A DNA stretch of 64,000 nt from an uncultured Chloroflexia bacterium (GTDB taxonomy: Bacteria > Chloroflexota > Limnocylindria > Limnocylindrales > CSP1-4). This document shows, in pieces, positions 1-64,000 of the stretch. The position numbers were made by a program, and so were the translations under genes. The first letter of the stretch is position 1, and each line of letters opens with the position of its first letter. The stretch is taken from NCBI GenBank assembly GCA_963813535.1, contig CAWEZH010000002.1, positions 416,001-480,000 of the forward strand, read 5' to 3'. The notes under the pieces were generated by a model, which saw only the letters and a list, made by a program, of their open reading frames with translations, had not been told where the DNA came from and made no database searches.

Positions 1-59
1 GCGAGGACATCGACGACCTGCTCGAGGATTTCGAGCTCGGGCTGTCCTTCGTCGCCTAG
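1..59 (+). CDS. 3' end of a Cys/Met metabolism PLP-dependent enzyme (cystathionine gamma-synthase/lyase family), partial
   Basis: Frame from nt 3 reads EDIDDLLEDFELGLSFVA*, matching the ExxxDLxxDL C-terminal helix of this family; only 18 aa are visible. Confidence 0.5.
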   Translation, partial: EDIDDLLEDFELGLSFVA

Positions 60-835
60 CCGCGGCCCAGCTCGGCGGCCGCCGCGAGCGCCGCCCCGAT
101 CGTGAGGTCCACCCGCCGGACCACGTCGTCCTCGGGCGGCCGGAACCAGTCCTCGCCGCCGAGCTTGCGCGTGCCCTCGACATCCTTCGGGTCGCGGATC
201 ACGTCCGAGACGGTGAGGATCGTGCCGGCCCGGACATCGCGCCCCTTCGCTCGCTCCCGCATGACGAGCAGGTACACCGCCGCCGTCTCCATCTCCGCCG
301 CGAGGTAGCCGCGCCGACCCCAGCGCACGACGCCGTCCGGGTGCGGGTCGTAGAAGACGTCGGTCGTGACGATCGGTCCGATATGGGTGGTCAGCCCCTG
401 GTCGCGGCTGGCCCGGGCGAGGGCGTCGACCACGTCGAACGACGCGGTCGGGGCCGTGGGTTCGCCGGCACCCAGCACGCCACCGATGCCCGCCCACGAG
501 GCGGCGGCCAGCGCGACGACGACGTCGCCGATGTCGAGTGCACCGAAGCCCCCACACGTCCCGACGCGGATGAACGTGGTCACGCCGAGGTTGAGCAGTT
601 CCTCCATCACGATCGAGGTCGTCGGCGCGCCCATCATCGTGGTCTGGACCGACACGGGTACGCCGTCGACCCTGCCCGTGTAACCGAGCAGCCCGCGGTT
701 CTCGTTCACCAGCCGGCTCGCTGCGACCCCGCCGTCGAAGCGGTCGGCGATCCGCGTCGCCCGGTGCGGGTCGCCGGGCAGCAGTACGACCGATGCGTAG
801 TCGCCCGGCTCGGCATGGAGATGGATCTGGCTCAT
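56..835 (-). CDS. deoD: Purine nucleoside phosphorylase (DeoD/PNP_UDP_1 family)
   Basis: MSQIHLHAEPGDYASVVLLPGDPHRA, MGAPTT, IRVGTCG and AEMETAA motifs; ATG at 835 overlaps the upstream gene's stop. Confidence 0.85.
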   Translation of the reverse strand: MSQIHLHAEPGDYASVVLLPGDPHRATRIADRFDGGVAASRLVNENRGLLGYTGRVDGVPVSVQTTMMGAPTTSIVMEELLNLGVTTFIRVGTCGGFGALDIGDVVVALAAASWAGIGGVLGAGEPTAPTASFDVVDALARASRDQGLTTHIGPIVTTDVFYDPHPDGVVRWGRRGYLAAEMETAAVYLLVMRERAKGRDVRAGTILTVSDVIRDPKDVEGTRKLGGEDWFRPPEDDVVRRVDLTIGAALAAAAELGRG

Positions 836-1332
836 GCTCCCTCCGGGGTCCGCCGGCCGAGGCGACGCCACTCGACCGACAGGCAGCGATCCATGACGAC
901 GACCAATCCGCCGTCGTGGGCGATGCGCGCGGCCTCCCAGTCGACGATGCCGAGCTGCAGCCACAGGCACCGGGCGCCGACGGCGACCGCCTCGTGCGCG
1001 TGGGCAGCGCACGACTCGGGACGCCGGAACACATCGACGATGTCGACAGGACCGGTCGCGGCGACCGCCTCGCCGAGCGTCGGGAAGGCCGGGACGCCGG
1101 CGACGTGGGTGAGATTGGGGTTGATCGGCACGCAATCGAACCCTGCCGACAGCAGGTGCCGGAAGACGTCGTGGGAGGGTCGGCCCGGCCGGCCCGACGC
1201 ACCGATCACCGCGATCCGGCGGGTCGTCGAGAGGAGCTCTCGGGTGGCATCGTCGTCGAGGAGTGGGGCACTCCCACGCCCCTCCGCCAGGTCGAGGTAG
1301 GCGATCGTCCGCGCGCGGTCCTCTGGGGTCAT
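832..1332 (-). CDS. CoA-binding protein (YccU/CoA_binding_2 family)
   Basis: IAVIGASGRPGRPS, PINP, VDIVDVFR, LWLQLGI and VVMDRC motifs; GGAGG upstream of ATG 1332. Confidence 0.9.
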   Translation of the reverse strand: MTPEDRARTIAYLDLAEGRGSAPLLDDDATRELLSTTRRIAVIGASGRPGRPSHDVFRHLLSAGFDCVPINPNLTHVAGVPAFPTLGEAVAATGPVDIVDVFRRPESCAAHAHEAVAVGARCLWLQLGIVDWEAARIAHDGGLVVVMDRCLSVEWRRLGRRTPEGA

Positions 1333-1382
1333 CCGCCTCCCTCGACAGGTGGTTGCGAAATCATCGACGTCGCCCGTTCGAT

Positions 1383-1392
1383 AGCGTATCCT
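1383..1392. promoter_or_regulatory. Overlapping divergent -10 elements (TATCCT on +, TACGCT on -)
   Basis: AGCGTATCCT lies between divergent genes; the two TANNNT hexamers share the central TA. Confidence 0.5.
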
Positions 1393-1450
1393 CCCAGACC
1401 GAAAGGCCGCGGGTCCGTCATCGTCCCCCGGCCGCAGAGGAGGAGACACC

Positions 1451-2590
1451 TTGCGCAGCTCAATGCGGCTGCTGTCGCTCGGCGCGACCGCGGCCTTCAT
1501 CATCACCGCTTGTTCCGCTCCGGCGGCATCGGTGGCCCCGAGTGCAGCGCCGTCGGAGAGCGCCGCCGCCTCGGGAAGCGCCGCTCCGTCCGCGAGCGCC
1601 AGTACCGGCGGCTCGGTCAACTGGACCGCGTGCGTCGCGTTCGACACCGGCGGCCTTGGTGACAAGGGCTTCAACGACCTGGCCAAGAAGGGCCTCGAGG
1701 ACGCGGCTGCGGCCGGGTACACGACGTTCTTCGCCGAGGCACAGGGCGCGACCGACTACGCCGCCAACATCCAGCGCCTGATCGACCAGGGCTGCCAGTC
1801 GATCGTCACGGTCGGCTTCAACCAGGCCCAGGCCACGATCGATGCGACCAAGGCCAACCCGGACATCGCGTTCGCCCAGGTGGACGCCACCTGGGACGAG
1901 GCCACCAACGGCCCGACCCCCGCGAACTTCAGCGGTCTGGACTTCCAGATCGATGAGGCCGCGATGCTCGCCGGCTACCTGGCCGCGGGCTTCAGCAAGT
2001 CCGGCAAGGTCGGCACCTATGGCGGCCAGCAGTTCCCGGGCGTGACCCGCTTCATGGACGGGCTCTCCGCCGGCATCAAGTACCACAACCAGGAGAAGGG
2101 CACGAACGTCGAGCTCCTGGGTTGGAACGCCGCGGCCCAGACGGGCACGTTCGTCGGTGGTGACAACCCGTGGGGTGACCCCGCCAAGGGCGAGCAGCTG
2201 GCCAAGACCCTGCTCGACCAGGGCGTCGACATCGTCCACCCGGTCGCCGGCGCCACCGGCAACGGCAGCATCAAGGCGATGCTGAACGCCGGGAAATGGG
2301 CGATCGGCGTCGATACAGACCAGGCGATCTCGCTTGCCGAGTACGCCCCGGCGATCCTGACGTCGGCCGAGAAGGTCATCGACGTCGCCGTACTCGAGAC
2401 GTTCAAGAAGAACTCGGGTGGCGATCTTGGTGGTGAGAACTTCATCGGCACCCTTGACAACAAGGGCGTCCGCATCTCGCCGTTCCACGATTTCGAGGAC
2501 GACGTTTCGGCTGATCTGAAGACGGAGCTCGACACCCTGTCCGGCGCGATCGCCGGCGGGACCGTGAAGGTCGCGGACTACCTGAAGTAG
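1451..2590 (+). CDS. BMP family ABC transporter substrate-binding lipoprotein (nucleoside-binding)
   Basis: Lipobox IITAC, GGLGDKGFN and AIGVDTDQ motifs; AGGAGG RBS before TTG. Confidence 0.93.
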   Translation: MRSSMRLLSLGATAAFIITACSAPAASVAPSAAPSESAAASGSAAPSASASTGGSVNWTACVAFDTGGLGDKGFNDLAKKGLEDAAAAGYTTFFAEAQGATDYAANIQRLIDQGCQSIVTVGFNQAQATIDATKANPDIAFAQVDATWDEATNGPTPANFSGLDFQIDEAAMLAGYLAAGFSKSGKVGTYGGQQFPGVTRFMDGLSAGIKYHNQEKGTNVELLGWNAAAQTGTFVGGDNPWGDPAKGEQLAKTLLDQGVDIVHPVAGATGNGSIKAMLNAGKWAIGVDTDQAISLAEYAPAILTSAEKVIDVAVLETFKKNSGGDLGGENFIGTLDNKGVRISPFHDFEDDVSADLKTELDTLSGAIAGGTVKVADYLK

Positions 2591-2621
2591 TCCGACGGTC
2601 TGACCGACAGTCCATCCGACG

Positions 2622-2654
2622 GCCGCCCGCTCTCGATCCTCGAGGGCGGGCGGC
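2622..2654 (+). terminator. Strong intergenic stem-loop after the binding-protein gene (mRNA stabiliser or partial terminator)
   Basis: GCCGCCCGCTCTCGA-TCC-TCGAGGGCGGGCGGC, a 15 bp stem with no U-tract. Confidence 0.6.
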
Positions 2655-2680
2655 TCGGTATAAGAGGCTCATTCGCACAC

Positions 2681-4186
2681 ATGCGTCTCGAACTCAAGGA
2701 CATTACGAAACAGTTCCCTGGCGTCCTCGCGAACGACCGGATCTCGATCACGGCCGATCGCGGCGAGGTGCTCGGTCTCCTCGGCGAGAACGGGGCCGGC
2801 AAGACGACGCTCATGAACATCCTGTCGGGCCTCTACAAGCCCGACTCGGGTGAGATCCTGATCGACGGCACGCCTCGCCAGTTCAGTGACCCGGCCGAGG
2901 CCATCGACGCCGGCATCGGCATGGTCCACCAGCATTTCCAGCTCGTCCCGGTCTTCGACGTCGTCTCTGCGGTCGCACTGGGCGCGGAGAGCGTGACCGG
3001 GCCATTGGGCGCGTTCGATCGGACGACCGCCCGCAAGCGTGTCGTCGAGCTCTCCGAGCAGTACGGCCTCGACGTCCCACCCGACGCCGATATCGAGGAC
3101 CTGCCGGTCGGCGTCCGCCAGCGCGTCGAGATCCTCAAGGCGCTCTACCGCAAGAGCGACATCCTCGTCCTCGACGAGCCCTCGGCCGTGCTGACACCTG
3201 CCGAGACCGAGGAGCTGTTCGCGATCATCCGCGAGCTCGCCGGCAGCGGCACGACGGTCATCTTCATCACCCACAAGCTCAACGAAGTCCTCGAGGTCTG
3301 CGACCGGATCACCGTCCTTCGCCGCGGTCGCGTCGCCGGCACGGTCGAGCCGGGAACGACGACGCGGGAACAGCTCGCGAACCTCATGGTCGGTCGCGAT
3401 GTCGAGCTGCGCGTGGTCAAAGGACCGGCCGCCCCGACCGATGTCGTCCTGAGCCTCCGTGACGTCGTGGTCCGCGACGATCGAGACCACATCGCCGTGA
3501 AGGGCGTCTCGCTCGACGTTCGCGCAGGCGAGATCGTGGCGATCGCCGGGGTCCAGGGCAACGGCCAGACGGAGCTCGTGGAAGCGATCGTCGGCCTTCG
3601 CACCGTCGACTCCGGCTCGATGTCGGTCAACGGCGTCGACATCACCGCCTCGTCGCCTCGCCAGGTGTCCGACATCGGCGTCGCACATATCCCGGAGGAC
3701 CGCGGGCGCGACGGGCTCATCAACTGGATGACGGTGTCGGAGAACTACATCCTGGACTCGTACCATCGCGCGCCATACAGCAAGGGCGTCCGGCTCGACC
3801 TCGAGGCCATCAAGGCAGGAGCGCGCAACGGCGTCCAGGATTTCGACATCCGGACGCCGTCGATCCACACGCTGGCGGGGTCGCTGTCGGGCGGCAATCA
3901 GCAGAAGGTCGTCGTGGCTCGCGAGTTCTCGCGCCCCGTCAAGCTGGTGATCGCGGCGCAGCCGACGCGCGGTCTCGATGTCGGTTCCATCGAGTACATC
4001 CACAAGCGGATCGTCGAGCAGCGGGATGCCGGTGCCGCCATCCTCATCATCAGCACGGAGCTCGAGGAAGTGATCGCGGTCGGCGATCGCATCGCCGTGA
4101 TGTACGGCGGGCAGGTCGTCGGCATCCTGGAGGGCGAGGAGGCGACGTTCGAGGCCGTCGGCATGTTGATGGGAGGGGCACAGTGA
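2681..4186 (+). CDS. CUT2-type sugar/nucleoside ABC transporter ATP-binding protein (two ABC domains)
   Basis: GENGAGKTT, LDEPS, ITHKL, LSGGNQQK and QPTRGLDVG motifs. Confidence 0.95.
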   Translation: MRLELKDITKQFPGVLANDRISITADRGEVLGLLGENGAGKTTLMNILSGLYKPDSGEILIDGTPRQFSDPAEAIDAGIGMVHQHFQLVPVFDVVSAVALGAESVTGPLGAFDRTTARKRVVELSEQYGLDVPPDADIEDLPVGVRQRVEILKALYRKSDILVLDEPSAVLTPAETEELFAIIRELAGSGTTVIFITHKLNEVLEVCDRITVLRRGRVAGTVEPGTTTREQLANLMVGRDVELRVVKGPAAPTDVVLSLRDVVVRDDRDHIAVKGVSLDVRAGEIVAIAGVQGNGQTELVEAIVGLRTVDSGSMSVNGVDITASSPRQVSDIGVAHIPEDRGRDGLINWMTVSENYILDSYHRAPYSKGVRLDLEAIKAGARNGVQDFDIRTPSIHTLAGSLSGGNQQKVVVAREFSRPVKLVIAAQPTRGLDVGSIEYIHKRIVEQRDAGAAILIISTELEEVIAVGDRIAVMYGGQVVGILEGEEATFEAVGMLMGGAQ

Positions 4187-5391
4187 GCCGCCTGCGACGC
4201 ATCCTGGGCCCCGCGGTCGTCCCGGCGCTGGCCGTCCTGACCGCATTCATCGTCGGCTCGATCTTCATCCTGATCACCGACTTCGACAACCTGCAGCGAC
4301 TTAGCACCGACCCGGTCGGAGCCATCGCCTCGGCAGCCGGCGGGATCGTCACCGCCTACCAGTCGTTGCTGGCTGGTGCCTTCGGCGATCCCGCGCGGAT
4401 CGCGGCCGCCATCCAGGGCGGCCAGCCGCGCCAGATCGCTGCGGCCATCCGGCCGATCACCGAGACGCTCGTCGCTGCCACGCCGTTGATCTTCACGGGT
4501 CTGGCCGTGGCTGTGGCGTTCCGGACGAGCGTGTTCAACATCGGCGTCGAGGGCCAGTTCATCCTCGGCGCGTTCGGTGCGACGGTGGCGTTGCTGGTCT
4601 TGCGTGACCTGCCGGCGCCGATCCCGCTGATCGGGGCGATCATCGCCGGCATCCTGACCGGCGCCGTGTGGGGCTTCATCCCGGGCTTCCTCAAGGCCCG
4701 CACCGGGGCCCACGAGGTGATCACGACGATCATGCTCAACTACGTCGCCTTCCAGATCGTCCTGTTCGGGCTGCGGTCCGACTTCCTGCGCCAGGAGGGC
4801 AGCTCCCAGCCGATCTCGAAGGTGCTGACGCCGATCGCGCGGATCCCGGGGATCCTCGACCCGCTCGGCATCCCGAGCATCCGGCTGCACTACGGGTTCG
4901 TGATCGCGCTGATCATGGCCGCCATCGTCTCTTGGTTCCTGTTCAAGACCACCAAGGGCTTCGAGCTGCGCGCTGCCGGCTTCAACCTCACCGCCGCCCG
5001 ATACGCGGGCATGAGCGCCAGCGGGTCGATCATCCTCGCGATGACGATCTCGGGCGGCCTCGCGGCGATGGGTGGCGCGATGGAGGTGCTCGGCACCGTG
5101 CCCCAGATGTCGAATGACATCAGTTCCGGCTTCGGCTTCAACGCGATCGCGCTGGCATTGCTCGCCGGGAACCGCCCACTCGGGGTCGTCATCGCGGCAC
5201 TGCTCTTCGGCGCGCTTCGCACCGGCGGCGGGCTGATGCAGGTGCAGACCGGTATCCCGCTCGACCTGCTGTTCTTCATCCAGGCGCTGGTGATCATGTT
5301 CGTGGCGGCGCCCGGCCTCGTCCGCTCGATCTGGCGACTCCGGGCCCCGCGGACGCCGACCGGGACCGCGGTCGATGGAGCGGCGGCATGA
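4183..5391 (+). CDS. Nucleoside ABC transporter permease (BPD_transp_2)
   Basis: FNIGVEGQ, EVITTIMLNY and GFELRAAGFN motifs; multiple TM segments. Confidence 0.93.
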   Translation: MSRLRRILGPAVVPALAVLTAFIVGSIFILITDFDNLQRLSTDPVGAIASAAGGIVTAYQSLLAGAFGDPARIAAAIQGGQPRQIAAAIRPITETLVAATPLIFTGLAVAVAFRTSVFNIGVEGQFILGAFGATVALLVLRDLPAPIPLIGAIIAGILTGAVWGFIPGFLKARTGAHEVITTIMLNYVAFQIVLFGLRSDFLRQEGSSQPISKVLTPIARIPGILDPLGIPSIRLHYGFVIALIMAAIVSWFLFKTTKGFELRAAGFNLTAARYAGMSASGSIILAMTISGGLAAMGGAMEVLGTVPQMSNDISSGFGFNAIALALLAGNRPLGVVIAALLFGALRTGGGLMQVQTGIPLDLLFFIQALVIMFVAAPGLVRSIWRLRAPRTPTGTAVDGAAA

Positions 5392-6662
5392 CCGCCGCCG
5401 TGTTGACCGGCGGGTCCGACATGGGCACCGCCGCGCGTCAGGCCCTGCGGGCCGCCCGCATCCGCGGGGTCATCATGGCGGGCCTCGGCCTGGTCGCCCT
5501 CAACGCGGCGCGAAGCTCGTTCGATGTCCCGGCCACGTTCGCGTTCTGGATCGATCGTCAGGGCGGGCAGCTCCTGGCGCTGACGACCAGCGTCGGCGTC
5601 CTGTGGCTGGTGGCCGGCACTGTCACCGGCGTCTGCGGCATCGCCCAACTCGTCCGCGGTGCCGACTTCCGGTGGCGCCGTTCGCTGGCCGTCATCGTCC
5701 CGGTGTGGGTCGCCGCAATCCTCGCTGCGCTGCTCGCCGGCAAGGCCGCGAACCTGACGGGCGTCATCTCGGGCAGCCTCGAGCTCGCGGTCCCGATCAC
5801 GCTCGGCGCGTTCGCGGGCATCCTGTCCGAGCGAAGCGGCATGCTGAACATCGCGATCGAGGGCAAGTTCCTCGTCGGCGCGTGCGCGGCGTCGATCGCG
5901 GCGAGCGTGACCGGCAGCGTGCTGATAGGCGTGCTGGCGGCGATCATCGCCGGAGCGCTCGTCGGCCTGCTGCTGGCCTGGCTCGGCATCCGCTACAAGG
6001 TCGACCAGATCATCGCCGGCGTGGTGATCAACATCGGCGCGCTGGGGATCACCAACTTCCTGTTCCTGCGGGTGCTGTCGAAGAACACCGAGCTCAACAC
6101 GCCACCCACGATCGAGGCCATCCAGGTTCCGATCCTGAGCAACATCCCGGTCCTCGGTCCGTTGCTGTTCTCCGGGACGCCGTACCTGTACTTCACGATC
6201 TTCGCGATGTTCTTCCTGACCTACATGCTGTTCCGGACTCGCTGGGGGCTGCGCCTGCGCGCCTCGGGCGAGAAGCCGTCGGCCGCCGGGACGGTCGGCA
6301 TCGACGTCCTCCGCATCCGGTATCAATCGATGCTGTTGGCCGGCATGCTGGGCGGTCTCGCCGGCTCGTATCTCAGCCTCTCGACCGCCGGCAGCTTCCA
6401 GATGAACATGAGCGCCGGGCGTGGGTTCATCGCCCTCGCGGCGGTCATCTTCGGCGCCTGGCACCCGATCTACGCCTTCGGTGCGGCGCTGGTGTTCGGG
6501 TTCTCGGACGCGATCCAGGCGCTGCTGTCGATCCTTGGCGTCGACGTCCCGCCGCAGCTGCTCAACAGCGTCCCGTACATCGTCACGATCATCGTGGTCG
6601 CCGGTGTCGTGGGACGGGTCCGTGGACCGGCCGCGGCCGGCCAGCCATACGACCAGGGCTGA
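5388..6662 (+). CDS. Nucleoside ABC transporter permease (BPD_transp_2)
   Basis: SERSGMLNIAIEG, GLRLRASGE and GRGFIALAAVIFG motifs. Confidence 0.93.
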   Translation: MTAAVLTGGSDMGTAARQALRAARIRGVIMAGLGLVALNAARSSFDVPATFAFWIDRQGGQLLALTTSVGVLWLVAGTVTGVCGIAQLVRGADFRWRRSLAVIVPVWVAAILAALLAGKAANLTGVISGSLELAVPITLGAFAGILSERSGMLNIAIEGKFLVGACAASIAASVTGSVLIGVLAAIIAGALVGLLLAWLGIRYKVDQIIAGVVINIGALGITNFLFLRVLSKNTELNTPPTIEAIQVPILSNIPVLGPLLFSGTPYLYFTIFAMFFLTYMLFRTRWGLRLRASGEKPSAAGTVGIDVLRIRYQSMLLAGMLGGLAGSYLSLSTAGSFQMNMSAGRGFIALAAVIFGAWHPIYAFGAALVFGFSDAIQALLSILGVDVPPQLLNSVPYIVTIIVVAGVVGRVRGPAAAGQPYDQG

Positions 6663-6667
6663 CCGGG

Positions 6668-7714
6668 GTGAGCGCCGGCTATCCGGACGGGTCGGGACCG
6701 GTCCACGCCATCCCGACCTTCTTCGGCACGGAGGCGGGCCCACGCGGTGCCCCCGTCGGCACGCGCGAGCGACCGCTACCGCTGATCATCGACAGCGATC
6801 CCGGCCTCGATGACGCGCTGGCGATCGGGCTGGCCGTCGCGCGACCGGAGCTCGAGGTCCTGGCGGTCACGACCGTGGGCGGCAACGCCGATGTCCGCCA
6901 CTGCACCGAGAACGCGCTGCGACTCCTGCACGCCTACGGTCGCGACGACATCCCGGTCGCCGAAGGCGCCGCCGGCCCACTGGTCGGGCAGGTCGTCCGC
7001 GCGACCGAGGTCCACGGGGAGGGTGGTATCGGGACGACGGAGCTGCCGCCTGCGACAGCATCGGCGCACCCCGAGCACGCCGTCGAGCTGATCGCCCGGA
7101 TCCTGCGCGAGCGATCCGAGCCGGTGGCCATCGCGCCGATCGGCCCGCTGACCAATATCGCGCTCCTGCTCCGGCTCTATCCCGACCTGGCGCCGCGGAT
7201 CTCGCACTTGTCGATCATGGGCGGCTCGCTCGGTGAGGGAAACTCGACGGTGTCGGCGGAGTTCAACATCTATGCCGATCCCGAGGCGGCCGACGTCGTC
7301 TTCCGATCCGGCGTCCCGATCACGATGATGGGCCTCGACGTGACCCACCAGGCCCTGCTGGACCGATCCTCCGCCGAGTCGCTCCGCGGCTTGGGCACCG
7401 CGTCGGCGCGGATCGCCGCTGAGCTCACCGAGTACGCGCTCGACCGCAACATGGAGTGGTCGGGTCGGACGACGACGGCCATCCATGACGCGGTCGCCGT
7501 GGCGCATCTCGCGATCCCCGACCTCATCGACGTCGCGCCGTACCACGTGGCGGTGGACACGACGAACGGCCCGGCGCGCGGTCGAACGGTGAGCGACGGT
7601 CTCCCGTATCGGCTCCGACGCGATGGACGGACCCCGAACGCCGAGGTCGGCATCCGGATCGACCGTGGCAGGTTCGAGTCGATCCTCCTCGAGGCGTTCG
7701 GATCGCTGCCGTAG
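6668..7714 (+). CDS. Nucleoside hydrolase (IU_nuc_hydro)
   Basis: IIDSDPGLDDA, IGPLTN, AEFNIYADPEAA and IHDAVA motifs; the real start is probably GTG 6668, not the long ORF start at 5375. Confidence 0.92.
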   Translation: MSAGYPDGSGPVHAIPTFFGTEAGPRGAPVGTRERPLPLIIDSDPGLDDALAIGLAVARPELEVLAVTTVGGNADVRHCTENALRLLHAYGRDDIPVAEGAAGPLVGQVVRATEVHGEGGIGTTELPPATASAHPEHAVELIARILRERSEPVAIAPIGPLTNIALLLRLYPDLAPRISHLSIMGGSLGEGNSTVSAEFNIYADPEAADVVFRSGVPITMMGLDVTHQALLDRSSAESLRGLGTASARIAAELTEYALDRNMEWSGRTTTAIHDAVAVAHLAIPDLIDVAPYHVAVDTTNGPARGRTVSDGLPYRLRRDGRTPNAEVGIRIDRGRFESILLEAFGSLP

Positions 7715-7716
7715 GC

Positions 7717-8302
7717 GTCACCCGCTACGTCGCGCTCGGCGACTCCTACACGATCGGTACCGCCGTCGCCCAGACCGAGCGGTTCCCGGACCAGTTGGTC
7801 GCCGCCATACCGGCGCTCGACCTCGTCGCGAACCTGGGTGTCAACGGGTACACGACGGCCGACCTCATCCGCGATGAGCTGCCGGCCCTGGATGGGCTGG
7901 CACCCGGCGTCGTGACGGTGCTCATCGGCGTGAACGACGTCGTGCAGGGGGTTCCCGCACCGAGGTACGCGGCCAACGTCACCCACATCCTGGACGTGCT
8001 GCTGGCGCGCCTGTCGCCCGGTCGGATCGTCGCGATCTCGATCCCCGACTACACCGTCACGCCGGCCGGCGCCGACTACGGCGACCCCGGTCGACAACGA
8101 GCCGGGATCGTCGCGAACAACGCCACCATGGCCCGGCTCAGCGGGAAGCGCGATATCGCTTTCGTAGACATCTTCGACCTGTCGGAGCGAGCAGCCATCG
8201 ACAGGACGCTGGTCGCCGACGACGGGCTCCATCCGAGCGGCGTGCAGTACGCGACGTGGGTCGAACAGGATCGGGCCGGTCGTGCGCTCCGTGACTGGCT
8301 GA
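7717..8302 (+). CDS. SGNH/GDSL hydrolase; start codon not evident and a probable +1 indel near 8266
   Basis: YVALGDSYTIG (block I), NLGVNG, IGVND and DGLHPS motifs; removing one base near 8266 restores a WVERIGPVV-like C-terminus ending at TGA 8300-8302. Confidence 0.8.
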
Positions 8303-8444
8303 CCGCCGACACGACGTCCGACTTGGTGTGCGAGCGCACCGATATCCGTCTCTGACGATAGCGCCGCCGGTCATGTGGACACGTAGGCTCCGCTGCGCCG
8401 GAGGACGGAGTGGGTGACTCCGGTGCACAGGGGGGAATCATACG

Positions 8445-11400
8445 TTGCTTCATCGCCGCGCCAGCGTGCGCGTCGCGATCGCTATGGGCGTGCTGCTCGT
8501 CAGCAGCCTCGTTGCCCCCGTCGTCTCGGCGACGGGTGGCGATCCGTCGGCGCCGCGCGTGCACGCCCGGCTCGAGGAGCCAGCCGCTTGCCGCCGTCGC
8601 TCCGCCGCCATCGGTCGATCAGGTCGTTGCCGCTGCTCCCGTCGATAGCGGCGAGTGGGGCCCCCTCCTGGACTGGGGCGTCCAGGCGAAGCACATGGCC
8701 ACGCTGTCGACGGGCAAGGTCCTCGTCTGGTCGACGGGCGACAACGCACGCGTCTGGGATCCGTCGACCGGCACGTTCACGCTGACCCCGGCGACATTCG
8801 CCGATCTCCACTGTGCCGGTCAGTCGACCCTCGCTGACGGCCGGCTGATCGTGGTCGGCGGTCAGACGGGCTCCCCGCACAACGGCCACAACATCACGTC
8901 GCTGTTCGATCCAGTGACGCAGACGTGGACCCGCGGAGCGGACATGACCGACCTGCGCTGGTACGCGACGAGCACGACCCTCCCCGATGGCAAGATCCTC
9001 GCCACGTCGGGTGACGCTCCGGACGGCACGCGCTCGACCGTGCCCGAGCTGTACGACCCGATGACTGACACGTGGACTCGGCTGACCGGCGCCTTCCGTG
9101 ACCAGCCGCTGTACCCGCTGATGTTCGTCCTCCCGAACGGCCTGACCTACGAGTCCGGTCCGAAGACGTCGACCGCGACGATCGATGTCTCCGGCGTCGG
9201 AGGCTGGACGACCGGCCCGATCGCGCCATGGTCGACCAGCGGCTATTCCGAATCAGCCGTGATGTACCTCCCGGGCAAGATCCTGCGCGCCGGTGGGGGC
9301 GATCCCGCCCAGGCCCGCGCGGCGGTCGTCGACATGACGTCGGCCTCGCCGGCGTGGCGCGAGATCGCGCCGATGGCATTCGCCCGTCGCCGGATGAACC
9401 TCACCCTCCTGGCCGACGGCTCGGTCATGGCGATCGGTGGCACCGTGCAGGCGGACAACGCGGCGACGGCCGTGCTCGCCGGCGAGATCTGGGACCCGGT
9501 CACGGAGGCGTGGACCACGGTCGCCTCGATGGGCGAGGCACGGATGTATCACTCCGCAGCAGTCCTCCTGCCGGACGGCCGCATCGTGGTCGGTGGAGGA
9601 GAGGCCGCCGGGCGACTGCGCGCCCAAGTCTATTCGCCACCCTACCTCTTCAAGGGACCACGACCGACACTCTCGGGTGCACCGGGCACGGCCGCATACG
9701 GCTCGACCTTCACCTTCACGAGTCCCGAGGCGGCCGGGCTCGCGTCCGTCGCCCTGCTCCGACCGTCGGCGGCAACGCATGCGATGGACATGAACCAGCG
9801 CTACGTCCCGCTCGCATTCACGCGCTCGGGGACCACGATCACCGCCACGGCCCCCGCATCAGGTGGCGTGGCGCCTCCGGGCGACTACATGCTCGTGGTC
9901 AAGAGCTCGGCCGGCGTGCCATCGGTCGCTTCGTGGATCCGGATCGGCACGACGGCCAGCCTCCAGCCGGGTGCCATCGCCGGCACGGTCCGCGACGGCA
10001 CGACGCTGGCACCGATCGACGGCGCGACGGTGTCGACCGGCGGCCGTTCGACCACGACGGATGCGCTCGGCGCCTACACGCTGGCCGACATCGCCGCGGG
10101 TGACGCCCAGGTCACCGTCGCGGCGAGCGGATATGCGACGGAGGTCCGCCAGGCCACTGTCGCAGGTGGTCAGACTTCGACACTCGACGTCTCGATGGCA
10201 CATCCCGGCGACATCGCCGGTCAGGTCACGAACGGCCAGACGGGCATCGGGATCGGCGGCGTCACCATCGGGTATCCGGGCGGCGTGACCATCACCGACG
10301 CGAGCGGCCAGTACGCGATCGGCGGTCTCCCCGCCGGCTCGGTCGACCTGACGTTCGCCGCGACAGGGTTCGCCAGCGAGGACCGGACGGCACTCGTGAC
10401 CGCGGGCAGCGTGACCACGCTGGACGTCCAGCTCTCACCGACCGCCACGTTCGTGACCGGTGAGGTCCGCGACGCGACGACGAATGCGACGCTCAGCGGT
10501 GCCACGGTTTCAGTGGACACGGGCCAGACAACGACCACCGATGCCTTCGGTCGCTACCGGATCGACCTGCCGCCGGGCACCTACCAGGTGACAGCGGCGG
10601 CGCCGGGGCACGTGTCGTCCACCGGCACGACCGTGATCAACGGCGGCAGCTACGCGACACTCGATATCGGGCTCGCCCCGATCGCTGTCCCGAGCACGCT
10701 GACCTTCGCGCCGGTCGCCGACGCCCAGGTCCGGTCGAGCAGTCCGACCAAGAACTACGGCACCGAGACCGAGATCAGGCTTCGACTTGGTGTCCCGGCC
10801 ACGCCCACCACGCAGTGGAGCCTGCTCCGCTTCGACGTCTCGGGGGTCGCCGGTGCCACCGTCTCCGGCGCGAAGCTCCGATTGCGGGTCACCGACGCCG
10901 GGCCGCACGGCGGCATCCTCTACCGGACGTCCGGTGGCTGGGCCGAGACCGGCGTGACCTGGAACACCACGCCCGCGTCGATCGGCTCGCCACTGTCCAG
11001 CACGGGCACGGTGGTGCTCGGCCAATGGATCGACATGCCACTGCCGCCTGGGACCGTCACGGGCAACGGCCCGCTCGATCTCCTGTTGGTGGCCGGGAGC
11101 TCGAACAGCGTCTACTACTCGAGCCGCGAGGGCGCAGATCCGCCCCAGCTCGTCCTGGACCTCGCCGGCGCTCCGACGCCGACACCCACTCCCACGCCAA
11201 CACCCACGCCGACGCCGACCCCGACACCCACGCCCACGCCCACGCCGACACCCACCCCCACCCCGACGGCGACACCCACCCCGACACCGACGCCCACGCC
11301 GACCGCGACACCCACCCCGACACCGACACCCACACCGAACCCGGCCCCCGGTGAGACGCCGATCCGTCAGATGACCTTCGAGGGAGGGCTGCGCGATCCG

Positions 11401-12081
11401 GGCACTGGCGTCGACTCCATCACGGGCGTCGTCACGCTCGATACCGCGTCGCCGATCCACGGCACGGCATCGGCCCGGGTCGCCAACACGACGGGCTACC
11501 TCCAGGAGGGATTCCCGGCGACGGCGGACACCTTCGTGACCGCGCGAGTCCGCCTCGTGGCGACACCCACCGGCTCACCCCGCATCCTGATGCTGTCGAA
11601 CGGCGGGACGACGGTCGGCAACCTCACGCTGAGCACCGCGCGCCGGCTGCGGCTGCGCAACGGCTCGACCGCGGTCGGCGCCGAATCCACCCCGCTCCAG
11701 ATCGGCAGCACGTACCTCATCGGCCTTCGCCAGACGCGTGGCACCGGCGGGAATGCGGTCCTCGGTGCCTACATCGCGCCCGACGGCACGACCTTCGGGG
11801 CGCCCTTCGCAAGCCTGACGACGGGGACATGGACGACCTCGGCCGACAGGATCCGCTTGGGCGCGACCAATGGCACGGCCGTCAACCTGACCATGGACGA
11901 CGTGCTCATCGCGAGCGGCGGTGTCCCGGCTCCGGTCGCGGCGGCGGGCGGCGCCATCGTCCTTGCCGCCGCGGTCCCGGGATCGGCGTACGCGTACGCC
12001 AGGGTCGCCACCTGGACCGGCGGCGCGTCGGTCGGTGAGCCCGTCTTCACGTTCTCCTGTCCGGTGTCGCGGGTCGCCTGA
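8445..12081 (+). CDS. Secreted copper radical oxidase (AA5/galactose oxidase-like, Kelch plus DUF1929) with 3 CarboxypepD_reg-like repeats, a DNRLRE/CBM96-like module, a PT linker and a C-terminal beta-sandwich; +1 indel near 8580
   Basis: LHCAG (Cys), RWY (Tyr), RMYHS (Tyr-His) and ATHA (His) ligand motifs; YSPPYLF; the signal peptide is in another frame (8445-8580) and joins the main ORF if one C is removed. Confidence 0.85.
11173..11345 (+). repeat. Pro-Thr low-complexity linker-coding repeat
   Basis: Degenerate CCNACN hexamer run encoding (PT)n. Confidence 0.9.
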
Positions 12082-12116
12082 CCGGTCGGTGCGGCGGCCG
12101 GTAGACTTGGGCCTCC

Positions 12117-15100
12117 GTGACCCTCGCGCCCAACGATTTCGCCCACCTCCACGTCCACTCCGAGTTCAGCCTGCTCGACGGCCTGGGCCGGATCACCGAG
12201 CTGGTCGATGCGGCGGCCGCCCAGGGTATGGACTCGATGGCCCTGACGGACCACGGCGCGCTGTATGGGGCGGTCGCCTTCTATCAGGCGGCGAAGAACA
12301 AGGGCATCAAGCCGATCATCGGCGTCGAGACCTACGTCGCGCCGCGGTCCATGACATCGAAGGAGGGCAAGGCCGACAGCCAGCCCTTCCACCTGATCCT
12401 GCTCGCCAAGGACTACGCGGGCTACCAGAACCTCTGCCGGCTCGCGACCGACGCCCACGTCGACGGCTACTACTACAAGCCCCGCATCGACCACGACCAT
12501 CTCGCCAGGTATAGCGCCGGGCTGATCGGCCTCTCGGCGTGCCTCGGCGGCGAGGTCGCCAAGGCCCTCGAGGTGGAGGACTGGGACCTCGCGAGGAGCG
12601 TCGCCGGCCAGTACGGCGACATCTTCGGCAAGGACGGGTTCTTCCTGGAGCTCCAGGACCATGGCCTCGCCGAGCAGACGAGGCTCAATGGTCAGCTGCT
12701 GCGACTGGCCGGAGAGACGGGCCTGCCACTCGTCGCGACCAACGACCTCCACTACGTGCGGGCCGAGCAGTCCGAGGCGCACGACGTGCTGCTCTGCGTC
12801 GGCACGGGTAACAACCTCGACACGCCGGGTCGGCTCAAGTTCGAGACCCACGAGTTCTACGTGAAGTCGGCCGCGCAGATGGCGGCCCTGTTCCCCGACC
12901 AGCAGGAGGCGATCCTGGCCAGCCGGCGGATCGCGGAGATGACCGACGTCCAGCTGCCCCTCGGGCAGCTCCGGATCCCGCATTTCCCGGTGCCCGACGG
13001 CGAGACGGTCGAGTCGTGGCTGCGCAAGGAGTGCCAGGCCGGCCTGGAGCGCCGCTACGGGAGCGTCACACCGGAGCTCCAGGAACGGCTCGACTACGAG
13101 CTCGGCGTCATCACCTCGATGGGCTACGCCGGCTACTTCCTGATCGTGGCCGACTTCATCCGCTTCGCGCGCGAGCAGGGTATCCAGACGACCTGCCGCG
13201 GGTCGGCTCCGGGCAGCATCGTCACGTACACGCTGGGCATCACACCCGTCGACCCGATCCTCTACCAGCTGCCGTTCGAGCGGTTCCTCAACCCCGACCG
13301 CGTGACGATGCCCGACATCGACGTCGACTTCGAGGACGGACGGCGCGACGAGGTGATCGCCTATGTCGGCCGCAAGTACGGCCAGGACCACGTCGCCCAG
13401 ATCATCACGTTCGGCACGATGCTTGCCCGGGCCGCGATCCGGGACGTCGGCCGGGTGCTGGGGCACTCCTATGGCGAGGTCGACCGTATCGCGAAGGCCG
13501 TCCCGAACCAGCTCGGTATCAAGCTCGAGGAAGCCCTGCAGATCAGCCCCGCGCTCCGCGAGCAGGTCGATGCCGACCCCGCCGTCAAGCGGATCATCGA
13601 TTTCGCCCACCACCTCGAAGGCGTCGCCCGTAACGCATCGACGCATGCTGCCGGGGTCGTGATCAGCCGCGAGCCGCTGACCGAGCTGATGCCGCTCCAG
13701 AAGGCGACGAACTCGGACTCGCTGATGACGCAGTACGAGATGCACGCCATCGAGGCGCTCGGGCTGCTGAAGTTCGACTTCCTCGGTCTCTCGAACCTGA
13801 CCATCCTCCGTCAGGCGGTGGATCTCGTCCGCGACAACCGCGGCGTCGAGATCGACCTCGACGCGATCCCGCTGGACGACGCGCCGACATTCGAGCTGCT
13901 GGCGTCGGGTGAGACGACGGGCATCTTCCAGCTCGAGTCGCCAGGCATGCGGCGGTATGTCCGCGAGTTGCGTCCGACGTCGGTCTACGACCTCGCGGCC
14001 ATGGTTGCCCTCTACCGGCCCGGGCCGATGGACAACATCCCTGCGTACATCCGGCGCAAGCACGGCCAGGAGCCGGTCACGTACCTGCACCCGCTCCTGG
14101 AGCCCTACCTGGAAAAGACCTACGGGATCTTCGTCTACCAAGAGGACATCATGGCCGCGGCGATCGCCCTGGGTGGCTTCACAGGCCCCGAGGCCGACAC
14201 GCTCGGCTACGCGATCCGCAAGAAGAAGTCGAGCGTCCTTCGCGCCCAGAAGGAGAGGTTCGTCACCCAGGCCGCCGAGCGCGGGGTCGAGCCCAAGGTC
14301 ATCGACGCCGTCTTCACCGCCTTCGAGCCGTTCGAGCGGTACGGGTTCAACAAGGCCCACGCCACCTGCTATGGCCTGATCGCCTACCAGACCGCCTACA
14401 TGAAGGCGAACCACACGGTCGACTACATGGCCGCGGTGCTGACGGCCTTCCGCGCGAACGAGGAGAAGGTCGCGGCGGCCGTCGCCGAGTGTCGCCGCAT
14501 GGCCATCGAGGTCCGACCGCCGGATGTCCACGCCAGCCACCTCGAGTTCACGGTCGAGGGTGACGCGATCCGCTTCGGGCTGCTGGCGGTGAAGAACGTC
14601 GGACAGGGGGCGATCGAATCGATCATCGCGGCCCGAGCCGAGGGCGGTGAGTTCGTGTCCCTCACCGACTTCTGCACCCGCATCGACCTTCGGCTTGCCA
14701 ACCGCAAGGTCCTCGAAGCGCTCATCAAGGTCGGCGCGCTGAACGGGTTCGGCCATCCCGCGCAACTCCTCCTCGGCCTCGACGACGCGATCAACGCGGC
14801 GCAGGCGACACAGCGCGACCGGATCACCGGTCAGACCTCGCTCTTCGACATGGGCGCAGCCGACGCGCTTGCGTTCGAGCGTCCGCTGCCGGCGGCGACC
14901 GAGGTCCCCGTCCGCGAGCGCCTGCGCTGGGAGAAGGAGCTGCTCGGGCTCTACCTGTCCGAGCACCCGATGGGCGAGGTCGCCGAGCAGGTCGGCAGGT
15001 TCGTGAACGCGTATTCCGGTGACCTCAAGGACGAGACGCTCGACGGGCAGCGGGTCGTCGTCGGCGGCATCGTGACCGCCCAGCGCATCGTCATCACCAA

Positions 15101-15914
15101 GCGCCAGGAGTCGATGGCCATCGTGACCATCGAGGATCTCCAGGGGTCGATCGAGGTCGTCGTGTTCCCCCGGATGTTCGAGACGACGCGGCCCCTGCTG
15201 CGGGACGGCGCGATCCTGCTCATCGCCGGCCGGGTCGACCACAAGGGCGAGGAGGTGTCGCTGCTCGCCGACCTCATCGCCGACTGGGACGACGCCGCGG
15301 CACGCGGACCGGACGAGTTCGCCCGCGACGTGGCGGCGGGCGACCGGGGTGGCCGCAATGGCTCGTTCCGGCGGACACCCATCGCAGTCGGCCCGGGCCC
15401 TGGTCCCGCGATCGTCGCCGAGCCGCGGCCCGCCTTCGTCTCCGCGCGTCGGGACGCCGAGGACGGGAACGGGGCGGCCGGCCCGCCCGCCTCGATGCCG
15501 CGGATCGAGCCCGGCGTGCCGGTGCCGACCTACATGGAGGCACCGGGGGCCGCGGCCGGATCGAACGACGACGGACCGGATGAGCCGGCCGTGCCGGACG
15601 AGGCGCGGGCGCGGATCGTCGGAGACGCGACAGCCGACGCGCCGGTCGCGGCCGGACCTGGAGCCGTGCTGCACGTGCGCTTCGAAGGCGGCGCCGGCCC
15701 CGATCGGCTGATCCGCGCCATGGAGACCGTGAGGCTGCTCCTGCGTGACCGACCGGGAGGCACGCGGGTCGTCCTGCACGTGCCCGCAGCGGGCGGCGGA
15801 GAGGCGCTCCCCATGGAGCTCCGCTGGGGCGTGGCGTACGACGCGGAGCTACTGGCCGAGGTGCGACGCCAGCTCGGCGACGGCCTGGTCGAGCTGCGCC
15901 TGATCACTGCCTAG
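12117..15914 (+). CDS. dnaE: DNA polymerase III alpha subunit
   Basis: PHP motifs HLHVHSEFSLLDG and ALTDHG; RGSA, PDIDVDF, STHAAGVVI, KFDFLGL and YGFNKAHA; OB fold; no intein seen. Confidence 0.98.
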   Translation: MTLAPNDFAHLHVHSEFSLLDGLGRITELVDAAAAQGMDSMALTDHGALYGAVAFYQAAKNKGIKPIIGVETYVAPRSMTSKEGKADSQPFHLILLAKDYAGYQNLCRLATDAHVDGYYYKPRIDHDHLARYSAGLIGLSACLGGEVAKALEVEDWDLARSVAGQYGDIFGKDGFFLELQDHGLAEQTRLNGQLLRLAGETGLPLVATNDLHYVRAEQSEAHDVLLCVGTGNNLDTPGRLKFETHEFYVKSAAQMAALFPDQQEAILASRRIAEMTDVQLPLGQLRIPHFPVPDGETVESWLRKECQAGLERRYGSVTPELQERLDYELGVITSMGYAGYFLIVADFIRFAREQGIQTTCRGSAPGSIVTYTLGITPVDPILYQLPFERFLNPDRVTMPDIDVDFEDGRRDEVIAYVGRKYGQDHVAQIITFGTMLARAAIRDVGRVLGHSYGEVDRIAKAVPNQLGIKLEEALQISPALREQVDADPAVKRIIDFAHHLEGVARNASTHAAGVVISREPLTELMPLQKATNSDSLMTQYEMHAIEALGLLKFDFLGLSNLTILRQAVDLVRDNRGVEIDLDAIPLDDAPTFELLASGETTGIFQLESPGMRRYVRELRPTSVYDLAAMVALYRPGPMDNIPAYIRRKHGQEPVTYLHPLLEPYLEKTYGIFVYQEDIMAAAIALGGFTGPEADTLGYAIRKKKSSVLRAQKERFVTQAAERGVEPKVIDAVFTAFEPFERYGFNKAHATCYGLIAYQTAYMKANHTVDYMAAVLTAFRANEEKVAAAVAECRRMAIEVRPPDVHASHLEFTVEGDAIRFGLLAVKNVGQGAIESIIAARAEGGEFVSLTDFCTRIDLRLANRKVLEALIKVGALNGFGHPAQLLLGLDDAINAAQATQRDRITGQTSLFDMGAADALAFERPLPAATEVPVRERLRWEKELLGLYLSEHPMGEVAEQVGRFVNAYSGDLKDETLDGQRVVVGGIVTAQRIVITKRQESMAIVTIEDLQGSIEVVVFPRMFETTRPLLRDGAILLIAGRVDHKGEEVSLLADLIADWDDAAARGPDEFARDVAAGDRGGRNGSFRRTPIAVGPGPGPAIVAEPRPAFVSARRDAEDGNGAAGPPASMPRIEPGVPVPTYMEAPGAAAGSNDDGPDEPAVPDEARARIVGDATADAPVAAGPGAVLHVRFEGGAGPDRLIRAMETVRLLLRDRPGGTRVVLHVPAAGGGEALPMELRWGVAYDAELLAEVRRQLGDGLVELRLITA

Positions 15915-16384
15915 GATGAACAGCCCCTGCTTCTAGCGACACCAGCGAGCGAGATCGCCGAACAATCTTGAGGCGGGATTCCCGATGCTTGTCGTGTCTA
16001 CTGAGATGAGCAGAAGGCGCTCCGCTATGGTCTGGGATCGGGCCACAAGCTAATGCAGAAGGCCGGCACATGAGCAGGACGACCGCTCGCCGTGCCCTAC
16101 CCGGCGCAGCGAGTTACGAGGCTGAATGCGGGAGGATGGGTACGCTATCCGGCGACCATGTAGAATTCCATTCGCCACGCTCTCGCGGCCTTGACCTCTG
16201 TTGTCAGGTCGTTCGGACTTGTTCCGAGCGGTCCGCGGGCCCGATCAGGTCGGCAACCGACTCTGATCGCGTGTCCGGACGGTCAACAATCGCCCATCGC
16301 AGTGGTCGGGTCCCAGCCGCCCTCCCCGGACCTTTTCGTCCTTGTAGGCTCGGGGGACCGATGCCAATCTGAAGTTGGATTCGC

Positions 16385-16470
16385 GCAAGCCTCACGAACT
16401 GGCACACCCGCCGCGAGACGGGGCCGCAAAGCCACGGGACTCCCTGAGTCAGCCGGGTTGCCGAACGGAG
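16385..16470 (+). ncRNA. c-di-GMP-I (GEMM) riboswitch
   Basis: GGCACA-CCCGCC-GCGA-GACGGG-GCC-GCAAAGCC-ACGG-GACTC-cct-GAGTC-AGCC-GGGTTGCCGAA fits the GEMM consensus (GNRA loop, GCAAAG junction, second stem, GGGTTRCC); abuts GGAG and ATG 16480. Confidence 0.85.
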
Positions 16471-16479
16471 CGATCATCG

Positions 16480-17981
16480 ATGTTCTGGGATGGATCACAT
16501 TGGATCAGCGAATCTGCACCACCCCCGGTCAGACGTCACCGCCGCCGCCGTGACTGGCTGGCGACCGGGGTAATGGCGCTCGCCGTGGTGGGCACCTTCG
16601 TTCCACTTGTTGCAACGTCGGCGGCGGCTCCACCACCCAGCCGCCCCCTGATGAACGGTTGGTCATCGACATACCAAACCACCGTCCTCAGTGAGACGAG
16701 CAGGAGGCTCCGGTACAGCGGCAGCTGGAGGCGCGCGGATCACCCGGCCTACATCGGAGACCGCGTTCGTTCGTCCGACCAGAAGGGAGCCAGCGTCAGT
16801 CTCTCCTTCAGCGGAACTGGGGTGTCGTGGATCGGACCCGTGGGTCCCACGCGCGGCACTGCCTCCGTGTACCTGGACGGGCGTCGGATCAAGACGGTCA
16901 ACACGTACGGACGGCGGTTCATGCCGGCGCGTGTCCTGTTGCGGTTCACGTGGGACACCGTTCAGACGCATCGCCTCAAGATCATCGTCGCGGGCACGAC
17001 CGGTCACCCGACCGTCGCTGTGGATGCCTTCGTGGTCCGCGGTCGAAGTAAGCCGCAACAGGTGACGACCGACCCTGTGAATAGCGCACCGACCGCGGCC
17101 CCCACCCCCGCACCGACCGCGGCCCCCACCCCCGCACCGACCGCGGCCCCCACCCCCGCACCGACCGCGGCCCCCACCCCCGCACCGACCGCGGCCCCCA
17201 CCCCCGCACCGACCGCGCGCCCGTGGCGACCCCCGCACCGACGCCGCCCGTGGCGACCCCCGCACCGACGCCGCCCGTGGCGACCCCCGCACCGACGCCT
17301 AGGCTGACCTTCGACGCAGAGTGCGCCGGGTCGAGTCTTGATCCAGCTTTCCGCGCGCTTTACGGCCAGGGCGACCCAGGTTTCGGCCTCGACTCCGACT
17401 TCATGGCGGACCTGCGACAAGTATCCGTGGCGAACGGCCTCTGTACGATCACGGCGCAGCGCATGACGACCCCGATGGGTCGGCCATACGCGTCAGCATG
17501 CTTCGCCACGTTCGGCACGTTCGCACAGACGTACGGGACGTGGGAGGCGCGGCTCCGATATCCGGCCGGGCAAGGCGTCTGGCCCGCGTTCTGGCTCCTG
17601 CCGGTGGGCCAGAAGGGACCGTATCCCGAGATCGACATTCTCGAGGCCTATCCCGCTCCTCCAGGCGCGGGTGGCGGCTCAGGTGACAATCTGATCGTTC
17701 ATACGCTCCATTACGGCTTAGGCCTGAACCATCACACCGTCGTCGACATGGGCGGAAACATGACGACCGACTTCCATGTCTACAGGCTCGTCTGGACGCC
17801 AGGCAAACTCGTGTTCTCCGTGGACGGGCGAGTGACCAGCACCATCACGGCGAACGTACCGTCGACACCGATGTACCCGATCCTGAACCTCGCGATGGGC
17901 GCGCCGGGATATCGCGTAGACGGGACCACGCCTGACCGATTAGTCATGGACATCGACTACGTTCGGGTGTACTCGTCGTAG
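16480..17981 (+). CDS. Secreted GH16 glycoside hydrolase with an N-terminal galactose-binding-like beta-sandwich and TPAP linker; frameshift inside the linker (about 17214-17220)
   Basis: MFWDGSHW start after GGAG; RRDWL plus hydrophobic signal; WPAFWLLP and catalytic EIDILE; MDIDYVRVY end; the two ORFs join at the repeat junction. Confidence 0.85.
17086..17300 (+). repeat. Tandem repeats: 5x 24 bp (GCACCGACCGCGGCCCCCACCCCC) then about 3x 27 bp (GCACCGACGCCGCCCGTGGCGACCCCC)
   Basis: Exact units read directly; encode APTAAPTP and APTPPVATP. Confidence 0.95.
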
Positions 17982-18242
17982 GGTTTAGCGACACCCGAAC
18001 GGCCGTCCCGGCTGCCGCCCACACCGGTCCGGTCGTCGACACAGCTCAGACGGCTGAGCACGCTGCTGACACCGCCGCCGTCAACTCCATGGCCTGATAG
18101 ATACGGCGCTTCGCTGATGCGCAGCGCCGCTTCACCGAAGTTGGACTCGAACAGATCTGCACCGCAGAGCAGGCGGGACATGGCGTCGCGACGCCGAGTG
18201 CATCGTCTAAGAGCCCCACACCGGCGTCGAGTGATGGCTCGA

Positions 18243-18691
18243 ATGCTGCCACCGATCACGTCGGGATGACGTCTGTATCCCCTTGACGCCGTACGTATGG
18301 GCTACCAAACTGTACGCCTCGAGGGGGGAGCGCGCGACCCAGTCCCGTGCCCCAACCATCTGCGGACCAGGATCCGATGGCGACTCACCGTCGGGTCTTG
18401 TGGCCTATCTTCCAGCCGGGGGAAGTGGGTTCGATGGGGGTGACACGGAGGTCTCGCAGGGTCGGCGAATCGCCCATGATCGCGGTCGTTTGCGCCGGGC
18501 CCAGCCTGGGGATGAGCGTCGCGAATGACGCTGCCAGCCTGACCCTACCGACGCCCACCACGCTCCCAGTCCGTCGGGTCGAAAGCGCCCGGGCGAGGCT
18601 GCGTGATCGAATCGTGGGCGAGGGATCCTGACGATGGTAGCCGCCGTTGCTCCGGCCCGGGTGGGTCGGGTGATGGCGCGCGTCTTCACGC
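18243..18691 (+). repeat. Copy 1 of a ~450 bp non-coding direct repeat (putative promoter plus structured leader RNA)
   Basis: High identity to 23075-23536; TTGACG at 18283; several hairpins; upstream of a GT2 gene. Confidence 0.9.
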
Positions 18692-18760
18692 CACCGGCGC
18701 GCAATCTGGACGAATCGTCGATCGGTGACGGCGACCTCGCCCGTCTCCTCATCTAGGGCC

Positions 18761-19756
18761 ATGGTCGCTACCGCCGCTCCGGCAGCGCCACTCGTCCCGG
18801 TGTTCGATGATCGCCCCGCCTCTGACGCGAGGAACGTCCTCGTTGCAGTCCCAGCCCTGAATGAGGAGCGCTTCATTGGCAGCGTGGTGCACGGTGTGCT
18901 CCTCGAAGGGTTCCGATGCCTCGTCGTCGACGACGGCTCGTCAGATCGAACGGCGGCAATCGCGTCGGCGGCAGGGGCCATCGTCAAGCGGCACGATCGG
19001 AATCTCGGCAAAGCGGCTGCCCTGAACAGTGCCTTCGAGTACGCCCGCCGGAAGGGGGTCTTGGTACTGGTCGCGATGGACGGGGACGCGCAACACGATC
19101 CGCAACAGATCAAGGAGCTGCTCCGGCCGATCCGGGCAGGTCAAGCGGATATCGTCCTTGGCTCGCGCTTCCTTGCGCCGGAGGCGTCCGAACTCCCCCG
19201 CGTCCGCCGCCTCGGCGTGAAGGCTTTCACTGCGACGGCGAATATCCTGTCGGGTGTCCTTCTCACCGACTCGCTCAGCGGTTTTCGGGCATTCAATCGG
19301 TCAGCGATCGAGGCTATGCGCTTTAAGAGCGATCGCTTCTCCGTCGAATTCGAGATGCAGTTCATGGCACGGAACGGGGGCCTACGACAGGTGGAGGTTC
19401 CGATCAACACCAGTTACACCGATCCCCCAAAGCGAAACTCGGTGGGCTACGCGCTCAAGCTCGTCGATGGCCTGGTCCGACTAGTTGGACGCTACCGCCC
19501 GCTGCTATTTTTCGGCGTCCCGGGCCTGGCGTCTCTGGTCGTGGGAATCGTGATCGGCACGCTCGTCATCGACACCTATCAGCGCTCGCAAGAGTTGGCT
19601 GTCGGTCTGACTTTGGCCGCTGTGCTGCTTGTCATCCTCGGGGCTATTGCGGCGTTCGCCGCCGTTCTACTTCACGTCCTCCGTGCGATGTTCCTGGAGC
19701 TCGAGGCTGACATAAATGCGCTGTCGGCGACGGAAGGCCTTCCGTATCGAAGATAG
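18761..19756 (+). CDS. Glycosyltransferase family 2 (DPM1-like, two C-terminal TM helices)
   Basis: VPALNEE, VVDDGSSDRT, NLGKAAA, MDGDAQHDP, GSRF and DSLSGFRA motifs. Confidence 0.92.
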   Translation: MVATAAPAAPLVPVFDDRPASDARNVLVAVPALNEERFIGSVVHGVLLEGFRCLVVDDGSSDRTAAIASAAGAIVKRHDRNLGKAAALNSAFEYARRKGVLVLVAMDGDAQHDPQQIKELLRPIRAGQADIVLGSRFLAPEASELPRVRRLGVKAFTATANILSGVLLTDSLSGFRAFNRSAIEAMRFKSDRFSVEFEMQFMARNGGLRQVEVPINTSYTDPPKRNSVGYALKLVDGLVRLVGRYRPLLFFGVPGLASLVVGIVIGTLVIDTYQRSQELAVGLTLAAVLLVILGAIAAFAAVLLHVLRAMFLELEADINALSATEGLPYRR

Positions 19757-19829
19757 TCCGCGTGCAGGACGGGACGCTAACGGCGCCCATAACCCCGCCT
19801 TGGGCGCACGACCATCGTTGTTGTTGGCG

Positions 19830-20942
19830 ATGAAGTACGCGATGGCCCTCGACACGGCCGGGCGTCCGGGTTCCGATCGCGAGGATCGGAGCGATCCGGG
19901 ATGCACGCTGAGCATCTGCGTCCCGACATTCAACCGTCCGGTCCTCGTCCAACGAGCCATTCGCTCGATTCTCGAATCGGTGCCCGATCGCACGAGCGAC
20001 GTCGAGATCATCGTTTCTGACAACTCACCGGACGTCTCCGAGGACGCGTGCCGTCGGGCCCTCGGGGATTGGTCCGGAGATTCGCTCTACATCGGCAACC
20101 GTCCTGACATCGGGATGGCGGCCAACTTCAACCAATGCATCGCGCGAGCGTCGGGTCGGTTCATCCTCTTCGTTCACGACGACGACCGTCTCCTTCCGGG
20201 CGCCGTGCCCGCGATCCTGGACGCGCTGGCCGCTGGGGACGACCCCGCCCGGGTGCTCCTGTTCGGCGTCCACTTCGTCGACGCAGCGGGACGCATCCTC
20301 CGGCGGCAGGAATTCTGCCGCCAGGAGTGGGTCGGCCCGAGCGGTGCCCTTCAGCGACTGCTTTCTGACAACGGGCTCGCCTGGTTCCCGGGGATCGTCG
20401 TCAGCCACGACGCGTACGACTCCGTAGGCGCCTTCGACGCTGACGTCGGAAACGCGACAGACCTCGAGATGTGGGTCCGTCTGTTCTCGCGATTTGGTCT
20501 GCGATGCGTTCCGAGCACGATCAGCGCATATTCCGTCCACGCCGGTTCCGCCACCCAAACCACGGCGTTCGACAGTGCGGCCGTCGGGACGATCCAGGAG
20601 ATCTTCCAGCGCGCCCGGACCATGGCGGTCCTTCGCGCCGAGACGATCGATGGATGTCAGGCCCAGTTCCTCCCGCAGGTCATCCTCGGTTCAGCCGCCT
20701 TCAGCGCGCGGTCGGGCGACCTGGCAGGAGCCCGAAAGGTGATGGTCCTGTTCGACCTGCCGTCAGTCAGATCTCTTGGGCCGTCGCTGGCGTGGCTGCC
20801 GGTTCGATTGATCTTCTCCGTACTCGTCCGATGCCCGCCCGCCCTTGTACGCCCGTTGATGAGTTGGGTGGACCGTTTCGACCTGGTACAGCGCGTTCGA
20901 GCCGTTGGGAATCGCGGTCGCGGCGAGCTTCCTCTTTGCTAG
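19830..20942 (+). CDS. Glycosyltransferase family 2
   Basis: LSICVPTFNR, IIVSDN, GMAANFN, HDDD and DLEMWVRL motifs; start approximate. Confidence 0.88.
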   Translation: MKYAMALDTAGRPGSDREDRSDPGCTLSICVPTFNRPVLVQRAIRSILESVPDRTSDVEIIVSDNSPDVSEDACRRALGDWSGDSLYIGNRPDIGMAANFNQCIARASGRFILFVHDDDRLLPGAVPAILDALAAGDDPARVLLFGVHFVDAAGRILRRQEFCRQEWVGPSGALQRLLSDNGLAWFPGIVVSHDAYDSVGAFDADVGNATDLEMWVRLFSRFGLRCVPSTISAYSVHAGSATQTTAFDSAAVGTIQEIFQRARTMAVLRAETIDGCQAQFLPQVILGSAAFSARSGDLAGARKVMVLFDLPSVRSLGPSLAWLPVRLIFSVLVRCPPALVRPLMSWVDRFDLVQRVRAVGNRGRGELPLC

Positions 20943-21100
20943 CCCCACTGCCACCGCGGGCACTCGCAGGGAGCGATCAAGAAGCTCGGGTGCCGCGTCA
21001 TGACAGAGTCGGTTGAACCAAACTGGCTCTGCATTTCGCCCACGCGGCCGCGTGCGTCGCGTGTCGGACGGGACCGGGAGAGGCGGCTGGCGCGACGGAT

Positions 21101-21928
21101 CTAGGCGGCGTCGAACGCGTCAACCAGGAGCCTGATTGATCGGTATGGCTGCGCGTCCGAACCCCTGAATAGCTGGATCTTGATCTCTTGGTCGTCTCCC
21201 GGCGTGGGCACGGTGAAATCGACCATGCCGGTCCACGTATTCCCTGGCTCCACGGAGATGGGGTCCGTCGCCGCGAGGCGCTTCGACGCAGATTCCACGA
21301 CGATCCGATAGGGCTGGGCCGAGCCGTCGTGGTTGGAGATACCCACAGTGATCGTGGTAGGAGTTCCTGACGGGACGCGTGCCGGCAGTCCTTCAGCCGT
21401 ACCGTCCGGGCCGAGCACGAAGAACTCGGTCGTTCGGGATGGAGCAGCGATGCCGAGAGCGAGCAGCGCCACGACCAGGACGACGACCAACCCAACCGCG
21501 ACACCCGCCCAGCGACCACCCACCCCCCGCCACCGCGAGGGATCTAGCGGGGCGGTCCCGGAGGGAGGGCCGGCGGCCCGACGACCCCTCCGCCGCCACC
21601 AGGCAACCGCTGTCGCGAACAGCGTAACGGCACTCACCGCACCGACGATCGAGTCCGCCGTTAATCCGCCAGGGCTGAGGTTGAGGAACGGCGCCACGAA
21701 GACGATGATGCCGAACGAGAGACTGAACGTGAGCGCCGATCGCTCGAGGGCGTCGAGCTCGCCGGGCGGGAAGAGCGCCATGCTGACGCTGTAGCCCGGT
21801 AGGACCAGAGCCGCGACGATGCCGACCGGCAGTCGCAGGAGGACCGGCAACTCGAGAACGGCCATCGCCATTGCAAGGAGGCATCCGAGCGTGACAAGCA
21901 GAAGGTCGAAATTGGCAGGCCACCTCAT
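21101..21928 (-). CDS. DUF1616 domain-containing membrane protein
   Basis: LVLPGYS..ALFP, LERSALTFSLS, TEFFVLG, VGISNH and PYRSIRL match DUF1616; ATG 21928 (MRWPANF). Confidence 0.8.
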   Translation of the reverse strand: MRWPANFDLLLVTLGCLLAMAMAVLELPVLLRLPVGIVAALVLPGYSVSMALFPPGELDALERSALTFSLSFGIIVFVAPFLNLSPGGLTADSIVGAVSAVTLFATAVAWWRRRGRRAAGPPSGTAPLDPSRWRGVGGRWAGVAVGLVVVLVVALLALGIAAPSRTTEFFVLGPDGTAEGLPARVPSGTPTTITVGISNHDGSAQPYRIVVESASKRLAATDPISVEPGNTWTGMVDFTVPTPGDDQEIKIQLFRGSDAQPYRSIRLLVDAFDAA

Positions 21929-23040
21929 CGCCCTCGACCGCCGGAAGCCCTCGACCGTGTCGACCAGCGACCCGACAGCGACCAGTTCGACGGCCGTCGC
22001 GGCACCGTCTCCGCTGGCCACGGCGGTCGCGCCTGCGTCGGCTGCGGTGTCACCGCCGTTCGATGCCACGCCGGCGCCCGGTGTCGCCGAGTCAGCTGGT
22101 GCCTGGCGGACGTCCCCGGCCGATCGAGGCAGGATCGACGGCCGTCGATCGGTCGAGTTCGTATAGGCGGGTCGCACGATGCCGACGATCTCCGCGCTCC
22201 GGCCTTTGCTGAGCGCTGTGATCGGGATGTGGGCGCCCCGTTGGCCCACGACGACGAGCCGCTGCGCTCCGATCGCGATCTCGGCGCGCCACCGCTCGCC
22301 GCGCTTGCGCACGCTATCCACGCGACCGGAGATCGCCACGAGCTGCCATGTGTGGGCGGACGTCAGCGGTCCCGCGATCCGCAGCGGTGTCGGCACTGCC
22401 GCTGATCCGCGCCGCTCGACGGACGTCGCTCGCAGCCGCGGAGCGCCGTATGCCGTCCCGACCGTCCCGATGGCCCTGATCCGGGCGCCGATGCCCGGGG
22501 CGCCCACCCCCTTCGGCAGGAGGACTTCGATGGCGCCGGTCGAGTCCTGTACGACGATTCGGCGCCCGCTGGCATCGAGCAGGTTGGCGGAAGCCGTCAC
22601 GACGGCCTCGACTGCAATGTCGCGATCGCCGACCCGTAAGGCCGACGCGATTGGGATGACGGAGGGCACGTCCAGCGACGTTCTCGGCGTTCCGGATGCC
22701 TTCGGCGTCGGCGTCGAATCAGCAGCGAGCAGCATGACATCCCAGCCGTCGTCTGCCCGAGCACCAAGGTCCCGCCTTTGTCTCGGCGGTCGCAACGGGA
22801 TCAAAAGAGCCATTCTGCCATTGGTTCCCGGTCGGAACGGCCAGACCGCGTGACCTTCGCCGAGCCCGCTGGGGGTCGCCCCGGACGTCCACGGGCGGGG
22901 CCGCTGGTGGAGTGCAGCGTCTCGGAGGCCCACACCCGCCTGGCGCGATGACACGAGCCCCCGGGCGTCGGGGGAGGCGCCGGTCGCTCCGTACACCCGG
23001 CGGTTCGAGCGAGTCGAAACCGTAAGCCTCCCGCTGGAGT
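21929..23040 (-). pseudogene. Remnant of an OB-fold-repeat surface protein, in frame with DUF1616
   Basis: VEAVVTA..RRIVVQDSTGAIEV..GARIRAIGTVGTAYGAPRL and a second OB-like unit (LVAISGRV..AEIVGIVR..ILPRSAGDV); the upstream part looks decayed and has no signal peptide. Confidence 0.55.
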
Positions 23041-23074
23041 CGGTGCCAGGCGTCGCGGTGCGGTTCGTGTCGCC

Positions 23075-23536
23075 ATGCTGCCACCGATCACGTCGGGATG
23101 ACGTCTGTACCCCCTTGACGCCGTACTGATGACTATGAAACTGTACGCTTCGAGGGGGAGCGCGCGACCAGTTCCGTGCCCCAACCATCTGCGGACCAGG
23201 ATCCGATGGCGACTCACCGTCGGGTCTTGCAACCTGTCGGGTCTTGCAACCTATCTTCCAGCCGGGGGAGGTGGGTTCGATAGGGGTGACACGGACGTCT
23301 CGCAGGGTCGGCGAATCGCCATGATCGCGGTCGTTTGCGCCGGGCCCCACCTGGGGATGAGCGTCGCGAATGACGCTGCCAGCCTGACGCTACCGACGTC
23401 CACCACGCTCCCAGTCCGTCGGGTCGAGAGCGCCCGGGCAAGGCAGCGTGATCGCATCGTGGGCGAGGGGTCCTGCCGATGGTAGTCGCCGTTGCTCCGG
23501 CCCGGGCGGGTCGAGCGATCGTGCGCATCTTCACGC
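23075..23536 (+). repeat. Copy 2 of the ~450 bp non-coding direct repeat, with a 17 bp internal tandem duplication
   Basis: Matches 18243-18691; GTCGGGTCTTGCAACCT x2 at 23219-23252; TTGACG at 23115. Confidence 0.9.
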
Positions 23537-23795
23537 TGTCATGCCGACGTCTCGACACACGAGCGTCAGCGGGTCGCAGTCCACGGAGCAATCCTGAACG
23601 ACCCAGAATGACATTGATGTCGCGCCGCCTACTCCGCGGCCTTGGTACTTAGTACACATGCTGCGCTTCTTTGAGGCAGAGTCGTCAGACGTCGCGATCG
23701 CCCACCGGCACGTGACCTACGCGTTCCCCGCCACTCCAGGGATTTGCGGTCCTCGGTCGGGACCAGTGCGAGATTACGCGCGAGCCGGCGGACTT

Positions 23796-25106
23796 GTGAA
23801 GCGGGACGCCTCCTCGAGTGGTCCAGATCGTAAAGAGCGAGATGCCGGTCGCACTTCCCCAGATTCGCCGGTCCGTCGACCAGTACGTCCCGTTGGTCCT
23901 TCCACAGGCGCGAGCGATTCGCCTCTCCCGATCGTTCTCGCGCTCATGGCCTTCTACCCACCCGCCTATCGCGCTGGAGGACCGCCGCGCACCGTGCCAA
24001 GGATCGTGGATGAGCTCAGCGATGAGTTCCGGTTCCTCGTGATCACGCGAGATCGAGATCTCGGTGTCTCGACGCGATTGGCCGGCGTCGTGCCCGATCG
24101 TTGGGTCAACTACGGGAGCGCTCGCTGCCTGTACCTGTCGACGCGGCGTCGGCTGATGGGGGGCCTCATCGCCTCGGTTCGGCGTTCGCAGCACGACGCC
24201 CTGTATCTCAACAGCCTATTCTCGATCGAGTTCAGCTTGATCCCGCTCTTGTTTCGCCAGCTTCGCTTCGTGCCGCGACGGGGATTGGTGATTGCGCCGC
24301 GGGGCGAGATGGACGATAGCGCCCTCGCGATCAAACGCCGGAGAAAGCGGCTCTATATTTGGTGTGTCCAACAGCTGCGCCTACTTGACGATGCGATCTG
24401 GCACGCCGCCAGCAAGGAAGAGGCCCAGTCCATCGGCCAGCGGTTTGGCACGCAGACCCGAGTGGCGATCGCCTCTGACATTCCGATTCGGCCCAGCATG
24501 GCAGCAAGCCAGACTCCGAAACAGGCAGGGACTCTTGAGGTGATCTTCCTGAGTCGAATCGCTCGGATGAAGAACCTTGACTTCGCAATCGCCGTGCTTG
24601 CCGCAATCAGAGGCGGCGTGAACTTCAACGTCTTCGGTCCTATCGAGGATCGACAATATTGGGCTGATTGTCAGCGCCTTGCTGTTCGGCTCCCCGGCAA
24701 CGTGAGGCTCCGTTATCGAGGGCTGGTCAAACCGGACGAGGTCACCCAGGTCATCGAGCGTCACCACCTTTTCTTCCTGCCCTCACAAGGCGAGAGCTTC
24801 GGACATGCGATCGTGGAGTCGCTCATGGCCGGGTGCGCGGTCCTGATCAGCGACCAGACTCCTTGGCGCAACTTGGAAGCACGGCGCGCAGGATGGGAGC
24901 TCCCACTATCACGCCCGGATCTCTTCTGCGAGGTCATCGAACGATGTGTCGGCATGACCCAGGCAGAGCTTGCGACGTGGTCGGCTGGCGCGCGACAGCT
25001 GGGTCGCGAGATCGCAGACGATCCGACCCTTGACGCAGCTTATCGACGGATCTTTAGAGCAGCGCTCAACACCGGCCAAGAGGGGCAGCTGACGCCTCAG
25101 GGCTAG
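23796..25106 (+). CDS. Glycosyltransferase family 4
   Basis: FYPPAYRAGGP, APRGE, FLSRIARMKNL and PSQGESFGHAIVES motifs; start uncertain (23658, 23796 or 23946). Confidence 0.88.
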   Translation: MKRDASSSGPDRKERDAGRTSPDSPVRRPVRPVGPSTGASDSPLPIVLALMAFYPPAYRAGGPPRTVPRIVDELSDEFRFLVITRDRDLGVSTRLAGVVPDRWVNYGSARCLYLSTRRRLMGGLIASVRRSQHDALYLNSLFSIEFSLIPLLFRQLRFVPRRGLVIAPRGEMDDSALAIKRRRKRLYIWCVQQLRLLDDAIWHAASKEEAQSIGQRFGTQTRVAIASDIPIRPSMAASQTPKQAGTLEVIFLSRIARMKNLDFAIAVLAAIRGGVNFNVFGPIEDRQYWADCQRLAVRLPGNVRLRYRGLVKPDEVTQVIERHHLFFLPSQGESFGHAIVESLMAGCAVLISDQTPWRNLEARRAGWELPLSRPDLFCEVIERCVGMTQAELATWSAGARQLGREIADDPTLDAAYRRIFRAALNTGQEGQLTPQG

Positions 25107-25192
25107 CCATGCCACAACGTCCACAACAGCGGTCTGTACGCTGCTGGCCGGTCGGCGATAACAGGCTCATGGGAGGACTTTGGAGATCACAG

Positions 25193-25366
25193 ATGGCCCC
25201 TCGTCCGGTCCTTGTGTATGACATGACAAAGCCCGAAATCGAGTCGGCGGTGCCCGACATGCACACTCTGGCGCTGCCCGTGGCGATCCGTATCGACTCG
25301 TCGTTGTTTCAACGGCTTGAAGGGACGAGCGATGACGACCTCGCCCAGTGGGGTACGGCGACGTGA
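25193..25366 (+). pseudogene. Short ORF resembling the N-terminus of a creatininase-family protein (truncated)
   Basis: LVYDMTKPEIESAVPDMHTLALPVA resembles the creatininase start (xxMTxxEI...LPVG) but lacks the EQHG motif; GGAG upstream. Confidence 0.35.
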
Positions 25367-26280
25367 GCCGCATCCTTATCACGGGCGCATTGGGCGCGGT
25401 CGGGGCACGATTGTGGCGCCTGCTGCAGGAGCGCGGACACGAGGTTCACGGTTGCGACCTCAGACAAACCGATCTCCCGAATTACGACCGGTGTGACGTC
25501 GCGGACTATCGACTCCTCGATTCTCTGTTCGACGAGCACAGTTTCGACGTTGTCTATCACGCTGCGGCCGAGTTCGGTCGCCTTAATGGCGAGCGTCATT
25601 ACGAGTCACTCTGGCGAACGAACGCCATCGGGACCAAAAACATCCTGCGGCTGCAGGAAGAACGCCGATTTCGACTGGTCCTGTTCTCGAGTAGTGAGGT
25701 CTACGGCGATTGGCCGGGCGTCATGGCCGAAGAGGTGCTCGACGAGCACCCGATCAAGCAGATGAACGACTACGCGATCACCAAGTGGGTGAACGAGCTG
25801 CAGGCGTTGAACTCTGCGGCCCAATTCGGCACCGAGACCGTCAGGGTCAGGCTCTTCAACACCTACGGACCTGGCGAGTACTACTCCCCGTTTCGAAGCG
25901 TGATCTGCATCTTCATCTATTGCGCCCTGCACGACCTTCCGTACACCGTGTACCTGGGCCACCATCGCACCAGCACCTACATCGATGACACTGTGCGGAC
26001 GCTGGCCAACATCAGCGACAACTTCGTGCCGGGCGCCGTATACAACATTGCCGGCGATGAGTACCACGACATCAAGTCCGTGTCCGACCTCATCCTGCAA
26101 AAGGTCGGCAAGGACGACCACCTCGTCACCTACATGCCAAACGAAGCGCACAACACGAAGGACAAGCGAACGGATGCGACCCGGGCCCGCGTCGATCTTC
26201 GACATGAGCGGACCGTCGGGCTCGAGGAAGGGATCGACCGGACGATCGCTTGGCAAAGGGCAACCTATGACGTCCGGTAG
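25363..26280 (+). CDS. NAD-dependent epimerase/dehydratase
   Basis: ILITGALGAVG, SSSEVYG, YAITK and FNTYGPG motifs. Confidence 0.92.
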   Translation: MSRILITGALGAVGARLWRLLQERGHEVHGCDLRQTDLPNYDRCDVADYRLLDSLFDEHSFDVVYHAAAEFGRLNGERHYESLWRTNAIGTKNILRLQEERRFRLVLFSSSEVYGDWPGVMAEEVLDEHPIKQMNDYAITKWVNELQALNSAAQFGTETVRVRLFNTYGPGEYYSPFRSVICIFIYCALHDLPYTVYLGHHRTSTYIDDTVRTLANISDNFVPGAVYNIAGDEYHDIKSVSDLILQKVGKDDHLVTYMPNEAHNTKDKRTDATRARVDLRHERTVGLEEGIDRTIAWQRATYDVR

Positions 26281-26417
26281 ATGGGCGGGCCGATCGCTCG
26301 TGGCCGGTGGGACCGCAGCCCTAGTTGTGCTTTCCGGCGCGGCGTAGACGACCTTGACCTGTATCGATCCCGTCGGAACCCATTTGGGGCATCGCTGCTG
26401 CAGGGCGCAGTAGAGTC

Positions 26418-27692
26418 GTGGAGGCACGGGCTCAGGATCCGAGGGTGGCAAGCCGTCGCGACCCCGACGCGCCCCTCAGGATCCTGGTTGTTCAGGAGAC
26501 GGATTGGATCGATCGAAATCCGATCCTTCACCATCGGATGCTGGAGTCACTCTCGATCGGCGGAGATGACATCACGGTCTTGGACTACGAGACCCTTTGG
26601 GGCCGCAGCGGGAGGTTGCCGCTCTGGCAGCGCCGGCGCGTCTGGACGGATGTGTCGAAATTCCTTCCCAGCTCACGCATCGACGTCATTCGGCCGGCGA
26701 TGCTCCGTGTGCCGGGGTTGGCGCGTCTCTCTTGGCTTCTTGCCACGTGGCGGGAGCTGAGGCGGTACATGCACGCTGGTCGACCCGACGTGATCGTTGC
26801 GTATGGGATCACGAATTCGTTTCTCGCACGCCTCGTCGCGCGCAGGCACCGCATCCCGTTCATCTTCCACCTATTCGACTCGCTCCATGCGTTGGCGGAG
26901 CCCGTCGCATTGCGTCCGCTCGCAGCATTCGTCGAGGGCGTGGTACTGCGGTCAGCGGATCGCGTCGTGATCGCGCATCGGGCGCTGAGCGGCTACGTGA
27001 CCCGCATGGGAGTCCGGCCTGAACGCGTGATTCTGATCGCCAACGGCGTGACTCGGCGACAGCCGGAACCATCAACGCGCGCGGCCATGCGGTTGCGACT
27101 CGGCATCGCAGACGGCGAGGTCGCGCTGCTCTTCGTAGGGTGGCTGTACCGCCACAGCGGTCTGGTCGAGCTCGCCCTCGAGCTCGCGGGGGACATCACC
27201 AGATACGCCAGATTCAAGGTCGTCGTCGTGGGAGACGGAGATATAGGCACTACCCTAGCAGAGATCAAGGCGGCCAAGGGCCTAGGTGATCGCCTGATAT
27301 TGACTGGGCGACGGCCGGTTGGCGAGATTGCCGACTTCATCGTTGCGTCGGACCTGTGTCTCGTGCCTTCAATGCCGGACAAGGCGATGCGATACGTCGT
27401 TCCCTCCAAGGTCGATGAGTACATCGAAGTCGGTAGGCCCGTAGTCTCGACGCGACTCGAGGGAATGCTGGCGGAGTTCCGCGACATGGCTGGCATCATC
27501 TGGGTGGATGACGCGGCGGAGGTCCTGCCCCGCCTGGATGAACTGTTGTCAGGACCGCGGAAATCGAGCGACGTGCTCGCTGAGCTCTCTCGAGCGTGCG
27601 CGGAGTATGTGGCAACTCGTGAGGACTGGGAGACTGTGACGGGTCGTTTCCGGGCCGTTCTCACAGATGCAACCTCTCGATCCCGTGGCTGA
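26418..27692 (+). CDS. Glycosyltransferase family 4
   Basis: LIANGV, LLFVGWL, VVGDG and PSKVDEYIEVGRPVVST motifs. Confidence 0.88.
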   Translation: MEARAQDPRVASRRDPDAPLRILVVQETDWIDRNPILHHRMLESLSIGGDDITVLDYETLWGRSGRLPLWQRRRVWTDVSKFLPSSRIDVIRPAMLRVPGLARLSWLLATWRELRRYMHAGRPDVIVAYGITNSFLARLVARRHRIPFIFHLFDSLHALAEPVALRPLAAFVEGVVLRSADRVVIAHRALSGYVTRMGVRPERVILIANGVTRRQPEPSTRAAMRLRLGIADGEVALLFVGWLYRHSGLVELALELAGDITRYARFKVVVVGDGDIGTTLAEIKAAKGLGDRLILTGRRPVGEIADFIVASDLCLVPSMPDKAMRYVVPSKVDEYIEVGRPVVSTRLEGMLAEFRDMAGIIWVDDAAEVLPRLDELLSGPRKSSDVLAELSRACAEYVATREDWETVTGRFRAVLTDATSRSRG

Positions 27693-27755
27693 GTCTCGCC
27701 CTCCATCGGAGCGCACCGCGCTAGGCCCAGGAGTGAATCATCGACACGGGCGGCG

Positions 27756-29144
27756 ATGCCCGAGCTGATTGAGACCAGGTTGACAGGTCCGAGCGGTACC
27801 GAGCGTGAGAACGGGCACAATCGCCCGGAGCGGACGGCCGACGAGCAAGCCAGCGCAGTCTCGATCGTACTGGCCACCTTCAACGGCGAGCGGTTCTTGG
27901 AACCGCTTCTCGAGAGCCTCGCCGACCAGACGATCGCGCCTCGCGAACTGGTCGTGGGCGACGATGGGTCGCAGGACAGGACCCCTGAGATCGTGTCGGA
28001 GTTTGCCCGTAGGGCTCCGTTCCCGGTGACATTCACGCAGAACGAGCATCGCCTCGGTTTTGCCGACAGCTTCCTCGCACTGGCACGCACCGCCGTCGGC
28101 CCATTGCTCGCGTTCTGTGATCAAGACGACGTCTGGCATCCTGCGAAGCTTGAACGAGCCAGCGCCTGGTTCCATGATCCCGAGGTCGGGCTCGTTCTGC
28201 ACCGAAATCTCCTGGTCGATGAGTCGCTGCAGTCGCGCGGGCAGCGCTTCCCGCCGATCCGAAGGACCGAGATCCGAGGCCCGCGCCGGGTCGACCCGTG
28301 GTTCCCTTGCCCAGGCATGGCCATCGTCGTCCGGCGCTCCCTCCTCGACCAGGTCGCGGGACAGGCACGGCCACCGTCGCGGGACTTGGACGGGCACCCG
28401 ATGGACCATGACGAATGGGCATACCTCGTATCGGCCAGCCTGGGCAGCACGGTCCTTCTGGCGGAGGATCTGGCCTCCTACCGACAGCATTTTCAGAGTT
28501 ACCTTGGCGCCCCCGCAGCTGGCCTGCGTGAACAGATCGAGCGGGGTTTGCGATACGGCGCGCGCGACTACCTGCGGCCGCGCGCCGAGATGTACCAGGC
28601 GCTGGCCGAATTCTGGGATGCCTTTGCCCACGATACGGGACGACCCCGTCCTGTTGCAGATCGAGCCGCCGCTTCGGCGGCCTGGTATCGGCGCCTGGCT
28701 GCGAGCCAGTCCGCCCGGGCCAGCATCCACGACACCCGAGTCGGACGGGCCAAGCGCGCCCTGCGCGCACTTCGGCTCATAGCGACCGGGGTCTACCGGT
28801 CTCCGATCGCCGGTGGAGTGGGCGCTCGCGCGCTAATCGGGGACATCTTGGAGTTGATCGGCCCGGCACAGGCGGCTCCGATCGAGATCAGTCGGGACGT
28901 CGCGGCTCGCATCCTTCGGGCACGCGCGGCGGGACGCCGGCCAGAGGCGGTAGCGGAGGAACTCAGCCGCGAGAAGGTGCCCCCACCGTATGGTCGACGA
29001 TGGTCGGTCGCGATGGTGCGCGACTTCGCGTTCCAACACGAGCGAGAGGTGGAACGGGCAGCGGCCACCCCGAGCAGGGTTGGTGTGGCTTCGTTATCGA
29101 CCGATGGCCCGCCTGGACACAATCAGGAGCGACCGAGCTCCTGA
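27756..29144 (+). CDS. Glycosyltransferase family 2 (rhamnosyltransferase-like) with a C-terminal recombinase-type DNA-binding domain
   Basis: VSIVLATFNGERFL, GDDGSQDRT, FCDQDDVWHPAKL, HDEW and YRQH motifs; tail VAARILRARAAG..VAEELSREKVPPPYGRRWSVAMVR. Confidence 0.85.
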   Translation: MPELIETRLTGPSGTERENGHNRPERTADEQASAVSIVLATFNGERFLEPLLESLADQTIAPRELVVGDDGSQDRTPEIVSEFARRAPFPVTFTQNEHRLGFADSFLALARTAVGPLLAFCDQDDVWHPAKLERASAWFHDPEVGLVLHRNLLVDESLQSRGQRFPPIRRTEIRGPRRVDPWFPCPGMAIVVRRSLLDQVAGQARPPSRDLDGHPMDHDEWAYLVSASLGSTVLLAEDLASYRQHFQSYLGAPAAGLREQIERGLRYGARDYLRPRAEMYQALAEFWDAFAHDTGRPRPVADRAAASAAWYRRLAASQSARASIHDTRVGRAKRALRALRLIATGVYRSPIAGGVGARALIGDILELIGPAQAAPIEISRDVAARILRARAAGRRPEAVAEELSREKVPPPYGRRWSVAMVRDFAFQHEREVERAAATPSRVGVASLSTDGPPGHNQERPSS

Positions 29145-29261
29145 TTTCAGCCGGCCTCGGCCAATCACCGACCCGCACGCGACCCGATGTACTTGCGTGG
29201 CGCCGTACATGGCATGCTGGCACCTCTGTGAATCGCGCCCGTGCGTGAAGGAGCCTCAGTA

Positions 29262-30200
29262 TTGACGTCCCTCGTAACCGGCGGAGCCGGCTTCATCGGT
29301 AGCAACCTGGTCCGACACCTTCTCGAGGAGGGATCCGAGGTCGTGGTCATCGACGACCTTTCGACCGGCCTTCGCGAACACCTTCCGCGGTCGTCAAAGC
29401 TGACGTTCATCGAAGCGAATCTGTCCGAAGTCCCCGACCTCGACCGGCTTATCCGACGGTGTGAATTCGTTTTCCACCTTGCGGCACAGGTGGGGAATAT
29501 GCGGTCCATCCAGGACCCCGTGCGCGATGCGCAGACGAACGTCATGGCCACGGTCCGGCTCCTCGATGCCTGCCGGAACGGCTCGGTCAGGATGATCGTG
29601 TGCTCGGCCTCGGCTGCAGCGTTCGGTGAAGCTCAGACGATACCGATCACTGAGGACCACCCTCAACGACCCGAGAGCTTCTATGCGCTCAGCAAGATGG
29701 CGGCCGAGTGGTATGCCGTACTCGCTTCGAGTCTGCTCAAGTTGCCTGCCGTGTGTCTCCGATATTTCAATGTCTATGGATTGCCGTTCGCAAAAAGCGA
29801 GTACGCCGGGGTGATAGCCTCCTTCCTTGACTGTCTTCAGAGAGACCGACCGCTCGTGATCTACGGCGATGGCTCTCAGGACCGAGATTTCGTCTACGTC
29901 AAGGACGTCGTGACCGCAAACCTGCTCGCGGCCCGCAAAGGCACGCCGGGTGGCGTCTACAACATCGGCACCGGAACGGCGACCACCGTTCTGGAGCTCG
30001 CACACCTGATGAGCGAGCTGGCTGGTCGAACACCTTGGATCGATTTCCAACCGTTCCGGACCGGCGAGGTTCGTCACAGCATGGCCGGGATCGACCGCGC
30101 GCGCGCCGATCTTGGATACGCGCCTTCGTACGACCTCCGGGCGGGCCTCCTCGAGATCTGGGGCGAGTTATGGACAGGGACCGCCCGCGGCGACGTTTGA
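29262..30200 (+). CDS. NAD-dependent epimerase/dehydratase (UDP-glucose 4-epimerase-like)
   Basis: LVTGGAGFIGS, YALSK, LRYFNVYG and GDGSQDRDFVYV motifs; AAGGAG RBS before TTG. Confidence 0.93.
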   Translation: MTSLVTGGAGFIGSNLVRHLLEEGSEVVVIDDLSTGLREHLPRSSKLTFIEANLSEVPDLDRLIRRCEFVFHLAAQVGNMRSIQDPVRDAQTNVMATVRLLDACRNGSVRMIVCSASAAAFGEAQTIPITEDHPQRPESFYALSKMAAEWYAVLASSLLKLPAVCLRYFNVYGLPFAKSEYAGVIASFLDCLQRDRPLVIYGDGSQDRDFVYVKDVVTANLLAARKGTPGGVYNIGTGTATTVLELAHLMSELAGRTPWIDFQPFRTGEVRHSMAGIDRARADLGYAPSYDLRAGLLEIWGELWTGTARGDV

Positions 30201-31498
30201 CCACTGGGATCGGCGACGGCCATCCGGCGCACGGCCCCGCAGCGATGGTCGCGCGCACCGTAGCCCGGGCGCGCGCCCCGCTCTACGCGAACGCTCTGGT
30301 GCTCATGGGCAATTCGGGCGTCACGGCTGGCCTCGGGTTTGTATTCTGGACGCTGGCCGCGCGCCTTTACCCCCCGGCCGAGGTTGGGCTCGCGTCCGCG
30401 GCCATCTCCGCCGCGCTGTTCCTGGCGACCCTCGCGATGCTCGGACTGCCGTATGCTCTCGTCCGGTTCTCTCCGTCGGCCGGAGCTGATCGCGCCGTCC
30501 TCACCTCGACCGTCCTCCTGGTCGTGACTGCGGCGAGCGCAGTCGCCGGTGGCATCTTCATGGCGGCCGTTGACGCGTGGGCGCCCGCCCTGAACGGACT
30601 CGCCCCCCGCCCCCCACTCGCGGCCGGAGTCATCACACTTGCCGCTCTGACCGGAGCAGCCGGGATGCTCGTTTTTGTGGCCGTCAGCGCTCGTGACGCC
30701 CGTCCGGCCCTCGCGGGCGGCGTGACACAGGGCGTTGTGAAGTGTGCACTGATCCTCGCGTTTGCGCTTTCGCTCCCGCGCCTTGGCTTCGAATTGCTTG
30801 TCGCCTGGTTGCTCGGCACGGCCGCGGCGGTCCTGCTTGAGGTCTGGCTGATGCGAGCGCTGATCGCGCCGCGAGTCGACCTACGCCTTCTAGGGCTCGG
30901 CTTCATGCACTATTCCGCCGGCAACTACGTCGGCGACCTTGCCTGGGCTGCTCCCGGGCTGCTCTTTCCATTGCTCGTTGTCGGGCAGTTGGGCGCGGAG
31001 GCGAACGCGTACTTCTACGTGGCTTGGGCGATCGCAACCTTGCTCGTCGGAATCGCGTACGCGGTGGCGAGTTCCCTCCTGGCGGAGGGAAGCCACGCTC
31101 GAGGCGATCCGGGCGAGCACATCCCCCGCGCGTTCGGCTTGACTCTGGCGCTCGTGGTACCCGCGATCGGGCTGTGCTGGATCGGCGCGCCGCTGCTGCT
31201 GAGCCTATTCGGCACCCGGTACGCGGCAAACGGAGTCGACACGCTGCGCCTGCTAAGCCTTGCCGCGCTGCCCACGAGTCTCAACATCCTGCACCTCACC
31301 GTGGCTCGCGTGGACCGCGCCACTTGGCGGATCCTGGGTATCACGGCGGCAACGGGCGGCGGCGCTCTACTCCTGGGCGCCGCGCTCGCCTCAGTGCAGG
31401 GCGTGACGGGGATCGCGCTCGGGTACTTGGCCGCGCAGACGGCGGTTGCGAGCGTTCTGACCACCGAATGGTGGCTGCGCCGAGGAGCACGGTCCTGA
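30197..31498 (+). CDS. Oligosaccharide flippase / polysaccharide biosynthesis protein (Wzx-like MOP family)
   Basis: GLGFVFWTLAARLYPPAEVG and AYFYVAW motifs; about 12 TM segments. Confidence 0.85.
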   Translation: MTTGIGDGHPAHGPAAMVARTVARARAPLYANALVLMGNSGVTAGLGFVFWTLAARLYPPAEVGLASAAISAALFLATLAMLGLPYALVRFSPSAGADRAVLTSTVLLVVTAASAVAGGIFMAAVDAWAPALNGLAPRPPLAAGVITLAALTGAAGMLVFVAVSARDARPALAGGVTQGVVKCALILAFALSLPRLGFELLVAWLLGTAAAVLLEVWLMRALIAPRVDLRLLGLGFMHYSAGNYVGDLAWAAPGLLFPLLVVGQLGAEANAYFYVAWAIATLLVGIAYAVASSLLAEGSHARGDPGEHIPRAFGLTLALVVPAIGLCWIGAPLLLSLFGTRYAANGVDTLRLLSLAALPTSLNILHLTVARVDRATWRILGITAATGGGALLLGAALASVQGVTGIALGYLAAQTAVASVLTTEWWLRRGARS

Positions 31499-31575
31499 CT
31501 GACAGGCCGTGATCGCTCGACTTGCATGGATGACGTGGCTGCGCGGCGCGGCCGCCGTTCGTGTGGCGGGTCGTG

Positions 31576-33195
31576 TCATCGACCGATGGTGGCTGCCGGT
31601 CGCTGGCGATAAAGTTGTGCATCACCGTTGTCGTACAGGAGGTTCCTGGATCCCAGTTGGGGGAATGTCATCCCGAGGCGGGCACTCTGAAGGCGGATCG
31701 CATCAGATACGAGGAACGACGATATGTCTGGTGTCGGATCGAGGGTGGCCAGGTGGTCCGTGCCGACCGGGTAACCGACCAGCATCAGATAGGCGGCCGC
31801 CAGCCGTTCGTCGGGCCCGACCCACGTGTCCTTGCTAAGTCCATGAGCGTCTGCCCAGCGTAATCCCTGGATCTCCGCTGTCGTGTAGAACATCCACTTG
31901 TGGCTGACCGCCGGGTCGAGCGTGGACTTGATCAGCGCGCCGACCGTCGCCAACGCGATGGCGGCCATCGCAACCTTCCGCGGCCATGGGCGCGGATGCC
32001 ACGCGCTCAGCGCGACCGCGACGAGCGGAGCGGCCACGGTGGCAAAGACGGCGAACGCGCGGTATTGGACGTTGCCCTGCAGTGCCCCGGTTCGGTCGCT
32101 GAAGATGCTCACTGCCCCCTGGAGCGCGAACGCCGCGTAGAGAAGCCACAACACCCAGATTCCTATCGAGGCCGGACTACCGTCGCGAAGCCACGACCAA
32201 CCGAGCCGGAGCCAGATGAAAGCGGATGAAGCGAGGATCAGGAAATTCGTCATGCTCAGGAGCAGGAAGACGACCGGGCTCACCCAAGCCGTCAATGAGT
32301 AGGCGTAGGGATCGAAGGTCGGGCCGCCGCTCAGGATGAGGGCCAAGAGCGTCCCGGGGATCGCGAGGAGCGCGCGGAGAGTCTGGGCGAATGGCGGATA
32401 CAGGAACAGGATGAAGACAGCGAGCAGTAGCGCTCCACCAGCGGTCGCCCAGCGCATCAGGCGGGTCGTCTCGATTGCGTGTCGTCGCACGCTGGTCGGT
32501 CCGCGGCCGGCGAGCCAGGATATTGCGAGCGCGGTGCCGAGGGCCAAGACGAACGACATCCCGAACAGGCCGTTTGTGGCGATGAGTCCGTAGGTCGCCA
32601 ACAGCACAAGTAGGATGTGAACGGCGGATCTCGCTGGATCGCCACGGAAGTGCAGGCTCCTGACAAGCAGCCATAGGGCGGTCAGGAGGAAGATCCGATC
32701 CAGGCGCTCGTGGCTTCCACGGAACATTGCGAACAGGTGTTCGGGCACGAGCAGGAGCAGCAGCGTCGCCAAGCTCGCTGTTCGACCGCTCCCCGTCAAC
32801 TCGCGATAGAGGGTCCACGCAGGAAGAACGACGATCGATGACACGACGGGATACGCGATCTGCTGGAGATTCTCGATGGTGAGCCCTGTAAATGCCAGGA
32901 TCGCCATCGAGACGGCTTGATATCCGTACCCGTTCCCGTATACCCCGCGGACCTCCGGTGCCAGCTGATTGCTGTTCGCGACGACGCGGATGGCTTCAGC
33001 CATGAGGCCCGAATCCGACTCCGCCCACCGCCCCTCGTAACGGACGATGAAGTAGACCCCCATGACGAGAGCCAGGCCGAGGAGCGCGAGCACTTCCTCG
33101 CGGGGTCGGCCATCTCGGATACCAGCGGCAGGGATCCCCTCAGGCCGTGCCCTGTGACCCGTCGTCGAGAGAGTCGACCCCGCGTCAGCCGTCAC
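31576..33195 (-). CDS. Polytopic membrane protein, probable GT-C/Wzy-like glycan polymerase or transferase
   Basis: About 12 TM segments, an acidic ESD motif after the first TM, a C-terminal soluble domain ending LLYDNGDAQLY; glycan cluster context. Confidence 0.6.
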   Translation of the reverse strand: MTADAGSTLSTTGHRARPEGIPAAGIRDGRPREEVLALLGLALVMGVYFIVRYEGRWAESDSGLMAEAIRVVANSNQLAPEVRGVYGNGYGYQAVSMAILAFTGLTIENLQQIAYPVVSSIVVLPAWTLYRELTGSGRTASLATLLLLLVPEHLFAMFRGSHERLDRIFLLTALWLLVRSLHFRGDPARSAVHILLVLLATYGLIATNGLFGMSFVLALGTALAISWLAGRGPTSVRRHAIETTRLMRWATAGGALLLAVFILFLYPPFAQTLRALLAIPGTLLALILSGGPTFDPYAYSLTAWVSPVVFLLLSMTNFLILASSAFIWLRLGWSWLRDGSPASIGIWVLWLLYAAFALQGAVSIFSDRTGALQGNVQYRAFAVFATVAAPLVAVALSAWHPRPWPRKVAMAAIALATVGALIKSTLDPAVSHKWMFYTTAEIQGLRWADAHGLSKDTWVGPDERLAAAYLMLVGYPVGTDHLATLDPTPDISSFLVSDAIRLQSARLGMTFPQLGSRNLLYDNGDAQLYRQRPAATIGR

Positions 33196-33514
33196 CCGCG
33201 ACCTCGTCAGGACTTACCATCGGGGACTTCGTCTGACGCCAGAGCTGCGACGCGATCGTGGCGGCCATGATGGCGCCGATCGCGAGCAGGACGGCCGCGC
33301 CGACCGGCAGGTCTGGAGGAACGGCGTGGGCCGCGAGCACTCCGCCCGTCCCATCCGTCCTTTCCCCGGGATCCCGACCGGCGATGAATGTCACGCTTGG
33401 TGAATGCGCGTCGGCGTTCCCCCGATAGTGTACTGAGGCCGACAGTCCGACTGCCTCCTTGTTAGCAAGCAGGAAAACGCCGATCACCAAGGCTATGAGG
33501 GCGAGTGTCCTCAT
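33185..33514 (-). CDS. Small protein with an N-terminal signal/TM and a C-terminal TM followed by basic residues
   Basis: MRTLALIALVIGVFLLA...VPPDLPVGAAVLLAIGAIMAATIASQLWRQTK; GGGAG upstream. Confidence 0.45.
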   Translation of the reverse strand: MRTLALIALVIGVFLLANKEAVGLSASVHYRGNADAHSPSVTFIAGRDPGERTDGTGGVLAAHAVPPDLPVGAAVLLAIGAIMAATIASQLWRQTKSPMVSPDEVAGDG

Positions 33515-33561
33515 GCGGGGCCGCTCCCACCCGCCATCCCTCTCACCCACGGCAGCGGACT

Positions 33562-34659
33562 TCACGGGCCTCCCGAAGTCTCGGCGCGTGCGTGCCTGCG
33601 GCGAGCGGATGTAGCCCTCTGGGACCCTATGGACTGCCAGCGCAGGGTGTCGTCGAGCCGGCCTTGGGACCGGAGCCGCTGGATCTGGGCGATGCGCTGG
33701 TAGCGCGGCCCCTGGAATTGGGCGAGCGTGAGGCCCTCAATTCGATAGGCGTCGGCAAGTTCACGGATGCCGTCGCGGGCGGTCCAGCGCGTCCGAAATC
33801 CGAGCTCCCGTTCGATACGGTCGCAGTCGACGCGGTAGTTTCGGGCGTCCGATGAAACGTCCATTTCGAATTCCACAGCGCAGCCGGGAATCAATTCCGC
33901 CACGAGCCCGGCCAGGTCTCGGATCAGGTAATTCCCCGTAGTCGAGCCGACGTTGAACGCCCGGTCGTGGGCGGGCTCGATCGGTCCGCGCAGGACCACC
34001 CGGACGGCTCGCGCGATGTCCTCGACGTGGACGAGCGGGCGCCAGGCGAGGCCGTCGCTCTGCAAGCGGACACGACCGGTCGTGGTCGCCCACGCGACGA
34101 GGTTGTTCAGGACCACATCGAGGCGCAACCGCGGCGACACGCCGTACGCGGTTGCGTTGCGCAGGTAAGTCGGGCTGAATGTGTCGTCCGCGAGGGTCGA
34201 AAGGTCGCGTTCCGTAAGGACCTTGGAGCGCCCGTAGGGCGTCACGGGTCGCAGATCCGCGTCCTCCGTAAGCAGGTCCTCCCCACCGGATGCGCCGTAG
34301 TTGCTGCAGGACGAGGAGAAGACGAAGCGTCGCACGCCCGCCGCCTTGGCGGCCGCCGCGAGGCGGATAGACGCCTCATGATTGATGGCAATCGTCAGGG
34401 CCGGATCAAGGTCACCGAGCGGGTCGTTCGAGAGCGCCGCAAGGTGGACGACGGCGTCGAACCCGAGTAGATCGGGCGAGGCGACGTCCCGGATGTCTTT
34501 CGCGATCACGGGAACCGTGGGGAGAGCATCGGGATCTCCGAACGTGCACTCTCGGTATAGGTCGCTGTCCAGCCCGACGACGTCAAAGCCGTCCGCGTGG
34601 AGAACGCGGGTGACGACGACGCCGAGATAGCCGAGGTGGCCGGTCACGAGGACTCTCAC
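33562..34659 (-). CDS. NAD-dependent epimerase/dehydratase (extended SDR)
   Basis: [35 protein letters not shown] and LRNATAYG motifs. Confidence 0.92.
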
Positions 34660-34819
34660 GCTATCTCCAGGACTCTGTGGGACCCGATGCCGACAGCGTA
34701 CACTCGGGCCAACGTCGGAGGTGCCGCTCCGATCGACAGGTGAACAGACCGCGTGAAGCAGAGAACAGACGAGGCGTGCTTCGGAGATTGAGGGCGACCA
34801 ACCGCGGAACCGGACGGTC

Positions 34820-35812
34820 GTGACGCAAGGCGTCGCTGAGGAATCGACGCCGGTTCGGCGCCCATTCCGGTTCATCGCATCGATGCCGACTCTCGAGCAG
34901 CCGCCGCTGCTTTGGCGCGAGGCGGTCCGACGGCTGGAGGCAACCGGCTTCGCGTCGGTAGCGATCTCAGATCACCTGACTCGCGGCTGGGCGATGGATC
35001 CGCTGGTCACGATGATGGCGGCCGCGGACGCGAGCGACCGGATGCGGGTGCTTTCGCTCGTGTTGTCCAACGACTACCGGCATCCGGCGCTTGTTCACAA
35101 GTCGATCGCTACGATCGATGTTCTGTCCGGCGGGCGGGCGGAACTCGGCCTCGGGGCGGGCTGGCTCGCCGGCGACTACGACGCGATCGGGTTGCCATTC
35201 GACCGACCCGATGTGCGAATCGCGCGGCTCGAGGAGTCCGTTCGACTGGTCAAGTGGATGTTTGCGGCCGAGGAACCTGTCTCCTTCGAAGGGACCTACT
35301 ACCGGCTCCACGAATTCGAGAGCCTCCCCAAGACGGTGCAGCGTCCTCGTCCGCCCGTCCTGATCGGCGGAGGCGGAAAAGCCATCTTGTCGTTGGCTGG
35401 CCGTGAGGCCGACATCGTCGGGGTGAATGCGTCGCTTGGGCCCGGCGCGAGGCGGGCCTCGGGCGTTGTCGGCCTCACCGCCGCGGCCGTGGAAGAGAAG
35501 CTTGGGTGGGTCTGGGCTGCGGCCATTACGACCGGCCGTACCCCCGTGGAGCTCGAGTTCCAGGTCAGCGTCCTGGAGGTCCACATCACGGACTCGAGAT
35601 CGGAGGCAGGCCGCATGCTCGACTCCTTGAGCGACGATCTCGGGCTTCGGCGGCAGACGGTCGAGACATCACCAGCCGTCCTTGTCGGTAGTCTCGAGCG
35701 ATGCTGCGAGCTCCTCGAGGAGCGCCGGGAAAGGTTCGGCTTCAGCTACATCAAGCTCAGCTCGGACGCTGCTGCATCCGCGCTGTTGGTTGCGCGGCTG
35801 GCCGGACGCTGA
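34820..35812 (+). CDS. LLM-class F420-dependent oxidoreductase (TIGR03621-like)
   Basis: [38 protein letters not shown] and [10 protein letters not shown] motifs. Confidence 0.88.
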
Positions 35813-35815
35813 TCC

Positions 35816-37084
35816 TCACTTTGCCGGCAGCACCGTAAGTCGCGGAACGGGTACCACGAATCGACCATCCCAGGACTGGATGTCCGTCAGCTGTCCGATG
35901 ACCTCATCCTGGATGTCCCAGGTCAGGATGAGCACGAACGCCGGCCGCGTCTCGAGGATCCGCTGTGGATGGTGTATCGGCAGGCCGGATCCCGGCAGAA
36001 ATCGGCCTTGCTTGAGTGGCGACCGATCGACGGTGTAGGCCACGAGATCCGTTGTGATGCCGCAGAAGTTGAGGAGCGTATTGCCGCGCGACGGCGCTCC
36101 ATACGCCACAACGCTGTCGCCACGCGAGCGGCAGGACGTCAAGAAGGCCACCAACTCGTCGCGCAGGGCCGAAACGCTCGCGGCGAAAGCAGCATATGCC
36201 GGCGGCCGAGAAAGCCCAGCGTGGCGCTCGCTCGCGAGCGTTGTGGCGACCGCCTTGGTCGCCGGGTGTGTCGAATCCCCGATGCGGGCGACGAACACCC
36301 TGAGAGTACCCCCGTAGACCGGCTGTGCCTCCACGTCGAACACGGCGAGGCCGTGGCGCTCGAGCAGGCCACGAGCGGAGATGAGCCCAAGGTAGGAGAA
36401 ATGACCGTGCCTGAAGGCGTCGAACCGCTGATCGGCCACGAGCGGCAGCAGGTGATCGAACTCCAACACCGCGACACCCCCTGGCCGGAGGATGAGCCGA
36501 AGGCCCGCCGCAAAGTCGGCCGGGTCGCTTACGTGGGCGAGAAGGTAGTTGTCGATTAGGAGGTCTGCCGGACCGCCGTTCGTGACGAGCTCCCGGGCAG
36601 TGGCAAGCCCGAACGGTCGGCCGAGAACCTGGTACCCGTCCCGCTGGGCCGCCTCGGCCAGAGGCGGGGACCCCTCGACGATGAGGCTTCGGACGCCCCG
36701 TTCGGCGAGAAACGGGTGCAAGTACGTACCGTGGCTGGCCAGCTCCACGACGCGATGGTCGTCCGCGCGCAACGGATGGCGCGCCAGCACGTCGTCGACG
36801 AACCGCTGCGCGTGTGTGCGCATCGTCTCGGAGAGCTCGTACGCTGGCGGGCCGGGCAGGGCACGCTCCGCTGGCCCAGAATCGTCGAGCTGGACGAGCG
36901 AGCAGAGATCACAAATGAAGACGTGCAGCGGCCAGCGGGGCTGGAGGCTGACATTCTCGGCGGAATCCGGGAATGTGTTGGCCTCAGGATGCGACCCCAG
37001 ATCCAGGATCTCAGTCAGCGGCTGATGTCCGCACGAGCGGCAGGCGGTCGCAACCGGGAGTGATCTGGGATCTACTCGACTCAC
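35816..37084 (-). CDS. NDP-hexose C-methyltransferase family protein (Zn-binding Methyltransf_13 plus Methyltransf_14)
   Basis: CRSCG..CDLCSLVQL, HGHFSY, YGAPSRGNTLLN, KQGRFLPG and LILTW motifs. Confidence 0.88.
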   Translation of the reverse strand: MSRVDPRSLPVATACRSCGHQPLTEILDLGSHPEANTFPDSAENVSLQPRWPLHVFICDLCSLVQLDDSGPAERALPGPPAYELSETMRTHAQRFVDDVLARHPLRADDHRVVELASHGTYLHPFLAERGVRSLIVEGSPPLAEAAQRDGYQVLGRPFGLATARELVTNGGPADLLIDNYLLAHVSDPADFAAGLRLILRPGGVAVLEFDHLLPLVADQRFDAFRHGHFSYLGLISARGLLERHGLAVFDVEAQPVYGGTLRVFVARIGDSTHPATKAVATTLASERHAGLSRPPAYAAFAASVSALRDELVAFLTSCRSRGDSVVAYGAPSRGNTLLNFCGITTDLVAYTVDRSPLKQGRFLPGSGLPIHHPQRILETRPAFVLILTWDIQDEVIGQLTDIQSWDGRFVVPVPRLTVLPAK

Positions 37085-37545
37085 CGGTGGTGGAGTGACC
37101 AGTCGTAGGGGATCGCCGGTCCGAACGGGTCGAGTCGTTCGGTCAGCGTCGGATCGTGCGGGTGTGTGGCGCAATTCGCGACGATCGACACATCAGCCAT
37201 GCCCTTGAGACCCGTCCAGATCCCGGGCTGGACTATAGCCAGCGAGTAGTCATCCGGCCCAAGGAAGCGTTCGATCAGAGCGCCTTTCGTCGGAGAGCCT
37301 TCGCGATCATCGTGGAGAACGAGCTTGACCCGCCCCCAGATGCACGCGTAGTTGAGAGTCATCTGGCGATGCCGGTGCCAGCCTTTGATGACGTCGCGAT
37401 AGATCGACGTGAAGTAGATCTCACCGAACTCCCGGAAATGAGGGTCCGTCCGGCGGAGCATGTGGTAGATCGTCCCGCGCTCGTCCGGGATCCGGTCGAG
37501 AGGAACGAACTCGACTCCGTCGATTCGCGCAGCATCTTGGTTCAT
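37081..37545 (-). CDS. dTDP/CDP-4-dehydro-6-deoxyglucose 3,5-epimerase family (RmlC-like cupin)
   Basis: PDERG, FGEIYF, IKGWHRH and PGIWTG motifs. Confidence 0.85.
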   Translation of the reverse strand: MNQDAARIDGVEFVPLDRIPDERGTIYHMLRRTDPHFREFGEIYFTSIYRDVIKGWHRHRQMTLNYACIWGRVKLVLHDDREGSPTKGALIERFLGPDDYSLAIVQPGIWTGLKGMADVSIVANCATHPHDPTLTERLDPFGPAIPYDWSLHHR

Positions 37546-37761
37546 GGACCGCGACTCCATCGAGCGACTGGGCGCGGGCGTAGACGGTGAACGCCGGCAC
37601 CCACCCTGGACGCTAACGTGCTGCATCGTGCGCGCCGATGGAGCAGACTGTCCAACCAAAGCCGATCTGAATGATGCACGTCGCGCTCCGTCGCTTTTCG
37701 GAGTCCCGACGAGCGCGCATCTGGCCCGGGCGTTCCGCGAGCACCGGATACGAATGGCACG

Positions 37762-39033
37762 ATGCTCAGCCACGCATTGACGCAAGACGAACCGGACCTC
37801 AAAGCCGCACGGCGGGCGTGCCGGTTTTGCGGTCAGCCCCTGGATCGGGTCGTCATCGACCTCGGTATGTCGCCGCTGTGCGAGGCGTTCCTACGGCCAG
37901 CCCAGCTCGACGCGATGGAGCCCTACTACCCACTCCGAGTCTTCCTTTGCGACTCCTGCTTGCTTGTCCAGCTCGTCGACTACGTGACACCGGAGCAGAT
38001 CTTCAGCGAGTACGCTTACTTCTCTTCGTACTCGGACTCATGGCTCGCCCACGCTGGTCGCTTCGCTCGATCGATGGTCGACCAGCTGCCCCTCGACGAA
38101 ACGAGCCTCGTCATCGAACTTGGCAGCAACGATGGGTATCTCCTCCGTCACTTCGTTTCCGCCGGGATCCCGGTGCTCGGGATCGAGCCCGCCGCGAACG
38201 TCGCCATAACGGCACGGAACGCGGGGATCGACACGATCGGCCGGTTCTTCGGGGTCGAGATGGGTCGCGAGCTGGCCGAGAGCGGCCGACGCGCAGACCT
38301 GCTCGTCGCGAATAACGTCCTAGCCCAGGTTCCTGCCCTCAACGATTTCGTCGCCGGGGCGCGGATACTCCTAAAACCAGATGGATTGCTCACGATCGAA
38401 TGCCCGCACGTGCTTCGCCTTCTCGAGGAGAACCAGTTCGACACCATCTACCATGAGCACTTCTCATACTTCTCGCTCCTCTCGGCGAGGAGGATCCTCG
38501 CCGCCCATGGCCTGGTCATCGTCGACGTCGAGGAACTTCCCACGCACGGTGGCTCGCTGCGCCTCCATGTCCGGCACGCCGACCTCGGTGTCCCTCCCGC
38601 GCCGGCGGTCGAGGCGCTGGCAGAGCGGGAGCGGCAGGCCCACCTCGACAGCCCGGCAGGATATGTCGGCCTGGCGCCGCGTGTGGAGGAAGCGAAGCGA
38701 GATGTACTCGCCTTCCTGATCGACGCTGGTCGGCGGGGACTCTCCATCGTGGGCTACGGTGCTCCGGGCAAAGCGAATACGTTCCTGAACTACTGCGGGA
38801 TCCGGACCGATCTCGTCGACTACATCGTCGACCGCAACCCTTACAAGCACGGCAGGTTCACGCCCGGGACCCATATCCCGATCTATCCTCCCGAGCGCAT
38901 CCGCGAGACGCGGCCCGACTTCGTCTGGATCCTGCCCTGGAATCTCAGGAGCGAGATCGCCGACCAGCTCGCCGACGTCCGGACGTGGGGCTGTCGCCTG
39001 TTGGTCGCGATCCCCAGATTGGAGATCTTCTGA
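37762..39033 (+). CDS. NDP-hexose C-methyltransferase
   Basis: CRFCG..CDSCLLVQL, YAYFSSYS, ELGSNDGYLL, FDTIYHEHFSY, GYGAPGKANT and ILPWNL motifs. Confidence 0.93.
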   Translation: MLSHALTQDEPDLKAARRACRFCGQPLDRVVIDLGMSPLCEAFLRPAQLDAMEPYYPLRVFLCDSCLLVQLVDYVTPEQIFSEYAYFSSYSDSWLAHAGRFARSMVDQLPLDETSLVIELGSNDGYLLRHFVSAGIPVLGIEPAANVAITARNAGIDTIGRFFGVEMGRELAESGRRADLLVANNVLAQVPALNDFVAGARILLKPDGLLTIECPHVLRLLEENQFDTIYHEHFSYFSLLSARRILAAHGLVIVDVEELPTHGGSLRLHVRHADLGVPPAPAVEALAERERQAHLDSPAGYVGLAPRVEEAKRDVLAFLIDAGRRGLSIVGYGAPGKANTFLNYCGIRTDLVDYIVDRNPYKHGRFTPGTHIPIYPPERIRETRPDFVWILPWNLRSEIADQLADVRTWGCRLLVAIPRLEIF

Positions 39034-39827
39034 TGAAGGTCATCCTCTTTTGCGGTGGCCAAGGCCTCCGGCTGCGGGAGCTCACTCAGAGCGTCCCGAA
39101 GCCGATGGCCACGATCGGCCTTCGGCCGGTCCTCTGGCACGTCATGCGCTACTACGCCCACTTCGGTCACAGCGACTTCGTGCTATGCCTCGGCTACCGC
39201 GGCGATGTCATCAAGGATTACTTCCTGCATTACGACGAAGCCGTGTCGAACGACTTCATCCTCTCCGAGGGCGGCCGATCGATCGAGCTGCTAAACACAG
39301 ACATCGAGGACTGGCGGATCGCGTTCGTCGACACGGGCCCCGAGTCGAACATCGGTCAGAGGCTTCTGGCGGTCAAACCGCATGTGACCAACGAGCCGAT
39401 CTTCCTGGCGAACTACGCCGACGGGCTGACGGACGCTCAGCTCAGTCGCCTCATCGACGATTTTTCCCGTCGCGACAAGATCGCCGGCTTCGTTTCCGTC
39501 CGTCCGCCACAGACGTTTCACGTCCTCTCGACCACGGCGGACGGAGAGGTCGAGGCCATCACCCACGTCCGGGAATCGGACATCTGGATGAACGGCGGGT
39601 ATTTCATGTTCCGGAATGCGATCTTCGACTACATCCAGGCCGGTGAGGAGCTCGTCGAACAACCCTTCCAGCGCCTAATCTCGGAGGGGCAGCTCATCGC
39701 CTATCGGCACGAGGGTTTCTGGCGTGCGATGGACACGCTGAAGGAGATGCAGGAGCTGGAAGCCCTCTACGAGGCGGGACGGCCACCATGGGCCGTCTGG
39801 CAGCGCCGTGACCAGGACCCACAGTGA
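39033..39827 (+). CDS. rfbF: Glucose-1-phosphate cytidylyltransferase
   Basis: ILFCGGQGLRL, PKPM, LCLGYRG, VDTG, NYADGL, NGGYF and FWRAMDTLKE motifs. Confidence 0.9.
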   Translation: MKVILFCGGQGLRLRELTQSVPKPMATIGLRPVLWHVMRYYAHFGHSDFVLCLGYRGDVIKDYFLHYDEAVSNDFILSEGGRSIELLNTDIEDWRIAFVDTGPESNIGQRLLAVKPHVTNEPIFLANYADGLTDAQLSRLIDDFSRRDKIAGFVSVRPPQTFHVLSTTADGEVEAITHVRESDIWMNGGYFMFRNAIFDYIQAGEELVEQPFQRLISEGQLIAYRHEGFWRAMDTLKEMQELEALYEAGRPPWAVWQRRDQDPQ

Positions 39828-39831
39828 TCGG

Positions 39832-40491
39832 ATGGCGTCGGTGCTCCCGCTAAACCTAACGTCGCGCACGGGTGGGCTGAACCTCCTTGCCGTCGGGGCT
39901 CACTCCGACGACATCGAGATCGGATGCGGGGGGACGATCCTACGACTTGCCTCTGAAGGCCTGATTGCGTCCGTGCGCTGGGTCGTCCTAAGCGCGACGG
40001 GTGAGCGTGAGGCAGAGGCCCGGAAGGGGGCGGAGACGTTCCTTGCAGGAATCCAGGGGGTCGAGGTGCTGATCGCCGGCTTCCGCGACGGGTACTTCCC
40101 GTACCTGGGCGGGGCGGTGAAGGATTTCTTCGAGGACCAGCGTGACTCCTTTACACCGAACCTGATCCTGACCCATCGACGCGACGACCTGCACCAGGAT
40201 CACCGCCTCGTGGGGGAGCTCACTTGGAATACGTACCGGAAGCACCTGATCCTCGAGTACGAGATCCCGAAGTACGACGGTGATATGGCCTCGCCAAATC
40301 TGTACGTCGAGCTTCCCGAGGAGACCTGCGAGCGCAAGATCGAGATCGTCACGACGACCTTCCGGACTCAAGCCTCGCGGGGCTGGTTCGATCCTGATGC
40401 GTTCCGAGCGGTCATGCGCCTCCGTGGGATGGAGTCCAACGCGAGCAGTCGGTTCGCTGAGGGCTTCACCTGCCGGAAGGCCGTGATCTGA
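39832..40491 (+). CDS. PIG-L/LmbE family deacetylase
   Basis: GAHSDDIEIGCGG, HQDH and YEIPKYDGD motifs. Confidence 0.92.
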   Translation: MASVLPLNLTSRTGGLNLLAVGAHSDDIEIGCGGTILRLASEGLIASVRWVVLSATGEREAEARKGAETFLAGIQGVEVLIAGFRDGYFPYLGGAVKDFFEDQRDSFTPNLILTHRRDDLHQDHRLVGELTWNTYRKHLILEYEIPKYDGDMASPNLYVELPEETCERKIEIVTTTFRTQASRGWFDPDAFRAVMRLRGMESNASSRFAEGFTCRKAVI

Positions 40492-40682
40492 CCTTTCGCC
40501 TCGCTCTCGAGTGATTCAGATGGGGAGGGGTAGGGGTCAGGAACGCTATTGGGTCGTTGGGGGACGGCCGAAGCCCTCTCCGACCTGCCGGTGGTTCCAG
40601 ACGGCGAGGTGCGAGACCCAGTGAGTCGAGCCCGCCACGGGTGACGTCGCGCGAAGCTCCGAGTTGCCGCGCCTGAGCGGCC

Positions 40683-41105
40683 TCAGCTCGCCGGCTCGAC
40701 GACGATCACGACCGCCGACCATGGGCAGTACCGGTCGCCGGTCACCACTTGCGTCTCGACGTCGGACGGCAGGCCGTCGCACACCTCGATGGTCACAGAC
40801 GCGAACTCGATGTCGTTCGGATCGAGCGACCAGCTGTACCCCTCGTTGACGCCGGTCTCGCGGATGACGCGCCCGTTCGGGATGCTCGGCACGTCCTCGC
40901 CGTTGAGCAGGCGCCGGGCCGTGTCGATGTCGGCGGGCTCGGTCAAGAGCGCCTTGAACCGCTCATCGATGACCTCGAACGTGACGACCACCGGCGCTGC
41001 AGGATCGGGTGAGCCACCGCCCCCGCCGCACGCACCGATCAGCGTTGCGAGGGAGCCCAGGATCGTGATGAGTCGGATCGCCGGTCCCGCGGATCGGACG
41101 GTCAT
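40683..41105 (-). CDS. BP74-related lipoprotein
   Basis: Lipobox LIGAC; YSWSLDP..IEVCDG.P..YCPW motif. Confidence 0.7.
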   Translation of the reverse strand: MTVRSAGPAIRLITILGSLATLIGACGGGGGSPDPAAPVVVTFEVIDERFKALLTEPADIDTARRLLNGEDVPSIPNGRVIRETGVNEGYSWSLDPNDIEFASVTIEVCDGLPSDVETQVVTGDRYCPWSAVVIVVEPAS

Positions 41106-41677
41106 CGACCCTCGGCGATGCGGCGGACGGCCTGGACCGACGACAGCCGCTCGTGGAACTCGGCGCGCACCTCGTTGACGGTGGCCGGGTCGAGCTGCAG
41201 CTCGTTGCCGATCTGGTTGACCTCGGCGGACTCCTCCGCAGAGATCGACCCACTGGCCGCGCTGACGGCGAAGCACGCGCGCAACACGTCGATTCGCTGC
41301 TGTTCGCTGGCCAGGGCGGTGAACTCGCGCGTCACGACGTAGTCCTCGGTCCCACCGACGGTCCGTGCTTGCAGCTTGGCCATCTCCGTCACGAGCACCG
41401 ATGTCGCTTCGTCAAGCGCGCCGTGCGCCTGGAGCTCCCGCTCGATGACCTCGGTCTCCTCGTCGCTGATGTCGAGGTCGGCCTGCGCCGCGCGCGCCAG
41501 CGTGTACGCGGCGGACGCCACGAGGCGCGCCCGTTCAGGGGGCATCTCCTCGAGTCGCGCCACGATCCGTCGGACGGTGGCGGTATCGCCTGCTTCCGAG
41601 GCGGCGTCGAACGCCTGGGTCTGAAGGTCGGCCGCCCGTTCGTGTTCGCGGCCCGGTCCGAAGATCTTTTGAAACAT
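41102..41677 (-). CDS. TerB family (tellurite resistance/DjlA-N-like) protein
   Basis: ARAAQADLDISDEE and FAVSAASGSISAEE..IGNEL repeats typical of TerB. Confidence 0.8.
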   Translation of the reverse strand: MFQKIFGPGREHERAADLQTQAFDAASEAGDTATVRRIVARLEEMPPERARLVASAAYTLARAAQADLDISDEETEVIERELQAHGALDEATSVLVTEMAKLQARTVGGTEDYVVTREFTALASEQQRIDVLRACFAVSAASGSISAEESAEVNQIGNELQLDPATVNEVRAEFHERLSSVQAVRRIAEGR

Positions 41678-41684
41678 GGCGCGG

Positions 41685-41694
41685 AGTCTACGCT
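41685..41694. promoter_or_regulatory. Bidirectional overlapping -10 elements driving two leaderless genes
   Basis: AGTCTACGCT: TAGACT on - lies 7 nt before ATG 41677, and TACGCT on + lies 6 nt before ATG 41701. Confidence 0.65.
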
Positions 41695-41700
41695 GTCGGC

Positions 41701-42903
41701 ATGAGGTTGCTCTTCCGCGATGTCGGGCTCATCGACGGCATCGCCGACGCGGCTCGGCAGCACGTCGACGTGACGGTCGATGGCGAGCGGATCGTGGCCG
41801 TCGAGCGCCACGAGCCGACACGTGCCATCGAACCTGGCACGACCGTCGTCGACGGCTCCGGGCGGACCCTGGTGCCCGGTCTGATCGACGCCCATGCCCA
41901 CTACACATTCGACCCCAGCGAGGGCTCGCTGCAGGCGATTTCCGCGCGGAGTGACGACGAGATCCTCGAGTCTGCGAGGGCCCATGCCGCCCGGGCGCTG
42001 CGGGCGGGTATCACCTCGGCGCGTGGCGCCGGATCGATCCGCAACCTCGAGTGCGTGCTCCGCGACGCCATCGCCGCGGGCCAGACCCCGGGGCCGCGCC
42101 TCATCGTGGCCGGGACCGCTGTCGGTTCCCGGGGAGGTCATGGCTCCGCGTTCGGGCTCGAGGCGCAGGGGCCGGCGGGTCTTGCCGAGGCGACCAAGCA
42201 GGTCATCGCGAGCGGCGCCGACGTCGTGAAGGTCGTCGCGTCCGAGGCGGCGATGCTCACTACCACGGGGCTCGCTCCCGGCGTCATGGTCCACGGCGCA
42301 CCCGAACTGACCCTCGATGAGCTTCGGGCGGTCGTTTCGACCGCGGGCGAGCACGGTCGTCGCGTGATGAGCCATGCTCAGGACAGCGAATCGGTCCGCC
42401 GGTCGGCGGCCGCCCACGTCGCGTCGATCGAGCATGCGTGGCTGGCCGACGAGACCGCGATCGAGGCCGTCCGCGCGTCCGGCGCGTGGCTCGTGCCGAC
42501 ACTCGTCGTGACCGACGTCAACCGCACCTTGCCGGGCTTGACGCCGGTCCAGCGCGAGCGACAGGACCTGATCGAGACGCGCCATCGCGTCTCGACGGAG
42601 ACCGCGATCCGGCTCGGTGTCCCACTGGCGACCGGCACCGATACGGGTGAGGTCGGCGTGACCGCCGACATGGTGTGGCACGAGATCGCGCTCCTTCGCG
42701 ACCATGGCGCGACGCCGATGGTGGCGCTCCAGGCGGCGACGTCGTCGGCAGCCCGTCTGCTGGGCATCGATATGGACACCGGCTCGATCGAGGCTGGCAA
42801 GCTCGCCGATCTCGTGCTGTTCGACGGTGACCCGCTCGTGGACCTGGCGGTCCTCGCGCGGCCGGTCGGGGTCTGGCAGGGAGGTCGTTCGGTCAGCGCT
42901 TGA
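41701..42903 (+). CDS. Amidohydrolase family protein (Xaa-Pro dipeptidase-like)
   Basis: PGLIDAHAH, GADVVK, SHA, SIEHA, GTDTG and GKLADLV motifs. Confidence 0.92.
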   Translation: MRLLFRDVGLIDGIADAARQHVDVTVDGERIVAVERHEPTRAIEPGTTVVDGSGRTLVPGLIDAHAHYTFDPSEGSLQAISARSDDEILESARAHAARALRAGITSARGAGSIRNLECVLRDAIAAGQTPGPRLIVAGTAVGSRGGHGSAFGLEAQGPAGLAEATKQVIASGADVVKVVASEAAMLTTTGLAPGVMVHGAPELTLDELRAVVSTAGEHGRRVMSHAQDSESVRRSAAAHVASIEHAWLADETAIEAVRASGAWLVPTLVVTDVNRTLPGLTPVQRERQDLIETRHRVSTETAIRLGVPLATGTDTGEVGVTADMVWHEIALLRDHGATPMVALQAATSSAARLLGIDMDTGSIEAGKLADLVLFDGDPLVDLAVLARPVGVWQGGRSVSA

Positions 42904-43354
42904 GCAGGTCGTGCACCTCCGGCTCGGGGCCCTGCCAGCGCACGACCTCCTCCGTCGCGAATCGACCGTAGAAGTTGATGAAGTGGCCGCCGAGCTCGCG
43001 CAGGATGCCGATCGCCTGGGTCTTCCTGTCGTCACCGCGGACGCGGACCATGACCACCGCCTGCCCGGCACGGATCGCGGCGTCGTACCAGGCCATATCG
43101 GGGAGCTGATCCATCACCGTGAACGACACGATCCGCCGGAGACGCGTGAACAGGCCATGCATCGCCCCGGTCGGGTCGAACCGGGAGGCGCCCTCGTCAC
43201 CGCGCAGGACCGTGATGTCGCGGTCGGGGATGCCGGCCGCCTTCAGGGCAGCCGCGGCTGTCGCGGCATGTTCCGCGTCGGGCAGCACCGCGAGCAGCAA
43301 ATCGGTCGGGTAGCCGATGAAGCGGGACGTGCGCCGTCGGCCTGGTCGGTCCAT
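42893..43354 (-). CDS. Hypothetical protein
   Basis: Typical codon usage; TATCCT 6 nt upstream of ATG 43354 (leaderless). Confidence 0.7.
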   Translation of the reverse strand: MDRPGRRRTSRFIGYPTDLLLAVLPDAEHAATAAAALKAAGIPDRDITVLRGDEGASRFDPTGAMHGLFTRLRRIVSFTVMDQLPDMAWYDAAIRAGQAVVMVRVRGDDRKTQAIGILRELGGHFINFYGRFATEEVVRWQGPEPEVHDLLKR

Positions 43355-43428
43355 GGCCCGAGGATAGCGAGGCGTGCGCGAGCGGCGTTCGATCGGACGC
43401 CTCGAGTCCGTTTGCACCGGCGCGAAGG

Positions 43429-43514
43429 TGGTGCCGAAGGAGGGATTCGAACCCTCAACCACTTGCGTGGAGCGGTGTTTGAGACCGCCGCGTATGCCGT
43501 TCCGCCACTTCGGC
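43429..43514 (-). tRNA. tRNA-Leu(CAA)
   Basis: GCCGAAG acceptor stem, GCGGT-CT-CAA-AC-ACCGC anticodon arm, long variable arm, GGTTCGAATCC T-loop, encoded CCA. Confidence 0.96.
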
Positions 43515-43670
43515 CCGAGTTGACATCGTAGCCGGTCGTGGCACTGGCGCCGGCGCACCACGCACCGGTCGAAGCGGAACCAGCGTTCGCGGGCCTGCGT
43601 CTGGCGACCGATGCTAGACTCCCCGGGCCTCACGTCAGCCACTATCGCCGTCCGGAGGGACCCCCCGACC

Positions 43671-44282
43671 GTGGAGGAGGACCTTCGCTCGACGACGGTC
43701 CCCGACGACCCCGTCCAGCGCCGCGATCTCATCCTCATCGAGCGAGCCCGAGATGGCGACCTCGACGCGTTCAACGACCTCGTCGTGCTGTACCAGGACT
43801 CCCTGTTCGCCCTGGTGGTCCGCATGGTCCCCGATCGCGATCAGGCGTCCGACGCGGTCCAGGAGGCGTTCTTCTCCGCCTACCGCAACCTCGCGTCGTT
43901 CCGTGGCGGCAGCGTCAAGTCGTGGCTGAACCGCATCTGCGTCAACGCGGCGATGGACACCCAACGAGCACGGAAGCGCCGCCCCGTGCAGCCCTATCCC
44001 GAGCTCGAGGACGAGAGCTGGCAGCCGAAGGCCGGCGACGAGGTCGATCCCGAGCGGATCGCGGTCCAGGCCGAACGGAGTCGCGTGCTCGCGGCGGCGC
44101 TGGCGCACATCACCGACGACCAGCGGACCGCCATCGTCCTGTACGACGTCGAGGGCTACGACTACGCCGAGATCGCAGAGATGACGGGCGTCTCGCTCGG
44201 GACGGTCAAGTCGCGGATCCACCGCGGTCGACTGTCGCTGCGCGACATCCTCGTGGATCGCATGGACCTGTTCCGTGGCTGA
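43671..44282 (+). CDS. ECF RNA polymerase sigma factor
   Basis: DAVQEAFFSAYR, SWLNRICVN and YAEIAEMTGVSLGTVKSRIHRGR motifs; extended -10 TGcTAGACT at 43612-43620. Confidence 0.93.
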   Translation: MEEDLRSTTVPDDPVQRRDLILIERARDGDLDAFNDLVVLYQDSLFALVVRMVPDRDQASDAVQEAFFSAYRNLASFRGGSVKSWLNRICVNAAMDTQRARKRRPVQPYPELEDESWQPKAGDEVDPERIAVQAERSRVLAAALAHITDDQRTAIVLYDVEGYDYAEIAEMTGVSLGTVKSRIHRGRLSLRDILVDRMDLFRG

Positions 44283-44820
44283 TCGGACCTCGCACGCCCG
44301 TCACGATCGGTTCGCGATCGCTGAGGCCATCGGCGGCGCGATGATGCCGTCCACCGTGCGTACTTGCCCGGCCTGCGGGGCGCTCCACCGCGACCTCCAG
44401 TCGCTTCGAGCGGCGTTCCGTGTGGCCTGGACGCCGCGCCGTCCACGCGACCTCCTGCTGACTACGGGCGATGTGGCCCGACTGCGACCGACACCCTGGC
44501 GACGCCTGCTCGGGTCGATCGGTTCGCCACGCGACGCCGTGACCCGCCCATTAGCGATCGGCTTCACTGCAGTGGGTCTTGTCGGACTGCTCCTGACCAG
44601 CATGCCACTTGGTGCTGTCGGCGGGAGCGCAGCGAGCTCGCCGTCGGTCGAGAGCATGTCCGCCACCGAACCATCGGGGACGCCCGCCAGCGACCAGCGT
44701 GTCGTCGGCGAGGCGACGGCCCCGAACCCGGTCGTGCTCGTTTCCGTCGGATCCGTGGCACTCGGCGGTTCGATCTTCGCACTGCGCCGCGTCACATCGC
44801 GCTCGAACCGGGTGCGATGA
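44275..44820 (+). CDS. Putative zinc-binding membrane anti-sigma factor, paralog 1
   Basis: Overlaps the sigma stop; HxxHD...CPAC, PRDLLL, TM helix and C-terminal TM. Confidence 0.65.
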   Translation: MADRTSHARHDRFAIAEAIGGAMMPSTVRTCPACGALHRDLQSLRAAFRVAWTPRRPRDLLLTTGDVARLRPTPWRRLLGSIGSPRDAVTRPLAIGFTAVGLVGLLLTSMPLGAVGGSAASSPSVESMSATEPSGTPASDQRVVGEATAPNPVVLVSVGSVALGGSIFALRRVTSRSNRVR

Positions 44821-44860
44821 TGCGGAACCACGCACGAGGCGACGTCGTCTCACCTTCGAC

Positions 44861-45625
44861 ATGACCGACGCACACCCCTCGACCACGGCCGCCCACGCCG
44901 CCCACGCCGCCCACGACCTGACCGTCGTGGCGGCCCTGGCGACGCGCGACCGCGATCTCGATCGATCGACGGCCGACGCCGCGCGGGTGCTGGTCGCGTC
45001 CTGCACCGCCTGCGCCGACGTCCTGGCCGACCTTGTGTCGCTCCAGGCGGCCATCCCGACCACCTCGACGCCTGCCCGGCCTCGCGACTTCACGCTGACC
45101 GACGCGGACGCCGCCCGGCTCCGCAGGACCGGTTGGCGCCGGTTCCTCGGGTTCTTCGGTTCGGCGCGCGACGGCGTCAGCCGCCCCCTGGCGATCGGCC
45201 TGACGACGATCGGCCTGGCCGGCCTCATGGTCGCGACGCTGCCCTCGATGTTCATGGCCAGTGGCGGCACCTCCGTGCTCGCCCCGGTCGGTGCTCCCGT
45301 CGAGCAGGCCCAGCCAGCCGCCGGGGGTGCCGTTGACGCCTATGGATCCGACAAGCTCACGATGAGTGGCGAGCCTGCCCCGAGCGACGGCGTCAGGGGC
45401 GAAGCCGCCGCCAGCGGGGCTGCCGCCAGCGAGCCGGCCGATGGCGGCGTGTTCAGCGGCGCCAATCCCGACGAGATCGGGCGGCTGGACACGACCGGTG
45501 ACAGCGCGGCCGCGCTCCGTGATGACGCGTCCGGGCTGTCCGTGCTGTTCGTCATCGCCGGCATGCTGCTGATCGCCGGCATCGGCCTGTTCGGTCTCCG
45601 CTGGAGCGCTCGCCGACTACGCTGA
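44861..45625 (+). CDS. Putative zinc-binding membrane anti-sigma factor, paralog 2
   Basis: HAAHD...CTAC, PRDFTL, RPLAIGL TM and C-terminal TM; clearly similar to the previous gene. Confidence 0.7.
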   Translation: MTDAHPSTTAAHAAHAAHDLTVVAALATRDRDLDRSTADAARVLVASCTACADVLADLVSLQAAIPTTSTPARPRDFTLTDADAARLRRTGWRRFLGFFGSARDGVSRPLAIGLTTIGLAGLMVATLPSMFMASGGTSVLAPVGAPVEQAQPAAGGAVDAYGSDKLTMSGEPAPSDGVRGEAAASGAAASEPADGGVFSGANPDEIGRLDTTGDSAAALRDDASGLSVLFVIAGMLLIAGIGLFGLRWSARRLR

Positions 45626-45690
45626 ACCCGTCGATCGGCGAGCCCAGCGGCAGCCGGTCGCGCGACCCCGACGGGTACACTGTCCACCCG

Positions 45691-48633
45691 ATGGAACGCC
45701 TGATGCTGCTCGACGGCTACGGGCTGGTCTACCGCGGATACTTCGCTCTCCCGCCGCTCACCACGTCCAAGGGTGAGCTCGTGAACGGCGTGTTCGGGTT
45801 CGCCAGCATCGTCCTGCGCGGTATCGCGGATCTCCAGCCCGATTACCTCGCGGTCTCGTTCGACCTGCCCGGTCCGACGTTCCGGCACGAGCAGTACGCG
45901 GACTACAAGGCGACCCGCGTCAAGATGCCCGACGACCTGCGCGACCAGTTCCCGAAGGTGCGCGAGGTCGTCAAGGCGCTGCGGATCCCGGTCTACGAGA
46001 TGGCGGGCTATGAGGCCGACGACGTCATCGGCACGATCACCCAGCAGCTAGATCCGAAGGACGACCTCGAGACGACGATCGTCACGGTCGACCTCGACAT
46101 GCTCCAGCTGGTGACCCCCCGCGTCCGCCTGATGACCACGCGCTCCGGTGTCGAGAACACCGTCATGTACGACGTCGCGCGCATCGATGAGCGGTTCGGG
46201 CTGCGACCGGACCAGATGATCGACTACAAGGCGCTCAAGGGCGACCCCACCGACAACATCCCCGGCGTCCCAGGGGTGGGCGAGAAGACCGCCGCGAAAC
46301 TCATCCGGGAGTTCGGCGACCTCGAGAGCCTGTTCACGCGCATCGATGACGTGACGCCTGAGAAGCTTCGCGAGAAGCTGCGCGACCATCGCGAGCAGGT
46401 CTTCATGGGCCGCGACCTGTCGACGATCGTTCGGGACCTTCCGATCGAGATCGACCTCGAGGCGGCCCGCCTCGGCGACTACGACCGCGACACGGTCGTC
46501 CGGTTGTTCCGCGAATACGAGTTCCGCACGCTGATCGAGCGCTTGCCGCCGATGGCGGGCGAGACGGCGGAGGAGCGGACCGAGCGCCTGAAGTCCGTGG
46601 CGGAGAGCGGCTACGTGCCGGCTGCCCGCGTGGCTGGCCGACCCGAAGGCTGGGGTCCGGGCCGTGCCACGGGCCGGCCGGCCAGCACCGAACTCCAGCT
46701 CCGACTCGATTTCGACGCGGTCGGCACCCCATCCGGGGACGGCACGGCCCCGCGCGCCGGAGGAATCGCCGCGGCCGGACCGTTCGAGCCGACCGACGAC
46801 CTGCCGGCCGCGCTGGCGGCCGCGATCCTCGATCCCGGGCGCATCGAGGTCGCCGACGAGAGCAGGATCCCAGAGCTTGAATCATGGTTGCTCGCGCAAC
46901 CGGCGGTCGGCGTGGCCCTCGTGCAGGACGATCCACGACCCCGCCGGGGCACGCCGCTCGCTCTCGCAGTCGTCGGCACCGACGGAAGAGCGGTCGCAGC
47001 GGACGGGCCGGACGCCGCCCACGCGCTCCGCCACATGCTCGAGCGACTGCGCATCCCGCTCGTCGGGCACGAGGTCAAGCCCGTGCTCGTCGCCGGTCTC
47101 GCCGACGATCCTGCGGTGGAGCCCATCCCGGTCGCTGTCGACACGCAGGTCGCGGCGTACATCCTCAACGCGGCGCTCCGGAGCCAGACCATCGCCGACA
47201 TCGTGGCCGAGCACCTCGACCAGATCCTGCCGCCGGCCGTCGAGCTGCCGCCGACCGCGCGGGCGGGCCTCGAAGCGCTCTCGGCGATGGCCGTGCGCGA
47301 GCCACTGGAGCAGCGCTTGAGCGAGATCGACGGTCTCGAGCGACTGTTCCGGGAAGTCGAGATCCCGTTGATCCCGGTGCTCGCGCGGATGGAGGCCACC
47401 GGGGTCGCCCTGGATCGCGAGGCGCTCGACGTGCTGCATCGCGAGTTCAGCACTGAGATCGCCCGTCTCGAGCAGGAGATCTACGTCGACGTCGGTCATG
47501 AGTTCAACCTCGGCAGTCCCAAGCAGCTCGAGCAGGTCCTGTTCTTCGAGCTGAACCTGCCGAAGGGTCGCAAGACCAAGACGGGCTACTCGACCGACGC
47601 ATCGGTCCTCGAGGAGCTGCGCCCCGCCCACCCGATGGTCGACAAGCTCCTCGAGTGGCGGGTCTACACGAAGCTCCGCTCGACCTACGTCGAGGCGCTG
47701 CCGACGCTGATCGCCGGCGACGGGCGACTGCACACGACCTTCCACCAGGCGGTCGCGGCGACCGGTCGCCTGTCCTCGTCGGACCCGAACCTACAGAACA
47801 TCCCGATCCGGACCGAGCTCGGCCGGCGGATCCGGCGCGCATTCGTGGCCGGCGAGCCGGACCTCGTGCTGCTGGCAGCCGACTACTCCCAGATCGAGTT
47901 GCGGATCCTTGCCCACGTCTCGGGCGACGAGCATCTCAAGGACGCCTTCGCCCGCGGCGCCGACATCCATCGTGAGACCGCCGCACGGGTGCTCGGCAAG
48001 GCTCCGGAGGACATCACCCACGGCGAGCGGTCGATGGCCAAGATGGTCAACTTCGGGCTGGCCTACGGCATGAGCGACTTTGGCCTCGCCTCGCGCGCGA
48101 ACATCTCGCGCCAGGACGCGCAGACGTTCATCAACAGCTACTTCACGGCGTATTCAGGGATCAGCTACTACATGATGGCGATCAAGGACCAGGCACGGGA
48201 CCAGGGCTTCGTCGAGACCCTGCTGGGCAGGAAACGGCAGATCCCCGAGCTGCGTGCCTCCAACCCGGCCCTGCGCGGGGCAGGGGAGCGGATGGCCATC
48301 AACATGCCCATCCAAGGCACGGCCGCCGATATCCAGAAGATCGCGATGATCCGGGTCGAGGCAGCCGTCCGCGAGGCGGGTCTGCGAGCACGGCTGCTGC
48401 TGTCCGTCCACGACGAGCTGCTGTTCGAGGTGCCGCGCGACGAGGTCGAGGCACTGGCTGCCGTGGTTCGCGAGCAGATGGAGGGCGCGCTGCCCCTGTC
48501 GGTCCCGCTGGTGGTGGACATCAAGGTCGGCGATGACTGGGAGTCGATGACGCCACTGACGCGCGCGGACGCCGTCGCTGCCGAGGCCGACGAGTTGCCG
48601 CTGGAGGCGCCGGTCGCCCCGTTGGCGTCCTAG
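45691..48633 (+). CDS. polA: DNA polymerase I
   Basis: 5'-3' exonuclease LLDGY..YEADD..GDPTDNIPG; TGRLSSSDPNLQNIP, ADYSQIELR, KMVNFGLAYG and VHDEL motifs. Confidence 0.98.
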   Translation: MERLMLLDGYGLVYRGYFALPPLTTSKGELVNGVFGFASIVLRGIADLQPDYLAVSFDLPGPTFRHEQYADYKATRVKMPDDLRDQFPKVREVVKALRIPVYEMAGYEADDVIGTITQQLDPKDDLETTIVTVDLDMLQLVTPRVRLMTTRSGVENTVMYDVARIDERFGLRPDQMIDYKALKGDPTDNIPGVPGVGEKTAAKLIREFGDLESLFTRIDDVTPEKLREKLRDHREQVFMGRDLSTIVRDLPIEIDLEAARLGDYDRDTVVRLFREYEFRTLIERLPPMAGETAEERTERLKSVAESGYVPAARVAGRPEGWGPGRATGRPASTELQLRLDFDAVGTPSGDGTAPRAGGIAAAGPFEPTDDLPAALAAAILDPGRIEVADESRIPELESWLLAQPAVGVALVQDDPRPRRGTPLALAVVGTDGRAVAADGPDAAHALRHMLERLRIPLVGHEVKPVLVAGLADDPAVEPIPVAVDTQVAAYILNAALRSQTIADIVAEHLDQILPPAVELPPTARAGLEALSAMAVREPLEQRLSEIDGLERLFREVEIPLIPVLARMEATGVALDREALDVLHREFSTEIARLEQEIYVDVGHEFNLGSPKQLEQVLFFELNLPKGRKTKTGYSTDASVLEELRPAHPMVDKLLEWRVYTKLRSTYVEALPTLIAGDGRLHTTFHQAVAATGRLSSSDPNLQNIPIRTELGRRIRRAFVAGEPDLVLLAADYSQIELRILAHVSGDEHLKDAFARGADIHRETAARVLGKAPEDITHGERSMAKMVNFGLAYGMSDFGLASRANISRQDAQTFINSYFTAYSGISYYMMAIKDQARDQGFVETLLGRKRQIPELRASNPALRGAGERMAINMPIQGTAADIQKIAMIRVEAAVREAGLRARLLLSVHDELLFEVPRDEVEALAAVVREQMEGALPLSVPLVVDIKVGDDWESMTPLTRADAVAAEADELPLEAPVAPLAS

Positions 48634-48642
48634 GGCCGTCGC

Positions 48643-49680
48643 ATGCCCGAGCTCCCCGAGGTCGAGACCGTCGCGCGCGACCTCCGACCGCGTTTGGTCG
48701 GGGCGACCATCGTCGGTGCCCGGACGAATTGGGTGCGCACGCTCCGATCCCAGGATCCGATCTCATTCGCCGAAGGCGTCACAGGCCGATCGGTGCTGGC
48801 GGTGGGTCGACGCGGCAAGCAGGTCGTCGTCGACCTGAGCGATGACGCCGCGCTGACCGTCCATCTCAAGATGACCGGCCAGTTGTTCGTGGTCCCGCCG
48901 GACCTGCCGGAAGATCGGTACATCCGTCTCGTCCTCGAGCTCGCCGACGGCCGCGAGCTGCGCTTCCGCGATATCCGCAAGTTCGGCAGGATCGGGTTGT
49001 ACGGTCGCGACCCGGTCACAGGCGAGCTGGTCGACGAGGTCGGTGGTGCGTCCGTGTTCGCCGGCGTCGGACCGGAACCGCTCGATGACGCGTTCACGCT
49101 GCGCGACTTCCGCCGGCGGATCCGTCGTCGCAAGGGCCGGCTCAAGCCCCTGCTCACCGACCAGGCCTTCCTCGCCGGCGTCGGCAACATCTACGCGGAC
49201 GAGGCGCTCTGGCGCGCACGACTGCATCCGCTCCGGTCAGCGTCGTCGCTGCGACCGCCCGACGAGCGCCGGCTCTACGAGGCGGTCCGGGAGGTGTTGG
49301 GCGAGGCCATCGAACGTCGCGGTTCCTCGATCGACGACTACACCGCGCCGGATGGGGACGGCTCGATGCAGGAGCGCCTCGACGTGTACCAGCGGACCGG
49401 CGAGCCATGCGCCCGCTGCGGTCACCCGATCAAGCGGATCGTGATCGGGGCACGGTCGACCCACTTCTGCTCATGGTGTCAGCGCCTGTCGGCTGCCGAC
49501 CGGAAAGGTGCGGCGGCGATCCTGCTCTCCATGACCGGCGGAGGGGTGCGCCGCGGACGACGCTGGACGGAGCTTGACGACGGGGGCCAGGAGGGCGCCG
49601 CGACGCTCGCCCGGACCGACCGCACCCGCCGCGCCGCGGCGACGCGTCGCGCTGCCGCGCGCGACGCAGCGGGCAGCTGA
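48643..49680 (+). CDS. mutM: Formamidopyrimidine-DNA glycosylase
   Basis: MPELPEVETV, HLKMTG, GVGNIYADE and zinc finger CARC..CSWCQ; Arg-rich C-terminal tail. Confidence 0.96.
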   Translation: MPELPEVETVARDLRPRLVGATIVGARTNWVRTLRSQDPISFAEGVTGRSVLAVGRRGKQVVVDLSDDAALTVHLKMTGQLFVVPPDLPEDRYIRLVLELADGRELRFRDIRKFGRIGLYGRDPVTGELVDEVGGASVFAGVGPEPLDDAFTLRDFRRRIRRRKGRLKPLLTDQAFLAGVGNIYADEALWRARLHPLRSASSLRPPDERRLYEAVREVLGEAIERRGSSIDDYTAPDGDGSMQERLDVYQRTGEPCARCGHPIKRIVIGARSTHFCSWCQRLSAADRKGAAAILLSMTGGGVRRGRRWTELDDGGQEGAATLARTDRTRRAAATRRAAARDAAGS

Positions 49681-51680
49681 TGTCGATCCTGCGGCTGGCC
49701 GGGGTCACGCGCGAGATCGGCGCGTTCACGATCCTCGATGCGATCGACGCCGCGGTCGCCCTCGGGGACCGGATCGGCCTGGTCGGGCCGAACGGTGCGG
49801 GCAAGACCACGCTGCTGCGCCTCGCGGCTGGGACCGACGAGCCTGACCGCGGCACCGTCAGCCACAAGCGCGCGCTGTCGATCGGCCTGCTGGCCCAGGA
49901 GGCACATCTCGACGCGGTCTTCATGGCCTCCCCGGACCTGCGGGCGGCCGTCCGCGCGGGTGCCGCGCACCTGGAGGTCATGGCCGAAGAGCTCGCGACC
50001 ATCGAACGCGCCGGCCGGGCGACGGATCCCGCCTATGCCGACCTCCAGCATCGCTTCGAGGTCCTCGGCGGCTACACGCTCGATCAGCGGGTCGATGCCG
50101 CGCTGAGCGGCCTCGGGTTCGCCCAGGAGGAGTGGTCCAAGCCGCCCACCGCCCTGTCCGGCGGCGAGCAGACGCGAGCGGCACTCGCCCGCCTGGTCAT
50201 CGCCGATCCGGACCTGCTCCTGCTCGACGAGCCGACCAATCACCTCGACCTGGGCGCCCTCGAATGGCTCGAGGACCACCTTCGCCGCCGCGCCGGGTCA
50301 CTGCTGGTCGCCTCGCACGACCGGGCGTTCCTGGACGCGACCGTGACACGGATCTGGGAGTTGCGGGATCGCCACCTGACGGCGTTCCGTGGCGACTACA
50401 GCGCGTACCGGCGCCAGCGCGAAGAACGTGACACGCGCGCGGTGAAGGAGGCCGACACCCAGGCCGAGCAGATCGAGCGTGAGCGCGAGCTGGTCCAGCG
50501 CTACCGGAGCCATCGCAAGTTCAACAAGATGCACGAGCACGAGGCACGACTCGAGCGTCTCCTCGCCGAACGCCGGGAGGCGCCGCGCTCCGGGCGCAAG
50601 CTCGCCTTACCCCAGGCCTCGCTCGTCGGCGCCGGTCCGGCGCGATCGGGTGAGATCGTCGTCCGGGTCGAGGAGCTGGTGGTCGGCTACCTGCCGGGCC
50701 GCGGCGCCGTCGATGCCGACGGCAGGCCCGCCACCGAGCCACGGGTCGTCGCGCACGCCCCGTTCCTGGCGGCGCAACGCGGCGACCGGATCGGCATCGT
50801 CGGTCCGAACGGGGCCGGCAAGACCACGCTGCTGCGCACGATCGCCGGGGAGCTGTCACCGCTCGATGGGGCGCTGACCTTCGGCAACGCCGTGCAGATC
50901 GGCTACCTCGCCCAACTCCGACGTGCCGCGATCGCCGGCGAGACCGTCCTCGACGCGCTGGTCGGCACGATCCCGGTGACGCCGGGCGAGGCACGCTCGT
51001 ACCTCGCCAGGTTCCTGTTCCGCGGCGACGACGTGCTCAAGGAGGTCCGCACCCTGTCGGGCGGCGAGCGGTCGCGACTCGAGCTGGCGCTGCTCGGGAT
51101 CCAGCCGTCGAACCTTCTGCTCCTGGACGAACCGACGAACCACCTGGACATCCCGGCACGAGAGGCCATCGAGGCCTTCATGCGCGAGTCGCCGGCGACC
51201 TTGCTGGTGGTGTCGCACGACCGGCGCCTGCTCGAGACGGTGTGCGACCGGCTCTGGGTCGTCGACGATGAGCGCGCGGTGCCGTTCGATGGCGGCTACC
51301 GGGCGTGGCGTTCCGCGGTCGCCGACGGCTGGACCACGAAGGACGCGGACAAGGCCCGACGGGCGCGACTGGCGGCGCCAGTGGCGACGGTGCCGGGTGT
51401 CCTGGCGCCCGCCAAGCCGACCGTCGCGAGGCCGGCCGCACGTCGCGCCCGCGGCGCGAAGCTCTCGAAAGACGCCTACCGCCGACAGAAGTCGGCGCTC
51501 GACGCCGAGCTGACACGGCTCGGGTTGCGCAAGAACCATCTCGAGCTGGCCATGGGCGATCCCTCGATCTCCGCCAACTTCGTCGAGCTTCGTCGGGTGA
51601 CGAGCGAGCTCGCCGATGTCACCGACGCACTCGGGGTCGCGGAGGATGCCTGGCTCGATCTGGAGGAGCGCGCACCCTGA
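49680..51680 (+). CDS. ABC-F family ATP-binding protein (Uup/YdiF-like)
   Basis: Two sets of GPNGAGKTT, LSGGE and LDEPTNHLD; no TM; C-terminal coiled coil. Confidence 0.93.
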   Translation: MSILRLAGVTREIGAFTILDAIDAAVALGDRIGLVGPNGAGKTTLLRLAAGTDEPDRGTVSHKRALSIGLLAQEAHLDAVFMASPDLRAAVRAGAAHLEVMAEELATIERAGRATDPAYADLQHRFEVLGGYTLDQRVDAALSGLGFAQEEWSKPPTALSGGEQTRAALARLVIADPDLLLLDEPTNHLDLGALEWLEDHLRRRAGSLLVASHDRAFLDATVTRIWELRDRHLTAFRGDYSAYRRQREERDTRAVKEADTQAEQIERERELVQRYRSHRKFNKMHEHEARLERLLAERREAPRSGRKLALPQASLVGAGPARSGEIVVRVEELVVGYLPGRGAVDADGRPATEPRVVAHAPFLAAQRGDRIGIVGPNGAGKTTLLRTIAGELSPLDGALTFGNAVQIGYLAQLRRAAIAGETVLDALVGTIPVTPGEARSYLARFLFRGDDVLKEVRTLSGGERSRLELALLGIQPSNLLLLDEPTNHLDIPAREAIEAFMRESPATLLVVSHDRRLLETVCDRLWVVDDERAVPFDGGYRAWRSAVADGWTTKDADKARRARLAAPVATVPGVLAPAKPTVARPAARRARGAKLSKDAYRRQKSALDAELTRLGLRKNHLELAMGDPSISANFVELRRVTSELADVTDALGVAEDAWLDLEERAP

Positions 51681-52282
51681 TGCTACGCATCGGCATCACC
51701 GGCCCGATCGGCTGCGGCAAGTCGACCGTCGCGAGTTGGCTAGGCGAGCACGCCGATGTGTGCGTGATCGACGCCGACCATGTCGCCCGGCTCGTGCTGG
51801 CGCCCGAGACGCCCGAGGTAGAGGCTGTGTATGCGCGGTTCGGCGAGGCGCTTCGTCGACCGAGCGGCGAACTCGATCGCGCGGCACTCGGGCGCATCGT
51901 GTTCGCCGACGACGTGGCTCTGCGCGACCTCGAGGCGATCGTCCATCCGGCCGTGCGTCCACGCATCCTCGCCCAGATCGAGCGAGCCGAAGCGTCCGGC
52001 GCGCGAGCCGTCGTGATCGAGGCGATCAAGCTCGTGGAGGGCGGGCTGGCGGAGCTGTGCGACGAGGTATGGCTGGTCGCCTGCGACCCAGCGGTCCAGC
52101 TGGAGCGCTTGGTGGGTCGCGGCGATCCGGCGGACGATGCCTCGTCCCGCGTCGGTGCACAGCGCGACCTGGTCGAGCGACTGCGGGGCGCCGCAACGCT
52201 GATCGTCGATACGAGCGGCGAGCCCGTCGCGACCCGAACGATGGTCGACGGCCTCCTGGACGAGGCCCTGCGCTCCAAGTAG
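51680..52282 (+). CDS. coaE: Dephospho-CoA kinase
   Basis: IGITGPIGCGKSTV, IDAD, LDRAALGRIVF and LEAIVHP motifs. Confidence 0.95.
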   Translation: MLRIGITGPIGCGKSTVASWLGEHADVCVIDADHVARLVLAPETPEVEAVYARFGEALRRPSGELDRAALGRIVFADDVALRDLEAIVHPAVRPRILAQIERAEASGARAVVIEAIKLVEGGLAELCDEVWLVACDPAVQLERLVGRGDPADDASSRVGAQRDLVERLRGAATLIVDTSGEPVATRTMVDGLLDEALRSK

Positions 52283-52340
52283 GCCCGCATCGCGAACTCC
52301 GAACGTGGCGGACGGCGACGCTCGTTGACGCAAGGCGGCC

Positions 52341-52370
52341 GCCCGGACCACCGAGGATGGCGGTCCGGGC
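52341..52370 (-). terminator. Hairpin between convergent coaE and cpaB
   Basis: Minus strand GCCCGGACCGCC-atcctc-GGTGGTCCGGGC, a 12 bp stem. Confidence 0.5.
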
Positions 52371-52430
52371 AGCCCGGAGGTGCGCCGGGTCAGCGGCGCG
52401 AAATGGAATCGATGTCCGTCCGGCGCGGGG

Positions 52431-53333
52431 CTACGAGGGACTCGCCGAAGGTGACGCCGACGTCCTTGGCGATTCCGATGGTGACGGTGTCGGGACCGGC
52501 GTAGGTCGCGCTGTCGGGATCGGACCGGAGACCGGCGGGAACGCCACCGGGACCGGCAGGCCGTAGCGGATGATCACCTTGTTGGTGGTCGTTCCCAATG
52601 CAGATGCGTCGACCATGCGCGTATCGACGTCCGGCCTGAGGGCGAGGCTGAACGAGGCCGACCCGCTGGCCTGCAGATGCGATATCTCCTCGGCGACATC
52701 GACCGGTGCCTTGAGCACGTAGAAGGTTCCGGACTTGGCCAGCAGCAGCATGTTCTGGTACGACAGCTTCGTCGACTTGTCCGTGTAGAACCCGTCCTCG
52801 CCCAAGCCGGTAGAGGAGTCGGTCAGGACGTTGACGCTGGCGGTCACGAACACATCGACCGTCTGGTTGGCGATCAATAGCCCGCCGACCGCCCGGTCGT
52901 CGGGCACGGTCAGCGAGATCGCCCGCCAGTCGGGCGAATCGGCCGCGATCACATCAGCCGGGCCCAGGACCGAGAACTGCCCGCCTTCGGTGCTCGAGGC
53001 AAGTAGGTTGGTCAGGACCATCTGGCCCTGCAGGATGGCGACCGCGGGGACGCGCCCGATGACCTTGTCCGGCGTCGAGGCGATGCCCTGTGCGTTCGTG
53101 TCGTCGAGCGGGATCTCGCGAACGAGCACGTCGGTCGCCTCGATGATCTTGCGCGCCGGGATCGTCTTTGCGGCGACGACGACCGCGACCCGCTGCAGAC
53201 CGGCCCCGCCGGCCTGCTGCTGGGCCTGATTGATGAGGAAGAACGCTGCGCCGCCGGCGAAGACGGCGAGGATGACGCCGATGACGAGGATCCATCGACC
53301 CCGACGACTGGGGTCCTTGTATTCCATCTCCAC
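52431..53333 (-). CDS. cpaB: Flp pilus assembly protein CpaB/RcpC (SAF domain)
   Basis: N-terminal TM, SAF domain VVVAAKTIPA, RAISLTV..AVGGLL..VDVFVT and SLALRP motifs. Confidence 0.85.
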   Translation of the reverse strand: MEMEYKDPSRRGRWILVIGVILAVFAGGAAFFLINQAQQQAGGAGLQRVAVVVAAKTIPARKIIEATDVLVREIPLDDTNAQGIASTPDKVIGRVPAVAILQGQMVLTNLLASSTEGGQFSVLGPADVIAADSPDWRAISLTVPDDRAVGGLLIANQTVDVFVTASVNVLTDSSTGLGEDGFYTDKSTKLSYQNMLLLAKSGTFYVLKAPVDVAEEISHLQASGSASFSLALRPDVDTRMVDASALGTTTNKVIIRYGLPVPVAFPPVSGPIPTARPTPVPTPSPSESPRTSASPSASPS

Positions 53334-53373
53334 GTGGGATGCCTCCGAAAGGGTTGGTGCCGTGCCCGCCCGG

Positions 53374-55287
53374 CTAGTTCCAGGGCACGAGTCGCGCCAC
53401 CTGACCGCGGCGCAACGCGGGATCGTTCATGTCGGCGTACACCCCAGAGATCGCGTAGCCGTTGATCGCATTGCTATCGACTGATGTGATCCGGAACGTG
53501 CTGAAGCCAAGGATGTCGACGTACTCGTTCGAGGTGCTGGCGGTCGCGATCGCGACCGTGATGGGAACCATCCGGGTCACCGGCTGGCCGACCGAATTGA
53601 TGCCGGACACGCGGAGCGACAGCGAATAGACGCCCGGCCCGAGCGTGCCGCCGCTGACGGACACGGTCGCGGTCGACGACGTGCCCTTGTTGAGCGTGAT
53701 GGTCGATGGGCTGACCGACACCGTGCCGATGCCCGTCGGCAGGACCCCGTTGGCATCCGCGCCACCCTCGACGGTGAGGCTGACCGGGCCGCCGAAGAAC
53801 GTGCCGTTGTTGTTGGTCGTGCTGACGGTGACGCCGCTCGTGCCCGTCCCGCCGGTCGAGGGGATCAGGATCGCGGCGCCGCCACTCGTCGAGAAGTCGC
53901 GGTTGACGCTGCCGATCGAGATGCCGACCGGATAGAAGTGGTCGAGGAGCACGGGACTCGACGAATGGCCCTGGATCCAGGCCGTGTACACGCCCTGCGG
54001 CGCACCGGTCGTCTGGAACGTCGACCATGTCACCGTCCCGTTCGGCGTGAGCGGGCTAGGGCTGAACGTCATCGGGGTCAGCGTCGTGCCCCACGGATGC
54101 GCCGGCTCGCTCCAGTTCGGGAAGGCGCTCGTCGCGACGACGCCGGTGAAGGACGCGTTCTTCGTCACGCTCATCGTGATCGAGTTGTTGCGCGTCTGGT
54201 TGGTGTTGATCGTGACGGTGCTAGGGACTACGTAGCTGAAATCCGGGATGCTCGACACGGTCCCGGAGTAGACGGCTGCCAGGATCTCGTCGCCTGGGTT
54301 GTACCGGTCGTTGATCGCGTCGATGATGATCCCGGAGGAGTTGCCGTCGATGATCGCGACTTGGTCGTTGGGGTCGGGTGGGACCGTGACTGGCGGGAAG
54401 TCGGGTCCCGGGTAGCCGGTGGCCACCCAGCCGGCCTCCATGGCTTTGAGCGTGTTCGCATTCGTGCCTGCGGAAACGCCGTTGTAGAACACGTTCGAGG
54501 GCGGCGATGCGTATTGGAAGTTGCGGATGTCCAAGGCCACGAAGCCGCGGAAGCTCGCGGCGTTCGACGGGGCGGATCCCTGCCCGACGAGGGCGATGAT
54601 CGGCCCGTGATTGACAGGATCGTCGTCCGGGGTCGTTCCGTTGAACGGCAGGCCAGGATTGGGGGTCGAGCGAAGGGACCCGTCCGTGGCGCTGCCGAGG
54701 CACGATGTGTTCGCCGTCGCGACGAGATCCTGGAAGTGGTTGGTGTTCCCGTCGCACGGAGCGACCGCGCCGACGAACGGACCGGGGGCGTTGATGTAGT
54801 GACGGACGGCGATCGGGAGCAGGTCGCCCTTCGTGGCGACGAGCGCCTTGCCGCCGAGGACCGCCGAGCTCAGCCCGATCACCCGGCCGAACGTGTATGA
54901 GACGTTGCTCTTGATCGCGACGCGGACGTCACCGCCGCTGATCAGGATCCCGCTCGACAGGTACATCGGGTCACCGGGGTGGCCGGTCTCATACTGCGGC
55001 GTCAGCGCCACCGAGGCCACCGTCCCGGTCGGACTCCCTATGAGGTTGCGGGTCAGGATGTCGCGGCCCTCGGCCTCCGCGTCGGTCGTGGACTCGCCGC
55101 GGATCAGCGCGTTTGCGATCGCCAGGGCCCCGGCGTCGGCTGCGTTCTGGAGGAATCGCTTCTCGCTGTAGAACCGCCCGATGTCGAACGCCAGCCCGGC
55201 GGCCGCCATGATGCCGACCAGCGCCATCGCGAAGAGCACCAGGATCTGACCCGGCTGCCGACGGCGGCTGACGCGAGGCCGGGCCAT
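53374..55287 (-). CDS. TadG-like pilus assembly protein / adhesin with Ig-like insert
   Basis: GQILVLFAM..GLAFDIG..LQNAADAGALA (Tad N-terminal signature); Thr/Ser-rich beta-sandwich region; ends ARLVPWN. Confidence 0.85.
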   Translation of the reverse strand: MARPRVSRRRQPGQILVLFAMALVGIMAAAGLAFDIGRFYSEKRFLQNAADAGALAIANALIRGESTTDAEAEGRDILTRNLIGSPTGTVASVALTPQYETGHPGDPMYLSSGILISGGDVRVAIKSNVSYTFGRVIGLSSAVLGGKALVATKGDLLPIAVRHYINAPGPFVGAVAPCDGNTNHFQDLVATANTSCLGSATDGSLRSTPNPGLPFNGTTPDDDPVNHGPIIALVGQGSAPSNAASFRGFVALDIRNFQYASPPSNVFYNGVSAGTNANTLKAMEAGWVATGYPGPDFPPVTVPPDPNDQVAIIDGNSSGIIIDAINDRYNPGDEILAAVYSGTVSSIPDFSYVVPSTVTINTNQTRNNSITMSVTKNASFTGVVATSAFPNWSEPAHPWGTTLTPMTFSPSPLTPNGTVTWSTFQTTGAPQGVYTAWIQGHSSSPVLLDHFYPVGISIGSVNRDFSTSGGAAILIPSTGGTGTSGVTVSTTNNNGTFFGGPVSLTVEGGADANGVLPTGIGTVSVSPSTITLNKGTSSTATVSVSGGTLGPGVYSLSLRVSGINSVGQPVTRMVPITVAIATASTSNEYVDILGFSTFRITSVDSNAINGYAISGVYADMNDPALRRGQVARLVPWN

Positions 55288-55805
55288 CAGTTGGCCACCA
55301 TCGTCACTTCGGATGTCAGGCCGAGGCGACCGTTCATGTCCTTGGGCAGGAATTGGGGGATCAGCGGGATCACGAGATCCTGGTGGTAGGTCGCCCGGAT
55401 GGTGATGTGATAGCCCACCCGGGCGTCGGTGTCGGTCGTGCCGCCGGGGAGCAGGTAGGTCACCACGAGATCGCCGTTGGTGAAGGTGTTGCCGGTTTGC
55501 GTCCATGTCCCTGACGTCGCGAAGTTCGGCGAGGTCTTGGACAGCAGGTTCATCGACGCAAGCAGGGACGTCTTGATGAACTCGTTGCGGGCGAGGTCGT
55601 TCTGCGTCTTCGACATCGCAGCGTCGTACACATAGACGGTCCCGTTCCGCGCTCCCTCGCGCGTCGCATTGGTCAGCGTGACGAAGGCGTTGAAGATGAA
55701 CCCGAACTGGATGATCGCGAGCACGATGATGAACAGTGGCATCAGGACGAGGGAGAACTCGACCAAGCTCTGACCTCGATGATGGGGGCGACGACGGGAC
55801 CGCAT
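55287..55805 (-). CDS. TadE family pseudopilin
   Basis: RGQSLVEFSLV and NATREGAR motifs. Confidence 0.9.
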   Translation of the reverse strand: MRSRRRPHHRGQSLVEFSLVLMPLFIIVLAIIQFGFIFNAFVTLTNATREGARNGTVYVYDAAMSKTQNDLARNEFIKTSLLASMNLLSKTSPNFATSGTWTQTGNTFTNGDLVVTYLLPGGTTDTDARVGYHITIRATYHQDLVIPLIPQFLPKDMNGRLGLTSEVTMVAN

Positions 55806-55919
55806 CGGCGACAGTGGTTCTCTAGCGTGCTGTGGCCCCGAGTGTCGGGCCCGGATGGCCGGCATCGGTATGAGTCATTCGTCCCCACCACGCTGGCCGA
55901 GAGGGGCATCCGCGGATGC

Positions 55920-55931
55920 GAACGTTCGTTC
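55920..55931. promoter_or_regulatory. LexA box (GAAC-N4-GTTC) upstream of uvrB
   Basis: cGAACgttcGTTCt, followed by TAGACT at 55951 and GTG at 55963. Confidence 0.75.
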
Positions 55932-55962
55932 TGTACTGCGGGGCCCCGTGTAGACTGGACCG

Positions 55963-58342
55963 GTGCCCGACTTCGAACTTGTCGCCCCGTTCGAGCCGAC
56001 GGGGGATCAGCCAGCCGCCATCGACCGCCTGACCGACGGCCTCGCCCGAGGCCAGAAGGGACCAGGTGCTGCTCGGCGCGACCGGCACCGGAAAGACCGC
56101 GACGCTGGCCTGGACGATCGCGAAGCACAACAAGCCGACGCTGGTGCTGGCCCACAACAAGACGCTTGCCGCCCAGCTGTACGCCGAGTTCCGGGAGTTC
56201 TTCCCGAACAACGCCGTCGAGTACTTCGTCAGCTACTTCGACTACTACCAGCCCGAGGCGTACCTGCCCCGGAGCGACACCTACATCGAGAAGGACTCGT
56301 CGCGCAACGACGAGATCGATCGGCTCCGCCATGCCGCGACGCATGCGCTGTTCGAGCGGCGGGACGTGATCATCGTCGCCAGCGTCTCGTGTATCTACGG
56401 CCTGGGCGCGCCGGTCGACTACGGCGCGACCGTGTTGAAGCTGCGCCAGGGGGGCAAGTACCGGCGCGACGCTGTCCTCCGCCACCTCGTCGATCTCCAG
56501 TACCAGCGCAACGACCAGGCACTCGGTCGCGCCCGCTTCCGGGTCCGTGGCGACACCCTCGAGCTCCAGCCGGCGTCAGAGGAGTTCGTGGTCCGGGTCG
56601 AGTTCTTCGGCGACGAAGTCGAGCGCATCACCGAGCTCGATCCGCTGACCGGGGAGCTGCTCGCGGAGCGCCGCGAGACCAACATCTATCCGGCGACCCA
56701 CTTCGTGACGCCGGCCGACAAGCTGCGCGAGGCCGTCGTCGACATCGAGGCGGAGATGGAGGTGCGCGTCGGCGAGCTGGAGCGTGAGGGCCGGGCGCTC
56801 GAGGCCGCCCGGCTTCGCCAGCGGACGACGTTCGATCTGGAGATGCTGCGCGAGCTCGGCTATTGCACCGGCGTCGAGAACTATTCGCGTCATCTCGCCC
56901 GACGTGAGGCCGGTTCGCGGCCGTGGACGCTGCTCGACTACTTCCCGCCGGACTGGCTGCTCGTCGTCGACGAATCGCACATGACGATCCCGCAGGTCGT
57001 CGGCATGTACAAGAACGACCGAACCCGCAAGGAGATCCTGGTCGACTTCGGTTTCCGGCTCCCGTCCGCGCTCGACAATCGGCCGCTGACCTTCGAGGAG
57101 TTCGAGTCGTCGGTCAACCAGGCCGTGTACATGAGCGCGACGCCCGGGCCGTACGAGCTCGAGCGAAGCAAGGGCCAGATCGTCCAGCAGCTCATCCGGC
57201 CGACCGGCATCGTCGATCCGCCGGTGACCATCAAGCCGACCGAGGGCCAGATCGACGACCTGCTCGAGGAGATCCGGACGCGCGTCGAGCGCGGCGAGCG
57301 CGCGCTGGTCACGACGCTGACCAAGAAGATGGCCGAGGACCTGACCGACTACCTCAAGGAGCTCGGGGTCAAGGTCCAGTACCTCCATAGCGAGGTGGAC
57401 ACGCTGGAGCGCGTCGCGATCCTGCGCGACCTGCGCCTCGGCGTGTTCGACGTGCTCGTCGGCATCAACCTGCTGCGCGAGGGCATCGACCTGCCCGAGG
57501 TCACGCTTGTCGCCATCCTTGACGCCGACAAGGAGGGCTTCCTGCGATCGGCGTGGTCGCTGATCCAGATGATCGGCCGGGCCGCGCGGAACATCGGTGG
57601 CGAAGTGATCATGTACGCGGACAAGGTCACGGAGTCGATGCAGGTCGCCATCGACGAGACAGACCGCCGCCGCGCCGTCCAGGACGCCTACAACATCGAG
57701 AAGGGCATCGAGCCCACGACGATCGTGAAGGGCATCCACGACCTGAACCAGCGCCTGCGGGCCGTCGCCGAGTCGACCATCGTCTACACCTCCGAGCGCG
57801 AGGGCGGCCGGCCGTTCGACGAGTCCGATCGCGTCAAGGTCGAGGCCCTCGTCAACCGGATGGAGGCCGAGATGCGGGGCGCCGCCAAGGAGCTCGAGTT
57901 CGAGCGGGCGGCCGCGCTCCGGGACGAGATCCAGCAGATCCGCCTGCGGGTGCTGGAGCAGGACGCCTCGGTGACGGTCGCGAGGGCGGCTGAGCGGGCG
58001 GCCCAGGACAAGGGTCGGGCGGCGACGGGCCTGACGGGTGCTGCAGACCGGGCGCGTGGACGCCGAGCCGCGGACGAGCTGGCCGCATCGACACCGTTGC
58101 TCGAGGTCACGAGCGTCACCGTACTGCCCGCCGAGGAGGAGCCCGGCGAGTCGCTCGACGGCGAGCCGGGGGGCGCCGACACCGCGTCCGACTGGCTGCC
58201 CGGGATCCGTGACGAGCACGAGGATGAGGCGGGCTGGCAGGCACGCTGGCTGGACCGGCCGACATGGGACCGGACGGTCACCCCGAACATCCGCAAGCGC
58301 ACCGGCCAACGACCGGTCCGATCGGGCCGCCGGCGGAGCTAG
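55963..58342 (+). CDS. uvrB: Excinuclease ABC subunit B; +1 G at 56058-56060 splits the N-terminus
   Basis: [20 protein letters not shown] joins [10 protein letters not shown] if one G is removed; [23 protein letters not shown] and UVR domain motifs. Confidence 0.96.
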
Positions 58343-58599
58343 GCGGGCTGCCGGCGGGCGGATCGGGCTGGCAAACGCGGCGTCGGCACGGCCGCCGTGA
58401 ACTCTCCCGTAATCGCCGCATCACTGCAACGGAAGCCGGCTTCCGATGGGCGCGCAGGCACCTCGGACACGCCATCCTCGAGGTCGGATAACGACACGCC
58501 GGGCGGACGGTGTCTGCACGCACCGCTTCCTTGGCCGGAGGGCCTCCAAAGCGAAGATTCGGTGGTGCAGACGGGGCAGGTCCGGGCTAGTTTGGTGGG

Positions 58600-58911
58600 G
58601 TGTTGCTACGCTTCGTGACCCTCGCGATCGCGCAGGCATTCGACTTCGCGACGTTCAACGTCATGGTCGGCTCACACGGCCCTGGCGCCGAGGCGAATCC
58701 ACTGATCCAGAGCATGTTCATGACGCTCGGGACGCCCGCGGTCGCATTCGTGAAGGTGGCCCTGGTGACACTGATCGTGGCCCTTGGCATCGCGGCGGCG
58801 GTCCGTGGCGGCCAGGGTCGATGGCGGGTCGTCGGTGGCATGCCGCTGGCCCTCGGGATCACGGCCGGGCTCATCGGTGGGATCACCAACGCGGCGGTGC
58901 TGCTGCGCTAG
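58600..58911 (+). CDS. Small membrane protein (DUF5658-like)
   Basis: AQAFDFATF..GAEANPLI..FVKVAL; 3 TM segments; TAGTTT 6 nt upstream. Confidence 0.7.
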   Translation: MLLRFVTLAIAQAFDFATFNVMVGSHGPGAEANPLIQSMFMTLGTPAVAFVKVALVTLIVALGIAAAVRGGQGRWRVVGGMPLALGITAGLIGGITNAAVLLR

Positions 58912-58943
58912 TCGGGCACCCGAACGACCCGAAGCCCGCGAGC

Positions 58944-58955
58944 GAACACCTGTTC
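58944..58955. promoter_or_regulatory. LexA box (GAAC-N4-GTTC) upstream of uvrA
   Basis: cGAACacctGTTCc, followed by TAGACT at 58974 and GTG at 58986. Confidence 0.8.
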
Positions 58956-58985
58956 CAAATGGCCGAAATCGGCTAGACTTCACTC

Positions 58986-62066
<3,081 letters not shown>

Positions 62067-62148
62067 CGGGCGCCGAGCCGCCTCGAGCACCGGACGGAAC
62101 CCCTCCTTCCGTGTCGTAGGCGCCCCGACCAGCGGCTAGGATAGCCAC

Positions 62149-62595
62149 GTGCCGGACATCGATTTCGCCTTCCTGGCCGACGCGGCCGAGACGATCCCTG
62201 GCCAGAAATTCCACGTCCTCGGCGGGGGGATCGCGCGCATCGGTGGCCGCCGCTTCCCGCTGCGCCACCCCCATCTGGCGCTGGTGATCGGCCTCCAGGT
62301 GACAGCCCCTGAGACCGAGCGGGAGCACGACATCCGTTTCGTCCTGCTGGATCCCGATGGGGCTGAGGTCGCCGGCGCGACCGGCAGCCTCGTTGCGAGG
62401 AGCCAGCGCGACGGCCGTGACGCGACGCTGACCTTCTCGATCGACCTGTGGAACCTGACCTTCCCAGCTCCCGGCGACTACTCCTTCCGCATCCTCGTCA
62501 ACGGTTCGGAGCGCAAGCGGTTGCCGTTGCTGCTGCTCGCGCCCCCCGACGGCGCCGCCGGCACGGAGTCGGCGACGACGCCAGCGGATGCCTGA
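62149..62595 (+). CDS. Conserved hypothetical protein (DUF6941-like beta-sandwich)
   Basis: DFAFLADAA..KFHVLGGG..FPAPGDYSFRILVNG; leaderless TAGGAT 6 nt upstream. Confidence 0.75.
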   Translation: MPDIDFAFLADAAETIPGQKFHVLGGGIARIGGRRFPLRHPHLALVIGLQVTAPETEREHDIRFVLLDPDGAEVAGATGSLVARSQRDGRDATLTFSIDLWNLTFPAPGDYSFRILVNGSERKRLPLLLLAPPDGAAGTESATTPADA

Positions 62596-62923
62596 GGGGA
62601 CACGGGCACGCGGGCTCGCCCGCCACGAACTCGGGGCGATCGACGACCTCGCGCTCATCGCGGCACGCCACGCGGACCGCATCCTGGCGGCCGCTCGCGA
62701 GCGACACGCCGATCGCTGGGCAACGTATCTCGAACCGCTGCCGGACCGACTCCGCGACGAGGGCCTGCCCGGCCTGCGGGCGACCGCCATGCGCGCCCGT
62801 GCCGCCTATGGCCCGAAGGACTCGGTGCGTGATGCGTTGCCGCCCGACGTGACCGAACCATTCCTGGACTCGATCGACCGGCTGCTGCGCGAGATCAACC
62901 GCGCGATGGCGCGGGGCTCGTGA
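62588..62923 (+). CDS. Hypothetical protein
   Basis: Overlaps the previous stop, typical codon usage, helical character. Confidence 0.6.
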   Translation: MPEGTRARGLARHELGAIDDLALIAARHADRILAAARERHADRWATYLEPLPDRLRDEGLPGLRATAMRARAAYGPKDSVRDALPPDVTEPFLDSIDRLLREINRAMARGS

Positions 62924-64000
62924 GGCCGAGCTCTTCGGCCGTGAACGCCTCGAGCAGGAACGGCGATGGCGCCTGTGGGTCGTAACTGAGGGTCAACGTA
63001 CGCCGCGCCCGGGTCCACGCCACGTAGCCAAGGCGACGTTCCTCCTCGTAGGCGCGTCGCGGATCCTCCGCCTCGGCGACCGCGCGGCCGCTCGGGAACC
63101 GACCCTCCTCAAGCCCGACCACGGCGACATGATCGAACTCTGCGCCCTTCGTGGAGTGTGCCGTCGCGAGGGATAGCCGGGCGTCATCGCGACGCAGCTC
63201 GACGAGGCGCTCGCGGGTGGCGTGGATCGCGGCTCGAAACGCCTCGAGGTCGGGAAATCGCGGCGCCCAGGCCAGAAGTGCGGTCGCGAGCTCGCGGTCA
63301 CTCCACGGGTCGATGTGAAGCGTCGCCCGGAATCGACCGAGACGAACGAGGAGTGGCAACGTCTCGGGTGTCTCGGTCGCGATGCGGTCCAGGAGCGGGT
63401 CGAGTCCCGGGCGATCTACCAGCAGCTCGATCGATGCGGCGCGGAACGGCTCACCGAGGTCCATCGCGGCGACGACAGCCGGGCGAAGCTCCCGGTTCGT
63501 ACGAGCCAAGATCGCGCGCGTCCCGTCGTCGTCGGGCCACGAGCGCAGGAGCCGAGCGGTGCGCTCCGGCTCGTCCGCGTCGTCCGGGGCGAGGATCAGC
63601 GACCCGGGCGCCTCGGCACGGGCGCGAATGACCTTGTCGAACCGCTCTTCGTTGTGGCCGATCAGCCGCACGGCTCGCTCCACGACGGGGGCCGGGCAGC
63701 GGTGGTTCACCTCGAGGTCGACCCGCCGCAGACCCGGGAGGGACTCGCCGATGGCCAGCACGCGTCGAACGTCGGCGAGCCGCCACCCGTAGATCGACTG
63801 ATCGTCGTCGCCCACGAGGAAGATCCGATCTGCCGGCGCCGCGAGGAGCAATGCGAGCCGAAGCTGGGATCGATCGACGTCCTGCACCTCGTCGACGAGC
63901 AGATGCGCGCAGCGGTCGCGCCACCGTCGGAGGAGCACGGCATCGTGCTCGAGCGTGGTCAGCGCACCGCGGACCAGATCGTCGTAGTCGACCGACCCGC
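62895..64000 (-). CDS. UvrD/Rep-like SF1A ATP-dependent helicase, 5' part outside window
   Basis: LVDEVQD, VGDDDQSIYGWR, NHRC, ILARTN, TAHSTKGAEF and EEERRLGYVAWTRA motifs. Confidence 0.92.
   Translation of the reverse strand, partial: GSVDYDDLVRGALTTLEHDAVLLRRWRDRCAHLLVDEVQDVDRSQLRLALLLAAPADRIFLVGDDDQSIYGWRLADVRRVLAIGESLPGLRRVDLEVNHRCPAPVVERAVRLIGHNEERFDKVIRARAEAPGSLILAPDDADEPERTARLLRSWPDDDGTRAILARTNRELRPAVVAAMDLGEPFRAASIELLVDRPGLDPLLDRIATETPETLPLLVRLGRFRATLHIDPWSDRELATALLAWAPRFPDLEAFRAAIHATRERLVELRRDDARLSLATAHSTKGAEFDHVAVVGLEEGRFPSGRAVAEAEDPRRAYEEERRLGYVAWTRARRTLTLSYDPQAPSPFLLEAFTAEELGLTSPAPSRG

Follow-up and report, generated by a model that had tools for sequence, protein, structure and literature searches.

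Duplication of an upstream region and a gene start within a variable glycan island of a Limnocylindrales bacterium

Duplication of a segment that carries a promoter region together with a 5′ gene fragment is a general phenomenon in the rearrangement of polysaccharide clusters. Long polysaccharide operons may also carry a conserved sequence in the transcribed leader, behind which the downstream genes differ, as in the JUMPStart/ops-RfaH system. JUMPStart is a few tens of nucleotides long. In Bacillus, EAR (eps-associated RNA) acts in cis to let transcription read through a long exopolysaccharide operon. To our knowledge, promoters are poorly known in the phylum to which the genome analyzed here belongs. 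PMC6391919, which cites a paper on JUMPStart and RfaH, describes RfaH and mentions LoaP.

Here we analyze a duplicated element of ~450 nt in the window, that is, the whole 64,000-nt stretch of DNA from an uncultured Chloroflexia bacterium. The finding probably amounts to an ordinary promoter-region duplication. It resembles known segmental duplications in that two copies, one of them apparently ancestral, lie in a variable glycan island and end inside a gene, with replacement or loss of the genes downstream and a glycosyltransferase gene in front of each copy. It differs in that no recombination mechanism (IS element, long flanking homology) was identified here and the events rest on one other genome (G032). 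The likeness to JUMPStart/ops-RfaH lies in a conserved sequence in the presumed leader of polysaccharide operons with differing downstream genes. However, no NusG paralogue was found in the genome of the window: the NusG family PF02357 has a single match in this 92.9%-complete genome (C2:65393-65725, 350 kb from the island). A conserved ops-like motif was not found in the leader: the only GGTAG of the element lies in the region of a relic start codon (ATGGTAGCC/ATGGTAGTC) and reads GGTCG in G032. With EAR and LoaP leaders the element shares the idea of a cis RNA for read-through; unlike them, it has no Rfam match at E-values up to 1 in either species, no predicted terminators to read through, no LoaP-like paralogue and no significant conserved structure. 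An antiterminator had been proposed by an earlier, sequence-only reading of this DNA; with one NusG only, no partner of the RfaH/LoaP type was detected for it.

The element forms a direct repeat with two copies on the same (plus) strand, copy A at 18243-18700 (nhmmer envelope 18243-18720) and copy B at 23041/23075-23536. In their pairwise alignment, 35 of the 450 ungapped columns are substituted (92.2% identity); there are also four 1-nt indels, and copy B has a tandem duplication of 17 nt (23219-23235 and 23236-23252). Repeat finding on the window recovered the same pair (18243-18691 against 23075-23536) as families D2, D3, D4, D6 and D9, with 88-95% identity per block. Since a BLAST search of the whole 3.28-Mb genome matched exactly two places (E-values of 2e-235 and 1e-174), the similarity is far above chance. 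These results bear out the anatomy given in the sequence-only reading: the direct repeats are present at 18243-18691 and 23075-23536, with the 1-nt indels, the 17-bp duplication, TTGACG near each 5′ end (18283-18288 in A, 23115-23120 in B) and a glycosyltransferase gene soon after each copy, GT2 behind A and a GT1/GT4-family gene behind B. Its notion of a reused promoter-plus-leader module likewise stands as far as the anatomy goes, namely a same-orientation segment in front of two glycosyltransferase runs, but not for the structured RNA or antiterminator that the module was thought to encode. The base composition is unremarkable, and no tRNA-like gene was found.

Of the 131 genomes of the genus, two carry the element, the window's own counted. 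The orthologue in the other genome, G032, is 71% identical over its full length and belongs to a shared glycan island of 24.5 kb (window positions 16032-40595 match positions 39816-15461 of G032 contig C10). According to the Pfam assignments of the genes, the element in G032 makes up the intergenic region that separates a DUF1616 gene from a divergently oriented GT2a-DUF2304-GT1-epimerase-GT4 run. Comparison with this orthologue extends both edges of the repeat. On the left, the homology of copy B begins ~35 nt further out, at 23041, the bases 23041-23074 being common only to copy B and G032; on the right, the homology of copy A reaches ~18700, beyond the end of the A-to-B homology. Both copy B and the G032 element adjoin the DUF1616 gene, which in the window lies at 21101-21931 on the minus strand, divergent from copy B, with its ORF open upstream to 23350. 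Copy B thus appears to hold the ancestral place of the element, and copy A a derived position, after a GH16 gene and before a GT2 gene of 331/343 aa. Among six orthologue pairs of the island that were compared, identity is 58% for GH16 and 72-90% for the other five. In six gene pairs of the island, 680 of 993 four-fold synonymous sites are identical (68.5%, or 31.5% divergence). Other alignable intergenic pieces of the island are 75-84% identical without gaps, and the element 79%.

Searches further afield found no more occurrences, neither among 401 genomes of the order nor among 401 of the phylum. The word portable, used in the sequence-only reading, does not fit the module if it is taken to mean mobile or widespread. 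A three-copy nhmmer profile gave nothing at E-values up to 10 at 17 other loci, reached only E 1.3 near the DUF1616/GT2 homologues of four genomes (G139, G146, G140 and G017) and did not detect another copy within 84 kb of the G032 contig. The element is absent upstream of GT2 or DUF1616 homologues in three other species. Two order-level BLAST matches (46 and 34 nt, E ~1e-5 per genome) were taken as chance. A metagenome pattern scan with the conserved stem returned one locus (L026), an unrelated AT-rich sequence. Two loci were returned by a scan of genome contigs for the 3′ block; one (L027) is unrelated sequence matched by chance, and the other (L028) covers the same range as G032:C10. Six DNA runs (soil or other metagenomes) carry 9-22% of the words of the stretch, and no RNA run was found to contain it. 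Reads of four DNA runs yielded short contigs, two of which (18571-18721 and 18620-18878) bridge the 3′ end of copy A into the following sequence; no read cover was returned over copy B from these four runs, which may include the source sample, and the reads are uninformative on expression.

The nature of the repeat is best seen at its 3′ end. The last ~70 nt of the G032 element are the start codon and first ~22 codons of GT2a, whose N-terminus reads MVAAVAPVAAGRAMVPVFTPPAPEP. In copy A, an ATG and ~22 homologous codons (to ~18700) read MVAAVAPARVGRVMARVFTPPA, after which unrelated sequence runs to a TAG at 18754-18756 (ORF 18634-18756, plus strand). In copy B, an ATG and ~19 homologous codons (to 23536) read MVVAVAPARAGRAIVRIFT, again followed by unrelated sequence to a stop (ORF 23479-23652, plus strand). 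Approximately 16 of 22 residues of relic A are identical to the GT2a N-terminus (counted by eye from translations), and beyond about codon 22 the reading frames of A, B and G032 have nothing in common. Because a dead gene-start piece is kept in both copies, the repeat is, on this comparison, evidently a segmental duplicate of an upstream region plus the 5′ end of a gene, the relic being dead in both window copies. Copy A keeps more of the ancestral codons than copy B and therefore was not copied from present-day B. The description of the element as non-coding accordingly needs to be divided. It does not apply to the last ~70 nt, which originated as a GT2 gene start and are the only part with translated similarity to a known protein (the decayed GT2a N-terminus); the upstream ~390 nt, without Pfam domains, homologues or codon periodicity, agree with it.

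The genes behind the two copies differ. The GT2 gene behind copy A (18761-19756, plus strand), whose start at ATG 18761 is backed by N-terminal homology, is a paralogue of G032 GT2a and not its orthologue: the two share 40% amino acid identity, less than any of the six island orthologue pairs given above. Copy B is followed by a GT1/GT4-family gene (23658-25106, plus strand), an epimerase gene (25348-26280) and a GT4 gene (26418-27692). The GT1/GT4-family ORF opens at 23658, and the homology to its orthologue starts near GTG 23796, the probable start codon. Just upstream, positions 23546-23646 (plus strand) are a remnant of the DUF2304 3′ end and GT1 ORF start of G032 (75% over 101 nt); as this remnant matches the end of the DUF2304 gene, ~1.1 kb of GT2a and DUF2304 appear to have been lost behind copy B.

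The best explanation, to which we give a probability of roughly 0.7, is that the element represents the control region upstream of a glycan-operon GT2 gene, together with the start codon and first ~20 codons, which was duplicated when the island was reshuffled. The ancestral layout would be that of G032, with the element between the DUF1616 gene and the run headed by GT2a. The copied segment would have its left edge ~15 nt before the TGACGTC boxes described below and its right edge near codon 23 of GT2a; as copy A, it would have come to lie behind the GH16 gene and ahead of another GT2 gene, a paralogue of GT2a. The ancestral site would later have lost most of DUF2304 as well as GT2a from around codon 19 onwards, leaving copy B at the head of GT1-epimerase-GT4. 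This order of events is read from one orthologue only, and its rooting is not firm. Each copy most likely provides the genes that follow it with a promoter and, close by, a binding site for a regulator; the leader of ~320 nt and the dead start of GT2a would be passengers. The relic ORF of copy A, with its stop 4 nt before the GT2 ATG at 18761, might couple translation to that gene.

The putative control region coincides with the best-conserved block of the element (18243-18288 in A, 23075-23120 in B). This block contains two TGACGTC-like boxes with the palindrome ACGTC-N5-GACGT (18258-18272 in A, 23090-23104 in B) and ends with TTGACG, a candidate operator and −35 element, respectively. Over these first 46 nt, A and B differ at 1 of 46 positions (2%) and A and G032 at 4 of 45 (9%), with TTGACG unchanged in all three copies. 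A candidate −10 element, CAAACT (18306-18311, plus strand), follows 17 nt after TTGACG in copy A; its counterparts are GAAACT in copy B (23137-23142, 16-nt spacer) and GACACT in G032 (17-nt spacer). The proposed promoter layout would therefore consist of tandem TGACGTC-like boxes, TTGACG, 16-17 nt and nAnACT. The proposed −10 matches the consensus at 3 of 6 positions, falls below the sigma-70 threshold and lies in the spacer/−10 stretch, where A and B differ more than anywhere else (5/28). A consensus scan by a 9-of-12 rule, a simple consensus that may not fit the phylum, found no sigma-70 promoter in either copy. Genome-wide, the palindrome box has exact matches only at the two sites. Allowing 2-3 mismatches gives 226 forward and 230 reverse sites versus 28 and 32 for a backwards control, an excess that fits GC-rich coding sequence and sites too numerous to read. 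Overall, the 46-nt box region is consistent with a promoter/operator acting at the DNA level.

A different reading assigns the function to the RNA: the ~320-nt leader, or its 5′ half, might be a lineage-specific structured cis-RNA, such as a riboswitch, an attenuator or a processive antiterminator. We consider this quite unlikely. The leaders would indeed be long (~440 nt between the presumed −10 and ATG 18761, ~370 nt in G032), and they contain hairpins. Two lie side by side at 18368-18431 (plus strand), the first with a G-U-rich stem of 11-13 bp (18368-18400), the second with a stem of 12 bp (18402-18431); in copy B they occupy 23197-23277, with the 3′ arm duplicated. Their arms are unchanged in all three copies, save one-sided G/A changes opposite U, and the 11-bp arms of the first enclose a loop that differs in G032. 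The third hairpin, AGCGTCG-CGAA-TGACGCT (18515-18532 in A, 23360-23377 in B, plus strand), has five invariant pairs out of seven and one-sided wobble-compatible changes in G032 in the other two. The G-U-rich stem, quoted as 13 bp, and the AGCGTCG hairpin had been pointed out in the sequence-only reading and are found in both copies, as are its CTACC/GGTAG, GCCCAC/GTGGGC and CACGC/GCGTG pairings; the GAAA to GAGA change is also there. However, the nested 3′ helices lose 4/6, 2/5 and 1/5 pairs in G032, and the covariation score of the previously proposed helices was reached in 160 of 500 shuffles. No Rfam family matched. The only hit of Rfam 15 in window positions 17000-25000, Guanidine-II at 20193-20246, lies outside the element and is below threshold (20.6 bits versus a gathering score of 32, E 0.98), and the G032 locus (L003) has no match at E-values up to 1. 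The plus strand folds better than its complement (RNAalifold energies of −138 versus −106 kcal/mol), but the single-sequence folding energy does not stand out from shuffles (z = −0.62, plus strand), and the RNAalifold z-scores against column-shuffled alignments, for 3 sequences from 2 species, are −1.92 for the whole element, −0.87 for the leader and −1.71 for the 5′ half. Compensatory pairs number 10 in the whole element versus 7.3 expected, which 15 of 100 column shuffles equal; for the leader alone, 34 of 100 do. A covariance model of the two-hairpin region (R1) gave one extra match in its own genome (E 0.79) and 8 matches in the 131 genus genomes (E 0.003-0.1 per genome), which is chance level. 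No terminator-like sites were detected in 17900-18900 or 22800-23800 with a simple consensus that may not fit the phylum, and, as noted above, there is a single NusG and the element is missing upstream of homologous genes in three other species. A conserved structured RNA or antiterminator thus has no significant support. The sequence-only reading had itself named missing covariation and a decayed protein gene as signs against its proposal; both apply in part, as no covariation above shuffles was seen among the three sequences and the last ~70 nt are a decayed gene piece.

Sequence divergence bears on several of the rival readings. Between A and B the leader has diverged by 5.8% and the dead relic codons by 17% (11/65; Fisher p 0.009), the corresponding values between A and G032 being 27% and 18.5%. 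The lower A/B divergence of the leader could reflect selection on it rather than passenger status, or alternatively gene conversion or the small sample (11/65). The central leader in particular differs by 4.0% versus 10.7% in the remaining element pooled (p 0.012). Set against the 17% in relic codons, this 4% would imply selection on both copies if the hairpins at 18368-18431 and 18515-18532 formed a small, lineage-restricted cis-RNA in a glycan island of Limnocylindrales type, working with a regulator at the TGACGTC boxes, a reading that is rather improbable as well. Between species, however, leader divergence (27%) is close to the synonymous level (31.5%), and tests for blocky conservation are weak (longest identical run 17 versus 18.7 expected; mismatch clustering P 0.013-0.16). 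It is unlikely, if somewhat less so, that one or both copies are neutrally decaying leftovers of the rearrangement and that the runs are transcribed from elsewhere, for example A by read-through from GH16. Overall conservation equal to that of other intergenic DNA and synonymous sites of the island would suit such decay, as would the many indels, including the 17-nt duplication in B, the scan without a promoter and the co-orientation of GH16 and copy A with no terminator-like site between them. Yet the first 46 nt are conserved far above the neutral proxies (4/45 differences versus ~31% at four-fold sites), A and B have kept 92% identity against 17% divergence in their dead relic codons, and the position in a divergent gap, in G032 and at copy B, means that the glycosyltransferase run must have its own promoter there. 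A small protein or leader peptide, from the relic ATG (40 aa in A, 57 aa in B) or from sense ORFs of 81-118 aa, is very improbable. The relic ATG with GAGGG 8 nt upstream is kept in both window copies, and the spacing in A would permit coupling, but nothing is common to the three frames past about codon 22, and the longer sense ORFs are interrupted in G032 by a stop that follows from a 2-nt indel. The five element ORFs have no Pfam match, mismatches show no three-base periodicity (p 0.2-0.9 in 8 blocks), the 118-aa sense ORF has no homologue beyond the window's own and the 125-aa antisense ORF has none at all. A sequence that occurs twice in a genome and is sharply bounded on both sides might also recall a mobile, MITE-like element or a part of a plasmid or phage, but the chance of this is negligible: the genome has no copies beyond these two, which lie 4.8 kb from each other in a single island; one of them has its counterpart at the orthologous site of G032; the right end falls within the start of a gene; no terminal inverted repeat at the element ends is among the 21 inverted pairs listed; plasmids and phages gave no match; and the metagenome and genome pattern scans gave chance matches only.

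For the search for noncoding RNAs, the locus carries a caution: two paralogous copies mimic conservation, whereas the leader of the true orthologue has diverged to near the synonymous level. The 46-nt box region offers a concrete candidate for an operator and promoter. The duplication as a whole provides a small, clear example of a variable glycan island that would have been re-wired by copying a promoter region and a gene stub in front of another glycosyltransferase gene.

The two copies of the element lie on the forward strand, copy A at 18243–18700 and copy B at 23041/23075–23536. A repeat search of the window recovered 18243–18691 and 23075–23536 as co-linear repeat blocks, each 88–95% identical, and in a pairwise alignment of the copies 35 of the 450 ungapped columns carry substitutions; the copies also differ by four 1-nt indels, and copy B contains a 17-nt tandem duplication. 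The whole assembly (3.28 Mb in 3 contigs, 92.9% complete) contains exactly these two copies. The high-identity direct repeat described in the sequence-only reading, with its 1-nt indels and 17-bp duplication, is therefore real, and the accompanying details (TTGACG, the stem rich in G-U pairs, the hairpin AGCGTCG-CGAA-TGACGCT, the nested helices and the loop change from GAAA to GAGA) were all found as described.

BLAST searches of 61 relatives and then of 131 genomes of the genus revealed one full-length orthologue (E 4e-64, 71% identity), in a genome labeled here G032. The element is thus present in 2 of the 131 genus genomes, the window's own included. An order-level sample of 401 genomes added just two short matches (46 and 34 nt), which we took as chance, and a phylum-level sample of 401 genomes added none. 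Pattern scans of metagenome and genome collections returned chance matches apart from one record (L028), and the plasmids and phages searched contained no match. As far as searched, the element is therefore confined to two species; the proposed check for homologues in other genomes yielded no credible copy beyond G032.

The same two species, alone in the genus, share a 24.5-kb glycan island (window 16032–40595, G032 contig C10 39816–15461) with DNA identity of about 85% overall and 75–90% in most blocks. The island begins just after dnaE (12117–15914), itself preceded at 8410–12081 by a gene for a large protein of the secreted type, in which a galactose-oxidase-like Kelch propeller is combined with CarboxypepD_reg repeats and CBM96. 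A DUF1616 homologue occurs in 5 of the 131 genus genomes, so the island is variable; its position after dnaE is in keeping with a surface-glycan locus that varies and has possibly been exchanged. Within it, tandem 12/24-nt and 27-nt repeats at 17061–17300 encode a Pro/Thr/Ala-rich linker directly upstream of the GH16 domain, with a weak PT-repeat Pfam match (E 0.06). The intergenic 366 nt at 33196–33561 align at 75–76% with C10 22848–23298; positions 33365–33451 match two places in G032, where about 87 nt seem to have been locally duplicated.

According to Pfam, the gene order in G032 is GH16, GT2' (a separate GT2 gene), DUF1616 (opposite strand), the element, GT2a (a glycosyltransferase of 250 aa), DUF2304, GT1, epimerase and GT4. 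In the window it is GH16, copy A, a GT2 gene (331/343 aa), GT2', DUF1616 (opposite strand), copy B, GT1, epimerase and GT4. Comparison of the two orders indicates that copy B occupies the ancestral place; it also has 35 additional upstream bases in common with the G032 element. Since window positions 23546–23646 match the G032 sequence in which DUF2304 ends and the GT1 ORF starts, about 1.1 kb (GT2a and DUF2304) is missing behind copy B. Two further segments are without a G032 counterpart. One, at 25067–25323, comprises about 258 nt between GT1 and the epimerase gene, where the G032 blocks abut (locus L018, 5694 and 5690). On the reverse strand, 21949–23040 (about 1.1 kb) is in frame with DUF1616 (21101–21931), the frame remaining open to 23350 as a 749-aa ORF; the G032 DUF1616 gene encodes 276 aa. 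This extra part, 288 aa of which have no Pfam match, may represent an N-terminal domain fused to DUF1616, a gene in its own right or junk sequence.

The origin of the repeat is revealed by its 3' end. The G032 GT2a ORF starts within the conserved 3' block (MVAAVAPVAAGRAMVPVFTPPAPEPDVEFVLIAIPALNEER). Copy A reads MVAAVAPARVGRVMARVFTPPARNLDE... in the same frame and reaches a stop after 40 codons, while copy B reads MVVAVAPARAGRAIVRIFT and continues with unrelated residues. The GT2 protein encoded after copy A starts with a different, paralogous N-terminus (MVATAAPAAPLVPVF). It shares 40% identity with GT2a and 52% with its closest relatives in the genus (genomes G139 and G146); of six island orthologue pairs compared, five are 72–90% identical and GH16 58%. 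The GT2a start in G032 and its relics in both copies thus identify the repeat as a segmental duplicate of an upstream region plus a gene 5' end. Copy A retains about four more ancestral codons than copy B, and was therefore copied before B lost its gene. Consequently, the description of the repeat as non-coding does not hold for the origin of its 3' end (the last ~70 nt), a GT2a gene start.

Could the upstream ~390 nt be a protein gene? Five element ORFs have no Pfam match, protein searches with the longest ORFs, sense and antisense in copy B, found the window's own protein or nothing, and the sense ORFs are not preserved in G032. Eight indel-free blocks show no three-base mismatch periodicity (p 0.20–0.93). 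These results argue against a gene.

A structured cis-acting RNA, as initially proposed, found no significant support. As anticipated, no Rfam family matched the element in either species; at E up to 1, the single match at the two loci was a sub-threshold Guanidine-II hit at 20193–20246, within the coding sequence of GT2' (score 20.6 bits, gathering score 32, E 0.98), taken as chance. Neither a tRNA-like gene nor, at either copy, a terminator-like site was detected by scanning. Single-sequence folding gave z of -0.62 (plus strand) and +0.22 (minus strand). The structure predicted by RNAalifold has 125 pairs, of which ten are compensated and 24 broken in at least one copy; its covariation term is -1.06 kcal/mol. 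This structure exceeds its own controls in pair count but is derived from the same alignment, and we therefore sought a fairer control by applying RNAalifold, region by region, to 100 alignments with shuffled columns. For the whole element, the leader and the 5' half, z came to -1.92, -0.87 and -1.71, respectively; the 10 compensatory pairs compare with 7.3 expected, 15 of 100 shuffles doing equally well or better. For the helices originally singled out, the observed covariation score was reached in 160 of 500 shuffles, and G032 loses 4 of 6 pairs of GCCCAC/GTGGGC, 2 of 5 of CACGC/GCGTG and 1 of 5 of CTACC/GGTAG. Two local hairpins persist through plain sequence conservation, with solely one-sided, wobble-compatible changes. 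A covariance model of two adjacent leader hairpins (18368–18431) found the known copies in its own genome besides one match at E 0.79, and eight matches in 131 genomes (E 0.003–0.1 per genome), no more than chance. We consider a small lineage-specific leader RNA improbable.

Conservation was judged against neutral proxies: four-fold synonymous sites of the six island gene pairs (68.5% identical, 680/993) and other alignable island intergenic pieces (75–84%, gaps ignored). The element is 79% identical to its G032 orthologue ungapped and 70–72% with gaps counted. Differences between A and B, and between A and G032, number 1/46 and 4/45 in the box region plus -35, 5/28 and 6/29 in the spacer and -10, 18/311 and 85/313 in the leader, and 11/65 and 12/65 in the relic codons. 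The first 46 nt are the sole part clearly better kept than the proxies, and they probably work as DNA. Pointing the opposite way, the dead relic codons have diverged more between A and B than the leader (Fisher p 0.009), which may reflect selection on the leader, gene conversion or small numbers. Mismatches are mildly clustered (P 0.013–0.16), and the longest identical run in the element is not unusual.

Judging from position, orientation and conservation, each copy would supply a promoter (TTGACG, 16–17 nt, then CAAACT, GAAACT or GACACT), with two TGACGTC-like boxes, 11 nt apart and just upstream, as a candidate regulator site. A sigma-70 consensus scan called no promoter in either copy. In copy A, 4 nt separate the end of the relic ORF (ATG at 18634) from the GT2 ATG, an arrangement that, speculatively, would allow translational coupling. 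Behind copy B, GT1 protein homology begins near GTG 23796, so its leader would be ~650 nt.

Like JUMPStart/ops, the element recurs in front of polysaccharide operons that have different downstream genes. Unlike it, the element has no conserved ops-like motif, and no NusG paralogue was found in the genome. RfaH and LoaP are covered in PMC6391919. A single NusG gene was found, and hence no RfaH/LoaP-type partner was detected, which together with the missing motif speaks against the suggested antiterminator. EAR is likewise among the Rfam families that the element did not match. The repeat is thus real and its origin ordinary: a duplicated putative promoter region with a gene-start stub.
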